Source of the DNA: Patescibacteria group bacterium
GTDB lineage: Bacteria; Patescibacteriota; JACPGU01
NCBI GenBank assembly: GCA_022703645.1
Contig: JAKLDG010000002.1
Coordinates: 1-40,237, forward strand
Reading direction: 5' to 3'
DNA length: 40,237 nucleotides
Shown: piece by piece, positions 1 through 40,237 of the stretch
How positions within the stretch are numbered: the first letter of the stretch is position 1
Layout of the letters: each line of letters opens with the position of its first letter
Notes under the pieces: generated by a model
What the model was told of the DNA's origin: nothing
Database searches by the model: none
Seen by the model: the letters and a program-made list of their open reading frames with translations, nothing else
Position numbers and translations under genes: made by a program

Positions 1-77
1 CCCCGATTTTCTTTGTGCAAGAGTGGACAAGTGAGCTTGCTCTGAATGATTGCAAATAATCTCTCGTGCTTGGTTCA
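1..77. repeat. Terminal direct repeat, copy 1 (identical to 40161..40237); the contig closes into a 40,160-bp circle
   Basis: Read directly: 1..77 (ccccgattttctttgtgcaag...gtgcttggttca) recurs base-for-base at 40161..40237. It lies inside the portal reading frame. The simplest reading is an assembly overlap of a circular or circularly permuted genome. Confidence 0.95.
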
Positions 78-163
78 GGCACTTCTACGCCGGTTATCCA
101 AGACGAGCCTAGAAAGAATTTTGCTTGATGAAAAAATTGTCTAACTTTTTTTAATATATTCAT
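1..163 (-). CDS. Portal protein, 5' end (same gene as 38125..40237, continuing across the circular junction)
   Basis: Hand translation from ATG at 163 gives MNILKKVRQFFHQAKFFLGSSWITGVEVPEPSTRDY, then LQSFRASSLVHSC..., which is in frame with the 38125..40215 ORF (position 55 = 40215). An in-frame stop lies just upstream at 176..178. The gap to the terL stop (217) is only 53 nt. Confidence 0.6.
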   Translation of the reverse strand, partial: MNILKKVRQFFHQAKFFLGSSWITGVEVPEPSTRDYLQSFRASSLVHSCTKKIG

Positions 164-216
164 TTTGTGTAAAAGTTATTTATCTAATTATATTTTACAA
201 CTATAACGATTCTATG

Positions 217-1926
217 TCAATCAAATGTCGGTTTCTGGTCGCCTTTCTCAACCACATTCCAAACCATACCGGCAACTGCGTCAGAAACATCTTTGCTCCC
301 TCCGTCAGGGTGGTCAACTTTTTTAGCTTTTATTGATTCCAAAGACATATACTCTTTCTCAAAAATATTTATCTTCTCGCCTTTGCCGTCAGTTATGGTG
401 TATCGGTAATAATCAATGCCTTTTAAGTGTAGCAATGCTTTGAGTGTGTCATAGGCTTTAGTATCTCGGTCAACAGATAATAGTTCTGCCTCTATGCCTC
501 GCTTGTTTAATATCTGAATACTATCAGCCGATTGCCAGCCGTCAAAAGTCACATAATTTATTTTGAATTTTCTCTCTATCATTGAATATAAAACTTGTCG
601 GACATCACTAAACATTATTTCTCCTCCCTCTGGTGCGGTTATTCTCATAATCAAATCTATAAATACTCTTGGTCTTTCTTCGCCGTCAAGTTCAATAAAG
701 CCGTCTGGTCTGCCAACTGCAATACCGCAAGAGTCTTTTTTCAAAGCAAGGTCAATATGAGCATACCGCCATTCGGAATCTTGACATACAAACCAGTCTT
801 TGAATTTTCCCTCCGGTGTCAATGGGTCTTCTCTTTCAAAATTAACATTTCTAACCACTACTTGCGCATCTCTGTCAAATGGTTCAAGAGCAAGGCTTGG
901 CTTACAACCAAAATCTCTCATAAATTTTTCAGCGTTCTCTTGGCTGGCTTTATAAAAATCCATTGGGATATTTTCCCAAATCTCTACTGGCTTTCCATTG
1001 TCGTCATATTGAGCCACGAAATTAAAAGTTTCCTTACTCATTTTCTTTGGGTCTTTTGCCTCCCAAGTTTTTTTCAAAGAGCAATGACTATCGGGGTCAT
1101 TTTTTTTATTAGCATAAATTGAATCCATTGCGTCATTGGAATATCGTGCCGAAGATATTGTGCAAGTTAGCCCGCTCCTTAATCCAAAGCGAGATGTCTG
1201 ACGATTTTTTAACATATCTCTGACTTCCTTTGCATTTGATTTTTCCTCTGTGTCTAAAAAGAAAGCAAACTCGTCCACTATCCAACTATAAACATTCATA
1301 CCAACTGGCATAGTTTCTTTTGAGTTTCCACAATAAATTACGAGATTGGCTTTTTGTGGGTCTAGTCGTTTTGAAAAGCGAGGCACTTTGAAAAATCTTA
1401 TCTCTCCTGATAATGCCTCGAAGTCAAAGTTTTGAAACCAAGCACAATTATTTATTAAATTACTCAATCCGGTAAATACAACATTCTTTGCTTGAAATGC
1501 ACTCACTCCCATATTGACAACAGCGATAGGTTTGTCATTCATTAAGCCAAGATATTCGTGCGGATTTTTTAAGCATAAAAGTATGTGCATTACATACGCC
1601 GTTAAGATAGTTGCAAGAGTTGATTTTCCCGAGCCAATTCCCCAGTATAAAATAATCTCTTTAATTCCACTATCCCACATTTTATTTACAATCTCTTTTC
1701 CCTCTTTCATCACTTCGGGATAAATGTCTTCACCAATACCAAGATAGCCATAAGCAAACTCTTCAAAGTCTGTGCAAGGCTTTTCTCTAAACTGCGGAAA
1801 TTTTAGGCAGAATGCTAACCCGAGTAGGTCTTTCTTCTCCATTGACGGCAATCGTTTGGATAGCGTCAGCAAGAAGTTTTTGCTGTCTTTCGTCGAGTTG
1901 CTCTCTTGCGTCTGTGGCAAGTCCAT
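217..1926 (-). CDS. terL: Terminase large subunit
   Basis: 569-aa ORF. Walker A-like GIGSGKST and Walker B-like WIVDEFAFF are followed by a nuclease-like C-terminal half, and the gene sits directly upstream of portal. An alternative ATG at 1842 is possible. The 5' end overlaps the preceding ORF. Confidence 0.88.
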   Translation of the reverse strand: MDLPQTQESNSTKDSKNFLLTLSKRLPSMEKKDLLGLAFCLKFPQFREKPCTDFEEFAYGYLGIGEDIYPEVMKEGKEIVNKMWDSGIKEIILYWGIGSGKSTLATILTAYVMHILLCLKNPHEYLGLMNDKPIAVVNMGVSAFQAKNVVFTGLSNLINNCAWFQNFDFEALSGEIRFFKVPRFSKRLDPQKANLVIYCGNSKETMPVGMNVYSWIVDEFAFFLDTEEKSNAKEVRDMLKNRQTSRFGLRSGLTCTISSARYSNDAMDSIYANKKNDPDSHCSLKKTWEAKDPKKMSKETFNFVAQYDDNGKPVEIWENIPMDFYKASQENAEKFMRDFGCKPSLALEPFDRDAQVVVRNVNFEREDPLTPEGKFKDWFVCQDSEWRYAHIDLALKKDSCGIAVGRPDGFIELDGEERPRVFIDLIMRITAPEGGEIMFSDVRQVLYSMIERKFKINYVTFDGWQSADSIQILNKRGIEAELLSVDRDTKAYDTLKALLHLKGIDYYRYTITDGKGEKINIFEKEYMSLESIKAKKVDHPDGGSKDVSDAVAGMVWNVVEKGDQKPTFD

Positions 1927-3289
1927 AATAGTTGTTTTGTATAAAATTATTATTAACCATAGCTTTTCTTCCTGAATTTAATATCTCGCTTAAAATGGCA
2001 ATCTGTCCGGCAAGGGTTTTGTCTTGAAGTCCGCCGTCAAGTTGTTCAAACATAACCCCACGAGATATTTTTTGAGCAAGGACAGTTGCAAGTTTATTGA
2101 CTGTATTCATTACAGTTTCCTCGTCCCTCATATCTAATTTATCAGCGTCTAGCACTTTATCAAATATCGTATTAAAACCGCACATTATTTTTTGTCCCTC
2201 TTGGGGTTCTTGGTATAGTGGACAATTCTCGGCGACATAGCAATTATTACAATACATTTGTCTAGTCGGATTAAGATATTGCCCATTCTTAAAATTAAAC
2301 ATATTTCCGCTCATTGCGTTTTTTAATCTTATCTTTCTTTTCATCTCAATTTCTGGGTTATCTCTGCAAATTAAGTGTATTTTCCCTCTATATTCTTTCG
2401 GTAAATTATCCGTTCCTTTCGTTGAGCCTGTTTCACTCCAATACTTCTTACTATGTTTATCAATATACTCTCCAAAAGTTATCCATTGCAAAGCATTCCA
2501 CTCATTGACTTCCTTTATTTCATCTTTAATAAATTTGTCATAATCTATCTTAGCACTCTCTACCTTTGGCTTTAAGAACTTTCTCATTTTCTCTTTTTCG
2601 TCTTTACCATAGGCTTCTAGTTTATTTTGGCGAAAATAGAAAGTCGCTCCAAATCTTGCACCGGCGAGCCACGAGGTTGAGTCCACTGAATAATATGGAT
2701 ACATTCTCATTTCTTGCTCTTTGGTCATAGCAAAGCCGTGAATTTTTGTCTTATGTTTTTTGGCTATATTAAATAATGACTGATTCGTTCCTTTGCTTGA
2801 ACTATGCACTATTCCGACATAGGGATATTTTTTGCACATCTCCTCAAAGTTTTCTTCTTTGTTGCCGTGATATACCGCAATCATTTTTTCTTTGGCGATA
2901 GCATACATTTCATCTCTCCACCTCATAGCTTTTTCTTCTCCAACCACATCAATAATATCTAGCTCTACTACCGCACTTAATACATCAAGATTTTCAGAAA
3001 CAAATTTTTTGTAATTTTCAAAGTAGTTATCATAGTTTCCGCCAAACTGTTCTTTGATTTTTTCACTGCCTTGTTTGATAGTAGCTTTCTTACTATCTTT
3101 TGTGCCGGATAATTCTGCACCGATAATTGAAGCGGCGCCCGAATCTAAAATGATAAATTCTACACTTTCTTTCAATAATTTTAATTTCTCTCTATCATCT
3201 TTCAAATATAAATAAGAAACCAGCACATTTTTTGGTTTGTGCTTTAAGACATAATCCATTTTTTCAAATCCTGCTAGGCAAACACGCAT
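1787..3289 (-). CDS. dpdA: DpdA-like DNA-guanine transglycosylase (TGT superfamily) with a ~215-aa C-terminal extension of unknown function (terS position)
   Basis: The N-terminal ~285 aa show the DpdA/TGT pattern as I recall it: VLVSYLYL, FIILDSGAAS, VVELDI, AVYHG, YVGI, KIHGFAMT, YYSVDSTSWL. The C-terminal part has a Cys cluster (CNNCYVAENCPLY...MCGF) followed by a helical region. ATG at 3289. An alternative ATG at 3259 has AGGA 8 nt upstream. The 3' end overlaps the terL ORF by 140 nt. Confidence 0.7.
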   Translation of the reverse strand: MRVCLAGFEKMDYVLKHKPKNVLVSYLYLKDDREKLKLLKESVEFIILDSGAASIIGAELSGTKDSKKATIKQGSEKIKEQFGGNYDNYFENYKKFVSENLDVLSAVVELDIIDVVGEEKAMRWRDEMYAIAKEKMIAVYHGNKEENFEEMCKKYPYVGIVHSSSKGTNQSLFNIAKKHKTKIHGFAMTKEQEMRMYPYYSVDSTSWLAGARFGATFYFRQNKLEAYGKDEKEKMRKFLKPKVESAKIDYDKFIKDEIKEVNEWNALQWITFGEYIDKHSKKYWSETGSTKGTDNLPKEYRGKIHLICRDNPEIEMKRKIRLKNAMSGNMFNFKNGQYLNPTRQMYCNNCYVAENCPLYQEPQEGQKIMCGFNTIFDKVLDADKLDMRDEETVMNTVNKLATVLAQKISRGVMFEQLDGGLQDKTLAGQIAILSEILNSGRKAMVNNNFIQNNYYGLATDAREQLDERQQKLLADAIQTIAVNGEERPTRVSILPKISAV

Positions 3290-4203
3290 TTTTCTATTTT
3301 CTTAATTATATTAGTTGGCGAATATATTATCTCGAACTTTCCTTGGATATGGTTTACGGCTGAACTGGCTATGGCGAAACTGGCTGAACTTTCTGATGTT
3401 TTTTTTATGTAATTGACTGCCTCTTGAAATGTATTTACTTTCCCATAGCTTGGGATATGCTCATAAGTCGATTTTCTTAATACTGGAATGCAACCGCTCA
3501 TTATTGCGTCAATGGTTGAATAGGAAAAAAACTCTAATTCACTCATTGAAAATACAAATTGCATTTTTCTTAATTGTTCCAAATATTCTTGCCGGTCATC
3601 AATATCCAATACTTGTATCTTTGTGCCTTTGACAAAAGGTTTAGCTTTTTCTCCTCCAAAACAATAAAAACTGAAATGACTTGGCAAGGCTTTGGATAAT
3701 TGCACGAAGAGGTCTAATCGTTTTGCTGGGTCGTCTATGCGATGATTATATACTACGCTGAATGGTCTAGTCTTTCTTAATACTCCTGCCTCGGGGTATA
3801 TTTCAAGGGGTAAGCCTATTTCTGTGCTTTCTATCTCAAAAGCTTTTTTTATCATTTTATCTACTTTTGGTGTTTGAGCAAAAGCCATTTTTACATTCTT
3901 AAATTCAGGATATTTTTCAGGGTTCAATAATATTGGGTGTCGGTGGAAAAATCCATAGACTTCTCTATCTTTATAATCTATTCCACAATCTAAATCAAGA
4001 CAAACCACTTTGCCTTTGTCTTTTATTTTAGAAACTAATTGCAAATATTTTTCCCGATTATAAGATTCGTTGAATTGATAAACTTTCCAATTATTCTTCT
4101 CGAACTCGGATTCTAATTGAGCAACCAATCTTCCCCAATCTGCTTGGTCTTTCTTCATTACACTTACCAAAATACCTTTGTAGGACTGTTCTTGTTTCTT
4201 CAT
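3274..4203 (-). CDS. GT-B-fold (GT4-like) glycosyltransferase-like protein embedded in the deazaguanine cluster
   Basis: 309 aa. The C-terminal half resembles the GT1/GT4 nucleotide-sugar-binding domain: HRIDDPAKRLDLFVQL...FYCFGGE...VFSMSELEFFSYSTIDAIMSGCIPVL (an E-x7-D/E-like motif followed by G-x-PV). Assignment is by motif only. Confidence 0.5.
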   Translation of the reverse strand: MKKQEQSYKGILVSVMKKDQADWGRLVAQLESEFEKNNWKVYQFNESYNREKYLQLVSKIKDKGKVVCLDLDCGIDYKDREVYGFFHRHPILLNPEKYPEFKNVKMAFAQTPKVDKMIKKAFEIESTEIGLPLEIYPEAGVLRKTRPFSVVYNHRIDDPAKRLDLFVQLSKALPSHFSFYCFGGEKAKPFVKGTKIQVLDIDDRQEYLEQLRKMQFVFSMSELEFFSYSTIDAIMSGCIPVLRKSTYEHIPSYGKVNTFQEAVNYIKKTSESSASFAIASSAVNHIQGKFEIIYSPTNIIKKIEKCVFA

Positions 4204-4882
4204 ATCTTTTTTTTGAATTAAATTTTTTATCTAAAACTCTTTTCCAATACTCTTGCGCGGTTTTTGTAGTAGCTGGATTTTTTAGAAAAATATCTCTCGT
4301 GTTTATGTGATTATATTCTAAAGCAATCCATTTCCTAAAACAACTTGGACATTCTCCGCATTGTCCCTCATCTTCACTATAACAAGACACGCTAGTTTTT
4401 AATAATTTTATTCTATCCGGTAATGATAATTTTACTTTGTCGGTTTCTAAAAACCATTTTATTATTTCACTTTTTGAATAAGCCCAAAATGGCGAACGGA
4501 TTGATATTTTTTCGCCGGTTATTTCCGATATAACCTCGCTCATTTTCATAAAAGCCCGAATATTTTTATCCGGCACATCATCGCCGTTTATTCCGATAAT
4601 ATAAACATTTTTTGCGTATTGTGCGCCGAGTAAAGCTAAAAATAAATTTCTCCCGGGTATATTGGCTTTATCTCCAATCTCAAATTTTCCTAGTGGAAAA
4701 TCTGCCTCAATAATTAGGCTGTCTTTTATTTCTTTATCAATTCTCGATAATCTTTCAAAAGTAAGCAATTCTTTTTCGGTGTAGTGAGTGAGTAGCGGAA
4801 CATAATAAGCGGTTGGCTTGCCTAGATAATACCAAGCGATTAAACTATCTATTCCTCCACTCATTAAGATAATTTCTTGCAT
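4091..4882 (-). CDS. queC: 7-cyano-7-deazaguanine (preQ0) synthase QueC
   Basis: PP-loop ILMSGGIDS near the N-terminus. The C-terminal Zn-Cys cluster is SCYSEDEGQCGECPSCFRKW. The start is set at ATG 4882; the track ORF start at 4894 is TTG. The last ~37 codons overlap the next gene by 113 nt (see finding). Confidence 0.85.
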   Translation of the reverse strand: MQEIILMSGGIDSLIAWYYLGKPTAYYVPLLTHYTEKELLTFERLSRIDKEIKDSLIIEADFPLGKFEIGDKANIPGRNLFLALLGAQYAKNVYIIGINGDDVPDKNIRAFMKMSEVISEITGEKISIRSPFWAYSKSEIIKWFLETDKVKLSLPDRIKLLKTSVSCYSEDEGQCGECPSCFRKWIALEYNHINTRDIFLKNPATTKTAQEYWKRVLDKKFNSKKRYEETRTVLQRYFGKCNEERPSRLGKIGCSIRIRVREE

Positions 4883-5148
4883 ATTGTTTTCCAATCCTTA
4901 AAAATTAAAGCTTTGTCGTCTATGTAAAACTCCCCGATAGGTTTGCCAAATACTATTCTGTCATATTTAATTCCGTATTCTCTCAAGGTCGCCATTGTTC
5001 GTTTCCGGTCGCATTGGTATCTTGAAGTGTGCAAGATTATCCGGTATTTTTCTCGAAGTCTATCAATGGCATTTTTAGTGTTTGGGATTATCTCAACTCT
5101 GTTCCGTAAAATAACTCCGTCAATGTCAATGACTATGGCTGGTTTCAT
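4864..5148 (-). CDS. Minimal HAD-superfamily phosphatase-like protein
   Basis: 94 aa with HAD motif I IVIDIDGVI (DxDG), motif II-like LHTSR, motif III-like GKP and motif IV-like YIDDKA. Its start overlaps the folE stop as ATGA. Confidence 0.55.
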   Translation of the reverse strand: MKPAIVIDIDGVILRNRVEIIPNTKNAIDRLREKYRIILHTSRYQCDRKRTMATLREYGIKYDRIVFGKPIGEFYIDDKALIFKDWKTICKKLS

Positions 5149-5693
5149 TTTTTTATTAAATTAAAAAATTCTACTCGAGTTGCCTCATTGTTTCTAAATA
5201 AGCCGGTCAATTTTGAAGTTATCATAACAGAGTTTTGCTTTTCTACTCCTCTTGCTCTCATACATAAATGCTCCGCCTCTAATACCACTGCCACGCCTTT
5301 TGGTTTTAAGGCTTTTTCTATCGCTTTTGAAACTTGCTGGGTTATTCTCTCTTGATTTTGCATACGCCTAGCATAAATGTCTAAAATTCTTGCTAATTTT
5401 GATATTCCAACTATCTTTTTTCTTGGAATATAAGCGATATGTGCTTTGCCAAAAAATGGCAATAAGTGGTGTTCGCAAGTTGAATAAAATTCAATGTCCC
5501 TCAAAATAACCATTTGCTCATTGTCCTCGTTCGTGAAAGTTGTCAAAATGTCTTCCGGTTTTTGTTTATAGCCTTCAAATATTTTGGCATAGGCTTTTCT
5601 CACTCGTTCTGGGGTTTTTACTAATCCCTCTCTTTTGCAATTCTCTCCAAGACAAGTAATTATTTCTTGGACTGCTTTGTCTATTTTTTCCAT
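5145..5693 (-). CDS. folE: GTP cyclohydrolase I (FolE)
   Basis: 182 aa with the hallmark STCEHHLLPFFGKAHIAYIP and the downstream QERITQQV motif. Confidence 0.9.
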   Translation of the reverse strand: MEKIDKAVQEIITCLGENCKREGLVKTPERVRKAYAKIFEGYKQKPEDILTTFTNEDNEQMVILRDIEFYSTCEHHLLPFFGKAHIAYIPRKKIVGISKLARILDIYARRMQNQERITQQVSKAIEKALKPKGVAVVLEAEHLCMRARGVEKQNSVMITSKLTGLFRNNEATRVEFFNLIKK

Positions 5694-5695
5694 AA

Positions 5696-5845
5696 TTAGT
5701 GCTTAAAAATTAAATAACCAATAAAAATTCCTACAATTCCTAGTATGCCTGCCAAATTGGTCGGCGCCGGAATTGGTAATCTTAAAAACGCAAATACTCC
5801 GCCTAAAATAAATCCTACTAAATATGCCTCTAATAAAATAATCAT
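5696..5845 (-). CDS. Small hydrophobic protein (49 aa, about 2 TM segments)
   Basis: Hand translation: MIILLEAYLVGFILGGVFAFLRLPIPAPTNLAGILGIVGIFIGYLIFKH. Its ATG overlaps the queE stop (ATGA) and its TAA lies 2 nt before the folE ATG. It is below the ORF-track size cutoff. Confidence 0.4.
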   Translation of the reverse strand: MIILLEAYLVGFILGGVFAFLRLPIPAPTNLAGILGIVGIFIGYLIFKH

Positions 5846-6486
5846 ATCCCTTTTTTCTTGTTAAATAAATTAACTTGCAATCTTGGACTGAAATTATATC
5901 CCATAAGCAAACACCACGACCATACTTGTTTTGCTTTTTGTTCTTGCTCTTTTTTAGTCTGTCCCTCCGGCATAATCCAAACACATTTATCCGGCACATT
6001 GTATTTCTTAATCGTTTCTTTTATAAATTTTCTTGAAGCTAAATCTGAATAGACAAATTTTACTATGGTATTTTTTTCACTAAGCATTGAGTCTGTCAAA
6101 AATACTGGTTCAGGGTTGCATTGTTTTGGTTGAAATCTTTTTTCTTTTGGCGATATGTTCCATTGATTGATATGACTAAAAATTCTTGGTTCGGGGATAA
6201 TTGTGCCATTCGTTTCAATTTCTACTTTGTAAGGACTGTATCGGTCAATCAAATCCATAATGGCTTGCTGTTGCAATAGTGGCTCTCCGCCGGTAATACA
6301 CCACTCGTCATATTTCTCTAAAAGTTTTTGGTCGGTTTTATTTATCTCTCTGCCTTTGATATGGTATTTCGTATCGCAAAAATTGCACCTTAAATTGCAA
6401 CCACTCAAACGAATAAACAATCTAGGCTTTCCGGCTGATATTCCCTCGCCTTGTATTGAATAAAAAATCTCGTTTATCTTCATCAT
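5842..6486 (-). CDS. queE: 7-carboxy-7-deazaguanine synthase QueE (radical SAM)
   Basis: 214 aa. Contains IFYSIQGEG and the radical-SAM cluster CNLRCNFCDT. Confidence 0.9.
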   Translation of the reverse strand: MMKINEIFYSIQGEGISAGKPRLFIRLSGCNLRCNFCDTKYHIKGREINKTDQKLLEKYDEWCITGGEPLLQQQAIMDLIDRYSPYKVEIETNGTIIPEPRIFSHINQWNISPKEKRFQPKQCNPEPVFLTDSMLSEKNTIVKFVYSDLASRKFIKETIKKYNVPDKCVWIMPEGQTKKEQEQKAKQVWSWCLLMGYNFSPRLQVNLFNKKKGI

Positions 6487-6626
6487 AATTCTTCAATTAT
6501 TCCAATTATTTCCGCACTTATCAAAAGCAATACAGCAATAATTAGGCTTTCTAAAAGCAAAATTAGCCCTAAAATTCTTAATATACTCTTGAGTAGACTA
6601 AATGTTTTGTGCCAATCAAAATTCAT
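6483..6626 (-). CDS. Small hydrophobic protein (47 aa, 1 TM segment)
   Basis: Hand translation: MNFDWHKTFSLLKSILRILGLILLLESLIIAVLLLISAEIIGIIEEL. Its TGA overlaps the queE ATG (ATGA) and its ATG overlaps the queD end by 11 nt. Confidence 0.4.
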   Translation of the reverse strand: MNFDWHKTFSLLKSILRILGLILLLESLIIAVLLLISAEIIGIIEEL

Positions 6627-7035
6627 TTTCTTTGTCTATGGTCGCTTCGTCTTGGCGGTCAACGCTAGGCGAATTTTCATAGTAAGTTATTGATGACTTA
6701 TCTGTTTCCCATAAAGTTATTGCAACTCTTGGTTTAATATCAAAATATTTTTTCAATCTTTGCACAACTCCTCCGTGAATAAGTTGAGCAAGATTTTCCG
6801 CCGTTGGTTCTATTGGCGCTATCACTAAATTCAAATTTTTATGGTCAAAAGCATTAAGCACATCTTTTAGTTCTGAAAAATCTATAACCATATTCCTTTT
6901 TGAAAGTTTTTCTGTTTCAATAACAATTTTTACCTTCCAATTATGTCCGTGAATTGAAGCATTGCATTTTTCCTCATATGCGTTTGTAAGTTGGTGGGCA
7001 GATTCAAACCCGCCGTGATATTCTAATCTATACAT
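6616..7035 (-). CDS. queD: 6-carboxy-5,6,7,8-tetrahydropterin synthase QueD
   Basis: Motifs FESAHQL, CNASIHGHNWKVKIVIE and VITLWETD-like. The start is set at MYRLEYHGGF (ATG 7035). The track ORF extends to 7074. Confidence 0.85.
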   Translation of the reverse strand: MYRLEYHGGFESAHQLTNAYEEKCNASIHGHNWKVKIVIETEKLSKRNMVIDFSELKDVLNAFDHKNLNLVIAPIEPTAENLAQLIHGGVVQRLKKYFDIKPRVAITLWETDKSSITYYENSPSVDRQDEATIDKENEF

Positions 7036-7106
7036 AATAAAATCAATATAATAATTAACAAAAATACAGGGCATAAAATATAACCAATCTCTAATATTTT
7101 ATTCAT
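7023..7106 (-). CDS. Tiny hydrophobic ORF (27 aa), speculative
   Basis: MNKILEIGYILCPVFLLIIILILLCID. Its ATG overlaps the stop of the 7103..7294 ORF (ATGA) and its end overlaps the queD start. It is too short to support by itself. Confidence 0.2.
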   Translation of the reverse strand: MNKILEIGYILCPVFLLIIILILLCID

Positions 7107-7294
7107 ACCTTTTGAAAAAATAAAATCACTACATTTTTTATCTCCGCACTTTTCTCTATCTCTTTTTGCATTTCAATTATTCCTTTTGGCGTTGATAGTT
7201 TCCTATTGATAACATAAATGCCGTGTCCATAAACTCTGCCTATCTTTTTTTCTTTTGAACCTAGAAAGCTGACAAAATATTTATACCACCTCAT
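7103..7294 (-). CDS. Hypothetical protein (63 aa)
   Basis: ATG-initiated ORF in the operon, with no recognisable motif. Confidence 0.5.
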   Translation of the reverse strand: MRWYKYFVSFLGSKEKKIGRVYGHGIYVINRKLSTPKGIIEMQKEIEKSAEIKNVVILFFQKV

Positions 7295-7418
7295 ACAGTT
7301 TTTCTATGATTAAACTATTTAATTCTTTTTGATATTGTTCTAGCTTTAATTGACAAACAAAGATTTCTAATTTTAATCTGCACTCATTTAATTCTTTTAT
7401 CATTGTTTTGATTTCCAT
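7281..7418 (-). CDS. Small coiled-coil-like hypothetical protein (45 aa)
   Basis: Hand translation: MEIKTMIKELNECRLKLEIFVCQLKLEQYQKELNSLIIEKLYEVV. It fills an otherwise non-coding 128-nt gap and overlaps the next start. Confidence 0.35.
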   Translation of the reverse strand: MEIKTMIKELNECRLKLEIFVCQLKLEQYQKELNSLIIEKLYEVV

Positions 7419-7422
7419 TTTT

Positions 7423-7770
7423 TTATTTTACGGTTATTATTTCTGGCACTTTTACTCTTGGTCGCCATATAACAATCCATTTTTCTACATTCGGCGGAAC
7501 TATTAAATTATCAAAATTGACTATGGCTTCTTTTTTTAATGACATATCCCCACCTTTCACTTGAACAAAAACGAGGTGCTTATCATTCATTGCCATACAA
7601 TCACTTCCCCAAATATCTTTCTTTTGCCATAACATTCTACTTTGACCAGTTTTTTTGTCTTTGATAAATAATCCATTCAGTCTTTCCAGTTTGGCAACTC
7701 TGTATCCTTCCTCCTCTAAAAACTCTATTGTCTTATTCAAATAATAATTTCCTCGTGATACATTACTCAT
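7423..7770 (-). CDS. PD-(D/E)XK-type nuclease-like protein (Holliday-junction-resolvase-like)
   Basis: 115 aa. FLEEEGYRVAKLE...DIWGSDCMAMNDKHLVFVQVKGG resembles the D...(D/E/Q)xK core of small Hjc/VRR-NUC-type nucleases. Weak, motif-only call. Confidence 0.4.
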   Translation of the reverse strand: MSNVSRGNYYLNKTIEFLEEEGYRVAKLERLNGLFIKDKKTGQSRMLWQKKDIWGSDCMAMNDKHLVFVQVKGGDMSLKKEAIVNFDNLIVPPNVEKWIVIWRPRVKVPEIITVK

Positions 7771-8033
7771 TTTTTTTGTTTCTTAATCTGCCTTTCAATA
7801 AATGCCTCGCGCTCTTTTGTTTCTTCTTCATCGGCTAAAAATTCTTTGGCTCTTTTTCTGCTCTTAAAATTATCAAACACCAGCCACGACTTCAACGCCT
7901 CAACCCATATCTGAATTGAAAAAGTATTTTTTTTATTCTTTTTAATAATTGTCATTCTATCTGCAAAAACAGACCGTCCTAAAATGGTATTGCCGGTCTG
8001 CTCTTTCCTAGGTTGTTGACTTTCGTTTTGCAT
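7767..8033 (-). CDS. Hypothetical basic protein (88 aa)
   Basis: ATG-initiated first ORF downstream of the 8.07-kb promoter. Confidence 0.55.
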   Translation of the reverse strand: MQNESQQPRKEQTGNTILGRSVFADRMTIIKKNKKNTFSIQIWVEALKSWLVFDNFKSRKRAKEFLADEEETKEREAFIERQIKKQKK

Positions 8034-8058
8034 AATTTTTTACTTTAATTATATTACT

Positions 8059-8087
8059 ATTTTACTACACATACTAAAAGATGTCAA
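8059..8087 (-). promoter_or_regulatory. Sigma70-like promoter: TTGACA-17 nt-TAAAAT
   Basis: The minus strand reads TTGACA (8087..8082), then a 17-nt spacer, then TAAAAT (8064..8059). It sits in the 55-nt gap upstream of 7767..8033. Confidence 0.5.
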
Positions 8088-8088
8088 A

Positions 8089-8418
8089 TCACTCAATTCC
8101 CCTCAATTCCATAAACACTTTTTCTCTTAATTTTTTGTCTTGGTCTATCTTTCTGTGGCAATTATCTTGACAGGCGATGACAGTTTGCTTGTAGTTGGAT
8201 AATAAATCGACATCGCCTTTATAATATGTCCTTTCGTGCCGGTGGCAGAAGTTTAGCGGATAACCTTGACAACCCGGCAATCCTATTTCGCAATAATTTA
8301 TGCCTAAATCTTCATAAAGCTTATTCAGTTTTTTGTTCGCTTGTAGGTTTGCTATCCCTATCTTTCCTAATTTCTTCAAAGGCTTTCTTTTCATTTTTTT
8401 GAAATAATTTTTTAACAT
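8089..8418 (-). CDS. Cys/His-rich protein, HNH/Zn-finger nuclease-like
   Basis: 109 aa. CEIGLPGCQGYPLNFCHRHERTYY...SNY...CQDNCHRKID resembles a beta-beta-alpha-Me/HNH arrangement. The start could be 8394. It overlaps the upstream ORF. Confidence 0.4.
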   Translation of the reverse strand: MLKNYFKKMKRKPLKKLGKIGIANLQANKKLNKLYEDLGINYCEIGLPGCQGYPLNFCHRHERTYYKGDVDLLSNYKQTVIACQDNCHRKIDQDKKLREKVFMELRGIE

Positions 8419-8818
8419 TAAACCATAATTGCCTTAGCCCGGTTTTATACATCACATATAAGAAAAAACTAATTTCTTTGCCGAGCCATTTTATTCGAGC
8501 TTTGAAATAGTCTGACATAATGTAATTTATCATACGCATTGCCTCTAGTTCCGATTGGTGGTATTTATCCATTAAGCGATAGCCAGTCATAAATCTCGTA
8601 TCAAAATATAAGCAACCTTTGAAAGCATACTTTGCCAATTTTTTACTCTTGTCCGTATATTCCACATTCCACCATTGCAAATCATTTTTATCGCTAGGGA
8701 AAGTTTCTTTGTTTTCCCCATTATCGACACCGACTAAAATCAATTTATATTCTACGCCGTGAAATGATTTTACTTCATTTCTTATTTCGATTATTTTTTC
8801 CTTGTATTCTTTGTCCAT
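8321..8818 (-). CDS. Hypothetical protein (165 aa)
   Basis: ATG-initiated ORF with no recognised motif. The tail overlaps the next ORF by ~75-100 nt. Confidence 0.55.
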   Translation of the reverse strand: MDKEYKEKIIEIRNEVKSFHGVEYKLILVGVDNGENKETFPSDKNDLQWWNVEYTDKSKKLAKYAFKGCLYFDTRFMTGYRLMDKYHQSELEAMRMINYIMSDYFKARIKWLGKEISFFLYVMYKTGLRQLWFNVKKLFQKNEKKAFEEIRKDRDSKPTSEQKTE

Positions 8819-8835
8819 TTTTTTTAATTTAATAA

Positions 8836-9051
8836 TTATTTAACAAACTCTGTCGATTCTTCTTTGTTATATTCCTCTCTTCTTTTTTGATAATGACTTG
8901 CTAAAATTGTTTTAGCGATATCATCATTCTGCACCATTCCGGCGACAAGTGGTGTCAAGTTTTTAGGATAATATTTACTTTTTCCCTCTAAAATTCCTCT
9001 GCGCCATTTTAATAATTGACTAACCTTCGCACAATGACATAAATTGCTCAT
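8836..9051 (-). CDS. Hypothetical protein (71 aa)
   Basis: ATG-initiated ORF in the operon. Confidence 0.5.
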   Translation of the reverse strand: MSNLCHCAKVSQLLKWRRGILEGKSKYYPKNLTPLVAGMVQNDDIAKTILASHYQKRREEYNKEESTEFVK

Positions 9052-9055
9052 AATT

Positions 9056-9223
9056 TTATATTATTTTTTTATCTTTTAAGTATTTAACTAATAACTCTAT
9101 TTTCATATAAACATAAATACTGCCTTGGTCGTCATACCCTGCGTAAAAACTTATCTCTTTTTCTTTCTCGTGAATATCAATGTCATTTATGTTTTTTTCT
9201 CTTATCTCATTCCATTGGCTCAT
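9056..9223 (-). CDS. Hypothetical protein (55 aa)
   Basis: Hand translation: MSQWNEIREKNINDIDIHEKEKEISFYAGYDDQGSIYVYMKIELLVKYLKDKKII. Its ATG overlaps the upstream stop (ATGA) and it fills a 168-nt gap. Confidence 0.4.
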   Translation of the reverse strand: MSQWNEIREKNINDIDIHEKEKEISFYAGYDDQGSIYVYMKIELLVKYLKDKKII

Positions 9224-9660
9224 AAATTTAACTTATTTTGATTAACATATTCCGGTATGAAAATGCCTTGCTCGTCTAAAAATGTTTCTAGTCCTTTGAC
9301 TTGCCAGATTTTTTTATACTCTGATAATTCTACTTCTCCATTCAAAGGATTTTTTATCGCAACTGTGTGAATAACAATCTTGCCTTTCAAAAAGTCGTTT
9401 GCTCGTTGCATATTTATTCCCCAAATTCCTTTTTCTTTTTTATAAATTATACCACCAAAATACACCCAGTCGCCAAATCTTGCAATTTGATTATCCGTTT
9501 TCAATAAGTGCTTAATGTCTTTTCTCGTAAATTCGTGCGTATTATTTATGGCGCACCACTTATAAATATCTTTCAAGGCTTCGACCATATCCTTTAATAA
9601 AGTTATCTTCCTTTTGCTTATGACTTGTCCGCAATGCGGACACCTTTCTACTTTGTTCAT
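9220..9660 (-). CDS. Hypothetical protein with N-terminal CxxC (146 aa)
   Basis: MNKVERCPHCGQ... No further recognised motif. Confidence 0.55.
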   Translation of the reverse strand: MNKVERCPHCGQVISKRKITLLKDMVEALKDIYKWCAINNTHEFTRKDIKHLLKTDNQIARFGDWVYFGGIIYKKEKGIWGINMQRANDFLKGKIVIHTVAIKNPLNGEVELSEYKKIWQVKGLETFLDEQGIFIPEYVNQNKLNL

Positions 9661-9673
9661 TGGTTTTTTTTAT

Positions 9674-9874
9674 TTAATTATTAGTTTCTTGCCAATTATC
9701 ATTAAAAACTTTTTTAGATGCATATGGGCATAAGTGCATTTTTTTTCCTGTGTTTATTGTTATTATTGGATAGGGAAGCATCTGAGAAAAGTATATTGTA
9801 TATACATTTCCTTTTTTTATTCCCCATTTTTTTGTTAATGGGTCGTTTTCATTCCCCATAAATTTATATTTCAT
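9674..9874 (-). CDS. Hypothetical protein (66 aa)
   Basis: ATG-initiated ORF. Confidence 0.45.
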   Translation of the reverse strand: MKYKFMGNENDPLTKKWGIKKGNVYTIYFSQMLPYPIITINTGKKMHLCPYASKKVFNDNWQETNN

Positions 9875-9878
9875 AATC

Positions 9879-10286
9879 TTATTTTATTATATTTTTAATA
9901 CACTCACAAACTCTCATTCCATTTTCGCCTTGCACCCATCCGTCTTTACATTTTCCGCATTTGGCAATCGCCTCTTTTCTCTTTTTTTGATATTCTTGCT
10001 CCTCGATTGGCAAGCATTGACATTTCTCTCCCCAATCGTGCCAGTTGCCATATTTGCATTGCCATTGCCTATTTTTTCGCCGTGCCATATCTTCAATGTC
10101 CTCGGGATAAAATACTCCCATAATGTCCGCTGTGTTGAGTGTTCTGCCCTCAAAGCCCACTGCTCCTTTTAGCCCAGCCTCCCAATCTCTTTGAAATCTC
10201 TCGGCTTTTGTTTCGTTTGTCCAAATTTCTATTCCCCCACGAACGAGTATCACTTTTTCTCGTCCGGTAATTTTATTCATTGTCAT
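9879..10286 (-). CDS. Hypothetical Cys-rich protein (135 aa)
   Basis: The C-terminal half is CKYGNWHDWGEKCQC...CGKCKDGWVQGENGMRVCEC (Zn-binding-like). Confidence 0.55.
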   Translation of the reverse strand: MTMNKITGREKVILVRGGIEIWTNETKAERFQRDWEAGLKGAVGFEGRTLNTADIMGVFYPEDIEDMARRKNRQWQCKYGNWHDWGEKCQCLPIEEQEYQKKRKEAIAKCGKCKDGWVQGENGMRVCECIKNIIK

Positions 10287-10995
10287 AATTTTTTCCGGTT
10301 GGTTTTTGTTCTTTAATTTTTAAGTAATAGGCTTGTAGCTTTCCCCATTTACTTTCTAATTCCGCAGGGGTGGTTATGGTTGGCGCATATTTATCAGCAA
10401 TAATCTTTTCCGCAAAATTTATGGCGTTGACTATTTTGATAAATCCAAATTCTTCCAATAATGTTCTACACTTTTCTCTCACTGGATTACGAGTAAACCA
10501 AGTCTTATAAATTGGATTCAAGTTCTTAAATCTGAAAATAATCTCTGCTATCTGTTTTTCTATTGGACTGTTTTGGTCAATAATTTCTTTATCCACTACC
10601 GAAACGCCAGTTTCGGAATTATTTATTACTTTCTTTTTCTTTATTACTCTTTTTTCTTTATTACTTATAGTCTGGATTTTCCCTACTTGGGTTTTTCCCA
10701 ACTTGGGTTTTTCCCGAGTTGGCTCAATATGGATATGCCAATCTTTTCTGCCGTCCGGTCGTTTCACTCTTTCGAGATAGCCAAAAGTTTCTAGTTCTTT
10801 GACTGCGTTGTTAGTTCCGTCAAAATTATCTCTACTCTCTTTCGCTAATCTTTCTACTGCGAAGTCCCAATTTTCCGGTTTAGAATAAATTAGTCCGTAT
10901 AAGCCTTTGGCTTTCAGGCTTAGGTTTTTATCAGCCAAAATAGTGTTTTTGACTTGGGTAAAACCAACCTCGTCTTTTTTTAGTTTCTCTTTCAT
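10273..10995 (-). CDS. Replication-initiator/organizer-like protein with N-terminal winged-helix domain
   Basis: The N-terminus GFTQVKNTILADKNLSLKAKGLYGLIYSKPENWDFAVERLAKES...ELETFGYLERVKR matches the phage replisome-organizer/DnaD-N-like wHTH pattern. It is followed by a K-rich linker that contains DNA-level iterons and by a separate C-terminal domain. The start is set at ATG 10995; the track start at 11013 is TTG. Confidence 0.55.
   Translation of the reverse strand: MKEKLKKDEVGFTQVKNTILADKNLSLKAKGLYGLIYSKPENWDFAVERLAKESRDNFDGTNNAVKELETFGYLERVKRPDGRKDWHIHIEPTREKPKLGKTQVGKIQTISNKEKRVIKKKKVINNSETGVSVVDKEIIDQNSPIEKQIAEIIFRFKNLNPIYKTWFTRNPVREKCRTLLEEFGFIKIVNAINFAEKIIADKYAPTITTPAELESKWGKLQAYYLKIKEQKPTGKNYDNE
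10622..10721. repeat. Origin-like repeat block: 3x TTTATTACT (17-18-bp spacing) followed by 3 tandem 16-bp iterons
   Basis: TTTATTACT occurs at 10622, 10640 and 10657. The iterons are GGATTTTCCCTACTTG (10674..10689), GGTTTTTCCCAACTTG (10690..10705) and GGTTTTTCCCGAGTTG (10706..10721). The 16-bp period is out of codon phase. Confidence 0.6.
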
Positions 10996-11017
10996 TGGTT
11001 TGTTATTAAACAAAAGC

Positions 11018-11072
11018 CCGTAATTCTACAAGGGTGATTGCTTAGAATTACGGACTTTTAACTGCAATCACC
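11018..11072 (-). promoter_or_regulatory. Interleaved inverted repeats in the initiator-gene leader (terminator-like hairpin plus competing or pseudoknot pairing)
   Basis: A ccgtaattcta (11018..11028) pairs with A' tagaattacgg (11043..11053). B ggtgattgc (11033..11041) pairs with B' gcaatcacc (11064..11072). On the minus-strand RNA the A'/A hairpin is followed by GCUUUUGUUU. Confidence 0.4.
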
Positions 11073-11078
11073 ACTTAT

Positions 11079-11107
11079 AGTTTATTATACTTTTGCCTTT
11101 TTGTAAA
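11079..11107 (-). promoter_or_regulatory. Candidate promoter: TTTACA-17 nt-TAAACT
   Basis: The minus strand reads TTTACA (11107..11102) and TAAACT (11084..11079). A TATAAT also lies at 11089..11084, but with only a 12-nt spacer. Confidence 0.3.
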
Positions 11108-11115
11108 TGAGCTAA

Positions 11116-11673
11116 TTATCGCTGTATCTGTGGGTTATTACTGGCATAAGTGCTTCGTTGGTCGGTATCGGCATTTCTGATTTTGTTTTGAATAATCATT
11201 ATCATATCTTGACACCAAGTAAGCAAGCACTCCAATTTATCTCCGGCAGTTTGATAGGCTATTTCTGTCTTTCTGACATTGACTAAATCTTGCTCTATCT
11301 CTCCCTCGATTTCATTAACTGTTGGTTGTTTGCTTTTGCCTATGCCTAATCTTTCTTTGGTTTTGTTCCACTCACTAGCCGTCTTGAATTTTCGATAAAC
11401 AAAAGCATAACTCTGGGAGGCTTTCATTATCGCCAAATGACGACTAATCAAATATTTTGAACCTGCTATCATTGCTTGCCGGTTTATTAAGTGAGGCACT
11501 AAATAACTATCTATTTTTGACGGCTCTAATTCCTCTCTTATTTTAGTCAGTAATTGAATTTGGCTCAAAACTTCTTTTGGTAATTTAATCTGTTTCAAAT
11601 CTTCGCTACTTATTTTTTCAAGTAGTTCGGCGAATGCTTGGTCAACAGATTTTTCTTGAAATTCTTTGTCCAT
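11116..11673 (-). CDS. Hypothetical helical protein (185 aa)
   Basis: ATG-initiated ORF. Its helical character and its position beside the SSB-like and recombination genes weakly suggest a mediator-type protein. No firm motif. Confidence 0.55.
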   Translation of the reverse strand: MDKEFQEKSVDQAFAELLEKISSEDLKQIKLPKEVLSQIQLLTKIREELEPSKIDSYLVPHLINRQAMIAGSKYLISRHLAIMKASQSYAFVYRKFKTASEWNKTKERLGIGKSKQPTVNEIEGEIEQDLVNVRKTEIAYQTAGDKLECLLTWCQDMIMIIQNKIRNADTDQRSTYASNNPQIQR

Positions 11674-11690
11674 TGGTTTTTATTAGTTTA

Positions 11691-12005
11691 TTAAAAAGGC
11701 ACTCCACCGACTGGAACTTCCTCGTCATCTTCAACATTGATTGTCGGAATTTCCTCTTTCGGCGCTGGTTGCTCACTATAATTTCTCTGCGCTCTTTCCT
11801 CTTTTGGTTTTGGTGGAAAAGCTACTGGGTCTTCGCCGTGTGCCGGATAGCACTTAAATTTCATTCCAATACTTCCAACTGTTCCGTCATCTTCGTATCT
11901 GACAAAAGCAGTTCCAATTCTCGTCCACGATGTTTTTTTGTTATTCATTTTATCGGTATATTCTTCTCCGATAATAATGTCTCTTATTTCTGTTCTTTTA
12001 CTCAT
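11691..12005 (-). CDS. Small SSB-like protein with acidic C-terminal tip
   Basis: 104 aa. A beta-rich N-terminal ~60 aa is followed by a P/E/K-rich linker. The terminus ...NVEDDEEVPVGGVPF is reminiscent of the acidic ...DDDIPF tip of bacterial SSBs. It is adjacent to the recombination module. Confidence 0.45.
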   Translation of the reverse strand: MSKRTEIRDIIIGEEYTDKMNNKKTSWTRIGTAFVRYEDDGTVGSIGMKFKCYPAHGEDPVAFPPKPKEERAQRNYSEQPAPKEEIPTINVEDDEEVPVGGVPF

Positions 12006-12073
12006 TTTTTTAATAGTTTAATAATTATTTCTTTTGGGTTTTGATATTCTCCACGCAAATTTTCTGGAATAAA

Positions 12074-12694
12074 TTAGTAAACGCTTAATTCTTCCTCTTG
12101 ATAAATTTCTACTCCGTCAATTTTCATCAAGCCGGAACGAACATCGGCGCGGATTAAACTTTCGTCAATAACCCAATATTTTTTTGGAACTTTATTCAAA
12201 TCGACCACTTTGAATTTTGTCACCATACGAGTTTTAACCATTCCGCTTTTGCTTTGGATTGTCGTTTCTTGTTTTTCTACTGTTGGCACTACCATATTTT
12301 CAAGTGCCTTTTTTTGGCTAATCTTATTTTTCTTAGCCTCCTCAATCGCTTTTTTTCTCGCCTCCTCTTGCAAACGCATTTCTTCTTCTCGTCTTTTTTT
12401 CTCAATTTCTGCACGATAATTTATTATCGCTCTTTTAATTTGCGCCTCCATTTCGTCATAAGGTTTTAACGCTCCTTTGAAGTCTGCGTTTATCTTTTTC
12501 AAAGTTTCATTCAAAGGCTTGGTGTAATTCAAACGAATTTCCTCAATCCTTTTTGCACGAGCTTTGACTTGCGATAATAACTCGGTAGCTTGCATTACTT
12601 CTTTTTCATTGGAAATTGTCATTTTTGATACCTTGGTTGTCATTGCCTTAGTATCTTTTTTTATTTCCTCTAATTTTTTGTCATTTTGTTCCAT
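12074..12694 (-). CDS. Coiled-coil recombination-module protein (Gp157/DUF1351-like)
   Basis: TELLSQVKARAKRIEEIRLNYTKPLNETLKKINADFKGALKPYDEMEAQIKRAIINYRAE, followed by an E/K/R-rich coil. The start is set at ATG 12694; the track start at 12727 is GTG. Confidence 0.5.
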   Translation of the reverse strand: MEQNDKKLEEIKKDTKAMTTKVSKMTISNEKEVMQATELLSQVKARAKRIEEIRLNYTKPLNETLKKINADFKGALKPYDEMEAQIKRAIINYRAEIEKKRREEEMRLQEEARKKAIEEAKKNKISQKKALENMVVPTVEKQETTIQSKSGMVKTRMVTKFKVVDLNKVPKKYWVIDESLIRADVRSGLMKIDGVEIYQEEELSVY

Positions 12695-12747
12695 TGTTTT
12701 TGATATTAAATAAATTATTTCAAACACGATATCCCAGTCTCTTTTTT

Positions 12748-13614
12748 TTATTTTTTCCCACCTCCTTTCTCTTTCAATCTGTTTTTAGCAATTAACAACC
12801 CTTTGAATGCTTGGAAATCTTTGTCGTGATTTTCCATACCGAGATTAACGACCTTAAAATCTCCGGTGTCTTTTTTGATATGTAATATCATTCTTTCTTC
12901 ATAATCTGTGCCAGTTTCCATTCTGTCTGCCTCGAGATAAGCGGAAACTTGAAATGGCACTGTATCAGATAAATAATTGCCGGTCTTATGGTCAACTAAT
13001 GTCATTTTCCCATTGACAATAGCTTTAAGGTCTAGCGTTCCAACATAGTCTATGGCGAGGTCAAAATCTTTCTGTTGTTTCTTGGTAAGCTTCAAATATT
13101 GTGGCAATGTGATATAATCTCGTTCGCCTGTTTCACAGAAAAATTTGCTTTCATACCAAGCCATATACACTATTTTTTCACTCTGAATAAATTTAACCTT
13201 ATTCTCACTCTCCCAAGTTTTGAAAGCAATCACGCCGTTCAAAATTTTCTCATCGGTTGGCAATTTAATTTCTTTGCCTTTGGATATTTTGCTCTTGATG
13301 TAGCAATCTATCCAATTATGGACTGCGGTGCCGATATTTCCTGCGGTGTCTCTCTTTTCTCTGTAAAGTCCGCAAGCGGTATAAATATCGTCTGTTCTAA
13401 TAAGGTTTCCGCTCTCGATAATATCAATCAAGTGGTTTCGAGTTAGTTTTATCGCCCAAGCCATTAAAATGTCCGGACTGCCGACTAAGCCTGTCACTCC
13501 GCTCACAGATGTAATTATTCTGCCAATGTCTGTTCGGATATACCAATGCTTGTCCTCGTAAAATTCAATTACAATTTTTTTATTGTAAAGTTCAATCAAT
13601 TTTGTTGGTTTCAT
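12748..13614 (-). CDS. PD-(D/E)XK exonuclease (RecB/Cas4-like fold, no Cys cluster)
   Basis: 288 aa. GTAVHNWID, then IDYVGTLDLKAIVNGKMTLVDHKTG (D...D-x-K), then a QVSAYLEA (QxxxY-like) motif. It is adjacent to the annealase. Confidence 0.55.
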   Translation of the reverse strand: MKPTKLIELYNKKIVIEFYEDKHWYIRTDIGRIITSVSGVTGLVGSPDILMAWAIKLTRNHLIDIIESGNLIRTDDIYTACGLYREKRDTAGNIGTAVHNWIDCYIKSKISKGKEIKLPTDEKILNGVIAFKTWESENKVKFIQSEKIVYMAWYESKFFCETGERDYITLPQYLKLTKKQQKDFDLAIDYVGTLDLKAIVNGKMTLVDHKTGNYLSDTVPFQVSAYLEADRMETGTDYEERMILHIKKDTGDFKVVNLGMENHDKDFQAFKGLLIAKNRLKEKGGGKK

Positions 13615-13624
13615 TTTTTGTTTA

Positions 13625-14416
13625 TTAAGAATTTAACAAAGTTTTTAGTCCTATCTCTGCTCTTTTTTCCGAAATATCTTTGAATGATGTCCATTTTATG
13701 CTAGTTTTTTTCTGAAATAACTCTAACGCCTCTTGTTCTGTTTTTGCTCCTAGCTTATGAAGCACGAACTTAACTTTATCAAGGGTTGTCTGTTTTGGTT
13801 TTACTTCTTTGATAGGCTCATAAGTTATTTCCGGCTCTTTGGTTTGTTTGACTGTTGGACTAACCATATCTTCGGTTATCTTTTTTGCGCCGATGTCTTT
13901 GAATTCATTTTTGCCATAAACATCAGAAGCGATACCGAGTTGCGAAGCACATTTTTTTAGTGCGTCTGTTGAGGCGGATTTCAAATCATTCCCATAGTCC
14001 AAAGCCTCTTGACTGCCTCGTTTGAATTTCATATCTGCTCTACCAAACTGCTCTTTGATTATTCTTACATTTCCGTCTTTGTCTCGGATAGTCAAACGAC
14101 CTTGCACCCATACTAAATTTCCCTCTCTGCCTTTGTCGATAATTTGAAAATCCCACGACCAACCAAAAACATAATTGAGAACTTTCGTGACATAAGTTCC
14201 GGTCACATATTCCCATTCTCCGCCTCCTTTGGCTGGTCTTTTGTAGATATGATTAGCTGGTGTTCTACCCAACATAAAAGCAAGTTGCCGTTCAGAAACA
14301 AAAGAGTTCGACATTGCCAATTTTGGCTCTGCGACTACCAGTTCTTTACTTACAACCTGCTTTTTTGAAATTTTTTTTACAACCTTTTTCTTGGTTGGTT
14401 TTTTTGTCTTTTTCAT
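13625..14416 (-). CDS. Rad52/22-family single-strand annealing protein
   Basis: 263 aa. YVTGTYVTKVLNYVFGWSWDFQI...GRLTI...DYGNDLKSASTDALKKCASQLGIASDVY matches the Rad52/Sak-type core pattern. Confidence 0.75.
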   Translation of the reverse strand: MKKTKKPTKKKVVKKISKKQVVSKELVVAEPKLAMSNSFVSERQLAFMLGRTPANHIYKRPAKGGGEWEYVTGTYVTKVLNYVFGWSWDFQIIDKGREGNLVWVQGRLTIRDKDGNVRIIKEQFGRADMKFKRGSQEALDYGNDLKSASTDALKKCASQLGIASDVYGKNEFKDIGAKKITEDMVSPTVKQTKEPEITYEPIKEVKPKQTTLDKVKFVLHKLGAKTEQEALELFQKKTSIKWTSFKDISEKRAEIGLKTLLNS

Positions 14417-14445
14417 TGTTTTTAGACTTATTTAATTACTTTTAC

Positions 14446-14474
14446 ATTATAAATTGTTTTCTGTCTTTTGTAAA
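14446..14474 (-). promoter_or_regulatory. Sigma70-like promoter: TTTACA-17 nt-TATAAT
   Basis: The minus strand reads TTTACA (14474..14469), a 17-nt spacer and TATAAT (14451..14446). It is about 30 nt upstream of the annealase ATG. It shares CTTTACAAAAGACA with the 17.83-kb promoter. Confidence 0.5.
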
Positions 14475-14485
14475 GTGATACAAAT

Positions 14486-14698
14486 TTAATGAAAATCCCC
14501 AGCTTCCCACTTGGCTATAAATCGTATAATCCAAGTGCCTTTCATTGAATATCTTGTGCCTTTACCTCTACCAATTTTTATTCCTTTCAGATTGCCGGAA
14601 TCAATCCACTTTTTTATCAAATATTCACTCTTTAACATTGGCAAAAAATTCTTTGCCACAACCTCTGTGAGTGAATACCATTTATCTTGTTCTATCAT
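14486..14698 (-). CDS. Small helix-turn-helix DNA-binding protein (MerR/excisionase-like HTH)
   Basis: 70 aa. WYSLTEVVAKNF...IKKWIDSGNLKGIKIG resembles HTH_17/Xis-type domains. Confidence 0.45.
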   Translation of the reverse strand: MIEQDKWYSLTEVVAKNFLPMLKSEYLIKKWIDSGNLKGIKIGRGKGTRYSMKGTWIIRFIAKWEAGDFH

Positions 14699-15276
14699 TC
14701 TTTTTTTCTTAAACTATTTAATTCTTTCTTTACGCCGTTTATAAACTCGCCGACCTTTTCAGCAGTCTCGTTTCGACTGCCGATACCAAGTTTTTCTGCG
14801 TAATATCCAAAATGCGTATTTTCATTTTCGACATCAAAGCCGAAAGCGCCAATCCGCATAATACTCACAAATAAATCGTCCCATTTCAAACCTCCTTGCA
14901 CCATTCCTTGTCTGCATCGTGGCAAAGAAAATAAAATATCATAATGCGTTCCTAATCCGTCTGTCCAGCCAATAAGGCACGCACCTTGTTGCTTTATTAG
15001 TGAAGCTACTCCCATATAAGTTTCTAGGCAATTTACGACTTCATCGTATTCGTCCATTTCAATTTCCATTAGTGCGTCTGTCAATTCAGTGCTATCTTTT
15101 TTCATCACTTTTTCAATATCAACATTATATGTGCTAGCTAATTCTTTGATATTTTCTTTCGTAATATCGCTTGAACCTTTAAGACTTCCCATAAAGATTT
15201 CCAAGCAGTCATCGGCTGACATTTCCTCTTGAAATTTATCACTTCTAAAATACTCTAAAAATTGTTCTCGTGTCAT
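14695..15276 (-). CDS. Hypothetical protein (193 aa)
   Basis: The start is set at ATG 15276 (MTREQFLEYF). The longer track ORF (to 15351) would overlap the upstream gene. No recognised motif. Confidence 0.55.
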   Translation of the reverse strand: MTREQFLEYFRSDKFQEEMSADDCLEIFMGSLKGSSDITKENIKELASTYNVDIEKVMKKDSTELTDALMEIEMDEYDEVVNCLETYMGVASLIKQQGACLIGWTDGLGTHYDILFSLPRCRQGMVQGGLKWDDLFVSIMRIGAFGFDVENENTHFGYYAEKLGIGSRNETAEKVGEFINGVKKELNSLRKKE

Positions 15277-15286
15277 TTTTTTTATC

Positions 15287-15496
15287 TTAATAATTAAATA
15301 CAAATCTACCCTCGTGTGAGAAGTTAAGCAATTTTTTCTCAACTCTCTCATTGATTAAATCTTCTAAACTCATATTGAGATTGTCTGCTTCCTCTTGTGT
15401 CGTTTCACTTTCTATTTCGTCCTTAGCAATCTCAATTATTTCGTCTTGTTTGTCCTCTGATAAATCAGAAAAACAAATATAAATGCATCCGGTCAT
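15287..15496 (-). CDS. Small acidic hypothetical protein (69 aa)
   Basis: ATG-initiated and rich in D/E (SDLSEDKQDEIIEIAKDEIESETTQEEADN). Confidence 0.5.
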   Translation of the reverse strand: MTGCIYICFSDLSEDKQDEIIEIAKDEIESETTQEEADNLNMSLEDLINERVEKKLLNFSHEGRFVFNY

Positions 15497-15714
15497 ATTT
15501 TTACATTCTCATTATCGGCAAACTGTTTGACTGCTCCGACTGCTACCAGCACAATTTCTTCGGCTGATAATCCAGTAATGCGCTCATCAATCAGGCTACC
15601 GTAAATTAACTTAAAAATTAGTTCTACGCTTTTTTCTTTATCGTTTTTTCCAAAATAAGTTCCTATTTTCTTTTCGCTCAATGTTCTTTTTTGGTCTGCT
15701 GTTAAATTGCTCAT
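15493..15714 (-). CDS. Hypothetical protein (73 aa)
   Basis: ATG-initiated, with an ATGA-type overlap with the next gene. Confidence 0.5.
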   Translation of the reverse strand: MSNLTADQKRTLSEKKIGTYFGKNDKEKSVELIFKLIYGSLIDERITGLSAEEIVLVAVGAVKQFADNENVKI

Positions 15715-15718
15715 AGTC

Positions 15719-16105
15719 TTATGGTTTGTAATTAAATTCTCTTAATGTCTTTTCTCCGCAATACAAATCTCTCTCAATTCCTAAACCGAACGGCAATTTT
15801 AATTCTTGCAATTCTTTCAAACTAAAACTCCCCCACTCTTTGTCTGTAATTTCAGCAACTCCAAAAAATATGATGTCGTCCATTCTCCAACCCTCTTTTA
15901 TCAGTTGCTCTTTTTCTGCTAATGTTATCACTGCTTTATACTCTCCATTTTTTTCCATTCGGTATTGGTCAATTTCAGTAGCTAACCAAGTTCCGGCTCC
16001 GCAAGGGTTGAAAAATTTTACTATTACGATTGCGTCTGTTCCTTTTCCGTCTTGGTTTCCTATTTCTTCAAATCTCTTTTCAATTTCTTTTGTTATCAAT
16101 TTCAT
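15719..16105 (-). CDS. DUF2958-like protein
   Basis: 128 aa. VIVKFFNPCGAGTWLATEID...FFGVAEI...EWGSFSLKELQELKLPFGLGIERDLY matches my recollection of the DUF2958 pattern (KfF.P.g..tW..tE...E.G...l.EL....iERD). That family is common on conjugative plasmids. Confidence 0.55.
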   Translation of the reverse strand: MKLITKEIEKRFEEIGNQDGKGTDAIVIVKFFNPCGAGTWLATEIDQYRMEKNGEYKAVITLAEKEQLIKEGWRMDDIIFFGVAEITDKEWGSFSLKELQELKLPFGLGIERDLYCGEKTLREFNYKP

Positions 16106-16115
16106 TGTTTTTTTA

Positions 16116-16610
16116 TTATTGAATTATCCGGTAATTTTTTGCTTGCCTACCGAAAGCAAGTGCTTCGTTTTTATCCCACATAAATACATCGAAATTTTGG
16201 CAACCATAACGAGTATTCATTCTATCTGATACGATATACTCTCCCATTCCCTCAATCTCAATTTTTGTCCCGAATGGCAGGCAATTATTAGCAACTGCTT
16301 TTTCGTGGACTTTTTGATTGTTCGCCATAATGAAAGGGCTATCGTCTGTTTGAGCCTCCTCTGCGTTGTAAGCTGACACTTCCGCCTCAAATTCGTATTT
16401 TTGGGCTTCGTGTTCGCAAATCACATCTTTTAAGGTGCAAATATCAATCGTGGCAGGGGGTAGGCTGGTCGTTTCGGCTCTAACTGGTGTAATGGGGTTG
16501 ATTATGATTACTTTCTTCGTAGCGGTCAAAATTTGGTGTATCTCGCTGGGTATTATTGGAAGCAAAGCTATACCAATAATTGCTAGTGCTATTTTTATTT
16601 TTGTTTTCAT
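16116..16610 (-). CDS. Secreted or membrane-anchored 3D-domain protein (peptidoglycan-binding/lytic-transglycosylase-like)
   Basis: The N-terminus is a signal/TM segment, MKTKIKIALAIIGIALLPIIP. The C-terminus VSAYNAEEAQTDDSPFIMANNQKV...AVANNCLPFGTKIEIEGMGEYIVSDRMNTRY...FDVFMWDKNEALAFG fits the 3D-domain pattern. Confidence 0.65.
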   Translation of the reverse strand: MKTKIKIALAIIGIALLPIIPSEIHQILTATKKVIIINPITPVRAETTSLPPATIDICTLKDVICEHEAQKYEFEAEVSAYNAEEAQTDDSPFIMANNQKVHEKAVANNCLPFGTKIEIEGMGEYIVSDRMNTRYGCQNFDVFMWDKNEALAFGRQAKNYRIIQ

Positions 16611-16660
16611 TTTTTTGGGCTACTCACCCTTAGCTTTTAATTATTATCGTTTTCATTGGT

Positions 16661-16903
16661 TTATTTATACCACTTCACTGCTTTTTGAATTGCCTCTTGC
16701 CTTGTTCTCCCCCAAAATGCTCCATTCTCCCATTCGGCAACCCAACCATCTTTCCTTTCCTCGCCTCGATTATTCCAAAAGCAATAAAATGCAATCTGTG
16801 GAATAATATTGTGCGGATGTCTTTCTTCTTTCCATTTTTCAACTGCCTCGTGCCATTTTCGTAGTTGTTTTTTATTGTAGTCTATGCATTTTTGAACTAT
16901 CAT
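16661..16903 (-). CDS. Trp-rich hypothetical protein (80 aa)
   Basis: ATG 16903 is preceded by AGGAGG at 8-nt spacing. The track start at 16912 is GTG. Confidence 0.5.
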   Translation of the reverse strand: MIVQKCIDYNKKQLRKWHEAVEKWKEERHPHNIIPQIAFYCFWNNRGEERKDGWVAEWENGAFWGRTRQEAIQKAVKWYK

Positions 16904-16933
16904 CTTCTCCACCTCCTTTCTATTTTTTAATGA

Positions 16934-17320
16934 TTATTTTTTCTCTACATATTTTTTAACTTCTACAACCTCACTTCCTTCATAACTTTTTTCAATCAAC
17001 ATTTTTGCTCTTTTTTTATCTCTCGCTTTCAAAACTTTTGACCAAGTTGTTCCTGATTTTTTCTTGCTTACAACATTATAATATTCTCCTTCTTCAATTT
17101 CTCTAATTCTTTCCTCTATCTGTTGCTCTACTATTTCAATTATTGGGTCTGTCCAATCTAGTGAAGCTAATTTTAACGAAATATTGAACACTCTTGCTCT
17201 GCTTGTGCTGGATTCAAAATTCAATTCTACTTTGGTTAAATTTTTATCTTTTGAAAAATAATCAACCTCATAAATTATTTTTCCGTCTCTGCTTGTTTCA
17301 ATTTTTTTTTCTTCGTTCAT
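16934..17320 (-). CDS. Hypothetical protein (128 aa)
   Basis: ATG-initiated ORF with no recognised motif. Confidence 0.55.
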   Translation of the reverse strand: MNEEKKIETSRDGKIIYEVDYFSKDKNLTKVELNFESSTSRARVFNISLKLASLDWTDPIIEIVEQQIEERIREIEEGEYYNVVSKKKSGTTWSKVLKARDKKRAKMLIEKSYEGSEVVEVKKYVEKK

Positions 17321-17337
17321 TTTTTTATTTTTAATTA

Positions 17338-17727
17338 TTATTTAACTAATTCTTCAACTTGTGTCTTGTGAAACAAGTGATAGGTTTTCGGATAAATCAT
17401 ATCTTCCAATTCTTCTCCCTCTTTATTGACTGGGTGTATCCAAGTCAATCCTTTCACTTTTGATTTTTCTCCTTTGATAACTTTGAAGCCTGCCTCTTTC
17501 CATTTATTGAATGTCTTGCAATCTACATAAGGGATACCCTCTAAATTTTGTTCTCTCATTGCTAGTAGTGTGAAATAAAAACTATAATAACTGTAATTGC
17601 TTCCTGCTTCTCGATGTAATGCTTTGGCTGTTTCGTCGTTGTCTGCTAATTTTTTACTAGCTTGCCATTGTTCTCTAAGGCTTTTGAAATACTCTTTTTT
17701 TTCTTCTTTTGTAAATGTTTTTTTCAT
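17338..17727 (-). CDS. ArdC N-terminal-domain-like (DUF1738-like) ssDNA-binding protein
   Basis: 129 aa. NYSYYSFYFTLLAMREQNLEGIPYVDCKTFNKWKEAGFKVIKGEKSKV...YHLFHKTQVE resembles the ArdC-N pattern (YsG.N...L...TfkQ....G..VrKGEk...vFn..Q). It is the first gene after the early promoter. Confidence 0.5.
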   Translation of the reverse strand: MKKTFTKEEKKEYFKSLREQWQASKKLADNDETAKALHREAGSNYSYYSFYFTLLAMREQNLEGIPYVDCKTFNKWKEAGFKVIKGEKSKVKGLTWIHPVNKEGEELEDMIYPKTYHLFHKTQVEELVK

Positions 17728-17820
17728 TGGCTTATTATTAGTTATTTATTTTTTGTCTTTGAGATTGAGCTATCGGGTTATGTATTACTTTTGCCCGGCT
17801 GTTTTCTCTCTGACATTTAC

Positions 17821-17849
17821 ATACTAGAATACTTTTTGTCTTTTGTAAA
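17821..17849 (-). promoter_or_regulatory. Candidate early promoter: TTTACA-17 nt-TAGTAT
   Basis: The minus strand reads TTTACA (17849..17844) and TAGTAT (17826..17821). The -35-proximal sequence CTTTACAAAAGACA is shared with the promoter at 14446..14474. Confidence 0.45.
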
Positions 17850-17868
17850 GAGATAGAAAAGGTCTAAC

Positions 17869-17877
17869 TGTGGATAA
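17869..17877 (-). promoter_or_regulatory. Perfect consensus DnaA-box 9-mer (TTATCCACA on the minus strand)
   Basis: The + strand reads TGTGGATAA at 17869..17877, in the largest non-coding region. It is a single copy, so a chance occurrence is not excluded. Confidence 0.3.
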
Positions 17878-17963
17878 CTGCTCAAAAACGCTTAACAAAG
17901 GGAAAAAACGATACCGTAAAACTGTTCTTTTTATTCGACTTTATTTTTTTATATAAGAAAAAA

Positions 17964-17977
17964 CACCTTTGCAGGTG
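17964..17977 (-). terminator. Weak rho-independent terminator after the endolysin gene
   Basis: The minus-strand RNA reads CACCU-GCAA-AGGUG, followed by UUUUUUCUUAUAU. The stem is only 5 bp. Confidence 0.3.
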
Positions 17978-18034
17978 CTTTCTCCCAATCCAATGAAAAA
18001 GATTACTTTAATTCTATCTTATCTGCAATTATTG

Positions 18035-18517
18035 TCAAGCAACTTTAGCCAAACGATAACTAAAATGCTTTGTCTCCCAATTTGGTGCGCCAACTTTTTT
18101 CTCGTAATAATTTATCGCTCTTTTTACTCCTTGATAAGGGTCAAGAATATACTTGCCGGTTTTATCATTTATTCTTATTACGAAGTGCTGTTGCTTTCCG
18201 CCTTTGATAGAAAAATCAACTTCTTTAATTGACGGCGACCAAGCTGGCGGTTTGTTGATATTATATTCTCTACCAAAATATTTTAAGCCTAAAATTTCTG
18301 ACGCTTTTTCTGATATAATCATATCGCCGGAATATCCGCCTTTATCCATAAACATTTTATCAACTACCGCAGGGCTGATTTGCTTTCCCATTTTCACTGA
18401 ATACATATAAGTCCAGCAAAATAAATGGCAAGCAAATAAATTGAAGCTACTCGTTTTAACTTTCCCTAAATAATATTTCGACCATTTTTTGTCTAATTGA
18501 TTTTCAATTTTTATCAT
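18035..18517 (-). CDS. Papain-like cysteine peptidase (C39-like), endolysin candidate
   Basis: 160 aa. The Cys context FNLFACHLFCWTYMYS, then a later QQHFVIRINDKTGKYILDPY (His/Asp), is compatible with a Cys-His-Asp triad. It is the last gene of the lysis region. Confidence 0.5.
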   Translation of the reverse strand: MIKIENQLDKKWSKYYLGKVKTSSFNLFACHLFCWTYMYSVKMGKQISPAVVDKMFMDKGGYSGDMIISEKASEILGLKYFGREYNINKPPAWSPSIKEVDFSIKGGKQQHFVIRINDKTGKYILDPYQGVKRAINYYEKKVGAPNWETKHFSYRLAKVA

Positions 18518-18748
18518 AAGTTTTTTCTATATTACAATTTAATCTTTTCTCATTTCTTGACCAGCACCTTTCTTCGAGTTCTATACTTGTCAAAAATGCT
18601 ATCGCCTTATACACTCCGACAAAGAATAGAAAAACTACGACTATGACAATAATCAAAATGATTTTGTCTATTGTTGAAATTTTACTCGTATGCTTATTTT
18701 TTTAATAATTACTACGCATTCGGTTATGTATTATCCTAGCGCGCACCC

Positions 18749-18805
18749 CTTTCTTAAAATAGATTTTTCTATTTTAGGAAAGAGTGCGGAGGGCTTTGCC
18801 TCCGC
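18749..18805 (-). terminator. Tandem hairpins (15-bp AT-rich stem plus 7-bp GC stem): terminator or regulatory element
   Basis: ctttcttaaaataga (18749..18763) pairs with tctattttaggaaag (18768..18782), with a 4-nt loop. gcggagg (18786..18792) pairs with cctccgc (18799..18805). The U-tract is poor in the minus orientation. Confidence 0.4.
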
Positions 18806-18880
18806 TTAATTTATGCAATGCCTCGGACATCAAGTTCTTCGGTATTGCTGGGGGGTTTATGAAAAATACGAATTTTGAGT

Positions 18881-19387
18881 TTACAGGGCTGACAAGTGTT
18901 GTATAGGAAATTGTCGTCGCCTTGTTCCTCTCCCATTATGGCGTTGCATATCGGGCATTGTTTTATCGGGTTTTGGTATGGCATTTTCTTCTCCTTTCAG
19001 GCAGTTGTTGCATTTTTTTAGACCTTTAACTGTTTTTCCGCAAGCATTGCGACTTCCCCAATAACAGGTTTCACAATACTCGGTGTCGGCGTGAGCGTTT
19101 TTGCAGTGCGGTTTTTTGCAATCGGGACAAATGAATTTTATCCCTTCGTCGGAGCGGTCTTTTTTCGGTAGTAGTTTCACAATATCCCAAGCCAGTTGAT
19201 TGAGTTCGGCACTTAGTTGAATGTGCCTTTTTTTCCTTTCGCTGTGGCTACTCCGGTCTTTGCTCCGCCTCTCTCTTTTTCTGTCTTTCCTCTGCGGTAT
19301 TTTTTGATTTTTCAATGGCTTCCTCCTTTTCTTTACAAGACCAGCAAAGAGATAAACTCCGCACCCGATACCAAACTTGCACATCAC
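18881..19387 (-). CDS. Cys-rich basic protein (multiple CxxC), unknown function
   Basis: 168-aa ORF (GTG 19387 / ATG 19384). The C-terminal part reads ICPDCKKPHCKNAHADTEYCETCYWGSRNACGK...CNNC. It is visibly more G+C-rich than the surrounding DNA. The 5' 140 nt overlap the 19248..19409 gene in another frame. Confidence 0.4.
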   Translation of the reverse strand: MMCKFGIGCGVYLFAGLVKKRRKPLKNQKIPQRKDRKRERRSKDRSSHSERKKRHIQLSAELNQLAWDIVKLLPKKDRSDEGIKFICPDCKKPHCKNAHADTEYCETCYWGSRNACGKTVKGLKKCNNCLKGEENAIPKPDKTMPDMQRHNGRGTRRRQFPIQHLSAL

Positions 19388-19409
19388 TCCTACAATAATC
19401 GCATATCAT
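19248..19409 (-). CDS. Small zinc-ribbon protein (53 aa)
   Basis: MICDYCRSDVQVWYRVRSLSLCWSCKEKEE... (CxxC...CxxC). The ATG at 19409 is preceded by AAGGAGGT at 3-nt spacing. The longer track ORF starts at a GTG. Confidence 0.5.
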   Translation of the reverse strand: MICDYCRSDVQVWYRVRSLSLCWSCKEKEEAIEKSKNTAEERQKKREAEQRPE

Positions 19410-19507
19410 TTTACCTCCTTTCTTCCGATAATGCAATAATAAAGTTTTTCGGAAATAATCCACCCATTGACTAAAACACACATTGTCAAAGTAAGTATTT
19501 TTTCCAT
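19406..19507 (-). CDS. Small hydrophobic ORF (33 aa)
   Basis: MEKILTLTMCVLVNGWIISEKLYYCIIGRKEVK. The ATG at 19507 is preceded by AGAGGTG. Its TGA overlaps the next ATG (ATGA). Confidence 0.35.
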   Translation of the reverse strand: MEKILTLTMCVLVNGWIISEKLYYCIIGRKEVK

Positions 19508-19530
19508 AATTCACCTCTCTTTTTAAGGAA

Positions 19531-19992
19531 CTACTTTTTTCTCTTTGGAATTTCTAAAAATGTTTTTATCATATCATCGAGCTTGCAATTTATTATAGTT
19601 ATTATATCGCTCTTTACCGGTAAGCCTAATTTTTTGGCTTTCTTCATCATACTGCCAAATTCTGAAAATGTTATCAAAGAGCCTATCACATATAGCCACC
19701 ACCCAACAAAGGTGTAGGCTTTTGATAAGATTAACGAAGCAGTCAAAGTAAAAAAATAAAGTAGAAATTTTTTGCTGAATTTTTTTGCCAATAAATGCCA
19801 GCTAAAATTATACTCTACATATTTTGCTACCATTACTCCTAACACACAATCGATTGTCATAATTCCCAACAGTGCTATTAGCATAATACTTTCCCTATCC
19901 TCCAAATTAAAAAAACACGGAGGGATAAGGGCTAAAATTTTTACCCAAAAGTTATTAAATACCTCATCTAGTTTTATTGTTATGTATTTCAT
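19531..19992 (-). CDS. Multi-TM holin-like protein
   Basis: 153 aa with about 4 hydrophobic segments. The IMTIDCVLGVMVAKY...KKFSKKFLLYF pattern resembles phage holin family 4-type proteins. It lies within the lysis region. Confidence 0.55.
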   Translation of the reverse strand: MKYITIKLDEVFNNFWVKILALIPPCFFNLEDRESIMLIALLGIMTIDCVLGVMVAKYVEYNFSWHLLAKKFSKKFLLYFFTLTASLILSKAYTFVGWWLYVIGSLITFSEFGSMMKKAKKLGLPVKSDIITIINCKLDDMIKTFLEIPKRKK

Positions 19993-20162
19993 TTTCCAGC
20001 ATACGGCTTGTTTTCTCCTTTGTTCGCAAAGTAAAATGTAAACGCAGAGCCAGCCAAAATCATAAAATTATTTTCGCTTAATACCCCGATAAAAAATCCC
20101 ACGCACGCAGTTATTGTTATTAACAGAAAAACCATTTTTGACGCTGACTCTAATATTTTCAT
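19989..20162 (-). CDS. Small 2-TM membrane protein (57 aa)
   Basis: MKILESASKMVFLLITITACVGFFIGVLSENNFMILAGSAFTFYFANKG... The start is set at ATG 20162. There is an ATGA overlap with the holin start. Confidence 0.45.
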   Translation of the reverse strand: MKILESASKMVFLLITITACVGFFIGVLSENNFMILAGSAFTFYFANKGENKPYAGK

Positions 20163-20179
20163 ATTCAAAATTTTAATAA

Positions 20180-20326
20180 TTAACCAAATAAAATTTTCAT
20201 TGCGATTATTGAAATTAGCAAAGTGATTGCTCCGAGTAAAAACCAAACGGCGTGTTGATAATCTTCCCACGCTCGAAGTGGAGCAAATCTTTTTCTTTTT
20301 TCTTTCAATGTCAATTTCTTTTTCAT
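20180..20326 (-). CDS. Small basic N-terminus / C-terminal TM protein (48 aa)
   Basis: Hand translation: MKKKLTLKEKRKRFAPLRAWEDYQHAVWFLLGAITLLISIIAMKILFG. It fills the gap after the fibre gene. Confidence 0.4.
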   Translation of the reverse strand: MKKKLTLKEKRKRFAPLRAWEDYQHAVWFLLGAITLLISIIAMKILFG

Positions 20327-20343
20327 ATTGTTATCTTAAAAAA

Positions 20344-21039
20344 TTATACCTTTTGAATAAACACGGTCGCTCTGTATGGTGGCATATTATTATGAGCGCC
20401 TCCACTGCCGGCATTATTATTGGTAGCAGTTGTGGCTTGGTTTGTAGCGGTTGTGGCAATGTTGGTAGCGGTTGTATTGTTGATTGCTGGGGTTGCACTA
20501 CTTACATCATAATCGTCATCCGCATTATTATCAGCGACAGTTGTTCCACTTCCGTCAACCACCTCATTATCTCCTCCGTGATGTTTATGCGACTCTTGCG
20601 TATGGTTGTGGGGGTTTTGACTATGGTTATGAGCGTTTTGCGTGTGATTATGAGCATTTTGCGTATGCGTATGCACCGGCATTTCAGTTGCCGATAAAGT
20701 GTGATTAGCTTCTCCTCCGGTGTCTGCTGTGTCATAAGTTCCACCGGTATCTTGCCCCGGACAAAGTGCAAATTTATTTCTCATATCAATCGTTCCATTT
20801 GAGCCATTGCAAAAGCTATATCCAGCCGGAATTGTAGCAATCGTTCCGTTCCACATAATGATTCCACCTTTTGGAAGTAGTCCCCAATCAGCGTGAATAT
20901 CTGCCGGAGCAATCAAAGTTCCGTCCTCGTCGCTGTGGTGTGCGCCAGCAATTAAATCCAGCATATCGTCAAAATTTTGATTGACTTCCTCGGGGTCAAT
21001 AGTGGTGTTGTTTGTGAAAGTGTAAGACTTATTTATCAT
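20344..21039 (-). CDS. Tail-collar-domain fibre protein with His-rich repeat insert
   Basis: GGIIMWNGTIATIPAGYSFCNGSNGTIDMRNKF...GGEANHTLSATEMPVHTH...GGAHNNMPPYRATVFIQKV matches the phage tail-collar pattern. The start is set at ATG 21039; the track start at 21057 is TTG. Confidence 0.75.
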   Translation of the reverse strand: MINKSYTFTNNTTIDPEEVNQNFDDMLDLIAGAHHSDEDGTLIAPADIHADWGLLPKGGIIMWNGTIATIPAGYSFCNGSNGTIDMRNKFALCPGQDTGGTYDTADTGGEANHTLSATEMPVHTHTQNAHNHTQNAHNHSQNPHNHTQESHKHHGGDNEVVDGSGTTVADNNADDDYDVSSATPAINNTTATNIATTATNQATTATNNNAGSGGAHNNMPPYRATVFIQKV

Positions 21040-21367
21040 ATTTTTTAAGTTTATCAATTATTACTCCTAGTTTTGATTCTACTCGGGTTATGGCAGTCTT
21101 ATCTATTCTTTCTAATTGTCTTTCTCTAACTTTTTTATCCAAAACTTTTCCTTTTATTTTATCTGTTCTTTGTTTTTTTATTGCCTCGAATAATCTGTCA
21201 ACTTGCGATTCTTTCAAATTATCAACTGCACTTTTACTCAAAGCCATTCTCATTTTTGAGCCGTCAGATAAATTGAACCAAACCTCTCGATAATTTACAC
21301 GCTGAACAATCCCATTCGGGGTTATTCTTAAAATCACTTCATCTGTTATTGGACATCTTATTTCCAT
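21029..21367 (-). CDS. Hypothetical tail-module protein (112 aa)
   Basis: ATG-initiated ORF between the Tal-like and fibre genes. Confidence 0.55.
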   Translation of the reverse strand: MEIRCPITDEVILRITPNGIVQRVNYREVWFNLSDGSKMRMALSKSAVDNLKESQVDRLFEAIKKQRTDKIKGKVLDKKVRERQLERIDKTAITRVESKLGVIIDKLKKYDK

Positions 21368-21369
21368 AT

Positions 21370-22611
21370 TTATGCTGTTGGAGCGTCAGGATTTTTTTCG
21401 GTTGAAACTAAATCCAGTCTCCGTCTTAATTCATTAACACTTCTTGTAAAAAATGGCAATCTCGAACTTAATTCTAATGATATTTTTTCCGGTGTATAAC
21501 TTACTTTTGAAATATAAGTATTCGTTGCCGTCACATTCGCAATATCATATCCCCATTTATCCACTCCCCATAATGCTTGCCCCCAAAGAGTATAAGTCTT
21601 TTTTGATAAATAGTTCAATATTTTAGCAATATTACCCGGTTTAACTGTTTCTATGTCATAACCTTTTTCCGATTCTTCATTATTATTGTCAAGGATATTC
21701 GCTTGCGTTCTAACTTCCGGCTCATCATTCAAATCAAGTTGAGCGTCAGCGAATTTCTGCATAGTATCAACATCAGTCAAGCGGTTGTCTGTGATAAAAA
21801 CTGCACTCCTGCCATAACTGGCTATCGAAGCTGAGCGGTCATATACTCTAAACAAATTTTCCCCAGCAACTTCCTTTCCTATAACATAACACACATTTTT
21901 AATATTTTCCACCCTCTTACTTGGTTTTAATTGTTCAATGTCTTTCCCGACAAAAAAAACGTGTTCTGGTTCTTCCGCAAATTGTTTCAAATTTATAATA
22001 TTATTCTCATCTAAATACCAATACCAGTCTGCCGGACACATTTCTACTAATTTATTGATAGCGTCCATTATCATAATTGTATTAAATTCGTAGTCGATAG
22101 TTATTGCGGTATCTTGGATACTTGTCAAACTGTAATTTATTTTTCCAACTACTCCGTCAATATCATTGTATTTATCAATAATGTCTTTCAAAATATCGCC
22201 GGGTTCTTGTCCGGTATAAACTACTCTCGTATTTCCCAAAGTTGGGCTGTCATTTATTCCACTGCCATTGTCCAATAATTCTATCTGTGAAAGTTCTTTG
22301 ACATACCCCAATAAAATTACTTCAATTATTTCATTATTTCCGTCAACTCCTGGTGTATATGTCGAAATAAATCCATTATAAATAATTTGTCCGTCATTAT
22401 TGTCTTTGTCAAAACATCTAACAATAACTTGATTGCGAAAAGCGATGTCGTCCGACTCTCCAAAGTCATCTGCCAATCTTGCCAGTTGCACTGTCATTTC
22501 ACTCAATCCCGAATTTAAGCTCATCGAAAAATTTGGCTCGCTGATAACATCATTCCAAGTCGTGATATAAGTGCCGTCATTTTCATAGACATCGTATTTA
22601 TAGCGTTTCAT
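21370..22611 (-). CDS. Tail-tip/baseplate hub protein (Tal-like N-terminal domain)
   Basis: 413 aa, immediately after the Dit-like gene. The N-terminal pattern YDVYENDGTYITTWNDVISEPNFSMSLNSG...QVIVRCFD is typical of siphovirus tail-tip proteins. Position and motif only. Confidence 0.55.
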   Translation of the reverse strand: MKRYKYDVYENDGTYITTWNDVISEPNFSMSLNSGLSEMTVQLARLADDFGESDDIAFRNQVIVRCFDKDNNDGQIIYNGFISTYTPGVDGNNEIIEVILLGYVKELSQIELLDNGSGINDSPTLGNTRVVYTGQEPGDILKDIIDKYNDIDGVVGKINYSLTSIQDTAITIDYEFNTIMIMDAINKLVEMCPADWYWYLDENNIINLKQFAEEPEHVFFVGKDIEQLKPSKRVENIKNVCYVIGKEVAGENLFRVYDRSASIASYGRSAVFITDNRLTDVDTMQKFADAQLDLNDEPEVRTQANILDNNNEESEKGYDIETVKPGNIAKILNYLSKKTYTLWGQALWGVDKWGYDIANVTATNTYISKVSYTPEKISLELSSRLPFFTRSVNELRRRLDLVSTEKNPDAPTA

Positions 22612-22614
22612 AAT

Positions 22615-23376
22615 TTACAAATATTTTTTCTTATAACTAAAAACTATATCCACATTTCTTGCGTCAAAATCGTCAGTATATTCCCAATTATTATCTCCCG
22701 GATACCAAATTGGCATAATTCCTAAATACTCAATAATCGTTCCATTTCTCGATACAGTTTTGTTTTTTATGGAAATAATAATCACATCATCAGCTGTCCA
22801 ATCGTCTAAGGTTATTTTCACATAATCCAAAGTGTTCAAATTTTTTAATTGCATAAACTTTGTTGACGATGCAGTCAATGAATTTATCGTTATCTGAATA
22901 TCCGGCTGGGCTGGCGCTGTTCCCTCTATCTCAATGTCGTCTGTGTAAGGGCTGGTCGTTTTACCGGCAAAAGATTCCGTTGTGCTAGTGGTGTCTTCGC
23001 CAAAAGCCTTGTAGCACTCAAATTTAACCTCTATTCTTGCCCATTTTAAGTATCGTTCCACTTTTTCCACAAATCCACTACAAATATATCGTCGAGTATC
23101 ACTAGCATACTCAATGTCCAAGTTTTTTTCTTCGGATTCAATCGTTTGTTTGAAATCGTCTATTCTTGTGTCTAATAATTCTCTTGTCGTATCTTTGATA
23201 ATCACAGTCATTTTTATTGTTCTAATCCCATAATTTCGGCGTAAAAAAAGACTCTCGTTTGTGCGAGCAATTTTTTGGACATTTATATCCGGCTTGGCGG
23301 TGTTTTCGTGGTCGCTGGTTTCAACGAAATAATTGACTGCATCATTCAAGTTCAAACCATTAAAAAGTATTTCCAT
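22615..23376 (-). CDS. Distal tail protein (Dit-like)
   Basis: 253 aa, directly downstream of the tape measure. The N-terminus MEILFNGLNLND...LFLRRNYGIRTIKMTVII resembles Sipho_tail-type proteins. Confidence 0.55.
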   Translation of the reverse strand: MEILFNGLNLNDAVNYFVETSDHENTAKPDINVQKIARTNESLFLRRNYGIRTIKMTVIIKDTTRELLDTRIDDFKQTIESEEKNLDIEYASDTRRYICSGFVEKVERYLKWARIEVKFECYKAFGEDTTSTTESFAGKTTSPYTDDIEIEGTAPAQPDIQITINSLTASSTKFMQLKNLNTLDYVKITLDDWTADDVIIISIKNKTVSRNGTIIEYLGIMPIWYPGDNNWEYTDDFDARNVDIVFSYKKKYL

Positions 23377-23380
23377 AAAA

Positions 23381-25204
23381 TTACGCTATTCCCCAATCCG
23401 CTTTTTCTTGTTCGCGCGACAGGGATATTTTGATTTTATCAATTAAATTTTCTATATCTAAATCATTACTAAAATAATTATCTCCCGAAATTTGAATCGT
23501 GATATTTTTTCCTCCGCCAGTCATTCCTCCTGCGTTGGGATTATATTTTTTTGGCACAACTGCCTCTCCCTCGTGTAAAATTGCCATAGTATCTCTCGGC
23601 ACATAATTTGTTCCGACTGCTAAGGTTGGTAAATCTGACACTGCGGAAGACACATTGCCTATTTTTCCAATATCTACTCCCGGCACTTTATTCATTTTCT
23701 CAATCAATTTATTAAGCTGATTGATGACCGCATTTATCATAACTGTAATAGCGGAAACAATGCTCTTGAAAATTCCGGCGCCGAAATTGTAAATCCCCTT
23801 AAAAATATTTTCAAACATTGTTTTTGCGTCTTCCCAAGCCTTTTTCCAATTACCAGTAAAAATATCTATGGCTATTTTGAATACGCCAGAAAATAAAGCC
23901 CAAGCAACTTGAAATACGCCAACTATGGCTTGCCAAATACCGGCAAAAAATGTCTTAACATTTTCCCAATTTTCTTTCCAAAATTTTAATGCCTCATCAC
24001 TTCTCTTTTTTAATTCTTGAAATAATGGAATTACATATTGCTCATAAAAATTTACCATTGCTTGAAAGACTGCTTTCAATTTATCTTGCATACCTCCCCA
24101 GTTTTCATTCCAAGCTTTTGCCAATAAAAAGACTATCGTTCCAATAGCGAGGATTGCCAAAGTGACTGGAGCCATTGCAATTACAACTGATATTCCCCAA
24201 GCGACAAATGCGCCAGTCAAAACAGCCAGCACAGCAACCATTACTGCTTTTCTATTTTCTACATCACTAAAAAATTCTTTCAATAAATTATAAACTGGCT
24301 CAATATAAGTCCAAGCTAATTGAGCAAAGTTCTGAATAGCATTGACAACATTGGTAAAAAAGTTTATAATATTTTCCTTATTAGCGTCTATCCAAACGAT
24401 AAAATTACTAGCGGTAGTTCTTAAAATATCAAAAATACTTCCCTCTCGGACTACTCCCTCTTGACTGATACCGACAATTTCTCTCAAAGCCATTGAAGTA
24501 TTATCTTTAAGCGTTGACCATAAACCGGATAATGACTTGGCTTGTTGCGCCATCATTCCGTGAAATTTTCCGCCCTCATCAGTCATACTTTGCAAAGCTT
24601 TTTGCACTTCGGGATAGCCAACTTTTCCTGCCGTCACTAATTCATTTACTTTCTCGACTGACACTCCCATAGTGGAAGACAAAGCCTCATAAATTGGAAG
24701 TCCACGCATAGCAAATTGACGAATATCAATCGTCATTGCTCGTCCTTGTGTTTTGAGTGTTCCAAGTAAATATCCTAAATCTCCAATCGGCACATTTAAT
24801 CCGGCAGAAATATCGCCAAGCATTTTCATTCCGTCCACTGCTTCATTGCCAGTCATTCCAAAAGCCATTAACTGTTTTGTGGTGGTGGCTAATTCAGGAA
24901 ATTCAAAAGGCGTTTCAGCAGCGAATTTTGAGATATTTTTCAAAATATTTCCTGCTTCCTCCGCACTGCCTGTCATCGTGGTCATTGCGATTTTTGTCTG
25001 TTCAAAATCGGCGGCTGATTTTACTCCGGCAACGCCTAAAGCAGTGATTCCAGCGACAGAAGCGCCAATGCCAACGGCTACTTTTTGACCAAGATTAGCA
25101 AAGCCCGAGCCTAAATTACTAAGAGTGCTATTGGCAGATTTTAGTCCGCCGGACATCTCGTCTTTTAGTCTTAATATCACATCTAATTGAGTTTGTTCAG
25201 CCAT
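23381..25204 (-). CDS. Tail tape measure protein
   Basis: 607 aa with a TP901-type core (FEQTKIAMTTMTGSAEEAGNILKNISKFAAETPFEFPELATTTKQLMAFGM...LGDISAG), internal TM-like segments, and a position after the G/GT chaperone. Confidence 0.9.
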   Translation of the reverse strand: MAEQTQLDVILRLKDEMSGGLKSANSTLSNLGSGFANLGQKVAVGIGASVAGITALGVAGVKSAADFEQTKIAMTTMTGSAEEAGNILKNISKFAAETPFEFPELATTTKQLMAFGMTGNEAVDGMKMLGDISAGLNVPIGDLGYLLGTLKTQGRAMTIDIRQFAMRGLPIYEALSSTMGVSVEKVNELVTAGKVGYPEVQKALQSMTDEGGKFHGMMAQQAKSLSGLWSTLKDNTSMALREIVGISQEGVVREGSIFDILRTTASNFIVWIDANKENIINFFTNVVNAIQNFAQLAWTYIEPVYNLLKEFFSDVENRKAVMVAVLAVLTGAFVAWGISVVIAMAPVTLAILAIGTIVFLLAKAWNENWGGMQDKLKAVFQAMVNFYEQYVIPLFQELKKRSDEALKFWKENWENVKTFFAGIWQAIVGVFQVAWALFSGVFKIAIDIFTGNWKKAWEDAKTMFENIFKGIYNFGAGIFKSIVSAITVMINAVINQLNKLIEKMNKVPGVDIGKIGNVSSAVSDLPTLAVGTNYVPRDTMAILHEGEAVVPKKYNPNAGGMTGGGKNITIQISGDNYFSNDLDIENLIDKIKISLSREQEKADWGIA

Positions 25205-25205
25205 A

Positions 25206-25795
25206 TTATTTTTGATTATCTTTCGCTTGTTTAATTAGTTCTGCTTTATCCTCCGCCTGCATACAATCTACAATTTCTTCTATAAAAAATGCAGGCTGGG
25301 CATTGTAGGTATAAAAATCCCAGCCCATTCGCCTGCATATTATGTATCTTGCGTATTCCGGGGATAAACTTTTACCTTTGCCGGGAAATGCTAATGCGTC
25401 AACTAATTGCTTTCCGTCAGTTTTTTTTTATTCAGTTGATTGATTTCTAAATCTAGCGCAGTTCCGTCGGCTTCCTCTATAAAATCTTTAATTGCTTCTA
25501 TGCTCGCCTCATATTCCGTTCCGTCAATGTCAATCAATTTTTTGATAGCGGTTTCTCTAGCAAAGTTATTGGCTTCCGTCAATGCACTAAAATCAAATTC
25601 CATTCCTGCAAATATTTCCTCGCCTGTTCCTCCCTCTTTCATTTGCAAGATTTTTTCTCCGTTGATTTTCTTATCTCCTAACATTTTCATTCTAAATTCT
25701 TCAATTTCAGATTTTGAAAAATAAGTGATAATCTCAACTTTTTTACCGGAGGGTAATTCAAAGATTTTAGTGGGTCTTTTATATTGGTTTGGCAT
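25206..25795 (-). CDS. Tail assembly chaperone -1 frameshift product (gpGT-like)
   Basis: Hand translation of the -1 frame from the A-run gives TDGKQLVDALAFPGKGKSLSPEYARYIICRRMGWDFYTYNAQPAFFIEEIVDCMQAEDKAELIKQAKDNQK. This is open across the whole 198-nt gap and stops 1 nt before the tape-measure ATG. Confidence 0.6.
25403..25795 (-). CDS. Tail assembly chaperone (gpG-like)
   Basis: 130-aa acidic protein between the major tail and tape measure genes. It ends just after a slippery A9 run. Confidence 0.7.
   Translation of the reverse strand: MPNQYKRPTKIFELPSGKKVEIITYFSKSEIEEFRMKMLGDKKINGEKILQMKEGGTGEEIFAGMEFDFSALTEANNFARETAIKKLIDIDGTEYEASIEAIKDFIEEADGTALDLEINQLNKKKLTESN
25421..25429 (-). promoter_or_regulatory. 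Slippery site (A9; A AAA AAA) for -1 programmed frameshifting
   Basis: The minus strand reads AAT AAA AAA AAA CTG ACG. Homopolymer run of 9. Confidence 0.6.
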
Positions 25796-25815
25796 AATCT
25801 TTTTTATTTAATTAT

Positions 25816-27006
25816 TTAATAAGTTGATACTCCGTTGACTAGGGTTATATCAAGAGCAATCGCCTCGCTATTGTCGTATTCCACAAAAAATTCAGTTTCG
25901 TCAAATACATATTCGCCGATGGTGTTCTTGTTTTCCAACTTGCTTGGCTTGATATTGTATAGCTTGATAGTCAGACTGCAATAATCTCCACCAGTTCTTA
26001 CAATGTCGCCAGTGAATAGAATTGTGCAGGCTTTTTTGGCAATATCATTGTATTGGCGCGCGTCCTCTGCTCTTTCAAATAACTTCTTTATCGTCAAACT
26101 TGCGTCAGGAACTCCCGGAAGGATAACTGGGTCATTACTTCCCGAAGCGTGCCTTAAAACCATTTCACGGCTAATTTCTAGCTTCAAATCATCTACTGGC
26201 GTTGCTAAGGCTAAACTAGCGACATTAGCGGTTGCCTCTGTTTCGTTTGCTCCTAAACCGACTAACATTTGCCCAAATTTGAAAGGTCTTTTCAAAGTAG
26301 CATAACTGGCAGTCAGTGGTTTCAAAGTTATCAATGCTCCGGCGGTTGCTGTGATAGTGGTTGACGCACAAGTGATTGACTTATTTCCCGACACAATAGT
26401 TGCTATGGTCACATCAGTAGCCACTCCGTCTTCCCAAACTTGAATTACATCGCCAGCAACTAATCCATAACAAGGTTCAGGGTCATATTCCTCATTAAAT
26501 TCTACGCTAGTCATTCCTGCTCCTGTTAAAGCGGTCAAAAGAGTTCCAGCGTTAAATTTGGCTTTTGCCACAATGTCAGCCTCAAAGACTAAATAGCCTT
26601 TATCAAAAGACATTGACAATTTATTTACTTGGCAACCGACAAATCTATGCACGGCATTTCCTTTGACAATTTCAATAGTGTAATAAGCACTATCATCAAC
26701 TGTAAATGGGTGCGTGTATCCGTCAGCGTCTCCACTCTCTGTTCCAAGAGCCAAAGCCATATTGAGAAAATATCCGGCATTGGTCGGGTCTGCGTAAAAT
26801 TTAACTTTTCCGCCGTGAGTTCGTTGACCTTGTAAAATCAAATTCGATTTCCAGTCAATCCCGACAATCTGTTCCACTCGTTCATTTTTCAAATCACTAC
26901 TTAAATCTTCTTCCAAGATAGGAACAAAAATACTTGGAATTACTGCGGTTGTTGCATCGGCTTGTTTGCCGATAGCGAAGTAAGCGGAGTCTGCTTTATA
27001 GTTCAT
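25816..27006 (-). CDS. Major tail (tube) protein with inserted/extra domain
   Basis: 396 aa, immediately upstream of the chaperone and tape measure genes and downstream of the neck genes. Beta-rich, with a T/A/G-rich central segment. Positional call. Confidence 0.6.
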   Translation of the reverse strand: MNYKADSAYFAIGKQADATTAVIPSIFVPILEEDLSSDLKNERVEQIVGIDWKSNLILQGQRTHGGKVKFYADPTNAGYFLNMALALGTESGDADGYTHPFTVDDSAYYTIEIVKGNAVHRFVGCQVNKLSMSFDKGYLVFEADIVAKAKFNAGTLLTALTGAGMTSVEFNEEYDPEPCYGLVAGDVIQVWEDGVATDVTIATIVSGNKSITCASTTITATAGALITLKPLTASYATLKRPFKFGQMLVGLGANETEATANVASLALATPVDDLKLEISREMVLRHASGSNDPVILPGVPDASLTIKKLFERAEDARQYNDIAKKACTILFTGDIVRTGGDYCSLTIKLYNIKPSKLENKNTIGEYVFDETEFFVEYDNSEAIALDITLVNGVSTY

Positions 27007-27010
27007 ATTT

Positions 27011-27190
27011 TTAACTTAATTTATTATCTAATTTTTTAACTTCCTCTTTCTTTTTCTCTTTAATAATTTGCACAAAATTTGGATTGCTTATTTCTTTTTC
27101 CGTTTCAATAATGGCTTTCGACTTTACCATTCCAATACCCGGTAAAATCAATTCCTGCTCCGAGATATTTTGATATTTTTTCTTTGGCAT
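27011..27190 (-). CDS. Small hypothetical protein (59 aa)
   Basis: Hand translation: MPKKKYQNISEQELILPGIGMVKSKAIIETEKEISNPNFVQIIKEKKKEEVKKLDNKLS. Confidence 0.35.
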   Translation of the reverse strand: MPKKKYQNISEQELILPGIGMVKSKAIIETEKEISNPNFVQIIKEKKKEEVKKLDNKLS

Positions 27191-27202
27191 AGTATTTAAT
27201 TA

Positions 27203-27294
27203 TTTATTACTTAATCTTATTTATTACTTATACTCGGGAAAAACCCAACTAGGGTATTTCCCAACTAGGGAAAATCGGCACTAGGCTCTATCGA
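27203..27294. repeat. Second origin-like repeat block: 2x TTTATTACT plus 3-4 tandem 16-bp iterons (array inverted relative to 10674..10721)
   Basis: TTTATTACT occurs at 27203 and 27220. The iterons are TACTCGGGAAAAACCC (27231..27246), AACTAGGGTATTTCCC (27247..27262), AACTAGGGAAAATCGG (27263..27278) and a degenerate CACTAGGCTCTATCGA. ACTCGGGAAAAACCCAA is identical to the minus strand at ~10.70-10.72 kb. Confidence 0.6.
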
Positions 27295-27715
27295 CAAAAT
27301 CGTGAATGGTTATCGTAAATTCTGCGAAGATAAAAGGTTCTTCTAACATTATATCATAAAAATTTTCTTCTGCAACATCTACTTTCATACAGTTGCCGGA
27401 AAGGTCGGAATTCTTGTCAAAAGCCTCATTTACCATATCAACTGCCGTGTCCAAAATTGTCTCTGCTTCGGCTCGTGTTTTGTTGCCGGTAAATTCATAA
27501 ATCAATAACAAAGTATAGCTCCAAGTCCGCTCGTTTGAGTGAGTGTCTGCCACTCTGCCACCGCCAGCTTTTTTATAAAATTCTGCCGTTGGAAAACCGG
27601 TAAATTCTTTTTTATGTCCATATCTAACTTCAGAAAAAAGCAAAACATTGTCTTGTTCTTCAAGAGCCTCGAGCATATTTTTTATCAATGGCGTGAAAAT
27701 AGAATAACCTTTCAT
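27281..27715 (-). CDS. Neck/tail-terminator-like protein
   Basis: 144 aa, lying between the HK97 gp10-like gene and the major tail gene. Positional call only. Confidence 0.4.
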   Translation of the reverse strand: MKGYSIFTPLIKNMLEALEEQDNVLLFSEVRYGHKKEFTGFPTAEFYKKAGGGRVADTHSNERTWSYTLLLIYEFTGNKTRAEAETILDTAVDMVNEAFDKNSDLSGNCMKVDVAEENFYDIMLEEPFIFAEFTITIHDFVDRA

Positions 27716-28086
27716 TTTAATTCTTTTACTACTTTACTTAAAACTTGTTTCATTTCATTTTTAATGGCATTTTTTGCCTTGTTATATCCTAACATCATAA
27801 ATGGTCTAGCTTTCATAAATCTTGTTCCCTCGTGAACAAAGGTGGCATAGGTAGTGTGCGGACTAATTACGACGTGTGGTTCGGCTCTTAATGCCAAGGA
27901 ACTTGAAACGCTGATACTGGTTCTTAGTCTGCCTGTTCTGACTGGCGTTCTTAATTTGCTCTCTCTTTCAACCATATACCCTGACCTCATCAATGCGTCC
28001 ATTACCATTTTTTTGATATTCTCCGGCGCGCTTTCCCATTTACTAACTAATCTACTTAATCCTTTTATTTCAATATTGTATTTCAT
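27712..28086 (-). CDS. HK97 gp10-family neck protein
   Basis: 124 aa. ERESKLRTPVRTGRLRTSISV...TYATFVHEGTRFMKARPFM matches the HK97 gp10 family pattern (aPv.TG.Lr.si...YA..vE.Gt...a.PF). Confidence 0.7.
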   Translation of the reverse strand: MKYNIEIKGLSRLVSKWESAPENIKKMVMDALMRSGYMVERESKLRTPVRTGRLRTSISVSSSLALRAEPHVVISPHTTYATFVHEGTRFMKARPFMMLGYNKAKNAIKNEMKQVLSKVVKELK

Positions 28087-28088
28087 AA

Positions 28089-28394
28089 CTATAATTTAGC
28101 CAATAAAACTTCCATATGTGGAAAAGCACCATAATCGAAATTTTTAATTGACTGAACTGTATATTCCACTTCTTCCAATAATATTCTGTCGCTTTCTTTC
28201 AAATCAATTTGCTGACAAAATAATTTGAAAATCTTGCCAATTTTTTGACTGCCAATTTCTTCCAAATCTCCGTAAGGTTGTAGCATACCTGCTTGGGCGG
28301 TCAAATATTCTTGATAATCGCTCTTTGAAGTATCCGCAATATCGGTTAATCTTTTTGTAGTAAATTCAGTTTTTAGTAATGATTCAAACGACAT
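28089..28394 (-). CDS. Head closure protein (SPP1 gp16 / HK97 gp9-like)
   Basis: About 101 aa. ...AQAGMLQPYGDLEEI...DRILLEEVEYTVQSIKNFDYGAFPHMEVLL is typical of head-closure proteins. The start is set at ATG 28394; the track start is TTG. Confidence 0.55.
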   Translation of the reverse strand: MSFESLLKTEFTTKRLTDIADTSKSDYQEYLTAQAGMLQPYGDLEEIGSQKIGKIFKLFCQQIDLKESDRILLEEVEYTVQSIKNFDYGAFPHMEVLLAKL

Positions 28395-28995
28395 TTTGTT
28401 TAGTAAATTCTTCAATTATTTCTTTAGCTAATTCAAAATCTTTCCATTGGTCATCTTTATAAGAAACAGAATAGTCGCCAATTTTTTCACTTTTGATTTC
28501 TCCGTCTGCGTGATTGCTAAAATTCATAATGCCGGAGGCTAAAACCATTGTAGCGAAATTTATCTGTTTTGGCACTGTTGACGAGTAGCCAAATTGACCG
28601 GTTATTTTGATATTTCGGATTCCAGAGTTAAAAACCGAAATTAAGGGGTTTCCGGGTGCGACAATCAGTTTACGCATAGGCTGGCTGTTGTAGGGATAGC
28701 CGTAGCAATGCGTATCTAGCTCCAAGGTGTATAATATGGTTCCGTCGGTATCAAGTATCTCAACAGAGGTAATTTCGAGGCACTCGTCGATATACATTTC
28801 CTCTTTTCCGTTGCCGTCAAAGTATCTGACTTCGTCCTCTGCGTCATCTTCAAGTATGAAGTTTCTGCCGGTTCGCCTGTCAATAATTGCTTCGGCAGTT
28901 TCAATCCAGCTTTCAATCTGCGTTTCAAATCCACTCTCAATTTCCGTAAGAGTGTAATTTTCGATTTCTTCAACTGAACAATATCCTTTTAACAT
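28384..28995 (-). CDS. Head-tail adaptor (gp6-like connector) with C-terminal extension
   Basis: The N-terminus SVEEIENYTLTEI...QIESWIETAEAIIDRRTGRNF resembles gp6-like head-tail connector proteins. Confidence 0.6.
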   Translation of the reverse strand: MLKGYCSVEEIENYTLTEIESGFETQIESWIETAEAIIDRRTGRNFILEDDAEDEVRYFDGNGKEEMYIDECLEITSVEILDTDGTILYTLELDTHCYGYPYNSQPMRKLIVAPGNPLISVFNSGIRNIKITGQFGYSSTVPKQINFATMVLASGIMNFSNHADGEIKSEKIGDYSVSYKDDQWKDFELAKEIIEEFTKQNVV

Positions 28996-28999
28996 ATTT

Positions 29000-30736
29000 T
29001 TATAATTTTACAGAATAAGGTTTCGTTTTTTTTGAATAAGGATTTACTTTTCTGCCATAATGGCTGTTTTTTCTAGTATAAATCCTTTTCAATCTTTTTG
29101 CAATAGCTGTCAATTCTATGCTTCGATTGCTGTTGACGGTTATTGCTCCCACGATGTCAATATTTCTGTCATTTGATAAAGTTTCTATACCTGACAATTC
29201 AATTCCTCGTTCGCTGGTTTCTCGATATGCTCCAAAAATATTGATTGCTCTCTCGCTTAATAACTGGTCTGTGCCGTGTAAATTTATATTTCTTTCCGAG
29301 TTAGTTTCTGCCTCTGCCTCTAAGATAATGCCTCTTTCGGAAGTAGTATCAATTTTTCCAGTCAATTCAATTTGACGAATTTCGTTAGCTGTTTTTTCTC
29401 CGGTGGCTTCTATTGTTCTTTGAGAATATGCCGAATTTTTACCGCTCAATTCAATATATCTTTCTTCTTGACTTTCATCAATTCCGCTAAGTTCTATTAT
29501 TCGTTCCTCTATTTTAGTATTTGCTCCAACAAGTTCTATTTCTCTGTCCTCATTTTTTGAATCAATACCGCCAACCTCTAAACTTCTTTCTGTCTGACTA
29601 AAATTTTCAGCATTTAATTCAATGCTTCTTTCGTCATCAGCACTTTCTTTACCAGTTATTTCAAAGGCTCGTTCTGTTTGAGTAGTATCAATTCCAGCTA
29701 CTTCAATTATTCTTTCTCCAACTCCTCTGATTGTTCCTTCCAATTCAATTTCTCTTTCAGTGTTTGTTTGGTTGATTCCTTTGACTTCAATATTTCTGTC
29801 GCCAGTAATTTTTATTGAACCAATCAAATCAATATTTCTTTCGCTTTGAGCATTATCAATTCCGTGTAATTCAAATTCTGTTTCTGTTTCTGTTTGATTT
29901 TGTCCGGCAAGGTTTATTGCTCTTTCTGATTGGCTAAATTCTTTACCCACTAATTCAATGTCTCGATTATCTATCGCTTGATTTTCTCCGTGCAACTCAA
30001 TAGCTTTTTCGGTATTGGCAAGTTCTTTTCCGGTCAATTCTATCGCTCGGGTTTCTAATAAAGTTTCAATACCGCTCAATTCAATGTTCCGGTCGCTGAC
30101 ATTATTTTGCGTTCCCTCAATTTCAATCGCCCTGTCGCTCGTCTCAATTTTTTTAGCAGATAACTCAATACTTCTTTCTGAATTGACTATGGTCTTACCG
30201 GATAACTCAATCACTCGTTCTGATAAACTATTATCTTCTCCGTGAATATTTATAATTCTATCAGAATTTGATAAATCTTCTCCGTGAACTTCTACGGCTC
30301 GGTCTGAATTGGTAATATCTTTACCGGCTAAATTTATTGCTCGGTCTGAATTTGATATTTCTTTTCCTTGAAGTTCTAATGCTCTTTCGCTGTTGGAAAT
30401 ATTTTTTCCAGTGATATTTATTGCTCGTTCGGAGTTAGTATTTTCTTTTCCAGTTAGCACAATACTCCTGTCTGAATTTGCAGAATTTTTACCAGTGATA
30501 ATAATTGCTCTATCTGAATTTGTCGAGGCTTTACCGGATAATTCTATGCTTCTGTCTGAACTATCAGTTGTTCCTCCTCCTCCGCCTGTTGCACTAACTC
30601 CCCAAAAAGGCGTTCCTTTATCTTGATAATCTAACCCATTCAAATCTACATCTGATTTTGCTCCGACATTAAGAAAAGGCTTTCCTTTATGTTGCCAATC
30701 CATTGTCTCCAAGTTTTCTTTTGTTGGTAAAGCCAT
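29000..30736 (-). CDS. Repeat protein: 59-aa N-terminal module, 35 tandem 14-aa repeats, 29-aa basic tail (fibre or solenoid candidate)
   Basis: 578-aa ORF. Residues 60-549 parse into exactly 35 units of 14 aa (consensus S-[DE]-R-x-I-[EN]-L-x-G-x-x-x-x-N) with no indel. Confidence 0.8.
   Translation of the reverse strand: MALPTKENLETMDWQHKGKPFLNVGAKSDVDLNGLDYQDKGTPFWGVSATGGGGGTTDSSDRSIELSGKASTNSDRAIIITGKNSANSDRSIVLTGKENTNSERAINITGKNISNSERALELQGKEISNSDRAINLAGKDITNSDRAVEVHGEDLSNSDRIINIHGEDNSLSERVIELSGKTIVNSERSIELSAKKIETSDRAIEIEGTQNNVSDRNIELSGIETLLETRAIELTGKELANTEKAIELHGENQAIDNRDIELVGKEFSQSERAINLAGQNQTETETEFELHGIDNAQSERNIDLIGSIKITGDRNIEVKGINQTNTEREIELEGTIRGVGERIIEVAGIDTTQTERAFEITGKESADDERSIELNAENFSQTERSLEVGGIDSKNEDREIELVGANTKIEERIIELSGIDESQEERYIELSGKNSAYSQRTIEATGEKTANEIRQIELTGKIDTTSERGIILEAEAETNSERNINLHGTDQLLSERAINIFGAYRETSERGIELSGIETLSNDRNIDIVGAITVNSNRSIELTAIAKRLKRIYTRKNSHYGRKVNPYSKKTKPYSVKL
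29090..30559 (-). repeat. 42-bp-period coding tandem repeat (35 diverged copies)
   Basis: This is the DNA equivalent of residues 60-549 of the 578-aa ORF. The copies are diverged at the nucleotide level but strictly in register. Confidence 0.85.
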
Positions 30737-30737
30737 T

Positions 30738-31025
30738 TCATTTCTTTATTATCTCATTATTATTTTTAATCATTTCGAGATTAACTTTTCTGTCGCTCAA
30801 TTCGATAATTTTATTATCAATCTCTTTTATTTCTTCCACAATATCCTTTTCTTTTTGTGCCTCTCGGTTGATTAAAAATTTTTCCACTCCTTTTTTGACA
30901 GTTGCGTCATCTACTTCGCCGTGAAATTTTAAGATAATACTTTCTCCCTCGCCAATGTCAATATACGCCCGATATTTTCCGGCAATGTCCATTTCCTTTT
31001 TCCAAATTTTTTTATATTCTTGCAT
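30738..31025 (-). CDS. Hypothetical protein (95 aa), possible fibre chaperone
   Basis: ATG-initiated ORF with a coiled-coil-like C-terminus, between the two large accessory genes. The function is a guess. Confidence 0.5.
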   Translation of the reverse strand: MQEYKKIWKKEMDIAGKYRAYIDIGEGESIILKFHGEVDDATVKKGVEKFLINREAQKEKDIVEEIKEIDNKIIELSDRKVNLEMIKNNNEIIKK

Positions 31026-31029
31026 AAAT

Positions 31030-33393
31030 TTAAGCTTGGCTAATTGTTATATCGTCAATATAAACGCTACTATTTCCTGCTACAAAATATCCTTCAAAAA
31101 TAATCTCTACCACTCCGGCAACAGTCGGCGTGAAGCTAATTGATAATTGTTCCCAATCTGTATCATTAGCTTTGACATCGGCAACATCTGTCGTCACTCC
31201 GGCAATCTGTTTGCCTTTACAAACTATTCTCGCACCGACATCGGTAGCGTGGTCTTTTTTAACATAAGCAGAAACCGTCACTTCGGCATTAGCGTTGCAA
31301 GCCACTTTAGCAATTCTCATATTTATTGGAAAAGTAGCGTTTCGAATTCCTCTAGTAGTAGTAATTTGCCAAGCTTTTCCACTGGCGGTATGCCGTGTCG
31401 TGGCTTGGTGGTAAATTCTACCGCCCATTAAAAATACCACTAAATTTCCGGCAGTGTCGTCGTGATTGAGTGAGTAAATTCTATCGCCATATTCATCATA
31501 GAATAGCGTAGTTGCTAATTCAACAAATTCAGTTGCTTCATTTATAATGGCAGTTTCAATATTGGCAAAAGTTCCATAAGTTGCCATTCCTCCGAGTGTG
31601 TTATTTTTTGTTTCTAAAAATCCAACAGTGCCACCACTAGGCGTATTGTTAAAGATAACTCCATTTTTTGTATTATCGTGAGAAAGCGTGATTTCATCAA
31701 TTCTCGAATCAGAATCTGCTCCAATCATTACTCCGTGTCCAGTATTATAAGCAACATCTTCAATCGTTCCAATGCTAGAATTTCTTAAAATAATATACAG
31801 TCCGACTGTAGTTGATAAATTTCCTTTAACATTTTTTATTGTTCCAACAACTGAACCTTTTTGAGCAGTTATTTGCGTATAATTAGAATAATTATAATTC
31901 ATATTATAAATACTATCCAATGTTGAATTTATCATCGTTATTGCTAATCCACCATCTCCGGTATTATTAACATTTCCAATAACGCCTATGTCTAAATCAT
32001 AGCCATTGGTAATATAAAATCCTCGAGAAGCAGAATTGCTTGAATCTTGCACATCAATCTTAAATCCGACTGGGGTGTCTAAATAAAAATTAGAATAATA
32101 CCTCGTAGCAGATATTCTATCCAAAGTTATATAATATTTGCCTGACGCAGAATAAATTCCGTATCCTCCTCCATTTGTTCCGTCAAAAAAAGTTTCTCCG
32201 TTTTGTTCTGATGATGATGTGTCATATCCTCCTTGAAATGCAAGTCTATTTGCCATACTTCCTCCACTGTCTTGAATTTCTTGAACTTTTGCCGTAGTGC
32301 TTGAAGCAAAAACTGTTTTTATTGTTTCTCTTTTGTAAGTAGCAACATTTTCAGTCGTTCCGTAATATTTTCCGATATTCGCAACTTCTGCAGTAGGGTC
32401 TCTATCCAAAGTAATAGTATCTCCGACAATACTTTTAATAGCATACCAGCCTTCTTCTCCGCCGTGAGCAAGGGAATTTTTTGAAATAAGACTTGTCAAT
32501 GAAAGACTGTCCGCTGAACCAACAGCTTTGCAAGCGATAATATTATCAAGATAAATTGTCGGTGTGGTTGGGTCGCTGGTGCAAGTTAGTGAAATACTAT
32601 TTATATTACTTCCCAAAGCAGAGCCTTTATTAACAGTAATACAATGCCAACGACCAGCATATAATAAATCTGGAATAGCAAAACTATCTACTACTGTCGT
32701 TCCGGCGGTATCAGAGCATAAATTTAATGTCATTCCTTTGCCATTAAAAGTTGTGCTGGAAGCCCTTATCCAAAAACTTAATTGTTGATATCCTGATAAA
32801 TTCAATGCTCCACCTAAATTTCTGTAAGCCAACATTCCAGTTGTAAAACTAGACCCAACTACTATTTTTGCTCCATAAGTCCCTTGTTTGACATAATCAG
32901 TAGAAGCAGTTGCTGTAATATTAGCGGAAGCTGTCCAACCACTTTCACATAAATCAACTGTGGCATTGACAGCTGTATCTAAAACAACTGTCGAGCCTTG
33001 GTCTGTCCAATCAGCATTTCCAACCGAGGTAGGGTCTGGACTTTTAGCTATACGAATTATATCTCCTCCTCCAACTCGTGCGGCGGTTGCTCCTGATGTT
33101 ATGGTCTTCCAAGCTAAAGCCCAAGTTGAGCCGTCATTAGCGTCAGAGCCATTGACATAATCTAAATAATATGTCGAGTTGCCGGTCGCCCAGTGGATTA
33201 TTCTTGACAATTTTGAAGATTTTTGACCTTTGTTAGTCAAGACATCTTCTAAAAAAACTATAAATTTTTTGACAAATTTAATATGCCCAAAATCATAACC
33301 ACCATTAAATCTTATTCGTAAAAGCAAGTCAATTAGTTTTGACGATATTATGTCATTATTTTTGTCTAGTAATAGTTCTTTGGCTATCAACAT
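31030..33393 (-). CDS. Right-handed beta-helix protein flanked by two CBM-like jelly-roll modules (depolymerase/fibre-like)
   Basis: 787 aa. YYLDYVNGSDANDGSTWALAWKTITSGA...GGGDIIRIAKS is typical of pectate-lyase-like beta-helix N-caps. Repetitive N/G/T-rich rungs span ~aa 430-620. The CBM-like segments end in ...IYLDNIIA and ...VYIDDITISQA. Confidence 0.6.
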   Translation of the reverse strand: MLIAKELLLDKNNDIISSKLIDLLLRIRFNGGYDFGHIKFVKKFIVFLEDVLTNKGQKSSKLSRIIHWATGNSTYYLDYVNGSDANDGSTWALAWKTITSGATAARVGGGDIIRIAKSPDPTSVGNADWTDQGSTVVLDTAVNATVDLCESGWTASANITATASTDYVKQGTYGAKIVVGSSFTTGMLAYRNLGGALNLSGYQQLSFWIRASSTTFNGKGMTLNLCSDTAGTTVVDSFAIPDLLYAGRWHCITVNKGSALGSNINSISLTCTSDPTTPTIYLDNIIACKAVGSADSLSLTSLISKNSLAHGGEEGWYAIKSIVGDTITLDRDPTAEVANIGKYYGTTENVATYKRETIKTVFASSTTAKVQEIQDSGGSMANRLAFQGGYDTSSSEQNGETFFDGTNGGGYGIYSASGKYYITLDRISATRYYSNFYLDTPVGFKIDVQDSSNSASRGFYITNGYDLDIGVIGNVNNTGDGGLAITMINSTLDSIYNMNYNYSNYTQITAQKGSVVGTIKNVKGNLSTTVGLYIILRNSSIGTIEDVAYNTGHGVMIGADSDSRIDEITLSHDNTKNGVIFNNTPSGGTVGFLETKNNTLGGMATYGTFANIETAIINEATEFVELATTLFYDEYGDRIYSLNHDDTAGNLVVFLMGGRIYHQATTRHTASGKAWQITTTRGIRNATFPINMRIAKVACNANAEVTVSAYVKKDHATDVGARIVCKGKQIAGVTTDVADVKANDTDWEQLSISFTPTVAGVVEIIFEGYFVAGNSSVYIDDITISQA

Positions 33394-33402
33394 ATTTTTT
33401 AC

Positions 33403-33807
33403 TTAAATTATTACACTCCAAGATATTTCAGGGTTTTTTTCTGACACCCAAATTTGAAGTTTCTTATTTTCATAAATAGCTTCCGCCACTGTATAAAGTT
33501 CTTGCTCCTCCATTTGTCCGTTGCATACATCAGCTCCCATTGCTCGAAACATTTTATAGCCGGTTGGCTTTTCTGCCAAATCAAAAACTCGGAACTTTGG
33601 ATTTCTGCCTGCACTAGGCAAATTCCAGCGTTGTCCCGAGTTTGTGTAAAGTGAAAGAGAAGTTATCTGCAACTTTTCTTCCGTAAGTTTTTTTTGTAAT
33701 TTCTGCCAAGGGGAAAGTTCGTTTTTAACTAATTGATAATCGCCTTTGCCCTCGTATAGCGTTTGTCCGTTAGATAGACTAACCGACCAATTTATTTGAG
33801 TCTTCAT
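33403..33807 (-). CDS. Hypothetical protein (134 aa)
   Basis: ATG-initiated ORF with no recognised motif. Confidence 0.55.
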   Translation of the reverse strand: MKTQINWSVSLSNGQTLYEGKGDYQLVKNELSPWQKLQKKLTEEKLQITSLSLYTNSGQRWNLPSAGRNPKFRVFDLAEKPTGYKMFRAMGADVCNGQMEEQELYTVAEAIYENKKLQIWVSEKNPEISWSVII

Positions 33808-33828
33808 AAGCCTCGTTATTTTTAATTT

Positions 33829-34392
33829 TTAACTATAAGTCAATTCTATTCGATATTTTCCAGTCTTAGCTCCAACACTGGAAGGACTGGCAGAACAAGC
33901 AATAAAGAAGTCGTGCGAAGTTCCTGCGGAATTGTCTGCCAATGCTAGGGCTGAACCACTACCCTCTGCGTCTGTGAAATTAGCGTTTCCAACTTCCGCT
34001 GCTTTGAAATTTATCCCACTTGGTGCGGTGGCTGGGGTTGAGCCGTCATAAGCGTAAAATATTGCGTCCTCGGTAATGACAGAAGCGTCGTCAGCAAAGT
34101 TTATTTTCAAATTAGCCTCTGCGGTTGTAATTTGGTCAAGGTCTTCTGTTCCGTCTCCCCAATCAGCTTGACTGTCTCCGCCTGTGCCTCCTGCTTGCGA
34201 AATAAACTTAACATTGTTTGGAGTATTAGCGGAAGACTTGTCGGCGTTAGCGGCGGTTTTGACGTGGTTTGAATCATTATATTCGTCAACAGTTATTTTG
34301 CCGTCAAATGTGCCATTGGCAAATTGTAATTTGTCAGTAGCGTCAATAACCGTTGGGGTTGCTCCTTGGAGCGTGTGTGTAAATGTAGCCAT
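33829..34392 (-). CDS. S/T/A/G/D-rich hypothetical virion-surface candidate (187 aa)
   Basis: ATG-initiated. Its composition is distinct and more G+C-rich than neighbouring genes, and it has no hydrophobic segments. A decoration role is inferred from position only. Confidence 0.55.
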   Translation of the reverse strand: MATFTHTLQGATPTVIDATDKLQFANGTFDGKITVDEYNDSNHVKTAANADKSSANTPNNVKFISQAGGTGGDSQADWGDGTEDLDQITTAEANLKINFADDASVITEDAIFYAYDGSTPATAPSGINFKAAEVGNANFTDAEGSGSALALADNSAGTSHDFFIACSASPSSVGAKTGKYRIELTYS

Positions 34393-34421
34393 AGCTTTTT
34401 TATTATTAAATTATTACTTAA

Positions 34422-34637
34422 TTACTTTTTACCTTTCGCCGGTTTTATCATTCTATTTTTTACCGGTTTCATTTCCTTGGTTTGCATTACTGTTTTTTCC
34501 ACTTTTCTTTCCTCTGTTTTTTCAATCAAGCCTTTTTTCTCGGCAATCTCGATTGAGCTTTCTTCCATTTCCACGACATCGCCTTTTTTAACTGGTGTGC
34601 CTCGGAATGAAAAATTTTCTTTTGCGATTACTTTCAT
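34422..34637 (-). CDS. Small protein (71 aa) whose N-terminal domain resembles the C-terminus of the upstream glycosyltransferase
   Basis: MKVIAKENFSFRGTPVKKGDVVEMEESSIEIAEKKGLIE aligns by eye with GIIAKSDFKYQGKLQKKGEYVNIRIQDMQLLKSKGCI. The start is set at ATG 34637; the track start is TTG. Confidence 0.5.
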   Translation of the reverse strand: MKVIAKENFSFRGTPVKKGDVVEMEESSIEIAEKKGLIEKTEERKVEKTVMQTKEMKPVKNRMIKPAKGKK

Positions 34638-34654
34638 AGATATTTTTTTAATTA

Positions 34655-36004
34655 TTATATACAACCTTTACTTTTTAGCAGTTGCATATCTTGTATTCTG
34701 ATATTAACATATTCTCCTTTTTTTTGCAACTTGCCTTGATATTTGAAATCACTCTTTGCGATTATTCCCTCGGAAGTTATCTCCTCTATGGCTTTTCTCT
34801 CCGGTAATTCCATTTTTTCTAATTTCTTTAACCATTTATCATTAAATAATTCCTCATTCTCTCTAGCGTAAGTGAATCGGTCGGCACTCTTGCTCAAAAA
34901 ATGAGTAATGGCATTTCTGACATATCCGAATTTCTTTTTTTTCTGCATTGCTCTTAGGAAAAAATCAACATCTTCGCCACCATTCATAAATTCTTCATCT
35001 AATCCGCCTAATTCTTCCCAAATGTCTTTCTTGACCTTAAAACAAAATCCACTAGGCATACTTTCATATCCGGCAATATCCTCTAGGCTTTTTACAATTA
35101 CTCCGTTTTCTAATTTTATGCTTATGCCGTATTTAGTCACTTTTCTGTCAGGAATGTATTGAGCAATGCCGGTAATATCGCTATCGTCCTTTACCATTTT
35201 CATTAAGTATTCGTGAACTGGGATAGTATCGTCATTCAAGAAAATTAAATTTTCTGTTTCTGCCAGTCTAGCTCCTTTATTACAACTCTCGGAAAATGTG
35301 CCACCGCTAATTATGATAATATTAAATAACTTATTGTCTAATGTTTTTAAGCAGTCTGCCAATAGTTCGTGCTGGTCGTGGTGGGGGATAATAATATCAG
35401 CAATTTTTTTAAGGTGTTTCTTATATAAATATTTCATCCATTTTTCACTATCATTGCCGGTTGAAATTCCTCCCGGTCGGTTGAATGTTTTGAACAATAT
35501 CTTATCGCAAAAAACTGGTTTGTGTCCGGCTCGAGTTAGTCTTATCCATAATTCCCAATCATCATATCTTCGCATATCAGGACTAAATTTTGGTTTTGCA
35601 CTGGCTCTTATCAATGACATTGTGCTAATTCCGTGAAAGTAGTCAATAAATTCTTTGCTCTCCATATCTTCCGGCATTTCTCCTTTGTTGATATTAAATT
35701 CTGTCCGGTCGATAATAAATTTCCCGAAAGCCCAATCAGCCCATTTATTTTCCTGCAAGGTTTGGTATAAATTACTTAGACAATCCTTATCTAAATCTAA
35801 GTCATTATCACAAAAAAATAAATACTCTCCTTTGGCTTTTTTTAATCCCTCATTTCTTGCCCAACTAGCGCCTTTAGCGTCTTTATCAATAATTTCAATT
35901 ATCTCAATATTATTGTAGGTCTGTTCTTTAACCGATTTCAAAGATTCGTTTTTCTCTGTTGCTCGGTTTGGAATAATTATTGATATTAGTGGCAATTTTT
36001 TCAT
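34655..36004 (-). CDS. Two-domain GT2-family (GT-A fold) glycosyltransferase
   Basis: Domain 1: LISIIIPNRATEKNESLKSVKEQTYNNIEIIEIID...GASWARNEGLKKAKGEYLFFCDNDLDL (DxD). Domain 2: ADIIIPHHDQHELLADCLKTL...SCNKGARLAETENLIFLNDDTIP. Confidence 0.75.
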   Translation of the reverse strand: MKKLPLISIIIPNRATEKNESLKSVKEQTYNNIEIIEIIDKDAKGASWARNEGLKKAKGEYLFFCDNDLDLDKDCLSNLYQTLQENKWADWAFGKFIIDRTEFNINKGEMPEDMESKEFIDYFHGISTMSLIRASAKPKFSPDMRRYDDWELWIRLTRAGHKPVFCDKILFKTFNRPGGISTGNDSEKWMKYLYKKHLKKIADIIIPHHDQHELLADCLKTLDNKLFNIIIISGGTFSESCNKGARLAETENLIFLNDDTIPVHEYLMKMVKDDSDITGIAQYIPDRKVTKYGISIKLENGVIVKSLEDIAGYESMPSGFCFKVKKDIWEELGGLDEEFMNGGEDVDFFLRAMQKKKKFGYVRNAITHFLSKSADRFTYARENEELFNDKWLKKLEKMELPERKAIEEITSEGIIAKSDFKYQGKLQKKGEYVNIRIQDMQLLKSKGCI

Positions 36005-36024
36005 TATTTTAATATTGTGCCAAT

Positions 36025-36046
36025 GGCTGGGATTTTACTCCCAGCC
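36025..36046 (-). terminator. Perfect 8-bp GC-rich stem-loop just downstream of the capsid gene (attenuator or RNA-stability element)
   Basis: ggctggga (36025..36032) pairs with tcccagcc (36039..36046), with a 6-nt loop. No U-tract follows on the minus strand. Confidence 0.45.
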
Positions 36047-36060
36047 ACGCACATAAATCC

Positions 36061-37188
36061 TTAATATACTTCAGGAACATCCAACAAAACTACAGCCTCG
36101 TTCATCGCCATCATTCCGTCTGTTCTCTTGACTAGACGAACAGTGATTTCATCATATCTAAATCTCTCGTGAATGGAAGCGTCAACTGTAATTCCTTCTC
36201 GGTCTCCGATATAATACCAACTAAAATCTACAAAGATAAGGTCTCCCTTAGTTCCAAGTTCTGAAACCTTTTCAGTTTCAATGAAAGGTCGTCCTTTTAA
36301 GGTTGGAGGTGTTCCCTCTTTATAGCTGTCAGCCCAAATCGGTCGTCCGGTAGTTGCATCAACTAATCCGTCAAGATATTCAATCACGCTTGTAGAACCA
36401 AGCCAAATGGCGTTCTTTCTGAACTGTGGTTTAAGCGAATAAAACATCGAGATAACATCAGCATAACTAACTTTATTAGCCTCTACTCGGTTCACAACTG
36501 GCGAATCTTCGTCAGCAATAATACCAAGAGGTTGAGTCTCGCCGTCGCCGTTTAGGAAGGCATAATCTTCAAAATAAACAGCCGCGCGACCAAAAATATT
36601 GACTACATAGTTTGCAAAGTCAATATTGCTATCGGACAAAATTTCTCTCGATTCAGAAGTAAGCATAAGCATTTTCTTTGCTACCAAAGAAACTTGTTTT
36701 AGCTTAAATTGAGTATCAGTAGTCGTTCCACTTTCGCCAACCCAAGAAACCGTCACACCACCGAAAGAATTACCTGACTGGTCAAGTTTATTTTTCTTCC
36801 AAGTGTTTGATTTCATTTTAATAACAGTCGCTCTTGGTCTAACGATAGCTTCTTCTTCCATATAGGACAAAATGGAAGCTTCGAGTTCTTCCGGCACTGT
36901 AAATCCTCCGTCGTCATCATCTGTTTCGTTAAAAACAGACTTGGTGTTTCTCATCATTGCTTTCAAATCGGAACAAAACTTATCCATTTCAGAACCAAGT
37001 TTTACGAAAGGAGCTTTCGTTCTTTTCATATCCATTAAAGACTTCTCGCCTAGTTCCAAATCCTTGTTTCTAAGGTCAGCGTCTTTTTTGGTTTGGTCTT
37101 GAACAATGGTTTTGATTTCGTCCATTTTTCCGGCAACGACATCATTGACAGCTTTGCCAATGAGTTCTAACAATTCTTTTTCGTTCAT
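36061..37188 (-). CDS. Major capsid protein, HK97 fold, with N-terminal delta-like domain
   Basis: 375 aa. The N-terminal ~100 aa are coiled-coil. Then DDGGFTVPEELEASIL..., ...FEDYAFLNGDGETQPLGII... and ...GRPFIETEKV... match the HK97-type capsid family pattern. Follows the prohead protease. Confidence 0.9.
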   Translation of the reverse strand: MNEKELLELIGKAVNDVVAGKMDEIKTIVQDQTKKDADLRNKDLELGEKSLMDMKRTKAPFVKLGSEMDKFCSDLKAMMRNTKSVFNETDDDDGGFTVPEELEASILSYMEEEAIVRPRATVIKMKSNTWKKNKLDQSGNSFGGVTVSWVGESGTTTDTQFKLKQVSLVAKKMLMLTSESREILSDSNIDFANYVVNIFGRAAVYFEDYAFLNGDGETQPLGIIADEDSPVVNRVEANKVSYADVISMFYSLKPQFRKNAIWLGSTSVIEYLDGLVDATTGRPIWADSYKEGTPPTLKGRPFIETEKVSELGTKGDLIFVDFSWYYIGDREGITVDASIHERFRYDEITVRLVKRTDGMMAMNEAVVLLDVPEVY

Positions 37189-37205
37189 AATAAAATTTTA
37201 CTTAA

Positions 37206-38108
37206 TTATTTATCTCCTATTGTCTTGCGCAATTTTATTAGTTGCGCTTCGACAACTTTATCAATAATTTTCATAGCTTCGGCATACTCAAGTTTCAACA
37301 CTTTTTCTGCGATTGTTTCTTTGGAGCGACCGTCAGTGCCTTTGCCGTCTTTCTCGTCATCGGCTTCCGTAGTTGCCTCTAACAATTTTTTTAACGGCGC
37401 GCTTGCACTGTCCATTGAATCAATACACGCTTGAATTAAATCACGATTCTTTTTTGATAGGACTTTCCCAGCTTTCTGCTCGATGTCTTTCTTGAAGTCC
37501 TCTAATTCTTGTTTGGTAAAAATTATTTTTTCTTCCTCTTCCTTTTTTTCTTCCTCTTTAATTTCTTTCTTTTCTTCGTCTATGATTTCTTTCCAATTAT
37601 TTACCGGTAATTCATTGGCTTTTTTATCCATTAAAAATCTTGATACTGTTTTACATTCTAATTTATCAATGCCTTTCATAAGTGCTTCCGCATAAGCTGG
37701 CACATTTACAAAGGACACTTCTAGCAATTCTTGTTTCAAAAAATCTACTCCTTTATCATTAAATTGCCATTCAAGAGGCATAAATCCAACAGAAAATGCT
37801 TGAATAAATCCTTGCTCGCATAATAGTTTTATCTCTTGACCAAATGGAGTAGGAGCAAATTCGCCTTTTAGCAATAACTCTTTTCCCTCTTGCCATACTT
37901 TCAATGCTCTGCCGACTGCTGGTTGATAATGGTCGTGCGCCCATAATAGCACAGGGTTTTTCTTATAATTCTTTAGCTCCCAACCCTCTGCGTTGATAGT
38001 ATCGCCATAGCGGTCAGTCTTAATACCGGAAACGACAGCCTCAAAAGTGCCGTCATCGCCAACGCTTTTTACACTTAATTCTCCAAGTCCATAAATCTTG
38101 TGTTTCAT
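37206..38108 (-). CDS. HK97-family prohead protease with E/K-rich C-terminal (scaffold-like) extension
   Basis: AVVSGIKTDRYGDTINAEGW...NPVLLWAHDHYQPAVGRAL...AFSVGFMP...EVSFVNVPAYAEA, then KEIKEEEKKEEEEK. The start is set at ATG 38108; the track start at 38132 is TTG. Confidence 0.85.
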   Translation of the reverse strand: MKHKIYGLGELSVKSVGDDGTFEAVVSGIKTDRYGDTINAEGWELKNYKKNPVLLWAHDHYQPAVGRALKVWQEGKELLLKGEFAPTPFGQEIKLLCEQGFIQAFSVGFMPLEWQFNDKGVDFLKQELLEVSFVNVPAYAEALMKGIDKLECKTVSRFLMDKKANELPVNNWKEIIDEEKKEIKEEEKKEEEEKIIFTKQELEDFKKDIEQKAGKVLSKKNRDLIQACIDSMDSASAPLKKLLEATTEADDEKDGKGTDGRSKETIAEKVLKLEYAEAMKIIDKVVEAQLIKLRKTIGDK

Positions 38109-38124
38109 ATTGTTATAATTATTA

Positions 38125-40237
38125 TTATTCAATTACTGGTAATATTGTGCAACGACAATTTATGATATTTTCGGGACTGCCGTTTGGGTCTCCCGGATAA
38201 TCTAATTCTTCATCGCCCACCTCAAATTTTTTATCAATATTGACGACTTGTCCGTCAGCGTGGCTATGTCCGTCTCTCGTTTTTTTGTCTTGTGTTGCCA
38301 ACCATTCCTTTTTTTTCACTACGCCGGATTGCTTATATCCAAATACTGTTCCTGCATTGTTAGCAGATAGCACCTCTGTTCTCGATATAGTTTTGCTACT
38401 GCTTAAAATTCTTAATCCATAAACCTCCTCAATTCTTTTTGCCAATTCGCCAATACTCTCTCCGTTTAATACGCCGTCTGCTAAGGTGTTTTTGATTTTC
38501 TTAATAGTCGTCTCATTTACTTCTTCTGCGAATTTCATTGCTTTTAATTCTATCCATTCGGCAGTTATCGGGTCGCTGATTTCAAAATCTTTTTTAATTG
38601 ATTTCTCTCCGACTTGTGCCAACGCTTCATTTCCAGCCTCCTCAACTATCTTTGTGAAAGTAGGCGTTGATTTCTTTATAAATATTTTAACCTCTTTTTT
38701 GAAATTAAGCAAATCCAATTCAGAACTTTTAACAGTCTTGCCAAGTTTTGATTTTTTCAAAGCCTCTAAGGCTCTCTCTTGTTGTTCTCGGAATAATGAA
38801 TTGACCATTGCCTTAAATTTTTTCTCCCAACCGATAATAGACTTGTCGAAAATATCCCAAGCTTTTTTTCTTTTATCTTCTTCCTCTTTTTTTACAGCAT
38901 TTTTACTAATTTGATTTTGAATTGATTTTGCTACTTCGATTGTTATTTTGGAAATTAAATCTTCTTTTAGTCTTAGCATTTTTCTTCCTCTAACTGCTTT
39001 GCGATAAATCTTTTTTAGTTGCTCCTCTTTTCTTCTTGTGTAAAATTCCTTAGCGGTTATGTTCCCTCCAATCTTAATAATAGCAAAACCTGATTTTGTA
39101 ATTTTCATAGCTTTATTCGTATCGTCATCGTCTTCGCCTGTGTCGTTCGTATTTTCAATACCCATAGGCATAAGGGATAGCGGTTGATAAATAAAATCTC
39201 CTCCCTCTATTGGGTCGTAGCCTTGCTCCATTCTTATTTCGTTGGTCGTCATCCATTTATTATGGGCTTTGATATAGTGGTCATCGAGGGAAGCTTTGTC
39301 GTCCGGTGTTGGGTCAATGTTCAATAAAAATAAATCGTCTCCATATTCTGTCACTAAAAATTGATTCAAGACATCGACGTGCTTTTCCATTTTTGGTCTA
39401 ATTGTTTCCGATAAGAAAGCATACACTCCAGCTTCTGCGTTGGCTCGGTTCACATCGTCAGTTATCGCCATAATTGCCTTGTTCACTCCGAGGGTCATTA
39501 AAACATCATCTCGGTTGGCAATTCTCATATTGGCAAAGTCCATATCTTTTTGAGAAACGCTCACTGCCTCATATTTCAATCCGTTTGTGAGAATAGAAAC
39601 TTTACCGGCATTATCTACACCACCATATTTCTCATTCCATTTTTCCAAAATTTCTTCCTTGTCCTCTTTGTTCATTGCTTTTTCACTTGTCAGCAAAGCG
39701 TCTGGTCTAGCAGAGTTGTAAAAAAATCTAGTATTCCATTTTTTAGCATAGACATCAGAACGGATAACTTCCATTACTGATTGCACTGCTCCATAACCGT
39801 AATAGTCTGAAAGTGGGTCAGGTTCTTTGAAATGTATCACATCTTCCGCCGGAAATTTTATCTCTTTTCCGTTTAAGCGAAATTTATAATAGCTAATCCC
39901 TCCGTCATTGGCTGGCACGATAGTAGTCAAGTCCGGTCTCATCAACCATAACTCAATTACTTGTTTGTTTGCTCCTCTAGCTTTATACCAATAGCATTGT
40001 CCTAGCAATGACAAATAAATCGAAGTTATTTCGATTAACTGGCTACCGCTCATTACTGGGTTTGGATTTTGAAGTAAGTCAAGAAGTTCGTGCTGTTCAA
40101 TTTCTCTTGCTTTCAATCCTCGTAATTGATAAAGTTCATATTCTATCGTGGACATTTTCTCCCCGATTTTCTTTGTGCAAGAGTGGACAAGTGAGCTTGC
40201 TCTGAATGATTGCAAATAATCTCTCGTGCTTGGTTCA
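38125..40237 (-). CDS. Portal protein (HK97 family) fused to a Mu F / SPP1 gp7-like head-morphogenesis domain; the 5' end continues at 78..163 across the junction
   Basis: The portal part reads LLDLLQNPNP...LLGQCYWYK...YYGYGAVQSV. The C-terminal ~250 aa end in TRDGHSHADGQVVNIDKKFEVGDEELDYPGDPNGSPENIINCRCTILPV, the MuF motif. An SD-preceded internal ATG at 40155 is an alternative start. Confidence 0.85.
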   Translation of the reverse strand, partial: EPSTRDYLQSFRASSLVHSCTKKIGEKMSTIEYELYQLRGLKAREIEQHELLDLLQNPNPVMSGSQLIEITSIYLSLLGQCYWYKARGANKQVIELWLMRPDLTTIVPANDGGISYYKFRLNGKEIKFPAEDVIHFKEPDPLSDYYGYGAVQSVMEVIRSDVYAKKWNTRFFYNSARPDALLTSEKAMNKEDKEEILEKWNEKYGGVDNAGKVSILTNGLKYEAVSVSQKDMDFANMRIANRDDVLMTLGVNKAIMAITDDVNRANAEAGVYAFLSETIRPKMEKHVDVLNQFLVTEYGDDLFLLNIDPTPDDKASLDDHYIKAHNKWMTTNEIRMEQGYDPIEGGDFIYQPLSLMPMGIENTNDTGEDDDDTNKAMKITKSGFAIIKIGGNITAKEFYTRRKEEQLKKIYRKAVRGRKMLRLKEDLISKITIEVAKSIQNQISKNAVKKEEEDKRKKAWDIFDKSIIGWEKKFKAMVNSLFREQQERALEALKKSKLGKTVKSSELDLLNFKKEVKIFIKKSTPTFTKIVEEAGNEALAQVGEKSIKKDFEISDPITAEWIELKAMKFAEEVNETTIKKIKNTLADGVLNGESIGELAKRIEEVYGLRILSSSKTISRTEVLSANNAGTVFGYKQSGVVKKKEWLATQDKKTRDGHSHADGQVVNIDKKFEVGDEELDYPGDPNGSPENIINCRCTILPVIE
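40161..40237. repeat. Terminal direct repeat, copy 2 (identical to 1..77)
   Basis: Same 77 nt as the window start. Confidence 0.95.

Follow-up and report, generated by a model that had tools for sequence, protein, structure and literature searches.

Why would a phage keep a gene resembling a glycosyltransferase (GT), and close by one for a tiny phosphatase-like protein, among the genes that would make a 7-deazaguanine for its DNA? The locus that raises this question lies in a window of 40,237 nucleotides (the whole stretch of DNA analyzed here), a phage of 40 kb, where the minus strand carries, in order, queD, queE, a 49-aa membrane ORF, folE, a 94-aa mini-HAD, queC, a 309-aa ORF, dpdA and terL. 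By coordinate, these are:

217 to 1926, minus strand: terL, terminase large subunit (phrog_2 4e-10; PF27249 on contig copies)
1787 to 3289, minus strand: dpdA-type DNA guanine transglycosylase, 500 aa (phrog_887 'queuine tRNA-ribosyltransferase' 3e-40, full length; ILDSGA/SVDSTSW)
3274 to 4203, minus strand: predicted GT4-type (GT-B) glycosyltransferase, 309 aa (family alignment, Foldseek, synteny)
4091 to 4894, minus strand: queC, 7-cyano-7-deazaguanine synthase, without a glutamine-amidotransferase domain (Pfam QueC 4e-16; phrog_1550 9e-20; SGGIDS, CGECPSC)
4864 to 5148, minus strand: cap-less mini-HAD phosphatase-like protein, 94 aa (four HAD motifs; phrog_1238 1e-14)
5145 to 5693, minus strand: folE, GTP cyclohydrolase I, 182 aa (Pfam GTP_cyclohydroI 6e-75; NF006825 3e-78, above cut-off; CEHHLLPFFG)
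5696 to 5845, minus strand: putative hydrophobic ORF with two TM segments, 49 aa (between queE and folE; also gene-called on metagenome contigs)
5842 to 6486, minus strand: queE, 7-carboxy-7-deazaguanine synthase, radical SAM, 214 aa (phrog_2076 QueE-like 8e-50; NCBIfam QueE models 5e-26 to 1e-12; IQGEG/CNLRCNFCDT)
6616 to 7074, minus strand: queD, 6-carboxytetrahydropterin synthase, 152 aa (Pfam PTPS 5e-25; phrog_2389 QueD-like 9e-21; TIGR03367 1e-20; HGHNWKV)

From queE through to terL all neighbors overlap or almost abut, while queD and queE lie 129 nt apart and are not coupled, so the sequence-only reading of five contiguous, translationally coupled genes holds from queE onward but not for the first pair; its placing of the 309-aa ORF between queC and dpdA, and of the 94-aa ORF between folE and queC, is correct. 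The 49-aa ORF, which that reading missed, bridges queE and folE with a 4-nt overlap at the queE stop and an end 2 nt ahead of the folE start, and terL, overlapping the 3' end of dpdA, marks the module boundary. The real start of queC is probably a few codons within the ORF (263 aa per gene call), and the GT may begin at ATG 4203 or at TTG 4128, the gene callers' choice (284 aa).

The motifs first quoted for FolE, QueD, QueE, QueC and DpdA are all present in the minus-strand translations, and together with Pfam, PHROG and NCBIfam matches covering the preQ0 pathway (GTP cyclohydrolase I, QueD, QueE and QueC) they bear out the proposed phage preQ0 and DpdA DNA-modification operon. Membership of DpdA in the TGT superfamily is indicated by phrog_887, by the catalytic Asp motifs ILDSGA and SVDSTSW and by tblastn matches to annotated DpdA/TGT genes in 99 phage records; it is 37% identical to the 503-aa DpdA of locus L026, and searches with the Pfam TGT profile and against PDB sequences gave no match. 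Homology shows the region to be a phage operon predicted to make preQ0 from GTP and then to swap it, through DpdA, for guanine in phage DNA. It shares the same five core genes, a site beside packaging genes and a presumed anti-restriction role with the systems of CAjan, 9g and iggy (PMC6884629; PMC10516641), and it has a DpdA with relatives in Escherichia, Pseudomonas, Mycobacterium and Streptomyces phages, but it differs in the Cys-rich C-terminal extension of DpdA (~210 aa) and in the added GT4-type glycosyltransferase and mini-HAD. None of the eight derivatives described so far contains a sugar, nor do their tailoring enzymes (QueF, Gat-QueC, ArcS, DpdL, DpdM, DpdN) add one, and neither of these papers mentions a glycosyltransferase (PMC6884629; PMC10516641); nor was a paper found that ties the GT gene to deazaguanine DNA modification. 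As first reported, QueF, Gat-QueC and ArcS are missing from the scanned ORFs (the Pfam scan covered the ORFs outside ~20-34 kb, a stretch of mostly tail-module genes), and QueA, QueG and QueF, for making queuosine, are absent from the window.

What, then, is the 309-aa protein? On profile and fold searches it is a divergent GT4-type (GT-B) glycosyltransferase, much as the sequence-only reading had suspected. In the family alignment (A3), H87, P132, E224 and Y247 are invariant and Arg155 is almost so (at least 90% of members), most members having a Lys after it; the window protein retains the donor-binding set of an Arg/Lys pair and an EX7E-type motif as R155, K161 and E224...D232, with Asp in place of the second Glu. 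Glycos_transf_1 is matched by 18 of 24 family members, some above the cut-off, and the family profile matches the WbaZ-1 C-domain and other GT4 chains; the window protein itself stays below the Glycos_transf_1 gathering score, its only Pfam match being Exostosin_GT47 at 20.9 bits, below cut-off. Its AF2 model (pLDDT 79.7, pTM 0.79) has two Rossmann-like domains with a cleft between them, the C-domain modelled very confidently and the N-domain down to about four strands, and Foldseek pairs it at probability 1.00 with BshA, TarM, GtfA, MshA and PimA (1e-9 to 1e-7 for BshA, TarM, MshA and PimA), with GT4 enzymes that use UDP-GlcNAc and glycosyltransferases acting on phage DNA as the best matches. 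It is also the shortest and most divergent of its family (15-23% identity to other members), with a reduced N-terminal (acceptor) domain in which ~25 residues are absent after His87. Most members of the family are acidic proteins (median pI 5.8) and show no evident DNA-binding charge.

Thirty-four loci with this GT were collected, seven cultured phage lineages among them (e.g. ACP17, PA5oct), and the co-occurrence with que/dpdA genes by which the first reading had wished to be judged is found in 33 of them, 7-deazaguanine genes lying no more than 7 kb from the GT everywhere except on one 3-kb contig. All seven cultured lineages show it, a dpdA/TGT-type gene is present at 28/34 loci, mostly adjoining the GT, and the association spans three DpdA types as well as QueC, Gat-QueC and QueC-less clusters, with FolE, QueD and QueE as the steps common to all. 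The GT family is thus dedicated to phage 7-deazaguanine operons. Its spread looks optional and tailoring-like: a comparison by name of the 99 records having a DpdA of the window's type with 23 GT records yields Pseudomonas as the sole shared genus. DpdA phages characterized by mass spectrometry include 9g, CAjan, iggy and others, and the family searches found none of these among the carriers; the DNA of the carrier PA5oct contains a modified G, as yet uncharacterized (PMC12191111). Beside GT relatives stand Gfo/Idh/MocA-like oxidoreductases (seven loci) and a PIG-L-like deacetylase (L015, L016 and PhiXhv-12), both sugar-tailoring enzymes, and methyltransferase and GT are paired in L007, L011 and L016.

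By sequence comparison the nearest named family is QTMAN/DUF3524 (tRNA-queuosine mannosyltransferase type), as a sister and not the same family. Hhalign relates the two at 99.85% (E 1.6e-30, 286 columns); the GT family HMM finds 120/120 QTMAN-like proteins at 54-118 bits, with the best PDB chain at 30.6 bits, and the reciprocal search gives 24-69 bits with controls at most 39 bits, so that QTMAN is the closest GT4 family relative to a control set of PDB and a few generic GT4 proteins that is not exhaustive. QTMAN/GTDC1 and the bacterial DUF3524 relatives (PF12038 + PF00534) are likewise GT4, the acceptor of QTMAN is a 7-deazaguanine nucleotide in nucleic acid, and the two families share an HRWxxDKxPExF motif in most members (NHRIDDPAKRLDLF in the window) and an E(T/F)FG...E motif. 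However, the N-terminal acceptor domain of the phage GT is not recognizable as QTMAN_N (PF12038/DUF3524 matched by 0/24 family members at E<=1), the N-domains being alignable by hhalign at profile level alone, and phage GT genes adjoin dpdA, unlike the bacterial QTMAN-like genes, which are solitary. Queuosine is not a product of the phage clusters, so these lack its cyclopentenediol as an acceptor. The parallel first drawn with glycosylated queuosines is strengthened by this kinship, and the accompanying remark that these are known only in eukaryotes needs a caveat, given thousands of bacterial QTMAN-like proteins.

The reading that I favor, with a probability of roughly one half, is that a preQ0 operon has been extended by a dedicated GT that would take an NDP-sugar of the host and move the sugar onto 7-deazaguanine, most probably once DpdA has put the base in DNA, the mini-HAD being an optional accessory phosphatase that perhaps acts on a sugar phosphate or nucleotide. 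The product would be a sugar-bearing deazaguanine, protecting virion DNA beyond the level of dPreQ0; if true, this would be a hitherto undescribed decoration of DNA. Sugar transfer onto the deazaguanine is the most likely role to be predicted. With no nucleophile in the C7 nitrile of preQ0, the sugar would need to be received at N2/O6, at an ADG-type amide or at some site not foreseen here, and because the family also accompanies G+ and QueC-less clusters, its members cannot all share one C7 group as acceptor. Against this reading stand the condition of the window GT (shortest, N-domain reduced, EX7D, Pfam below threshold), the acidity of the family, a rarely recurrent mini-HAD and a window encoding no sugar-activating enzymes (no sugar kinase, pyrophosphorylase or isomerase genes).

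Known systems offer partial likenesses. The alpha- and beta-GT of T4 act on 5-hmC, and no thymidylate-synthase-like hydroxymethylase or hydroxylase that might supply a pyrimidine handle of that type is found among the scanned ORFs. In phages HY126, RB69 and DLP3, 5-hydroxycytosine is arabinosylated by a glycosyltransferase acting jointly with the HAD phosphatase AfhF (PMC13326640). Phage DNA glycosyltransferases belong to GT-B and decorate a DNA base modified beforehand, a small HAD phosphatase can stand beside the GT, and the HY126 GT and DNA alpha-GTs are among the structural matches of the window protein; yet their target is a pyrimidine whereas here it would be a purine analogue lacking the hydroxymethyl/hydroxyl handle, and the window lacks their sugar-activation genes. 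BshA/MshA (GT4 GlcNAc transferases followed by the PIG-L/LmbE deacetylases BshB/MshB) are among the best structural matches, and the pairing of GT with PIG-L-like deacetylase recurs at the three loci named above, but the window has no deacetylase, the BshA/MshA acceptors are malate or inositol phosphate, and their sequence similarity to the GT family is weak (13-14 bits).

Might the sugar be added before insertion, to free 7-deazaguanine or to an intermediate (CDG, pterin), with DpdA inserting the glycosylated base or the glycoside serving as a storage or regulatory form? TGT-family pockets are tight and the 2-amino group is read, making a bulky glycosylated base an unlikely substrate, and a separate adaptation would be needed in three unrelated DpdA types. 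Models do exist in the cyanobacterial tetrahydrobiopterin glucosyltransferase and in HuiG, which puts a sugar on a preQ0 derivative (bioRxiv 10.64898/2026.04.15.718813). The huimycin/dapiramicin pathways, likened here by pathway and not by HuiG sequence, proceed from a preQ0 core to a glycosyltransferase acting on the deazapurine, and the methyltransferase and GT of L007, L011 and L016 resemble HuiC and HuiG; these, however, are actinobacterial secondary-metabolite clusters without dpdA, giving a free nucleoside-like product (bioRxiv 10.64898/2026.04.15.718813). The acidity of the family, as in small-molecule GT4 enzymes, the Foldseek matches to BshA, MshA and tetrahydrobiopterin glucosyltransferases, and the sharing of FolE, QueD and QueE by every cluster type fit as well, although Foldseek scores are alike across all GT4 matches and single out no small-molecule enzyme; I consider this route unlikely. 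It is quite unlikely that the window GT is decaying or inactive, leaving virion DNA with plain dPreQ0 (the default of the sequence-only reading), for the reading frame is unbroken and coupled to dpdA, the same protein occurs on contigs of three independent samples, and H87, R155, E224 and Y247 are retained within a model whose C-domain is confident, even if its divergence, its shortened N-domain, its EX7D and its lack of an above-threshold Pfam match are what decay would leave.

That the protein serves DpdA as an accessory subunit for base exchange or DNA handling, and transfers no sugar to DNA, has precedents in DpdB for bacterial DpdA and QTRT2 for eukaryotic TGT. The GT almost always adjoins dpdA with stop and start overlapping, and dpdL plus dpdA of ACP17 are inactive without other phage genes (PMC10516641). 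Yet canonical GT4 donor-binding residues are kept across the family, the DpdA phages known from mass spectrometry modify their DNA although the searches did not find the GT there, and PIG-L and Gfo/Idh/MocA partners make little sense beside a scaffold, so I regard this role as distinctly improbable. Kinship with QTMAN could instead suggest that the enzyme glycosylates queuosine-type bases of tRNA, the host's or the phage's, and so tunes translation, the cluster position reflecting a shared deazaguanine theme; but with QTMAN_N unmatched, the queuosine genes QueF, QueA and QueG absent, the GT gene tied to dpdA (a DNA enzyme) and not to tgt, and bacterial QTMAN-like genes lying apart from que genes, this is highly unlikely. 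Many phages encode glycosyltransferases that act on cell surfaces or virion proteins, and the present genome has a second glycosyltransferase (GT2, 34655-36004), so the position of the first might be thought coincidental; co-location at 33/34 loci, in phages of widely differing types, is beyond chance when a DpdA of this type occurs in only ~100 of 50,697 phage records, and synteny with the deazaguanine genes effectively refutes such an unrelated purpose.

As for the mini-HAD, its four motifs are complete (D8xD10, T41, K69, D77D78), with scores just under the curated Pfam cut-offs (Hydrolase_6 25.8 vs 27, 1e-5; Hydrolase_3 20.4 vs 20.9). Its proposed part in the pathway is tentative, and sequence comparison suggests a weak link to the cluster: homologues occur in unrelated phage contexts and in only one further cluster lineage, L007/L008, where an 87-aa homologue lies directly upstream of queC with an identical motif layout (L007). 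A weak match (E 0.098) also links it to 9iqw, a 134-aa chain whose deposited name is 'Capsule biosynthesis protein'.

The 309-aa open reading frame between queC and dpdA (3274-4203, minus strand) is, by profile, predicted fold and conserved residues, a GT4-type GT-B glycosyltransferase, hereafter the GT. Taken alone, the protein had no above-threshold match in Pfam, found only itself in a word-indexed homology search, zero relatives in a scan of viral contigs and only noise in a direct sequence search of the PDB, and its single-sequence AF2 model had a pLDDT of 37; the family was revealed by an exhaustive HMMER search, which returned 14 weak relatives. In the family alignment (A3; 24 members, to which viral-contig and phage-genome loci contributed), 18 members match Glycos_transf_1, and the A3 profile matches the C-domain of the WbaZ-1 mannosyltransferase as well as other GT4 chains. 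The alignment-based AF2 model (pLDDT 79.7, pTM 0.79) matches GT4 enzymes in Foldseek at probability 1.00, including BshA, TarM, GtfA, SdgB, MshA and PimA, together with viral GT models (ACP17's and DNA alpha-GTs among them), tetrahydrobiopterin glucosyltransferases and the glycosyltransferase of phage HY126, whose DNA contains arabinosylated 5-hydroxycytosine (PMC13326640). Across A3, residues H87, P132, E224 and Y247 are invariant and R155 nearly so, the EX7E-type motif of the window GT being E224...D232; all these lines agree with the sequence-only reading, which had called the ORF GT4-like.

What sets this family apart is the company that it keeps, since it is dedicated to phage 7-deazaguanine clusters. 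Family members occur in 34 distinct loci that I compiled from the window, contigs L001-L039 (metagenome, Logan, IMG/VR and MAG sources) and seven cultured lineages (ACP17, the PA5oct group, Synechococcus phage BUCT-ZZ01, PhiXhv-12/Ep026/Ep032, Phosso, BUDD/X1 and BCSR5), and in 33 of them 7-deazaguanine genes lie within 7 kb, the sole other locus being a 3-kb contig, so the supposition that GT homologues co-occur with que and dpdA genes is borne out. A dpdA/TGT-type gene is present in 28/34 loci and usually adjoins the GT, the stop codon of one often overlapping the start codon of the next; ACP17 gp124, for instance, is a family member that adjoins the ACP17 DpdA. The association spans three DpdA types, QueC-only, Gat-QueC and QueC-less (DpdL-type) clusters, and phages of 40 kb to 469 kb. 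The gene is rare, being found in just 23 of 50,697 phage records, and no phage known to me to have deazaguanine DNA characterized by mass spectrometry is among the matches. A scan with the GRPE subgroup found 0 relatives among 185,579 species genomes, and a second subgroup yielded only five MAG contigs, all phage-like.

The closest named kin of the family is the queuosine mannosyltransferase type. Mannosyl-queuosine is not known outside eukaryotic tRNA. In mammalian tRNA its maker is QTMAN, or GTDC1 (PMC11755703). One match of the exhaustive HMMER search carries the Pfam domain QTMAN_N, and hhalign of A3 against A8, in which 24 bacterial DUF3524/QTMAN-like proteins are aligned, gave 99.85% probability and an E-value of 1.6e-30 over 286 columns covering both domains. 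The A3 HMM, which as a control holds zero QTMAN-like sequences, gave each of 120 QTMAN-like proteins 54-118 bits (median 78), against a best of 30.6 bits for all PDB chains, many GT4 families among them; in the reverse direction the QTMAN-like HMM scored 24/24 phage members at 24-69 bits (35.5 for the window GT), with a best PDB chain of 39 bits. The best generic GT4 protein in a search of 5.8 billion proteins scored 56.6 bits. Most members of both families share the motif HRWxxDKxPExF. A place strictly inside QTMAN was rejected, however, since the QTMAN_N model matches 0/24 members, which makes the phage family a sister of QTMAN. The QTMAN_N + GT1 architecture itself has 3,956 bacterial matches at E<=1e-3 (proteins including P0011 and P0020-P0138), in Planctomycetota, Gammaproteobacteria and others, and the two such bacterial genes examined stand alone in their genomes.

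The GT of the window sits in a complete siphovirus genome (~40.2 kb, ~35% GC), present in three independent metagenomes, with genes for a tape measure protein, Dit, a DnaD-like loader and a holin. Every gene at 1787-7106 is on the minus strand, where the motifs quoted for FolE, QueD, QueE, QueC and DpdA were all recovered in translation, and profile searches back all five core genes: QueD (PTPS, 5e-25), QueE (phrog_2076, 8e-50), FolE (GTP_cyclohydroI, 6e-75), QueC (4e-16, lacking an amidotransferase domain) and the 500-aa DpdA, a full-length match to phrog_887 'queuine tRNA-ribosyltransferase' at 3e-40. tblastn finds relatives of this DpdA among the DpdA/TGT genes of 99 phage records; the protein has no sequence match in the PDB, and scans for close relatives recovered L026 alone. 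QueF, Gat-QueC and ArcS were, as previously proposed, absent from the ORFs scanned (for Pfam, those on either side of the tail-module ORFs at ~20-34 kb). The five genes had also been described as contiguous and translationally coupled, which holds from queE onward, where genes overlap or nearly abut as far as the terminase, but not for queD and queE, which are 129 nt apart and uncoupled; moreover, the gene list had overlooked the first of the following features.

5696-5845, minus: strongly hydrophobic 49-aa ORF with two predicted TM helices, bridging and coupled to queE and folE
1787-2420, minus: C-terminal extension of DpdA, ~210 aa, with Cys cluster YCNNCY...CP.YQEP

The 49-aa ORF, a called gene on the metagenome copies as well, is possibly a transporter or anchor, and the DpdA extension, whose Cys cluster recurs in the 503-aa DpdA of L026 (37% identity), may be a domain that binds metal or DNA.

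By homology, FolE, QueD, QueE and QueC turn GTP into preQ0, which DpdA exchanges into DNA. The GT would take the sugar of an NDP-sugar supplied by the host and attach it to the deazaguanine. I favor transfer once DpdA has put the deazaguanine in DNA, because TGT-type pockets are tight, because one GT partner is common to three DpdA types and because the decoration of modified phage-DNA bases by GT-B enzymes is well known; the tetrahydrobiopterin glucosyltransferases among the fold matches bring to mind glycosylation of the free base or of a pterin/CDG intermediate, which I consider unlikely. Across the family, pI and charge do not separate DNA-binding from small-molecule action. The acceptor is the weak point, since the nitrile of preQ0 is no sugar acceptor and the family also occurs in G+ and QueC-less clusters; candidates would be an amide or amidine nitrogen, C7 itself or N2, the acceptor proposed for HuiG of huimycin (bioRxiv 10.64898/2026.04.15.718813). 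The N-terminal GT motif differs by cluster type (GRPE, ETRYT, HDETI and NRY subgroups), as would be expected if the acceptor changed with the C7 group, but phylogeny is a confounder here.

That a glycosylated 7-deazaguanine, made by a GT family sharing QTMAN ancestry, is present in virion DNA of the window phage and of cultured phages such as ACP17, PA5oct, PhiXhv-12 and BUCT-ZZ01 is a tentative reading, to which I assign a probability of about 0.4. No other family member is as short or as divergent as the window GT, whose N-terminal domain is reduced and whose start is ambiguous: ATG 4203 has no Shine-Dalgarno sequence and makes the ORF overlap the queC 3' end by 113 nt (4091-4203), and TTG 4128, favored by gene callers and with GGGGA just ahead, would cost the N-domain its first beta-strand. 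Judged by its residues it retains those for GT4 donor binding, and an inactive remnant in this phage seems improbable. Equally improbable is a non-catalytic partner of DpdA, as the adjoining genes might suggest, since the gene is distributed like an optional add-on, a pattern that a tailoring enzyme fits better than a core cofactor. A tRNA-directed, QTMAN-like role would suit the kinship, and is improbable as well for a family dedicated to these phage clusters; coincidental placement is effectively excluded by the synteny in 33/34 loci.

Other genes recur beside the GT in related clusters.

L002, L006, L009, L012, L014, L015, L023, L028: Gfo/Idh/MocA-like oxidoreductase
L015 5589-6113; L016 7468-8001; L028 7381-7989: PIG-L/LmbE-like deacetylase
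L007 5955-6503; L011 48-725; L016 8912-9598: SAM-dependent methyltransferase
L022 6022-6354; L024 7600-7929; L029 7799-8182 (ACP17 gp125); L030 7141-7518 (PA5oct gp166); L031 5635-5997; L037-L039: 108-128-aa protein

Gfo/Idh/MocA-like oxidoreductases and PIG-L-like GlcNAc deacetylases are classical sugar-tailoring partners. The former, NAD(P)-dependent and ~240-290 aa, adjoin the GT in 7 loci, in Gat-QueC and QueC clusters, and could serve in sugar tailoring or base reduction; the latter hint, by analogy with bacillithiol and mycothiol synthesis, at GlcNAc transfer followed by deacetylation. The methyltransferase pairs recall HuiC and HuiG of huimycin, in which preQ0 is methylated and then glycosylated (bioRxiv 10.64898/2026.04.15.718813). 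The 108-128-aa protein, which recurs in QueC-less clusters, has no Pfam match, and a distinct 120-145-aa protein recurs in L025-L027. PhiXhv-12 has a GNAT fusion protein near the GT, QueE of L006 (80-2023) is split by an intein (PT-HINT/Intein_splicing), and FolE fusions of 596 aa (L022 4235-6025) and 925 aa (L024 4826-7603) also occur.

The 94-aa ORF between folE and queC (4864-5148, minus strand), which the sequence-only reading had tentatively linked to the same pathway, does retain the full set of four HAD motifs and has a phrog_1238 match (1e-14), with Pfam scores slightly below cut-offs. Its membership of the pathway is weak: apart from the window, only the cluster lineage L007/L008 has a homologue there, of 87 aa and likewise directly upstream of queC, and a scan of viral contigs found no relative. 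Phage homologues adjoin nucleotide-sugar genes in Enterococcus phage 9183, lie amid sugar-metabolism genes (transaldolase, nucleotide-sugar epimerase) in Synechococcus phage S-SKS1 and have an unrelated location in a Porphyromonas phage, and given these mixed contexts I leave the protein out of the pathway components. It also weakly matches (E 0.098) 9iqw, a 134-aa chain whose deposited name is 'Capsule biosynthesis protein' and which is possibly part of the HY126 deposition series. In phage DNA arabinosylation, preparation of the sugar donor falls to a small HAD, AfhF (PMC13326640), but any link of the 94-aa protein to deazaguanine is suggestive only. The glycosylated-deazaguanine interpretation is strengthened for the GT and stays weak for the HAD.

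The eight 7-deazaguanine modifications of DNA described to date are small variations at C7, and sugars in phage DNA are not known beyond pyrimidines. A dedicated GT in dpdA clusters would suggest that DNA hypermodification includes a further, chemically new class and, if the reading is true, to the first sugar-bearing purine analogue in DNA, with consequences for evasion of restriction, CRISPR and type IV defence, for sequencing, and for an evolutionary tie between DNA and tRNA deazaguanine glycosylation. It could also account for the failure of ACP17 dpdL+dpdA in E. coli (PMC10516641) and for what the modified G of PA5oct (PMC12191111) might be. Two key phage deazaguanine papers (PMC6884629, PMC10516641) mention no glycosyltransferase, and the literature searched, which did not include the 2024 MMBR deazaguanine review, showed no link between a glycosyltransferase and DpdA clusters; since several cultured phages have the gene, the hypothesis is directly testable.

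Three further genes of the window deserve mention.

34655-36004, minus: second glycosyltransferase, GT2 (PF00535, GtrB-like PHROG), 449 aa
17338-17727, minus: ArdC-N-like anti-restriction domain protein, early region
15719-16105, minus: DUF2958 protein, early region

The GT2 gene lies within the structural module, flanked by the major capsid gene and connector genes, and could act on virion proteins or on the surface of the host as a glycosylating enzyme. The ArdC-N-like match (E 2e-4) is slightly below cut-off, and this protein and the DUF2958 protein could form a second anti-defence layer.

What the first reader, a model, noticed from the sequence alone, without database searches (positions are those of the whole stretch)
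1787..2434. DpdA carries a ~215-aa C-terminal extension in the small-terminase position and overlaps terL
Seen: the DpdA-like domain ends at about residue 285 of a 500-aa ORF. The remainder is a Cys cluster (CNNCYVAENCPLY...MCGF) followed by predicted helices. It runs directly into terL and overlaps it by 56-140 nt, depending on the terL start. No separate terS-like ORF exists anywhere upstream of terL; the next genes upstream are the que genes. Inference: the extension may be the phage's small terminase or DNA-recognition subunit fused to the DNA-modifying enzyme. That would physically couple base exchange to packaging, or recruit DpdA to the packaging substrate. Alternatively it is a DpdA accessory DNA-binding domain, and terS is unrecognisably divergent.
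Basis: inference. Interest (0 to 1): 0.7.

Follow-up and report, generated by a model that had tools for sequence, protein, structure and literature searches.

The report
DpdA fused to terminase-position module
This phage's DNA-modifying enzyme DpdA ends in a complete copy of a widespread, unnamed protein module that in related phages is a separate small gene just upstream of the large terminase, so the enzyme is probably fused to the phage's small packaging subunit.

Summary
ORF 1787-3289(-) encodes 500 aa. Residues 1-285 are a DpdA-type TIM barrel. Residues ~296-500 are a Cys4 motif (C347/350/356/370) followed by helices. The ORF overlaps terL by 56 nt (homology-supported start) or 140 nt (longest ORF).

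The extension (CTD) is not specific to this phage. It is a large mobile family (1,235 cluster representatives) with no Pfam or NCBIfam model.

In the window's own CTD subfamily, 13 of 14 distinct lineages with readable flanks have TerL directly downstream, and 12 of those abut or overlap it. This holds whether the CTD is fused to DpdA or is a free 205-230 aa gene with no DpdA beside it (L097, L099, L102, L103). In Gordonia, Tsukamurella and Rhodococcus phages the CTD is fused to an unrelated N-domain in the gene annotated, by position, as terS. Their TerL is homologous to the window's.

DpdA genes without the CTD that lie next to terL always have a separate terS-like gene between. CTD-bearing loci never do.

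Against: there is no fold or profile similarity to any characterised TerS. A second CTD subfamily (BCD7-like) stays with DpdA and lies far from terL.

Verdict: probably a DpdA::small-terminase-like fusion (~0.65). Coupling of modification to packaging is untested.

The parts
1787..3289 (-). 500-aa ORF encoding the DpdA::CTD fusion protein
   Evidence: ORF list. PHROG 887 'queuine tRNA-ribosyltransferase' matches residues 1-486, E = 2.6e-40. Full-length homologues of 487-517 aa exist.
2435..3289 (-). DpdA-type TIM-barrel domain (residues 1-285), with family motifs LDSGA, ELD, HGFAMT and SVDSTSW
   Evidence: Invariant columns in alignment A1. The domain profile covers residues 1-285. The AF2 barrel is confident for 1-284. 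Foldseek returns only generic TIM barrels. tblastn hits annotated phage DpdA genes.
2405..2434 (-). Poorly conserved linker (residues ~286-295) between the DpdA domain and the CTD
   Evidence: pLDDT is below 50 for residues 283-302. This region is variable and full of gaps in A1.
1787..2404 (-). C-terminal module (CTD, residues 296-500), equivalent to a complete free-standing 205-230 aa protein of related phages
   Evidence: End-to-end alignment with free proteins P0026, P0029, P0030, P0035, P0037 and P0038. The CTD profile search found 1,235 representatives. The AF2 model with a 50-sequence alignment has pLDDT 82.8.
2180..2251 (-). Cys4 motif C347-x2-C350-x5-C356(P)-x13-C370, a predicted metal site (Zn or Fe-S)
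   Evidence: All four cysteines are invariant in the 13-sequence alignment and at least 90% conserved in the 50-sequence alignment. Positions. The motif differs from the TGT/bDpdA Zn motif CXCX2CX22H (PMC10164549). In L113/P0049 an intein is inserted inside this motif.
1949..2122 (-). Long antiparallel helical hairpin (residues 390-417 and 424-447), a candidate oligomerisation core
   Evidence: CTD model helices 95-122 and 129-152, with block pLDDT 90-97.
2030..2050 (-). Conserved FEQLDGG turn (E415, G419, G420) at the tip of the hairpin
   Evidence: E120, G124 and G125 (CTD numbering) are invariant or nearly invariant.
217..1926 (-). Large terminase gene (longest ORF 569 aa; probable start at ATG 1842, M29)
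   Evidence: PHROG 2 and 17415 terL hits. Identity is 66% to L003 TerL, 49% to L016, 48% to L099 and 28% to GTE7 TerL, E = 3e-51. N-terminal alignment.
1787..1842 (-). Overlap of the DpdA::CTD 3' end with terL: 56 nt, or 140 nt up to 1926 if the longest terL ORF is used
   Evidence: Coordinates. Most related CTD-TerL pairs overlap in the same way (L003 41 nt, L099 44, L102 59, L097 35, L107 17, L111 8, L019 4, Demosthenes 4).
3274..4203 (-). Glycosyltransferase-like gene directly upstream of DpdA
   Evidence: Weak PF03016 hit. Homologues occupy the same position in L003 and L001.
4091..7074 (-). preQ0 pathway cluster: QueC-like 4091-4894, HAD-like 4864-5148, FolE 5145-5693, QueE 5842-6486, QueD 6616-7074
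   Evidence: Pfam hits for QueC, GTP_cyclohydroI, Radical_SAM/Fer4_12 and PTPS.
38125..40215 (-). Portal gene. It follows terL across the ends of the window, which is a nearly complete circular genome
   Evidence: 46% identity to the L003 portal, which carries Pfam Phage_portal plus Mu_F. The contig is 40,301 nt and the window 40,237 nt.

Best explanation
The last ~205 codons of the DpdA gene encode a complete copy of a widespread phage module that has no Pfam or NCBIfam model. The module consists of a short basic helical segment, a Cys4 metal-binding knuckle, a long helical hairpin with an FExLDGG tip, and a helical tail.

In this phage lineage the module is the partner of the large terminase. 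It occupies the small-terminase position and is translationally overlapped with terL. The window's gene is therefore a DpdA::small-terminase-like fusion, and the phage has no other recognisable terS.

Shown here:
- The domain boundaries.
- That the module is mobile: it occurs free, fused to DpdA, and fused to an unrelated N-domain.
- Its strict adjacency to TerL in the window's subfamily.
- The mutually exclusive pattern with conventional terS genes.

Inferred:
- The module oligomerises through the hairpin, binds DNA and/or TerL, and starts packaging as a TerS does.
- The fusion places several DpdA active sites on concatemeric phage DNA when and where packaging starts, so guanine-to-7-deazaguanine exchange is tied to the packaging substrate.
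For: 1. Free-standing homologues covering the whole extension lie directly upstream of and overlapping TerL, with no DpdA in the locus. The neighbourhoods are L097/L098/L112 (TerL PHROG 38, E = 4e-102, then an SPP1-type portal), L099 (QueE-CTD-TerL, TerL 48% identical to the window's), L102 (NinG-CTD-TerL, 47%) and L103.

2. Within the window's CTD subfamily, free and fused forms are interleaved. For example, the free L102 CTD is 61% identical to the fused L106 CTD. TerL follows directly in 13 of 14 distinct lineages with readable flanks: 12 abut or overlap it and L018 has a 0.6-kb spacer.

3. CTD-TerL adjacency recurs with at least six TerL lineages: the window type, BCD7/L017 type, L024 type, L019 type, Terminase_6 type, and an SPP1-like type confirmed against PDB 2WBN.

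4. In the actinophages GTE7, Demosthenes and Reynauld, plus about 50 related records, the CTD is the C-terminal half of the first late gene, directly upstream of TerL. That gene is annotated terS, and its TerL is homologous to the window's (28% identity, E = 3e-51). Its N-domain is unrelated to DpdA.

5. Complementarity. Every CTD-less DpdA within about 3.5 kb of TerL has a terS-like ORF abutting TerL: PHROG 309 or 1889 in three families, unnamed in two. Homologues of these five terS families occur in 44 of 61 CTD-less DpdA loci and in 0 of 21 CTD-bearing loci. Fisher p = 1.6e-9, but the loci are not phylogenetically independent.

6. Three complete CTD-bearing genomes have no recognisable or annotated terS: the window, BCD7 and GiJojo. 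The TerLs of BCD7, GiJojo and L017 form one clade, and all three genomes carry DpdA::CTD.

7. The confident model (pLDDT 82.8) has a 28 + 24-residue helical hairpin, the kind of element that forms TerS oligomerisation cores (the comparison with TerS cores rests on general knowledge).
Against: - No sequence-profile or fold similarity to any characterised small terminase. Pfam and NCBIfam give nothing. The best Foldseek PDB hit has E = 0.96. A PDB sequence-profile search found nothing. hhalign against four of the terS families from related loci was negative.
- The only 'terS' label on this module (PHROG 6902, RefSeq) rests on gene position, not experiment (PMC4524720).
- The module is mostly a DpdA companion: 99 of 155 proteins are fusions.
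- In the BCD7-like subfamily it stays with DpdA. It is fused but 30-70 kb from terL in BCD7 and GiJojo, and it is a separate gene adjacent to DpdA in BS162P1, L022, L026, L027, L035, L039, L071 and L089.
- One free CTD of the window's subfamily (L100/L101) is not followed by TerL.
- About 15 small ORFs of the window were not scanned for terS.
- No oligomer modelling, DNA-binding or TerL-binding evidence was obtained.
Confidence: 0.65

Rival explanations
1. The CTD is an accessory domain of DpdA with no packaging role. It could be a DNA-binding, processivity or oligomerisation domain, or a redox-active Fe-S domain, functionally comparable to the DpdB helper of bacterial DpdA. On this view it lies next to terL only because 7-deazaguanine gene clusters commonly precede the packaging module.
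For: - 99 of 155 CTD proteins are DpdA fusions.
- When the gene is split, the CTD gene stays adjacent to DpdA and away from TerL in 8 loci.
- Fused genes lie far from TerL in BCD7, GiJojo, L020, L021, L023, L025, L030, L031 and L114.
- Short DpdA genes also sit just upstream of terS-terL. The literature notes deazaguanine genes directly upstream of terminase genes in rosebushviruses (PMC10484667).
- Bacterial DpdA needs a helper, DpdB (PMC10164549).
- The CX2CX5CP pattern resembles Fe-S ligand motifs of DNA-processing enzymes (own knowledge).
Against: - Free CTD genes abut TerL with no DpdA in the locus (L097/L098/L112, L102, L103). In L099, QueE, not DpdA, is the upstream neighbour.
- The actinophage CTD proteins have a non-DpdA N-domain. 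Gordonia phages were not among the ten commonest organism groups hit by the window's DpdA, although 44 Gordonia records carry the CTD.
- This reading does not explain why every CTD-bearing locus lacks a terS between DpdA and TerL while every CTD-less one has it.
Confidence: 0.2
2. The CTD is a different packaging-associated factor rather than the small terminase itself. It could be a pac/cos-recognition or regulatory protein, or a cleavage cofactor such as the HNH proteins next to the terminases of HK97-like phages. The true TerS would then be an unrecognised small ORF elsewhere.
For: - The strict TerL adjacency does not by itself specify TerS function.
- The module has no similarity to known TerS.
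- A Cys4 metal site is unusual for TerS but typical of HNH or zinc-ribbon DNA-binding proteins (own knowledge).
- Unassigned small ORFs exist in the window and next to TerL in BCD7 (gp105-108).
Against: - There are no invariant His or Asn residues. The only invariant residues are the four Cys, E415, G419 and G420, so an HNH active site is absent.
- In L097, L099, L102, L103, L107, L111 and the actinophages there is no room for another gene between the CTD gene and TerL.
- In the L097 locus none of the small upstream ORFs carries a terS family hit: two were scanned with PHROGs and none has a precomputed Pfam terS hit.
- BCD7 gp105-108 have no homologues in the related L017 locus.
Confidence: 0.1
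3. The fusion is an artefact: a sequencing or assembly frameshift has merged two adjacent genes (DpdA and a free CTD/terS gene).
For: Split DpdA|CTD gene pairs, and free CTD genes, do exist in relatives.
Against: - The identical 500-aa protein is found on 3 contigs.
- Fused proteins of 434-760 aa form 99 separate 50%-identity clusters.
- The linker is in frame and varies in length among homologues.
Confidence: 0.02

Closest known systems
Phage DpdA (7-deazaguanine DNA transglycosylases; subfamilies DpdA1-4 of Hutinet et al., PMC10516641; PHROG 887 and 7068)
   Same: - The N-terminal 285 residues match PHROG 887 and 7068 and annotated phage DpdA genes.
- They fold as a TIM barrel.
- The gene sits beside FolE, QueD, QueE and QueC.
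   Different: - It carries a 205-residue C-terminal module that the papers read here do not mention.
- It lacks the CXCX2CX22H zinc site of bacterial DpdA and TGT. The DpdA domain has only C4 and C152.
- Pfam TGT (PF01702) gives no hit.
Small terminase subunits (TerS) of tailed phages, for example SPP1 G1P, Sf6 gp1, P22 gp3, T4 gp16 (own knowledge)
   Same: - The gene lies immediately upstream of terL on the same strand and overlaps it.
- The free form has the right size (205-230 aa).
- The predicted layout is an N-terminal basic region, a central long helical hairpin and a C-terminal tail.
- It is mutually exclusive with conventional terS genes in related loci.
   Different: - No detectable sequence or fold similarity.
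- No helix-turn-helix was recognised.
- It has an invariant Cys4 metal motif.
- It is often fused to an enzyme domain of about 285 aa.
PHROG 6902 / 'terminase small subunit' of Gordonia phage GTE7 (gp1, 472 aa), Demosthenes gp9, Tsukamurella TIN3/TIN4 and Rhodococcus Reynauld gp14
   Same: - Their residues ~280-410 are homologous to the CTD (profile E = 1e-12 to 1e-16; PHROG cross-hits).
- The gene directly precedes a TerL homologous to the window's TerL.
   Different: - The N-terminal ~280 residues are unrelated to DpdA (hhalign probability 0.1). They have no Pfam or PDB match.
- The terS label is positional (PMC4524720).
Bacterial DpdB (ParB-fold ATPase helper of bDpdA; PMC10164549)
   Same: It is an accessory polypeptide associated with a DpdA that acts on DNA. 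Its helical C-terminal domains are proposed to encircle dsDNA.
   Different: - The CTD has no ParB_N hit.
- ParB-like genes occur instead next to the CTD-less DpdAs.
- The CTD also occurs without DpdA, next to TerL.
HNH endonucleases associated with terminases (HK97 gp74 type; own knowledge)
   Same: A small cysteine-containing protein encoded beside the terminase genes.
   Different: No conserved His-Asn-His catalytic residues. The CTD is mainly helical.

Membership tests
Phage DpdA / TGT superfamily | Sequence membership in DpdA family profiles and similarity to annotated phage DpdA genes | tested here: met
   PHROG 887, E = 2.6e-40; PHROG 7068, E = 2.9e-5. tblastn hits 99 phage records annotated DpdA or queuine tRNA-ribosyltransferase.
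Phage DpdA / TGT superfamily | (beta/alpha)8 TIM-barrel catalytic domain | tested here: met
   The AF2 model has alternating strands and helices for residues 1-284 with pLDDT mostly 80-93. The top Foldseek hits are all TIM barrels, but none is specifically a TGT.
Phage DpdA / TGT superfamily | Match to Pfam TGT (PF01702) | tested here: not met
   No Pfam family at E <= 0.01.
Phage DpdA / TGT superfamily | Structural Zn site CXCX2CX22H within the barrel, as in bDpdA and TGT | tested here: not met
   The DpdA domain contains only C4 and C152. The motif definition comes from PMC10164549. The CTD motif CX2CX5CX13C is different and lies outside the barrel.
Phage DpdA / TGT superfamily | Co-location with preQ0 synthesis genes (FolE, QueD, QueE, QueC) | tested here: met
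   Pfam hits on ORFs between 4091 and 7074.
Phage DpdA / TGT superfamily | Guanine/7-deazaguanine exchange activity on DNA | not testable with these tools
   Needs an enzyme assay or LC-MS of virion DNA.
Small terminase (TerS) | Gene immediately upstream of terL, co-oriented, usually overlapping or abutting | tested here: met
   The window overlap is 56 or 140 nt. The same holds for free CTD genes in L097, L099, L102 and L103, and for fused ones in L003, L015, L016, L019, L024, L107 and L111.
Small terminase (TerS) | Sequence-profile similarity to a characterised TerS family | tested here: not met
   No Pfam or NCBIfam hit. The only link is PHROG 6902, whose label is positional. hhalign against four terS families from related loci was negative.
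Small terminase (TerS) | Fold similarity to solved TerS structures | tested here: not met
   Foldseek of a pLDDT-82.8 model against PDB gave a best E of 0.96 and no TerS among the hits. The PDB profile search found nothing. Foldseek has little power to recognise isolated helical hairpins.
Small terminase (TerS) | Ring-like homo-oligomer built on a central helical core | not testable with these tools
   Only a monomer model was possible. It shows a 28 + 24-residue hairpin. AlphaFold-multimer, SEC-MALS or cryo-EM is needed.
Small terminase (TerS) | No other TerS encoded in the same genome | tested here: inconclusive
   No terS was found among 20 scanned ORFs, and none was found with five terS profiles across all window ORFs of at least 50 aa. 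About 15 small ORFs were not scanned with PHROGs. BCD7 and GiJojo have no annotated terS.
Small terminase (TerS) | Binds packaging-initiation DNA and regulates TerL | not testable with these tools
   Requires biochemistry or genetics.
Terminase-associated HNH endonuclease | Conserved His-Asn-His catalytic motif | tested here: not met
   The invariant CTD residues are four Cys, one Glu and two Gly. No invariant His or Asn.
DpdB / ParB-like helper | ParB N-terminal (ParB_N) nucleotide-binding fold | tested here: not met
   No ParB_N hit on the window protein. ParB_N genes are separate ORFs in the CTD-less loci.

The most novel reading that the evidence does not exclude
DNA hypermodification is mechanically coupled to genome packaging. 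The DpdA::CTD protein assembles as the small-terminase oligomer of the packaging initiation complex. A ring of DpdA active sites then either provides the DNA-recognition function, through sequence-specific base-flipping in place of the usual helix-turn-helix, or exchanges guanines for 7-deazaguanines on the concatemer as it is committed to the capsid. This would explain how phage DNA rather than host DNA is selectively modified. The invariant CX2CX5CP...C site may be an Fe-S cluster.
Probability: 0.25. Interest if true: 0.85.

Novelty: new variant of a known kind. Interest (0 to 1): 0.7.

Why it matters
If correct, three things follow.

1. A large family has gone unrecognised. It has 1,235 representatives at 50% identity and no Pfam or NCBIfam model. 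It is the missing small terminase of many phages whose annotation shows only 'terminase' (Bacteroidota-type metagenomic phages, Bacillus BCD7, Streptomyces BRock and GiJojo, Gordonia GTE7-like phages). Annotation pipelines currently label it 'queuine tRNA-ribosyltransferase' or 'hypothetical protein'.

2. Fusion of a DNA base-exchange enzyme to a packaging subunit would be a new way of tying a post-replicative anti-restriction modification to the packaging substrate. That bears on the open question of when and where DpdA acts, and why modification levels differ so much between DpdA subfamilies (PMC10516641).

3. A cysteine-cluster TerS would be a new structural class of small terminase.

If the rival is right and the CTD is a DpdA accessory domain, the family is still an uncharacterised DNA-targeting module for DpdA. 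It would be relevant to engineering modified DNA.

Tried and rejected
- Megablast of the first 8 kb against GenBank phages found no match.
- The CTD profile in the word-indexed protein search returned only 4 proteins and was uninformative.
- The search for related loci with the 13-sequence CTD alignment failed because no conserved stretch was found. It worked with A1 and with the closer set A6.
- The full-length AF2 model with 15 sequences gave a low-confidence CTD. It was redone with 50 sequences.
- Foldseek and PDB profile searches of the CTD found no meaningful hit. BFVD returned only uncharacterised phage homologues.
- Foldseek of the full-length model gave generic TIM barrels only, no TGT.
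- The idea that the Cys cluster is the canonical TGT/DpdA zinc site was rejected. The motif and its location differ.
- The idea that the actinophage N-domain is a divergent DpdA was rejected (hhalign probability 0.1). Its identity remains unknown.
- The idea that the 226-aa protein upstream of TerL in L034/L042, or the other terS types, are cysteine-less CTD homologues was rejected.
- BCD7 gp105-108 as a hidden terS: no PHROG terS hit and no homologue in the related L017 locus.
- tblastn of the free L097 CTD against GenBank phages found no match.
- Literature searches for a DpdA-terminase fusion or a cysteine/Fe-S small terminase found nothing relevant.

Full report
**1. Observation**

The window's genes are all on the minus strand. 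ORF 1787..3289(-) encodes 500 aa. The next ORF downstream, 217..1926(-), is the large terminase.

A profile built from the DpdA part of 15 homologues covers residues 1-285. AlphaFold2 gives a confident alpha/beta barrel for residues 1-284, followed by a disordered linker.

The remainder contains C347, C350, C356 and C370 (CNNCYVAENCP...MC) and then helices.

The overlap with terL is 140 nt for the longest terL ORF and 56 nt for the M29 start. The alignment of TerL N-termini and the gene call in the closest relative favour M29.

Upstream lie a GT-like gene, a QueC-like gene, a small HAD-like gene, FolE, QueE and QueD.

The window is almost the whole of a 40.3-kb circular contig. After terL the gene order continues across the window ends to portal, protease and capsid at 36-40 kb.

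**2. The extension is a conserved, mobile module**

The whole protein matches PHROG 887, a 509-position profile labelled 'queuine tRNA-ribosyltransferase', over residues 1-486. About a dozen 487-517 aa homologues share the extension. The four Cys, E415, G419 and G420 are invariant in the CTD alignment.

A profile of the extension alone (CTD) was searched against 1.84 billion representative proteins. It found 1,235 proteins at E <= 1e-3 and 535 at E <= 1e-10.

I examined 155 CTD-containing proteins: the top hits of that search plus the first homologue set.
- 99 are DpdA fusions. Some carry inteins in the DpdA domain.
- 42 are short proteins consisting essentially of the CTD.
- 14 have other N-terminal parts.

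No Pfam or NCBIfam model covers the module.

The cysteine pattern, CX2CX5C(P)X8-13C, lies after the barrel. It is not the CXCX2CX22H zinc site of bacterial DpdA and TGT (PMC10164549).

**3. Structure**

With a 50-sequence alignment the CTD model is confident (pLDDT 82.8). It shows short N-terminal helices, the Cys loop region, a 28 + 24-residue antiparallel hairpin with the FEQLDGG turn at its tip, and two further helices.

Searches gave no informative match:
- Foldseek against PDB found nothing (best E = 0.96).
- The PDB sequence-profile search found nothing.
- BFVD returned only uncharacterised phage homologues.

Foldseek has little power to recognise a bare helical hairpin.

**4. Genomic context: the decisive evidence**

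(a) *Free-standing CTD genes.* These are 207-229 aa proteins that align with residues ~296-500 from end to end.
- In L097/L098/L112 the free CTD overlaps by 35 nt a Terminase_6-type TerL (PHROG 38, E = 4e-102), followed by an SPP1-type portal. There is no DpdA in 6 kb upstream.
- In L099 the order is QueE-CTD-TerL, with a 44-nt overlap and a TerL 48% identical to the window's.
- In L102 the order is NinG-101 aa-CTD-TerL, with a TerL 47% identical to the window's.
- In L103 the CTD overlaps its TerL by 11 nt.
- L113/P0049 is a free CTD upstream of TerL that carries a LAGLIDADG intein inserted inside the Cys motif.

(b) *Fused DpdA::CTD genes directly upstream of TerL.* These are the window, L003, L015, L016, L019, L024, L106/L107/L109 and L111. 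In the last two groups the downstream protein matches the SPP1 TerL nuclease domain, PDB 2WBN. L017 and L018 have the same order with a 0.6-0.8 kb ORF-poor spacer.

(c) *Actinophages.* In Gordonia phages GTE7 and Demosthenes, Tsukamurella TIN3/TIN4 and Rhodococcus Reynauld, the CTD forms residues ~280-410 of a 461-472 aa protein. This is the first late gene, directly upstream of TerL, and is annotated 'terminase small subunit' (PHROG 6902). The CTD profile matches at E = 1e-12 to 1e-16. The N-domain is unrelated to DpdA. Their TerL is homologous to the window's TerL over its full length (28% identity, E = 3e-51). The terS label is positional (PMC4524720).

(d) *Interleaving within the subfamily.* Free and fused CTDs of the window's subfamily are interleaved by similarity (free L102 against fused L106, 61%; free L099 against fused L107, 57%). 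Fusion and fission have therefore happened repeatedly while TerL adjacency was kept. TerL follows directly in 13 of 14 distinct lineages with readable flanks. The exception is L100/L101.

**5. Complementarity with conventional terS**

An IMG/VR scan with the DpdA alignment gave 80 loci. CTD-less DpdA genes within about 3.5 kb of TerL always have a separate terS-like ORF abutting TerL:
- L001: 190 aa, PHROG 309.
- L041/L059/L078: 117 aa, PHROG 309.
- The L060 family: 284 aa, PHROG 1889, E = 9e-61.
- L040: 122 aa, no PHROG name.
- L034/L042: 226 aa, no PHROG name.

A ParB-like gene often lies between DpdA and this terS.

Homologues of these five terS families occur in 44 of 61 CTD-less loci and in none of 21 CTD-bearing loci, and none occurs anywhere in the window. 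Fisher p = 1.6e-9, but the loci are not phylogenetically independent.

None of these terS families is homologous to the CTD.

L024 (fused, overlapping TerL) and L001 (short DpdA plus terS) have related TerLs. Likewise L015/L018 (fused) and L034/L042 (short DpdA plus ParB plus the 226-aa protein) have related TerLs. The CTD and a conventional terS therefore alternate within TerL clades.

**6. Evidence pointing the other way**

A second CTD subfamily often carries a C-terminal GGILxxIFG motif. It associates with DpdA rather than with TerL.
- It is fused in Bacillus phage BCD7, where terL is about 30 kb away.
- It is fused in Streptomyces phage GiJojo, where terL is about 73 kb away.
- It is fused in several 40-110 kb contigs.
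- It is a separate gene adjacent to a short DpdA in Bacteroides phage BS162P1 and seven IMG/VR loci.

This is what an accessory domain of DpdA would look like. However:
- BCD7 and GiJojo have no annotated terS. The four small ORFs upstream of BCD7 TerL give no terS hit and are absent from the related L017 locus.
- The TerLs of BCD7, GiJojo and L017 form one clade. All three genomes carry DpdA::CTD, and in L017 it lies directly upstream of TerL.

This subfamily therefore does not contradict a packaging role, but it does not demonstrate one.

**7. Interpretation**

The best-supported reading (about 0.65) is that the CTD is a small-terminase-type packaging subunit of a previously unannotated family, and that the window's gene is a DpdA::TerS-like fusion.

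Shown:
- Domain boundaries.
- Modularity of the CTD.
- TerL adjacency across at least six TerL lineages.
- Exclusivity with other terS genes.

Inferred:
- Oligomerisation through the hairpin.
- DNA and TerL binding.
- Any coupling of base exchange to packaging.

Rivals:
- A DpdA accessory DNA-binding or Fe-S domain (about 0.2).
- A different terminase-associated factor, with TerS hidden elsewhere (about 0.1).
- An artefact (about 0.02).

**8. Novelty**

Deazaguanine gene clusters directly upstream of terminase genes have been noted before (PMC10484667). PHROG and RefSeq label the actinophage proteins terS by position. I found no paper that describes the DpdA C-terminal module, its free-standing homologues at the terS position, or a DpdA-terminase fusion.

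I rate it a new variant of a known kind. It is interesting mainly because it would name the missing TerS of many phages, and because it suggests that DNA hypermodification and packaging may be physically linked.

Noticed in passing
L001 9110-9733; L034 6997-7695; L041 8831-9466; L042 8884-9570; L059 8846-9505; L078 5084-5755: A ParB-like gene lies directly after the short (CTD-less) DpdA and before terS-terL in several lineages. It may be a phage counterpart of bacterial DpdB, the ParB-fold ATPase that bDpdA needs (PMC10164549).
   Followed up: partly
window 3274-4203 (-): A glycosyltransferase-like gene (weak PF03016 hit) lies directly upstream of DpdA. It has homologues in the same position in L003 (339 aa, 27% identity) and L001 (326 aa). 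It could further decorate the modified base or the DNA.
   Followed up: partly
L113 2-1021 (= P0049); P0046, P0066, P0067, P0101: Inteins occur in this family. A LAGLIDADG intein is inserted exactly inside the CTD Cys motif (...VLHN|CYAGLRCPYY...) of a free CTD upstream of TerL. Inteins also lie in the DpdA domain of 891-1152 aa homologues.
   Followed up: partly
L017 9483-10263; L018 9855-10474: A 0.6-0.8 kb spacer without convincing ORFs separates DpdA::CTD from TerL. It could be a packaging-site or regulatory region.
   Followed up: no
L014 11510-11833 (-) (Bacillus phage BCD7 gp105): A 107-aa protein with a zinc-ribbon (CPKCNGTG...CYTCHGRG) and a long basic tail lies immediately upstream of BCD7 TerL. 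It has no PHROG function and no homologue in the related L017 locus.
   Followed up: partly
CTD C-termini of L005, L017, L021, L022, L026, L027, L089 and others: The CTD family splits into two subfamilies. The window-like one is next to TerL in 13 of 14 lineages. In the BCD7-like one many members carry a conserved C-terminal GGILxxIFG motif, and most stay with DpdA.
   Followed up: partly
L004 66-920; L010 4125-4958; L012 4155-4994: The ~280-aa N-terminal domain of the actinophage 'terS' proteins (GTE7 gp1 type) has no Pfam, NCBIfam or PDB match and is unrelated to DpdA. Its function is unknown.
   Followed up: partly
L100 2134-2775; L101 969-1610: This is the exception to the synteny rule. 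A free CTD of the window's subfamily is preceded by a 640-nt gap and followed by a 327-aa protein of unknown function, not TerL.
   Followed up: partly
window 5696-5845 (-) and 6483-6626 (-): Two very small hydrophobic ORFs (49 and 47 aa) are interleaved with the que genes. The 72-aa ORF after DpdA in L001 has a similar C-terminal sequence (...AELAGIVEEF).
   Followed up: no
window 4091-4894 (-): The QueC-like ORF matches only positions 90-206 of the Pfam QueC model. Its 3' end overlaps the GT-like ORF by 113 nt, so the true start of the GT-like gene is uncertain.
   Followed up: no

Follow-up and report, generated by a model that had tools for sequence, protein, structure and literature searches.

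Why would a small tailed phage carry a second set of its origin-like repeats among its tail genes? The question is raised by the gap at 27.2 kb in the window (the whole 40,237-nt stretch of DNA that was analyzed), which an earlier note had described as a second copy of an origin-like block at 10.7 kb, with its iteron array inverted. The block at 10.7 kb is referred to here as locus A and the one at 27.2 kb as locus B. The contig is circularly closed, with bases 1-77 repeated at 40161-40237 and a unique length of 40,160 bp. It belongs to an uncultured, tailed phage of 40 kb that carries almost all of its genes on the minus strand (Table 1). The GC skew is monotonic along the window and is uninformative regarding origins.

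Table 1. Features of the phage genome and of the two repeat loci, with positions in the window. Genes are listed in order of transcription.
Feature	Position	Strand	Remarks
Portal	38125-40215	minus	First in transcription order
Head genes, then head-tail adaptor	28384-28995 (adaptor)	minus	After portal
Neck1	27712-28086	minus	Precedes the 144-aa gene
144-aa gene	27281-27715	minus	Upstream of locus B; tail terminator by position after Neck1 and by synteny with SPP1 and TP901-1
Locus B, insertion of ~84 nt with a miniature origin core	about 27203-27286		From an alignment with seven relatives and the sequences and gene tables of eight
Locus B, AT-rich element: two AGTAATAAA 9-mers, 17 nt apart	27203-27211 and 27220-27228 on + (element 27203-27232)	minus	
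Locus B, iteron B1 TACTCGGGAAAAACCC	27231-27246	plus	26.0 bits; opposite to locus A
Locus B, iteron B2 TAGTTGGGAAATACCC	27252-27267	minus	19.2 bits; same orientation as locus A
Locus B, iteron B3 AACTAGGGAAAATCGG	27263-27278	plus	20.3 bits; opposite to locus A
Locus B, degenerate fourth unit CACTAGGC	27279-27286		After B3; contains the stop codon of the 144-aa gene
Small ORF, 59 aa	27011-27190	minus	Directly downstream of locus B; 53-59 aa in all relatives
Tail tube protein	25816-27006	minus	Precomputed PF18906 (Phage_tube_2), also in homologues; weak PHROG tail match
Tape measure	23381-25204	minus	Followed by distal tail genes, holin and early genes
Rad52-type single-strand annealing protein	13625-14416	minus	Rad52_Rad22 domain, E = 2.6e-10
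Two exonuclease-like proteins	12748-13614 and 12074-12727	minus	Exonuclease PHROGs, E = 2.6e-20 and 1.9e-15
Replication initiator, with locus A inside	10273-10995	minus	After the recombination genes
Locus A, iterons: three 16-bp units	10705, 10689 and 10673 (10673-10720)	minus (coding)	25.7, 25.1 and 18.1 bits
Locus A, AT-rich element: three AGTAATAAA 9-mers	10622, 10640 and 10657 on + (element 10622-10672, minus)		Encode SNKE-type linker residues
7-deazaguanine gene cluster, then large terminase	217-1926 (terminase)		Downstream of the initiator in transcription order

We identified the replication initiator (replisome organizer) as a protein of 240 aa, counted from the ATG, that matches PHROG families of replication-initiation and DnaD-like loader proteins (E = 7.5e-18 to 1e-7). 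The N-terminus is of the winged-helix type of helix-turn-helix (HTH), with a weak match to Pfam HTH_36 (21.8 bits, under the cut-off of 25). The closest cultured full-length homologue is Rep of phage TP901-1, with 27.7% identity over 80% of the query. Genes for recombination, recorded here by their presence alone, sit just upstream of the initiator (12074-14416). A search of IMG/VR with the initiator returned no relatives, and the relatives of the replication module came from the protein database.

Locus A is embedded in the part of this gene that encodes the linker (approximately residues 90-130), where the repeats encode …EPTREKPKLGKTQVGKIQTISNKEKRVIKKKK…. The iteron layout is kept in the same initiator linker in three related phages (L016, L017 and L008, with 72%, 65% and 58% protein identity, respectively). 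The units, three or four per phage and 16 bp long, fit (A/T)A(C/G)TnGGGAAAA(A/T)CCC, and the A-tract is on the coding strand throughout. After the iterons comes GACTATAAGTAAYAAAG, with T in L016 and L008 and C in L017, and then more copies of the 9-mer or a variant of it. Across an alignment of 12 initiator proteins, reaching down to 33% identity, two residues that the 9-mer encodes (S and N) never change, and at least 90% of the sequences also have its K and E. Conservation of this SNKE-type motif amid an otherwise variable linker is a signature of constraint at the DNA level. Because the three related phages keep the layout of iterons and 9-mers in this position, locus A is a candidate primary origin embedded in the initiator gene.

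The motifs of locus A recur at locus B and at no other place in the window. There are five exact matches to TTTATTACT (10622, 10640, 10657, 27203 and 27220), where shuffled sequences have 1.3 on average and five or more in 2 of 100 cases. All five are on the plus strand, in agreement with the earlier note that these repeats have the same orientation at both loci. The four exact matches to GGGWWWWWCCC (10689, 10705, 27236 and 27252) compare with a mean of 0.19 in shuffles, none of which (0/100) reaches four. Every occurrence of either motif is confined to 10.6-10.72 kb (A) or 27.2-27.28 kb (B).

A repeat search pairs the two loci in both orientations, with a direct pair of 92 nt at 72% identity (10637-10728 and 27200-27291) and an inverted pair of 52 nt at 81% identity (10668-10719 and 27232-27283). 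Exact alignment of the loci and a significance check by shuffling, both proposed in the earlier note, gave a clear result: local alignment of block B with the rest of the genome scores 40 in direct and 32 in inverted orientation, compared with 15.7 +/- 1.6 and a maximum of 22 in 300 dinucleotide shuffles (real z above 10). Similarly, blastn of the initiator gene against the remaining genome returns 64.6 bits (E = 1e-12). Mismatches between A and B are concentrated in the spacers and A/T tracts. The 9-mers match at 18 of 18 positions, compared with 6 mismatches among the 13 positions of spacer between and around them. The second copy of an origin-like block at 27.2 kb is thus confirmed in its coordinates and fits the iteron consensus of the family. 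The 17-mer of B reported to be identical to the complement of part of A does have an exact match there, but at 10703-10719 rather than at 10704-10720.

For the iterons themselves we built a weight matrix from 11 iterons of the three other phages (L016, L017 and L008), with the window excluded. Exactly six sites in the window exceed 18 bits, three at A (all minus) and three at B (plus, minus, plus). The next best site scores 12.3 bits, and shuffled genomes have approximately 3-4 matches above 8 bits. The lone GGGAAAAAAC at about 17.9 kb, which the earlier note listed as related, was rejected as an iteron site because nothing there scores above 8 bits with this matrix.

The polarity of the array at B is mixed. 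Aligned with the four family origins, the iteron array scores 31, 32, 29 and 26 in the plus orientation and 21, 23, 15 and 16 in the minus orientation, and the 9-mer part matches the same four origins in the minus orientation. The outer units carry unit-specific ends, ACTCGGG… and …AAAATCGG-ACTA. Inversion of the whole three-unit array, as originally described, therefore holds for the two outer units when judged against the four reference origins, but the middle unit keeps the polarity of A. Because the units are pseudo-palindromes (GGG-N5-CCC), the inversion mainly swaps the A-tract to the other strand.

The last codon and the TAG stop (27281-27283) of the 144-aa gene come from locus B, whose other end is about 12 nt from the ATG that starts the small ORF. 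A PHROG search with the 144-aa protein gave no match; we call the gene a tail terminator from its position after Neck1. The duplicated stretch consists of the cis-acting core alone, and no flanking initiator coding sequence accompanies it. The cores of B have the 16-bp spacing of the family, and the last of them lies at an unchanged distance from TATAAGTAATAAA. This 13-mer encloses the second 9-mer of B and is present in three of the four family origins that were read (window A, L016 and L008). Compared with A, locus B has two 9-mers rather than three, and one of its cores is degenerate (CGG for CCC). The smaller number of 9-mers, the degenerate core or the mixed polarity (plus, minus, plus) could each block origin firing. 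Single-stranded DNA hairpins at B are modest (about -10 kcal/mol, z of -2.6 to -5) and reflect the symmetry of the units.

The earlier note had named disappearance of the similarity in related genomes as an outcome that would refute its reading, and this outcome was obtained: block B is absent from all eight syntenic relatives (L001/L004, L002, L003/L006, L005, L012, L013, L014 and L015; tube proteins with 62-70% identity). In each of them the 144-aa gene is followed by the small ORF and the tube gene, and the first two genes overlap or are 0-17 nt apart. Within the relatives' loci (flanks of at most 10 kb, where A and B are 16.5 kb apart), the motifs are not clustered elsewhere. As read from these empty sites, the absence shows an apparently recent, lineage-specific insertion and does not argue against an origin copy; it also means that there is no evidence of long-term selection. 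We identified block B in only one public run, an anaerobic-digester metagenome, where the run was present as contigs. An independent Logan assembly of this run has a contig of 40190 nt (depth 14.8) in which the region is without differences. Megablast of 20 kb of the window and tblastn of the tube protein against INPHARED gave no match, as did two scans of IMG/VR with iteron and 13-mer patterns. Exact look-ups of proteins from the window gave no record either.

Block B is very probably an ectopic, lineage-specific copy of the origin core of this phage, and the initiator is likely to bind it. The N-terminal HTH would recognize the pseudo-palindromic GGG-N5-CCC units at B as at A. Our preferred explanation, to which we give a probability of roughly 0.55, is that B is an initiator-binding site that resembles oriR of phage SPP1. 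As such, it would hold a second nucleoprotein complex that either fires as an additional origin or serves as a looping partner or a tightly bound roadblock. Forks that arrive from A could stall at a roadblock of this type and be passed to the exonuclease and annealing proteins of the phage, and this hand-over might promote the switch from circle-to-circle to concatemeric replication. We are more tentative about a selected role of B in replication, which is conceivable and somewhat doubtful.

The comparison with SPP1 rests on well-studied features. This phage has two similarly organized origins, oriL within gene 38 and oriR in one of the longest intergenic regions, where the oriR segment interrupts the conserved order of late genes (PMC6316719). 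The initiator gp38 binds both oriL and oriR with nanomolar affinity, and gp38 at oriR has been proposed to stall forks and thereby bring about the switch from theta to sigma replication, with the stalled forks then processed by a phage exonuclease, annealing protein, SSB and resolvase (PMC6316719; PMC3485210; PMC5737612). In the SPP1 record we found a direct-orientation match over 95 gapped columns between ~93 nt of gene 38 (around 35950-36042) and the intergenic sequence that separates genes 7 and 8 (around 4878-4970). The blastn test that was used for the window gives 64.6 bits for oriL and oriR (a 76-nt match), equal to the value for A and B. To our knowledge, SPP1 is essentially the only tailed phage with a studied second origin in the late region, and the fork-barrier role is still a model.

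In both phages, one origin copy lies in the initiator gene and a second copy of comparable length, with iterons and an AT-rich part, in a late intergenic gap. Genes for an exonuclease and an annealing protein are beside the replication genes, and the genes are on one strand, the purine-rich one. The analogy is architectural only, and the window is not filed in the SPP1 protein family, because the initiator has no detectable similarity to G38P (BLASTP, E = 7.9). There are further differences. The SPP1 copies are colinear (alignment scores of 45 direct and 12 inverted), whereas the two outer iterons of B are flipped relative to the AT-rich element. SPP1 oriR is located between the portal and scaffold genes and comes with morons, whereas B came without genes and is placed after the tail terminator gene and before that of the tube. 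In addition, binding of gp38 to oriR has been demonstrated, whereas binding at locus B is a prediction.

Other phages share parts of the arrangement. ORF13 (Rep) of TP901-1 and Rep2009 of Tuc2009 bind direct repeats within their own genes, and these repeats are the origin (PMC8965321). This corresponds to locus A within the initiator of the window. An annealing-protein gene is close upstream of rep in TP901-1 also, where the order is Sak, ssb, rep; in the window it is annealing protein, two exonuclease-like genes, one unassigned ORF and the initiator. Unlike the window, TP901-1 has no second copy of its origin repeats, as the best match outside rep in the whole genome is at 26.9 bits (E = 0.25). 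The origin of phage lambda is in gene O, with iterons of dyad symmetry and A-tracts in the linker-coding part, followed by an AT-rich unwinding region. Locus A likewise has iterons with dyad symmetry and A-tracts beside AT-rich sequence, all within the stretch that encodes the initiator linker, but lambda has a single origin.

Second clusters of initiator repeats that are kilobases away and act in cis are known from satellite phage P4 (ori and crr) and from control loci of iteron plasmids such as P1 incA and the R6K origins. Such clusters work as enhancers or through looping or handcuffing. The inverted iterons of iteron plasmids typically have another mode of binding and serve regulation, not initiation. 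The initiator families of P4, P1 and R6K are unrelated to the one studied here, and their loci are conserved and were found by experiment to be required or regulatory, whereas B is lineage-specific.

The main competing explanation is a neutral scar: illegitimate or annealing-protein-mediated recombination would have placed a short origin fragment, taken from this phage or a co-infecting relative, in an intergenic junction, where it has no selected function, whether or not the initiator binds it. We consider this a serious alternative, if a rather unlikely one, and it accounts for several observations. The block is absent in all eight relatives and was found in one sample, the third core is degenerate, and there are only two 9-mers. 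The phage itself encodes a Rad52-type annealing protein and exonucleases. The alignment scores of B against the origins of L016 and L008 are about equal to its score against locus A of the window, which would fit a recent import; the scores are too close to distinguish a copy made within the genome from an import from a relative. However, B is trimmed exactly to the cis-acting core, and the spacing of the cores and the distance from core to 13-mer have been kept despite the flipped units. Moreover, the three iterons score like genuine ones, and the divergence between A and B is concentrated outside the motif positions. A recent import could produce this pattern of conserved motif and diverged spacer without selection. 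Extra copies of an origin are not expected to be neutral, as in lactococcal phages they titrate the replisome organizer, giving a "PER" phenotype (PMC8965321).

Alternatively, B may act in transcription of the late operon, as an intrinsic terminator or attenuator, as a promoter of the tail genes, or as a roadblock that depends on the initiator and holds back tail expression until this protein is diluted. B is at the boundary between the head-tail-joining and tail genes, and the sense strand has a T-tract there because the outer iterons are flipped. A terminator-like match was identified on that (minus) strand, CCTAGTTGGG-AAATAC-CCTAGTTGGG followed by TTTTT (27269-27244), but the number of such matches is that expected by chance (1 found, 1.1 expected) and the stem includes four G-U pairs. 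The predicted RNA fold of B is no better than that of shuffles (z = -1.39), and its most stable hairpin is not followed by a U-tract. No sigma-70-type promoter was found in B (27191-27294, with -35 and -10 elements separated by 16-18 nt), whereas 11-of-12 matches occur upstream of early genes. An Rfam search of B gave no match. It is hard to see a biological reason for a terminator just before the tail protein that is made in the largest amount, and the junction has no element at all in the eight relatives. We regard this explanation as improbable.

It is very improbable that B reuses the repeats for some other function in cis, for example in partition (as a centromere-like site), in packaging or as a miniature mobile element. 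Repeat clusters dispersed in late regions do occur in phage-plasmid N15, as its centromere sites. However, no partition-type gene was seen in the parts of the genome that were scanned, and the terminase is at least 13 kb away. The repeats have only two copies in the genome, one of which is the gene-embedded origin, and they are exactly those of the origin conserved in relatives. There is no flanking target duplication and there are no terminal inverted repeats beyond the symmetry of the iterons. An element of the MITE type was rejected, given two copies only, no border duplication and IMG/VR motif searches without matches.

Finally, a chimeric join of the A and B loci is scarcely credible, even for a metagenome-assembled genome whose block occurs in a single run: B cannot be a collapsed or mis-joined repeat because its length is below that of a read and its divergence from A is 19-28%, its flanks are perfectly syntenic with those of the relatives, the independent Logan contig matches the region without differences, and the initiator and tube proteins of the window are each recorded on three contigs.

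A more far-reaching reading is conceivable. The phage might recently have gained a working second initiator-binding locus and converged on the SPP1 design while using an unrelated initiator. With its outer iterons flipped, B would then differ in function from A and could, for example, act as a polar trap for forks or as a looping partner, timing the concatemeric switch, instead of being a second start. This combination is unlikely. If it is true, the birth of a control element is visible against the eight relatives that lack B.

The layout of locus B is unusual and is not a new kind of arrangement, given the well-studied precedent of oriL and oriR. The earlier note had considered two iteron loci non-standard for small siphoviruses. 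This stands with respect to rarity: among 83 loci with homologues of the N-terminal domain of the initiator (1.18 Mb of flanks, up to 10 kb per side), none has an ectopic match above 41 bits, and TP901-1 lacks one also. It leaves out SPP1, a textbook precedent. Locus B represents an independent natural example, with an unrelated initiator family, a small insertion and relatives with empty sites for comparison, and suggests that a two-locus origin design can evolve repeatedly. The 84-bp element is a minimal test object for what a second initiator-binding site does. For annotation, duplicates of origin cores can be detected simply by searching the initiator gene against the remaining genome, and they are uncommon (0/83 related loci within 10 kb, none in TP901-1).

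The structural module has two minus-strand gaps of at least 60 nt. One, of 90 nt, is that of locus B (27191-27280), which had been described as the only sizeable gap of the structural operon but has one companion, at 25205-25402. The position of the latter suggests that it is the frameshift region of the tail chaperone.

In the protein alignment of initiator homologues (A2), residues 111-114 of the replication initiator include an invariant S and an invariant N, together with K and E that 90% or more of the sequences retain. Conservation at these positions, which are encoded by the 9-mer AGTAATAAA(G), reaches homologues down to 33% identity; the linker is otherwise variable. The invariance of S and N and the retention of K and E are forced by the 9-mer itself, whose copies lie at 10622-10672 in the window. 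The iterons, the 16-bp units of the same origin-type locus, differ in one group of homologues (P0005-P0008). The 9-mer is a cis element, and its conservation is deeper than that of the iterons.

Every relative (L001-L015) retains, at a length of 53-59 aa, the small ORF that lies next to the second copy of the origin core, with the tail-terminator-like gene on one side and the tube gene on the other. The proteins of this ORF share the motif …L-[IT]-[LI]-P-G-I-G-…-K, which resembles a helix-hairpin-helix. Pfam and PHROG searches with the window's protein returned no match.

A 47-nt repeat, whose copies precede the recombination/replication operon and the first early gene, carries two sigma-70-like promoters; a third sigma-70-like site was also found. 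Three early genes have near-identical start regions (…TAATAATTAAATTAAAAAAAATGGACAAAGAA…), so that their N-termini (MDKE…/MNEE…) and upstream sequences are alike. These regions may represent shared translation-initiation or regulatory contexts.

Coordinates of features in the window and in related phages (L012-L014)
Feature	Position	Strand	Details
Terminal direct repeat, exact, 77 nt	1-77 and 40161-40237		repeat search of window
47-nt repeat, two copies, 79% identical	14438-14484 and 17813-17859		repeat search and promoter scan
Sigma-70-like promoter	14474-14446	minus	TTTACA-17-TATAAT; in 47-nt repeat
Sigma-70-like promoter	17849-17821	minus	TTTACA-17-TAGTAT; in 47-nt repeat
Third sigma-70-like site	18038-18011		11/12 match; promoter scan
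Early-gene start regions	8795-8851, 11650-11693, 17297-17353		repeat search
Predicted DNA-modification cluster	1787-7074	minus	
DpdA/tRNA-guanine-transglycosylase-like protein	1787-3289	minus	500 aa
QueC-like gene	4091-4894	minus	
GTP cyclohydrolase	5145-5693	minus	
QueE-like gene	5842-6486	minus	
QueD-like gene	6616-7074	minus	
Small ORF	27011-27190	minus	
Large ORF	29000-30736	minus	578 aa; between head genes and head-tail adaptor
449-aa ORF	34655-36004		
Portal and Mu F-like minor head domain, fused	38125-40215	minus	one 696-aa ORF
Family-2 glycosyltransferase, relatives' structural module	L012 2736-4100, L013 1754-3124, L014 1-1155		

In the structural module, the repeat search showed that a 42-nt (14-aa) unit is repeated in tandem 12 times or more within the 578-aa ORF, and relatives encode ORFs of 759-1184 aa at this position. 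The fusion of the portal and the Mu F-like domain also occurs in the relative L012. The family-2 glycosyltransferase gene lies directly downstream of the major capsid gene in L012 and L013; the window's 449-aa ORF lies at the equivalent position.

With the 77-nt terminal repeat counted once, the unique sequence amounts to 40,160 bp; the contig is circularly closed, or else terminally redundant. A cluster of genes predicted to act in 7-deazaguanine (queuosine-precursor) DNA modification is located immediately upstream of the large terminase.

The window as a whole and the locus L019 give some clues to the host. The phage was found in anaerobic-digester and wastewater samples. AT-rich stretches precede start codons across the window, and no obvious Shine-Dalgarno sequence was identified upstream of these codons. 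In the genome collection, the best match of the initiator N-terminal domain is on a contig binned as Candidatus Parcubacteria; the next matches are on contigs binned as Methanolobus, which are probably mis-binned. The phage genes include a holin of the holin_4_1 family and, in relatives, a GH25 lysin, which point to a Gram-positive-like host envelope.

Follow-up and report, generated by a model that had tools for sequence, protein, structure and literature searches.

The locus presented here raises the question of why seven genes, at 28996-36060 on the minus strand, separate the major capsid gene from the head-tail adaptor gene, and what their products do. The window, by which we mean the whole stretch of 40,237 nucleotides that was analysed, is a 40-kb uncultured phage whose relatives are binned with CPR/Patescibacteria genomes, and every one of its genes lies on the minus strand (Table 1). 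The block has the gene content given in the first-pass annotation, and the layout against which that annotation set it, with the adaptor directly after the capsid, is indeed the one seen in the outgroups L044, L047, L071, L081, L090 and L102. Past the adaptor the order runs through a 108-aa gene, a gp10-like gene, a 144-aa gene, tube, TMP, Dit and Tal to the collar-type tail fibre, whose presence after the Tal-like gene was also correctly called. We put the probability at about 0.55 that this 7-kb block is the lineage's adsorption cassette, a fixed slot between capsid and adaptor whose content is swapped by recombination and which here encodes one composite fibre. The product would be a virion-borne adhesin or depolymerase fibre, possibly at the neck or on the head, with a C-terminal tail as its anchor.

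Table 1. Features of the capsid-adaptor slot and its surroundings, from high to low position.
Feature	Position	Strand	Evidence or remark
HK97-type major capsid protein, upstream slot flank	36061..37188	-	Pfam Phage_capsid 7e-55, phrog_10 2e-60
Stem-loop between capsid stop and GT start	full stem 36017..36052, core 36025-36046	-	RNA fold
Glycosyltransferase (GT), 449 aa, double GT2 (GT-A), constant first slot gene	34655..36004	-	Glycos_transf_2
p71, paralogue of the GT C-terminal domain plus basic tail	34422..34637	-	BLASTP
p187, 187 aa, all-beta, first gene of the triad	33829..34392	-	homologue search, AF2
p134, second gene of the triad, just downstream of p187	33403..33807	-	IMG/VR loci
p787, 787 aa, tailspike/depolymerase-like	31030..33393	-	AF2, Foldseek
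p95, 95 aa, small, charged	30738..31025	-	comparison with L013
p578, 578 aa, last cassette gene	29000-30736	-	
p578 residues 1-50, double 'h-D-[YW]-x-x-x-G-x-P-F' domain	30587..30736	-	partner domain of beta-helix family
p578 residues 60-549, 35 gap-free 14-aa repeats	29090..30559	-	register table, autocorrelation
p578 residues 545-578, basic C-terminal tail, (K/R)xxPY(S/T) repeats	29003..29104	-	proposed virion anchor
Head-tail adaptor, downstream slot flank	28384..28995	-	phrog_442 5.5e-15
Collar-type tail fibre, after Tal-like gene	20344-21057	-	phrog_8469 6e-26

The same slot is present in every relative with a capsid identity of at least 64% and in one further relative at 39% (L016); identities among the relatives are 64-72% for the capsid and 48-57% for the adaptor. 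In every evaluable relative, that is, in all those with sequence downstream of the capsid gene, the GT gene comes directly or nearly directly after the capsid gene (L001/2, L010, L012, L013, L016, L018, L019, L023-25, L027, L028), and the adaptor gene follows 5.3-9.2 kb further on where the contig is long enough. The gene that closes the slot encodes, in all relatives but one, a large variable protein with a basic (K/R)xxPYS tail. This tail is kept as the rest of the protein changes: the N-terminus carries a LamG/GH5-like domain in L012 and two Collar domains in L018, and the repeats are of 14 aa, ~18 aa or ~28 aa. Each repeat type has its own companions, p187 and p134 for the 14-aa repeats (the window, L045, L047 and ~50 IMG/VR loci), p164 and p60 for the ~18-aa repeats (L012, L013, L018) and p140 for the ~28-aa repeats (L010, whose slot also holds methyltransferases). 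Compared across the relatives, the slot is kept throughout the lineage with its content swapped, and the cassette is not a one-off insertion. The cassette of the window is a composite of mobile modules, namely GT with p71, the triad of p187, p134 and the 14-aa-repeat protein, and p787, and p578 joins these modules; among the cassette proteins a relative of known function was found for the GT only. The two-domain GT with p71 and the basic tail of the last protein would be the constant parts of the slot, and its variable part would in the window yield one composite fibre with p578 as the stalk.

In p578, the repeats follow the consensus S-[E/D]-R-x-I-E-L-x-G-x-x-x-x-N and run in register, with autocorrelation values of 1.7-1.9 at lags 14 and 28 where shuffled sequences reach -0.23 at most; they would form a rigid repetitive shaft that needs or carries p187 and p134. 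Across 79 beta-helix loci, 19 of 4,579 ORFs carry the N-terminal motif of p578; all lie on the downstream side of the beta-helix gene, 0-570 nt from it, and none on the upstream side, and the motif is present at 19 of the 65 evaluable p787-family loci. Such N-termini begin the gene just downstream of the p787 homologue in L004 and L005. In sister phages the binding domain is fused onto the N-terminus of the stalk, and that it is split here but fused there argues for a p787-p578 complex with the N-terminus as the distal end. We infer that the first 50 residues of p578 dock p787, which is encoded by a gene of its own and resembles a tailspike in its beta-helix and also has carbohydrate-binding modules.

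At its other end p578 may be anchored by the PYS tail to a lineage-specific part of the virion, with the head-tail junction favoured and the capsid possible. A PYS tail ends the last cassette gene in L010, L012, L013 and L018 and occurs on a separate 111-aa protein in L016. Among the 14 PYS-tailed proteins listed, several of whose loci are duplicates of one contig, 13, like all W-tailed proteins, have their genes 5-170 nt upstream of the adaptor. Tail type, PYS or W, follows the adaptor clade even in L069, where 14.5 kb separate the fibre gene from the adaptor, a match that is confounded by shared ancestry because capsid, portal and tail genes are inherited with the adaptor.

The proposed distal component, p787, comprises N-terminal helices (residues 1-70, lineage-specific), a CBM-like sandwich, a right-handed parallel beta-helix and a C-terminal sandwich in its AF2 model (pLDDT 87). 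Its top Foldseek matches are phage tailspikes (Klebsiella K2-2 TSP 8iq9, 5e-7; CBA120 TSP2/TSP4; Depo32), with further matches to GH87 and CBM4/16/22. Like these tailspikes it has beta-sandwich modules on either side of a beta-helix and a lineage-specific N-terminus that is open to exchange, with no detectable sequence similarity to tailspike or depolymerase proteins and low global TM-scores (0.12-0.23); unlike them, its gene lies in the head module and it has a dedicated 50-aa partner domain, here fused to a long repeat stalk. At least 926 homologues were found, most of them without the first ~70 aa, and the orthologue in L013 (45% identical) carries Pfam Beta_helix. The neighbouring p95 is 35% identical to the product of a 76-aa gene in the same position in L013 (E 1e-7) and had no family match; it is probably helical, travels with p787 and may be an accessory protein of the fibre. 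Assembled in this way, the fibre would serve a first, reversible step of adsorption by binding a glycan on the host surface and perhaps cutting it, and final binding would fall to the small collar fibre of the tail tip. A separate virion anchor could also lie in the N-terminal helices of p787, in which case p578 would not be the stalk of p787.

The triad has a distribution of its own. We found 525 homologues of p187, the best 120 of which are 64-82% identical and nearly all 187-189 aa long; no match was found in cultured phages, and its AF2 model (pLDDT 94.5) matches nothing in PDB or BFVD by fold (best E 0.01). In IMG/VR, p134 comes after p187 at nearly all of 54 loci. Its counterparts in L045 and L047 are 46-47% identical to it, and the family has 153 representative clusters, nearly all of stand-alone proteins of ~130-150 aa. 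The 14-aa repeat type recurs in L045 (375 aa, 1060 aa) and L047 (747 aa), always with p187 and p134. At ~22 distinct loci the triad stands between capsid and adaptor, and at ~5 between portal and protease. Of the ~30 resolvable loci, ~27 have it in the head module, a common location for such modules.

We regard it as unlikely, though the least so among the alternatives, that these genes encode ordinary tail fibres or tailspikes of the tail tip or baseplate, encoded between capsid and adaptor only because their module is mobile and inserts at operon junctions. Displaced tail fibres were the contrary case named in the first-pass annotation, and they are in part what we see, because a few phages carry these modules at the tail end, where tail fibres are canonically encoded. 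p787-family genes follow the tape-measure and tail-fibre genes in L004 and L005 and TMP in L118 and L129, in L069 the full triad, a PYS-tailed 1224-aa protein included, comes after the tail genes and is followed by holin and lysin, and the triad of L102 likewise stands past TMP and Dit and before the lysis genes. Relatives of analogous small proteins also occur among the minor tail proteins of Brujita and Orchid and, in the archaeal virus PhiF1, directly ahead of the genes for a 1165-aa protein and the lysin, and the Collar domains inside the L018 slot point the same way. Weighing against tail-tip fibres are the prevalence of the triad in the head module and the complete small tail tip of the window with its own collar fibre and a Dit (253 aa) that carries no extra docking domains. 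The conserved end of the putative fibre, moreover, is the C-terminus, encoded beside the adaptor, and not an N-terminal domain for binding a baseplate.

The adsorption-cassette reading also has to accommodate the GT, which scores 58.5 bits against Glycos_transf_2 (cut-off 23.3) and whose DxD motifs, D66-N-D68 in domain one and N257-D-D259 in domain two, are invariant across 28 homologues. Its C-terminal 36 aa (residues 414-449) form a domain in common with p71 (BLASTP E 4e-5), which has homologues in L010, L012 and L018, is fused to the GT in L013 and matches DUF7210 below threshold (19.1 bits; threshold 27). Made along with the late proteins, the GT would most likely modify a virion protein of this cassette, and a specific link to the PYS tail is unsupported because PYS tails occur with no double GT nearby in L045 and L069. 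That the GT acts apart from the fibre, on a host envelope glycopolymer (superinfection exclusion or receptor masking, as for TarP and GtrB) or on phage DNA, seems to us doubtful, as does the corollary that two unrelated functions stand side by side in the cassette. Its best solved relative by sequence is the prophage-encoded wall-teichoic-acid GlcNAc transferase TarP (6h1j, 2e-7), its PHROG matches fall under 'moron, auxiliary metabolic gene and host takeover', GtrB-like ones included, the phage itself encodes DNA-modification functions (DpdA and Que genes), and other lineages have fibre modules without this GT. Yet no slot gene is more constant than the GT (61% identity in L016, against just 39% for the capsid); it lies inside the late structural operon with no U-tract terminator, shares a domain with the slot-specific p71, and has neither GtrA/GtrC partners nor a predicted membrane part in the sequence as read.

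Capsid decoration with a glycan coat, in which p187 and others would sit on the capsid lattice and the GT would glycosylate them or the capsid, fits the position of the GT gene immediately past the capsid in the whole lineage, the S/T/A/G-rich composition of p187 and its frequent place as first gene past the capsid, the known phage GTs that act on capsid and tail tube, and the methyltransferases added to the slot in sister phage L010, but is improbable: p187 is 64-74% identical between phages whose capsids are ~27% identical (64-82% among the matches listed) and it is missing from sister phages with capsids 65-72% identical to that of the window, which argues against a lattice-bound protein because such a protein should co-evolve with its capsid, its model shows no similarity to known decoration proteins in PDB or BFVD, many p187-carrying phages have no GT nearby (L045), and neither capsid nor tube has an S/T-rich C-terminal extension of the glycosylated-mycobacteriophage type. 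On these comparisons p187 makes a poor candidate for capsid decoration. What stands of the virion-surface remodelling system proposed earlier is a coherent accessory block of surface-interaction proteins and a GT, apart from the tail-tip set of Dit, Tal and collar fibre; p187 as decoration is improbable.

Accessory fibres on the head or neck are familiar from model phages, as in the fibritin whiskers of T4, the gp8.5 head fibres and gp12 appendages of phi29 and the lactococcal neck passage structure, which aid adsorption and which the core particle can do without. These are anchored N-terminally and are not encoded in a swappable, GT-carrying slot, whereas the proposed p578 fibre would be anchored C-terminally, and the likeness drawn here is one of description. 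Closer in gene order is the satellite phage MiniFlayer, in which gp6-gp9 between major capsid gp5 and head-to-tail adaptor gp10 were termed an adsorption module by its authors, with short fibres visible by TEM (deCarvalho et al. 2023, PMC10690885). There the capsid gene is followed by the small beta-rich gp6, the small gp7, the very large gp8, the 'tail fiber' gp9 and the adaptor; gp6 is 53% identical to the L010 protein at the p187 position. The homology is to this sister cassette and to no protein of the window. MiniFlayer differs in having no GT, 14-aa repeats, beta-helix or, as far as checked, PYS tail, and its 'tail fibre' and a 'neck fibre' are one place because its morphology is podovirus-like. 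In Caulobacter phage phiCbK, gp76 is a proposed head filament for primary, reversible attachment at the particle's head end (Gill et al. 2012, PMC3556154), an assignment that is itself bioinformatic because gp76 has never been detected in virions. The gp76 gene belongs to the head-gene region, where it stands downstream of both the major head protein and a terminator, and its product is a giant lectin-domain protein with expanded repeats; gp75 (phrog_644), directly upstream of it, is 51% identical to p140 of L010. phiCbK differs in that gp76 is Gly-rich and lacks 14-aa repeats, there is no GT and the adaptor gene is not immediately downstream, and the window itself has no homologue of gp75. 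Phage-encoded GTs glycosylate capsid and tail-tube subunits in mycobacteriophages Che8, Corndog and Myrna (Freeman et al. 2023, as cited in PMC11256854 and PMC11600133), which resemble this lineage in carrying their own GTs alongside structural genes, with methyltransferases too in sister L010. In those phages the GT genes do not lie between capsid and adaptor; Maravista (cluster F1) has them towards the right end of its genome, and in cluster O they form a tandem set that an O-methyltransferase gene precedes. The S/T-rich extensions that capsid and tube of the window lack are a further contrast.

The GC stem-loop that had been noted 3' of the capsid gene is real, with a fold of -26 kcal/mol (z = -5.4) that none of 200 shuffles equalled in stability. 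It has no U-tract, and a terminator scan gives no call there. A comparable GC hairpin occupies the same place in L001, and the element is possibly an attenuator or an RNA-stability element.

The seven minus-strand genes between the capsid gene and the head-tail adaptor gene are best viewed as an exchangeable fibre module of the adhesin/depolymerase type, accompanied by a glycosyltransferase and held in a conserved capsid-adaptor slot. All of the elements named by the first-pass annotation were recovered in place, and its observation of an accessory cassette among the head genes stands; its interpretation of the cassette as a system of glycosylated head or neck structures is supported in part. 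The kinds of system involved are known ones, namely receptor-binding fibre cassettes, head or neck fibres and virion glycosylation. New are the conserved slot with its fixed glycosyltransferase (GT), the C-terminal aromatic-proline tails as putative anchors, a triad with an unmatched fold made up of a 187-aa protein (p187), a 134-aa protein (p134) and a 14-aa-repeat protein, and a 50-aa partner domain of the beta-helix family.

The window is a complete, circularly permuted phage genome of ~40.2 kb with every gene on the minus strand. The TerL and Que genes at its low end run on into the portal gene at its high end, and three unrelated datasets independently assembled the same contig at 40,190-40,301 bp (L006 and L007 among them). 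The hairpin 3' of the capsid gene is stable (-26 kcal/mol, z = -5.4); it lacks a U-tract, is not called by a terminator scan, and was rejected as a canonical intrinsic terminator. The sole intergenic hairpin with a T-run within 27-38.5 kb sits in the gap that separates the 144-aa gene from the tube gene, and the late region may therefore divide there and not after the capsid gene. Outside the slot, the genome also carries a full 7-deazaguanine DNA-modification gene set, an early-region recombinase and a 309-aa ORF; at the place equivalent to this ORF, the closest relatives (hereafter sister phages) carry a GT1 and a radical-SAM gene, and no homology between the ORF and that GT1 was detected.

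Features of the window in late gene order, followed by DNA-modification and other features
Feature	Position	Strand	Remark
TerL	217-1926	-	first in late gene order
Portal-MuF fusion	38125-40215	-	reached from TerL across the window ends
S78 protease	37206-38132	-	between portal-MuF and capsid
HK97 capsid	36061-37188	-	followed by the seven cassette genes
Cassette (slot)	28996-36060	-	seven genes
HK97 gp6-like head-tail adaptor	28384-28995	-	phrog_442 5.5e-15; phrog_4931 and phrog_132 on the C-terminal 60 aa; upstream of gp10-like and tube genes
108-aa gene, gp10-like gene, 144-aa gene, tube (Phage_tube_2)		-	after the adaptor, in this order
Hairpin with T-run	27244-27269	-
TMP, Dit (253 aa), short Tal (413 aa), 112-aa gene, 237-aa collar fibre, holin		-	after the tube, in this order
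237-aa tail-collar fibre	20344-21057	-	phrog_8469 6e-26; His-rich HNHTQNA-type repeat run HTHTQNAHNHTQNAHNHSQNPHNHTQESHKHH
7-deazaguanine gene set	1787-7074	-	just upstream of TerL
DpdA-like queuine tRNA-ribosyltransferase	1787-3289	-	phrog_887 2.6e-40
309-aa ORF	3274-4203	-	weak Exostosin/GT47 match below threshold (20.9 vs 33.4 bits)
QueC	4091-4894	-
GTP cyclohydrolase I	5145-5693	-
QueE-like radical SAM	5842-6486	-
QueD/PTPS	6616-7074	-
Rad52/22-family recombinase	13625-14416	-	PF04098, 2.6e-10; early region

Comparison with relatives reveals a conserved slot with exchanged contents. Cultured phages yielded no close relative by megablast, with capsid identity at most 34%, and a first search of metagenome contigs with the capsid protein confirmed no relative; metagenomic relatives were retrieved using the GT and the capsid as queries. 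In every contig that has some downstream sequence and a capsid at least 64% identical, the double GT follows the capsid gene, with one extra gene between the two in L010 and L027, and it likewise lies 3' of the capsid gene in L016, whose capsid is 39% identical. The adaptor (48-57% identical) stands 5.3-9.2 kb further on in contigs that are long enough, and the genes between GT and adaptor vary from phage to phage. The 799-aa protein of L018, for example, has two Collar-like domains read from sequence and no Pfam match. In outgroups with a homologous adaptor (L044, L047, L071, L081, L090, L102) the capsid gene leads directly to the adaptor gene, the layout expected at the outset for HK97-like phages. 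On this evidence the slot is old. The idea that the cassette is an indel gave way, on this synteny comparison, to that of a lineage feature kept across relatives with exchanged content, and a recent foreign insertion can be dismissed given a GC content (0.34-0.38) equal to that of the rest of the genome and a slot as old as the lineage. The ends of the slot (GT with the 71-aa protein p71; C-terminal tail with the adaptor gene) are conserved and the middle is exchanged. Conserved ends with an exchanged middle are the behaviour of host-recognition loci. Sister phages also have selfish elements within their head module: in L012 (7355-7807) a LAGLIDADG gene separates portal from protease, and in L013 (2990-3814) a 274-aa gene situated two genes upstream of portal gives a faint intein match (PF14890).

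Genes of the slot in the window and its sister phages, in order from capsid to adaptor (p, protein of the given aa length)
Phage	Slot genes
Window	GT, p71, p187, p134, p787, p95, p578
L013	GT, p59, p164, 729-aa beta-helix (45% identical to p787), p76, p267
L012	GT, p82, p63, p183, p66, 1184-aa protein (LamG- and GH5-like domains)
L018	GT, p76, p60, p176, 164-aa Collar-domain protein, 799-aa protein
L010	methyltransferase, GT, p81, p140, methyltransferase, p393, two small genes, 1120-aa protein
L016	GT, 111-aa PYS-repeat protein, p104, 1039-aa protein

The GT is the most constant gene of the slot, being 61% identical in L016 against 39% for the capsid. It comprises two GT-A domains (PF00535, 58.5 bits with a cut-off of 23.3; PF10111, 43.4 bits with a cut-off of 27.3) in which D66-N67-D68, N257-D258-D259 and E344-D345 are invariant in 28 homologues, and from these residues both catalytic domains look active. 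Its C-terminus shares a 36-aa domain with p71 (E 4e-5); p71 scores 19.1 bits against DUF7210 (PF23843), below the gathering score of 27, and neither the GT C-terminus nor the sister p71 proteins match that family. As to its target, a virion protein of the slot is the candidate that offers the most economical guess, and the main rival is that the GT modifies a host glycopolymer. Its nearest solved relative by sequence is TarP, a prophage WTA-GlcNAc transferase, the PHROGs that it matches are classed as 'moron, auxiliary metabolic gene and host takeover', and fibre modules are present in other lineages without it. For the mycobacteriophage type of virion glycosylation, Freeman et al. 2023 reportedly described capsid or tube subunits with an S/T-rich extension at the C-terminus that serves as the acceptor. 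The window differs from that type in that its capsid ends in ...LLDVPEVY and its tube protein in ...LVNGVSTY, neither with an S/T-rich tail. The likeness lies in a GT encoded by the phage itself, since mycobacteriophage-encoded GTs glycosylate virions, as set out in PMC11256854 and PMC11600133. Methyltransferase clusters and a GT1 adjoin the structural genes of L047 (1613-4772) and L010 (9121-10008, 12058-13197), where the same fibre modules are present; these hint at methylated sugars or protein methylation.

At the other end of the slot, p578 carries 35 gap-free 14-aa repeats with the consensus S-[E/D]-R-x-I-E-L-x-G-x-x-x-x-N. In all relatives but one, the product of the last gene before the adaptor is a large protein. 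Its N-terminal binding or enzymatic domains vary, its long amphipathic repeat array has units of 14, ~18 or ~28 aa, and its basic (K/R)xxPY(S/T) C-terminal tail, here the PYS tail, is conserved; the exception is L016, with its PYS repeats on a separate 111-aa protein. The PYS tail goes with lineage and slot. We set it aside as the GT acceptor for want of support, because PYS tails occur without a GT in L045 and L069. The repeat type goes with particular small proteins: the 14-aa repeat is always accompanied by p187 and p134, sister phages with the ~18-aa repeat have a different pair (p164, which is phrog_23653, and p60), and L010 with its ~28-aa repeats has p140, which is phrog_644. Two copies of the p164 family also directly precede a 1165-aa protein and a pseudomurein endoisopeptidase in the archaeal Methanobacterium virus PhiF1 (L107, 7908-8456 and 8797-9330), and the module of a small protein plus a giant protein therefore crosses domains of life.

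There are 525 homologues of p187, the best 120 of them 64-82% identical and nearly all 187-189 aa long. The next gene after p187 is p134 in nearly all of 54 IMG/VR loci and in four others, with a protein of the 14-aa-repeat type after p134 wherever these loci extend far enough. Phages bearing p187 were found in marine samples also. Neither p187 nor p134 had a tblastn match in cultured phages. The AF2 model of p187 is very confident (pLDDT 94.5), and its fold has no match in PDB or BFVD with E below 0.01; the best matches, pilin-like Ig folds with TM-scores of 0.25-0.38, are too weak to serve as evidence. Remote homology among the p187, phrog_644-like p140 and phrog_23653-like p164 families had a probability below 1% by hhalign, and these first-gene families are equivalent by position only. 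For p134, nearly all of 153 representative clusters are stand-alone proteins of ~130-150 aa, with no informative fusion to a known domain among them; one match, of 879 aa, has ten short matched stretches. Sequence searches of the PDB with p787, p578, p187 (as single sequence and as profile) and p134 returned nothing meaningful.

The 787-aa protein (p787), encoded here outside the tail-fibre region, would supply the enzymatic or adhesive part. Its AF2 model, a monomer with pLDDT 87, comprises an N-terminal helical region, a CBM-like sandwich, a right-handed parallel beta-helix with a regular strand run over ~residues 400-625, and a C-terminal sandwich. The best Foldseek matches are phage tailspikes (E 5e-7 to 1e-5), depolymerases and CBM4/16/22 modules. 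Pfam Beta_helix is found in orthologues (P0123 and others), and p787 itself has no Pfam match. Homologues of p787 are present on at least 926 contigs. Its N-terminal 70 aa are lineage-specific, which fits a putative anchor. The first 50 residues of p578 hold two copies of the motif h-D-[Y/W]-x-x-x-G-x-P-F, and this domain opens the gene directly downstream of p787-family genes in unrelated phages. Across 79 beta-helix loci with 4,579 ORFs, all 19 motif-bearing ORFs lay 0-570 nt downstream of the beta-helix gene and none upstream. Elsewhere the domain is a free 64-87-aa protein or is fused to other repeat stalks.

Three independent associations meet in p578, namely repeat type with small proteins, N-terminal domain with beta-helix and PYS tail with lineage, from which we infer a single complex of p578, p187, p134 and p787. 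In such a complex the PYS tail would act as the anchor, the 14-aa-repeat stalk as the shaft, which p187 and p134 would serve either as structural partners or in assembly, and the p578 N-terminal domain as the dock for p787. The N-terminus as the distal end is supported by the sister phages, in which the stalk carries its binding domains as N-terminal fusions.

With regard to the site on the particle, gene order and tail type suggest attachment at the neck or head, a placement to which we would assign somewhat less than even odds. The triad lies between capsid and adaptor genes in ~22 distinct loci, and in ~5 it lies between the portal gene and the protease and capsid genes. Of the 14 listed PYS-tailed proteins, several of whose loci duplicate the same contig, 13 have their gene 5-170 nt upstream of that of the adaptor, as do all proteins with a W-type tail (D/N-W-Y...D-P-K-T repeats). 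The latter tail (e.g. P-D-W-Y-D-E-D-P-K-T-Y) was seen in L057-L093, for instance at L067 4678-7632 and L086 11798-17209, and is confined to one adaptor clade. In a neighbour-joining tree of adaptors, W-type phages, PYS-type phages and those with neither form three separate clades, and L069 falls in the PYS clade despite a fibre gene 14.5 kb from its adaptor gene. Attachment at the tail, which we consider unlikely, would explain L069 and L102, where capsid and adaptor genes are direct neighbours and the entire triad stands between the tail genes and the lysis genes. Further points against the head or neck are the p787 homologues located after the TMP gene in L004, L005, L118 and L129, the phrog_644 relatives among the minor tail proteins of actinophages, and the co-inheritance of all structural genes, which confounds the co-variation of tail type with adaptor clade.

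Two cultured analogues point to the head or neck. MiniFlayer has the order capsid, gp6, gp7, gp8 (1376 aa), 'tail fiber' gp9, adaptor, with gp6 53% identical to p140 of the sister phage L010; its authors speak of an 'adsorption module' and observed short fibres at the portal end (PMC10690885). In phiCbK, gp75, 51% identical to the same p140, precedes gp76, a protein of 2,799 aa that has a lectin domain and is the proposed head filament (PMC3556154). The window resembles phiCbK in having large fibre genes in the head-gene region (p578, which is repeat-bearing, and p787); it differs in having no homologue of gp75 (phrog_644) or gp76, the phrog_644 protein occurring only in the sister L010.

Attachment of p187 to the capsid as a decoration protein found no backing. 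Its fold and sequence match none of the gpD, Dec, Hoc, pb10 and Soc types, and it is not co-inherited with the capsid: p187 is 68-74% identical between phages whose capsids are ~27% identical, and is missing from sister phages with capsids 65-72% identical to that of the window. It is not a typical decoration protein, and it more probably partners the stalk than the capsid lattice.

A broader reading, to which we give a probability of roughly 30% for its four parts jointly, is that a large uncultured assemblage of ~36-45 kb phages, with CPR/Patescibacteria-binned relatives and marine members, carries an exchangeable adhesin platform in the head module; that the fibres are anchored at the head-tail junction or capsid by PYS- or W-type C-terminal tails co-varying with adaptor clade; that they stand on repeat stalks with dedicated small partners (p187/p134, with their unmatched fold); and that in the window lineage they are modified by a dedicated two-domain GT. 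If so, neck or head fibres would gain a defined genetic basis. In the few phages showing such fibres (phiCbK, 7-7-1) the genes are not known or are guessed only, and the cassette with its hundreds of relatives offers concrete candidates with a predicted polarity and a predicted anchor motif. The putative host-recognition genes of this widespread uncultured phage group often lie in the head module, and a search for receptor-binding proteins that is confined to the region beyond the tape-measure gene would pass over them. Were the GT target a virion protein, phage-encoded virion glycosylation would extend beyond actinophages.

The cassette may also provide a handle on host recognition by phages with CPR/Patescibacteria-binned relatives. 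Relatives are binned in MAGs labelled Moranbacteria, Parcubacteria, Patescibacteria and Saccharibacteria (L014 GCA_003507495.1, L019 CAYRCT010000032.1, P0014, P0132, P0141); this binning is the only host clue, and the case it makes for CPR hosts is weak but consistent. The single contig returned by a genome contig search measures 5.5 kb and belongs to a Saccharibacteria MAG, which does not suffice to name a host. One relative, whose GT is 61% identical, occupies the end of a 205,687-bp contig (L017 1-17356, JGI 3300032112; also L029), where it adjoins cellular-looking genes for a response regulator and RNase H; in IMG/VR the region is entered as a viral contig (UViG) of 15 kb, and it may be a prophage from which the host could be named.

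What the first reader, a model, noticed from the sequence alone, without database searches (positions are those of the whole stretch)
29090..30559. 35 tandem 14-residue repeats in perfect register (S-[DE]-R-x-I-E-L-x-G-x4-N): candidate novel solenoid or fibre shaft
Seen: residues 60-549 of the 578-aa ORF split into exactly 35 consecutive 14-mers (SDRSIELSGKASTN, SDRAIIITGKNSAN, ... SNRSIELTAIAKRL) without a single insertion or deletion. Arg3, Ile5, Leu/Ile/Val7 and Gly9 are conserved and positions 10-14 are variable. The DNA copies are well diverged, so this is old, selected periodicity rather than a recent duplication or an assembly artefact. The N-terminal 59 aa contain two copies of a D-[WY]-Q-x-K-G-x-P-F motif and a G5 hinge. 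The C-terminal 29 aa are strongly basic (KRIYTRKNSHYGRKVNPYSKKTKPY). Established: short strict periodicities build fibrous folds, for example the 15-residue triple beta-spiral of adenovirus/reovirus fibres and the 12-15-residue beta-solenoids of antifreeze proteins. Inference: this is a long rod (about 35 rungs) of a repeat class I do not recognise from described phage fibres.
Basis: partly seen in the sequence, partly recalled or inferred. Interest (0 to 1): 0.7.

Follow-up and report, generated by a model that had tools for sequence, protein, structure and literature searches.

The report
Undescribed 14-residue repeat stalk in phage fibres
A phage gene encodes 35 perfectly in-phase copies of a 14-amino-acid repeat that matches no described protein family or solved structure, and it turns out to define a few hundred uncultured-phage proteins where it most likely forms the stalk of a virion-attached adhesion fibre.

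Summary
ORF 29000..30736 (-) encodes 578 aa, and residues 60-549 are 35 uninterrupted 14-mers (z = 23.5 against shuffles). An independent assembly gives an identical gene.

The repeat is not an orphan. A profile search finds 350 representative proteins (137 at E<=1e-30) with the same strict period and the consensus [SD]-E-R-x-A-[KEY]-[ILVT]-T-G-K-D-T-x-[NS]. None matches Pfam, NCBIfam, an annotated PHROG or a PDB sequence. No cultured phage carries it.

In viral contigs the gene sits between the major capsid gene and the head-tail adaptor gene. It always travels with two other unknown proteins of 187 and 134 aa.

Most members have the layout: variable lectin-like N-terminal domains, then the array, then a short C-terminal tail of aromatic/Lys mini-repeats. 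The tail type follows the phage lineage.

My best reading is a stalk anchored by its C-terminal tail. In this phage the N-terminal duplicated D[WY]xx[QK]GxPF motif would dock the separately encoded 787-aa beta-helix-like protein.

The fold is unresolved. The AF2 monomer model is weak (pLDDT 61) and has no Foldseek hit. This looks like a new variant of a known kind (a fibre or adhesin stalk), and possibly a new fibrous fold.

The parts
29000..30736 (-). 578-aa repeat protein (whole ORF including the stop codon)
   Evidence: The gene is identical in an independent assembly.
29090..30559 (-). Array of 35 x 14 aa (aa 60-549). Consensus S-[DE]-R-x-I-E-L-x-G-x4-N. Net charge about -41. No Pro, Cys or Trp.
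30560..30736 (-). N-terminal 59 aa: a duplicated docking-type motif followed by a Gly5 hinge
   Evidence: The first 44 aa match MetMV AZF89921.1, and the L049 orthologue has the same layout.
30674..30700 (-). Motif copy 1, DWQHKGKPF (aa 13-21)
   Evidence: Regex D[WYF]xx[QK]GxPF
30605..30631 (-). Motif copy 2, DYQDKGTPF (aa 36-44)
30572..30586 (-). GGGGG hinge (aa 51-55)
29003..29089 (-). C-terminal tail of 29 aa, made of four Tyr/Lys heptads (+10 charge). Proposed virion anchor.
   Evidence: The same tail type occurs in L003b, P0007 and L024.
30738..31025 (-). 95-aa protein that looks like a coiled coil, between the 787-aa gene and the stalk gene. It is conserved (38% id) at the same position in L049. 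Possible assembly factor or adaptor.
31030..33393 (-). 787-aa protein. By eye it looks like a right-handed beta-helix with CBM-like ends. It is 43% identical to MetMV AZF89914.1. Proposed partner docked by the stalk N-terminus.
   Evidence: No Pfam, PHROG or PDB hit.
33403..33807 (-). p134, a conserved 134-aa protein of the module
   Evidence: Cluster c2, 38 members, always next to p187
33829..34392 (-). p187, a highly conserved 187-aa all-beta protein of the module
   Evidence: 525 clusters, the 120 listed 64-82% id. AF2 pLDDT 94. No convincing structural neighbour.
28384..28995 (-). Head-tail adaptor gene immediately downstream of the stalk gene
   Evidence: phrog_442 E = 5.5e-15. Same order in other loci.
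36061..37188 (-). Major capsid protein gene, the upstream boundary of the inserted module
   Evidence: phrog_10 E = 2.3e-60; PF05065

Best explanation
The array is the extended stalk of a virion-associated adhesion fibre. It belongs to a previously undescribed family that I call the 'SER-G 14-mer' family here.

Shown:
- It has a strictly 14-residue period that is kept under protein-level selection.
- It is shared by a few hundred proteins of uncultured tailed phages.
- It is encoded between the capsid gene and the head-tail adaptor gene.
- It always accompanies two other conserved unknown proteins, p187 and p134.
- Typical members carry variable lectin-type domains (LamG, DUF2341, BNR propeller, H-type lectin, CBM-like) N-terminal to the array.
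- Typical members end in a short tail of aromatic/Lys mini-repeats, and the tail type follows the phage lineage.

Inferred:
- The array forms a rigid, regular rod, probably oligomeric and rich in beta structure, about 17-46 nm long for 35 units depending on the fold.
- The conserved C-terminal tail (here four x-x-Y-x-K-K-x heptads) is the end fixed to the virion, on the capsid or the neck.
- The N-terminus is the distal, exchangeable end.
- In this phage the lectin part is not fused. Instead, the N-terminal duplicated D[WY]xx[QK]GxPF motif docks the separately encoded 787-aa beta-helix-like protein.
- The assembly therefore holds a carbohydrate-binding or depolymerase head away from the particle for reversible host-surface binding.
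For: Periodicity and selection.

Not an artefact.

Family: 350, 233 and 137 representatives at E<=1e-3, 1e-10 and 1e-30. Of the 152 examined, 151 have a coherent per-protein consensus. Pooled over 4172 units, R3 is 85% and G9 is 95%. Runs of up to 39 units occur without an indel, and shifts are rare.

Pairs or triplets of units flank inserted globular domains. That is how a spacer or stalk element behaves.

Structural-operon context. In 20 of 20 loci with at least 6 kb downstream of p187 there is a protein with 6 or more repeats within 7 kb.

Lectin-type partner domains.

Tails: 106 of 151 proteins with a scored array have a tail of 70 aa or less. Tail type tracks the neighbouring connector cluster. 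Within the c10 lineage all 12 tails are W[YF]-type, yet 43 of 55 N-terminal pairs share no detectable similarity.

N-terminal motif: it is found only in the window, L049 and MetMV, which are exactly the loci with a 787-like gene just upstream. L009, which also has a 787-like gene, has an analogous duplicated LKYWxNGE.

Orthologues differ by whole units: 19 in L049 against 35 here.
Against: There is no direct evidence that the protein is in the virion. No cultured phage has the repeat or p187.

The AF2 monomer model of 12 repeats is weak (pLDDT 61, pTM 0.38) with no secondary structure assigned and no Foldseek hit. The fold and oligomeric state are therefore unknown.

Within-protein covariation shows only local couplings and no strand-pairing ladder.

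The main family has only one or two hydrophobic residues per 14, which is also compatible with a flexible hydrophilic spacer.

A C-terminal anchor is the reverse of the usual polarity of phage fibres. The link between tail type and lineage could simply reflect vertical descent of the C-terminal half.

Some members carry globular domains after the array.
Confidence: 0.5

Rival explanations
1. Classical fibre polarity. The N-terminal duplicated motif anchors the protein to the virion, directly or through the 787-aa protein. The array is the shaft. The basic Tyr/Lys tail is the distal tip, acting as a sticky tip or a C-terminal registration (foldon-like) element.
For: The N-terminal 44 aa are conserved with MetMV while the rest of the protein differs. 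That is the usual pattern of a conserved N-terminal anchor. Some tails (K-R-Y-N-G-S-x-W-E, three copies) resemble, from my memory, the T4 fibritin foldon hairpin.
Against: Only 4 of 151 family members have a short N-terminus. In the rest, the N-terminus starts directly with variable lectin domains. The lineage-conserved end is the C-terminus.
Confidence: 0.2
2. The array is a single-chain beta-roll with 14 residues per turn, as in the YadA-type head or the Lolium ice-binding protein. It would be a thin solenoid about 17 nm long, not an intertwined oligomeric fibre.
For: Alternating R3/I5/L7 and 10/12/14 with Gly9 fits two short strands per coil. By my own knowledge, 14-residue coils exist in YadA heads and LpIBP.
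Against: AF2, which normally models solenoids confidently, gives pLDDT 61 and no strands. Foldseek finds nothing. There is no sequence match to YadA or LpIBP families in Pfam or PDB. The single Pfam LbR_Ice_bind hit among 53 members was not localised: a recalled LpIBP sequence gave only a marginal match in the N-terminal region of P0051, and a Pfam re-scan of P0051 did not list that family. The main family has Ala at position 5, which leaves a very thin core.
Confidence: 0.15
3. The array is a flexible, hydrophilic spacer (an entropic bristle) with no fixed fold.
For: The composition is very polar (24% hydrophobic here, less in the main family). The AF2 confidence is low.
Against: Disordered linkers do not keep an exact 14-residue phase over as many as 39 units across hundreds of proteins. 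They also do not keep Arg3 and Gly9 at 85% and 95%.
Confidence: 0.07
4. The array is itself the ligand-binding surface. A ladder of invariant Arg (with Glu/Asp) would bind a repeating polyanionic host polymer such as teichoic acid, capsule or pili.
For: Arg3 is more conserved than any hydrophobic position. That is unusual for a purely structural repeat.
Against: The window array has a net charge of about -41. Subtypes differ in charge (AK against AE/IE). Lectin domains are already present in most members.
Confidence: 0.08

Closest known systems
Triple beta-spiral shafts of adenovirus fibre and reovirus sigma1 (about 15-residue repeats; my own knowledge)
   Same: Both are short tandem repeats of nearly fixed length with alternating apolar positions and a conserved Gly/Pro turn. 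Both carry a distal binding domain on a virus particle.
   Different: The period here is 14, not 15. Only two apolar positions (5 and 7) are present instead of four. Arg3 is invariant. No PDB sequence match was found. Trimer state is untested.
T4 gp5 C-terminal triple beta-helix (Pfam Gp5_C, 8-residue VxGxxxxx repeat)
   Same: A Gly-containing short repeat that builds a phage needle or fibre.
   Different: The Pfam Gp5_C match has E = 2.2, below the cut-off. The period and consensus differ.
14-residue-per-coil beta-rolls: YadA-type heads of trimeric autotransporter adhesins and Lolium perenne ice-binding protein (my own knowledge)
   Same: They have the same repeat length and sit in an adhesin context (YadA). 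The strand-turn-strand-turn pattern is plausible here too.
   Different: There is no sequence similarity in Pfam or PDB searches. AF2 does not produce a roll.
Head fibres and fibrous decoration proteins encoded next to the capsid gene: phi29 gp8.5, SPP1 gp12 (collagen-like), T4 Hoc (my own knowledge)
   Same: The gene position is between the capsid and connector genes. They are repetitive or fibrous accessory proteins. In Hoc the binding domains are N-terminal and the capsid-binding part is C-terminal, the polarity proposed here.
   Different: The sequences and repeat types are unrelated. Capsid attachment is not demonstrated here, and the anchor could equally be the neck.
Methanosarcina virus MetMV AZF89914.1 / AZF89921.1 gene pair
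   Same: The 787-aa protein is 43% identical to AZF89914.1. The next gene shares the duplicated N-terminal DWxFQGQPF motif.
   Different: The MetMV partner has no 14-mer array. Both MetMV proteins are annotated as hypothetical, and the MetMV host call is in silico only (PMC7164591).

Membership tests
SER-G 14-mer repeat family (defined here) | Tandem units of exactly 14 aa with Arg at position 3 and Gly at position 9 | tested here: met
   Window: R3 33/35, G9 31/35, 35 units in phase. Family: R3 85%, G9 95% over 4172 units. The profile search gives 137 proteins at E<=1e-30.
SER-G 14-mer repeat family (defined here) | Encoded downstream of p187/p134 and upstream of the head-tail adaptor | tested here: met
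   The window order matches about 30 loci. Co-occurrence is 20/20.
SER-G 14-mer repeat family (defined here) | Large variable N-terminal domain (median 417 aa) before the array | tested here: not met
   The window has only 59 aa before the array, one of 4 of 151 with 80 aa or fewer. The lectin-like part appears to be the separate 787-aa gene.
Triple beta-spiral (adenovirus/reovirus fibre shaft) | About 15-residue repeat with apolar residues on two strands and Gly/Pro at the turn | tested here: not met
   The period is strictly 14. Apolar residues occur only at 5 and 7, and the second half is polar or variable.
Triple beta-spiral (adenovirus/reovirus fibre shaft) | Sequence or structure similarity to solved shafts | tested here: not met
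   No PDB sequence hit with the protein or the profile. There are 0 Foldseek hits, but the model is of low confidence.
Triple beta-spiral (adenovirus/reovirus fibre shaft) | Homotrimer with intertwined chains | not testable with these tools
   Only monomer AF2 is available. The low monomer confidence is compatible with a trimer but proves nothing.
Pfam Gp5_C (T4 gp5 beta-helix repeat) | Score above the Pfam gathering threshold | tested here: not met
   9.0 bits against a cut-off of 20.4, E = 2.2
YadA-head / LpIBP-type 14-residue beta-roll | Match to the Pfam models or to solved chains | tested here: not met
   Not listed for the window protein even at E<=10. Profile against PDB gives nothing. 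The one LbR_Ice_bind hit among 53 relatives was not localised; it was not reproduced when the candidate member P0051 was re-scanned.
YadA-head / LpIBP-type 14-residue beta-roll | Single-chain solenoid with one coil per 14 residues | tested here: inconclusive
   The AF2 monomer gives pLDDT 61 with no strands assigned. The covariation analysis is uninformative.
Head fibre / decoration protein (functional class) | Gene between the major capsid protein and the head-tail connector genes | tested here: met
Head fibre / decoration protein (functional class) | Physically bound to the capsid lattice | not testable with these tools
   This needs virions. No cultured phage carries the module.

The most novel reading that the evidence does not exclude
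The 14-mer builds a fibrous fold not yet represented in the PDB. It would be an intertwined oligomeric beta-structure held together by an Arg/Glu ladder. It would serve as the stalk of a C-terminally anchored, N-terminally exchangeable adhesin system (p187 - p134 - fibre). That system would move as a cassette between unrelated lineages of uncultured phages, possibly phages of Saccharibacteria (Candidate Phyla Radiation, CPR).
Probability: 0.3. Interest if true: 0.8.

Novelty: new variant of a known kind. Interest (0 to 1): 0.6.

Why it matters
Phage fibres and adhesin stalks are built from only a handful of known repeat folds. Here a repeat that is strictly periodic and occurs in a few hundred proteins has no family assignment and no confident AlphaFold2 monomer model, so it is a good candidate for a new one.

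It also marks a three-gene cassette: p187, which has a confident but orphan beta-sandwich fold, p134, and the fibre. The cassette is shared by phages whose capsid proteins belong to different families. That points to a portable host-adhesion device in a large, entirely uncultured phage group.

If the C-terminal-anchor model holds, the family is a natural display scaffold. It has one fixed anchor, a stalk whose length can be changed in 14-residue steps, and interchangeable lectin heads.

Tried and rejected
1. Known-family assignment. Pfam (E up to 10), PHROGs, NCBIfam, PDB phmmer and PDB profile searches gave nothing significant. The best PDB 'hit' (collagenase PKD domain, E = 0.38) is chance.

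2. Word-indexed homologue search with the repeat profile found only one extra protein. This tool suits the repeat poorly. The exhaustive HMMER search was the informative one.

3. AF2 on 12 repeats, using an MSA made of in-phase blocks from the window and five homologues, gave low confidence. Foldseek on that model gave 0 hits.

4. Mean-field DCA on 3348 42-residue windows is dominated by same-position couplings at lags 14 and 28, which is a subfamily effect. Mutual information against within-protein shuffles gives only local couplings in positions 10-14 and weak, inconsistent longer ones. No strand-pairing pattern could be extracted.

5. Cultured-phage relatives. tblastn with three subtypes gave no true member. 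The weak hits were a coiled-coil tail-fibre esterase, which has a different repeat, and an off-frame match in an E. coli phage.

6. P0152, an AERDxxIxGLN 14-mer attached to a sulfotransferase-like protein, scores with the profile but looks helical and unrelated. The low end of the 350 hits therefore contains analogues.

7. I considered p187 as the docking partner of the tail. This is unlikely, because p187 is 64-82% identical across lineages whose tails are of different types.

8. The archaeal host suggested by the MetMV hit was set aside, because that host call is purely computational.
Full report
**Observation**

The window is almost a whole phage genome of about 40.2 kb, with all genes on the minus strand. 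ORF 29000..30736 (-) encodes 578 aa.

Residues 60-549 (window 29090..30559) divide into 35 consecutive 14-mers without any insertion or deletion. Conservation is R3 33/35, I5 30/35, L/I/V7 34/35 and G9 31/35.

Identity at lag 14 is 0.38, against 0.086 +/- 0.013 in shuffles (z = 23.5). Lag 28 is slightly higher at 0.42.

The DNA units average 50% identity, and third codon positions are the least conserved. The periodicity is therefore old and maintained at the protein level. TRF detects only a weak 42-nt period near the 5' end of the array.

A separate public assembly contains the identical gene, 1737/1737 nt.

The tail is in fact four heptads: RIYTRKN / SHYGRKV / NPYSKKT / KPYSVKL.

**Context in the window**

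In transcription order the genes are:
- portal fused to a Mu-F-like domain
- S78 protease
- HK97-type major capsid protein
- a GT2 glycosyltransferase
- a 187-aa protein (p187)
- a 134-aa protein (p134)
- a 787-aa protein
- a 95-aa protein
- the repeat protein
- head-tail adaptor
- Neck1 / gp10-like protein
- tail tube
- tape measure
- Dit (distal tail protein)
- a Prophage_tail (Tal-like tail-tip) protein
- tail fibre

The repeat gene is thus the last gene of a roughly 7-kb insertion between the capsid gene and the connector genes of a siphovirus.

**The repeat defines a family**

The word-indexed search found five metagenomic proteins with the same repeat. A 56-column profile built from the window and those five was then searched exhaustively against 1.84 billion representative proteins. 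It gave 350 proteins at E<=1e-3, 233 at E<=1e-10 and 137 at E<=1e-30.

Of the 152 I inspected, 151 share a coherent per-protein consensus. Pooled over 4172 units from 183 proteins, the consensus is [SD]1 E2 R3 (85%) x4 A5 (59%) [KEY]6 [ILVT]7 T8 G9 (95%) K10 D11 T12 x13 [NS]14.

The window belongs to a minority 'I-E' subtype. In-phase runs reach 39 units, and phase shifts are rare. An orthologue in another contig has 19 units instead of 35.

No member is recognised by Pfam, NCBIfam or a PHROG with a known function. Neither the protein nor the profile matches any PDB sequence. tblastn with three subtypes against 50,697 cultured-phage records finds no true member.

**Architecture of the family**

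The region before the first repeat has a median length of 417 aa, and only 4 of 151 proteins have 80 aa or fewer. In 106 of 151 proteins, 70 aa or fewer follow the last repeat.

The N-terminal regions contain LamG, DUF2341, Gly-rich, BNR-propeller, H-type lectin, DUF285, GLUG-like and His-x-His-rich segments. Most have no Pfam match.

Pairs or triplets of units bracket inserted globular domains. A few members carry a CBM-like domain after the array. This is how a modular spacer or stalk behaves.

The C-terminal tails are themselves mini-repeats rich in aromatic residues and Lys/Pro. The types seen are:
- (S/T)PY(S/T)xK heptads, often bracketed by Cys
- W[YF]xKxPK motifs
- YTDKF 11-mers
- K-R-Y-N-G-S-x-W-E hairpin-like triplets
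- RPT...TPTIL

**A conserved cassette**

p187 is 60-68% identical in three of the four homologue contigs, although their capsid proteins fall in different PHROGs. It occurs in 43 IMG/VR contigs and in 525 90%-identity clusters, none of them annotated.

After clustering all genes of these loci, the recurrent order is: capsid gene, p187, a small ORF, p134, zero to two large proteins, the 14-mer protein, head-tail adaptor. This order holds across at least seven different capsid-gene clusters.

Every one of the 20 loci with at least 6 kb downstream of p187 has a protein with 6 or more repeats within 7 kb. The median distance is 1.85 kb.

p187 gives a confident AF2 model (pLDDT 94, pTM 0.89, all-beta). 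Its structural neighbours are only weak: chaperone-usher pilins at E = 3.5e-3 and TM 0.30-0.39, and nothing in the BFVD viral structure library at E<=1e-3.

p187 barely varies while the tails vary a great deal. Its partner is therefore more likely the array itself, or a conserved host structure, than the tail (inference).

**Which end is attached?**

Tail type follows the phage lineage, as defined by the neighbouring connector genes:
- all 12 loci of the c10/c11 lineage with a scored array have W[YF]-type tails
- the c28 lineage has Y-T-x-K/R 11-mers
- the window and L024 (c38 adaptor) have PYSxK heptads
- the c68/c69 lineage has RPT...TPTIL tails

Within the c10 lineage, 43 of 55 pairs of N-terminal regions share no detectable similarity. 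In phage receptor-binding proteins the lineage-conserved end is normally the one bound to the particle, and the exchangeable end faces the host (established principle). Applied here, this makes the C-terminal tail the anchor and the N-terminus distal (inference).

The window protein lacks an N-terminal lectin domain. It starts instead with a duplicated D[WY]xx[QK]GxPF motif. Among all proteins collected, this motif occurs only in three proteins: the window protein, its orthologue in L049, and MetMV AZF89921.1. Those are exactly the three cases where a homologue of the 787-aa protein is encoded just upstream.

A fourth locus with a 787-like gene (L009) has an analogous duplicated LKYWxNGE motif. 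The MetMV protein shares only this N-terminus and has no 14-mers.

The simplest reading is that the motif docks the 787-aa protein. By eye this protein looks like a right-handed beta-helix with CBM-like ends, but it has no database match. It would replace the fused lectin head of other family members.

**Fold**

An AF2 monomer prediction of units 1-12 used an in-phase MSA of 25 blocks. It gave mean pLDDT 61, pTM 0.38 and no DSSP elements. Foldseek returned no match.

DCA and shuffle-controlled mutual information yielded no strand-pairing signal.

The pattern of alternating 3/5/7 and 10/12/14 with Gly9, and with beta-branched residues at 7 and 8, fits beta structure. The exact phase and the near-invariant Arg and Gly argue against disorder.

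The data are compatible with either an intertwined oligomer or a thin 14-residue beta-roll. Oligomers are usually poorly modelled as monomers. By my own knowledge, 14-residue beta-rolls exist in YadA heads and in the Lolium ice-binding protein. These tools cannot decide between the two. Depending on the fold, 35 units would span roughly 17 nm (4.8 A per unit) to 46 nm (13 A per unit).

**Verdict**

The interpretation 'novel fibre shaft' is plausible and is supported by context and architecture, but the fold and virion location remain inferred.

I rate it a new variant of a known kind (a phage fibre or adhesin stalk). There is a fair chance (about 0.3) that it is a new fibrous fold belonging to a portable adhesion cassette of uncultured phages.

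**Host**

The only two of 185,579 species-representative genomes that carry p187 are both 'Candidatus Saccharibacteria' metagenome-assembled genomes (MAGs). One of them holds the orthologous five-gene module. This is a lead only, because the contigs may be binned phage genomes.

Noticed in passing
window 33829..34392 (-): p187 is 64-82% identical across the 120 listed of its 525 clusters, which come from phages with unrelated capsid proteins. It has a very confident AF2 model (pLDDT 94) with no convincing neighbour in PDB or BFVD (the best are chaperone-usher pilins, TM 0.3-0.4). It is absent from 50,697 cultured-phage records.
   Followed up: yes
L049 (CAYOME010000007.1) and L050 (CAZULJ010000015.1): The only two species-representative genomes with p187 are 'Candidatus Saccharibacteria' MAGs. 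L049 carries orthologues of p187, p134, the 787-aa protein, the 95-aa protein and the repeat protein. This is a possible host clue for the whole phage group, or it may be a binning artefact.
   Followed up: partly
window 4091..6486 (-): A gene cluster resembling 7-deazaguanine (queuosine/archaeosine precursor) synthesis: QueC-like (4091..4894), GTP cyclohydrolase I (5145..5693) and a radical-SAM QueE-like gene (5842..6486). It suggests a modified genome.
   Followed up: no
window 34655..36004 (-): A GT2-family glycosyltransferase gene lies directly between the capsid gene and p187. I did not see it in the gene maps of the other loci, so it is probably not part of the conserved cassette. It could glycosylate virion proteins.
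   Followed up: no
window 29003..29089 (-); P0007, L003b, P0036, P0060, P0074: C-terminal tails made of (S/T)-P-Y-(S/T)-x-K heptads, often starting with YC and ending with C. They are superficially reminiscent of the RNA polymerase II CTD heptad and of mussel-foot Tyr/Lys/Pro decapeptides. Their meaning is unknown.
   Followed up: partly
P0152 (aa 311-604): An unrelated-looking Ala/Leu-rich 14-mer (AERDxxIxGLNxAx) attached to a sulfotransferase-like domain scores E = 4e-27 against the repeat profile. It is either convergent R/G spacing or a very distant relative.
   Followed up: partly
window 217..1926 (-) and 38125..40215 (-): Gene order on identical contigs of 40,190 and 40,301 bp shows a 541-aa MJ0330_N-domain protein, probably the large terminase, just before the portal. 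In the window this corresponds to ORF 217..1926. The window is therefore a circularly permuted, essentially complete genome. The portal is fused to a Mu-F-like domain.
   Followed up: partly
L003 4099..10276: One contig carries three consecutive genes with the 14-mer (428, 658 and 903/910 aa). The first ends in two units followed by what looks like the start of an FN3 domain just before its stop codon. This may be a frameshift or a split gene.
   Followed up: no
window 30738..31025 (-): A 95-aa protein that looks like a coiled coil lies between the 787-aa gene and the stalk gene. It is conserved at the same position in L049 (38% id). Small ORFs of 67-92 aa occupy the same position in other loci. 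It could be a fibre assembly factor.
   Followed up: partly
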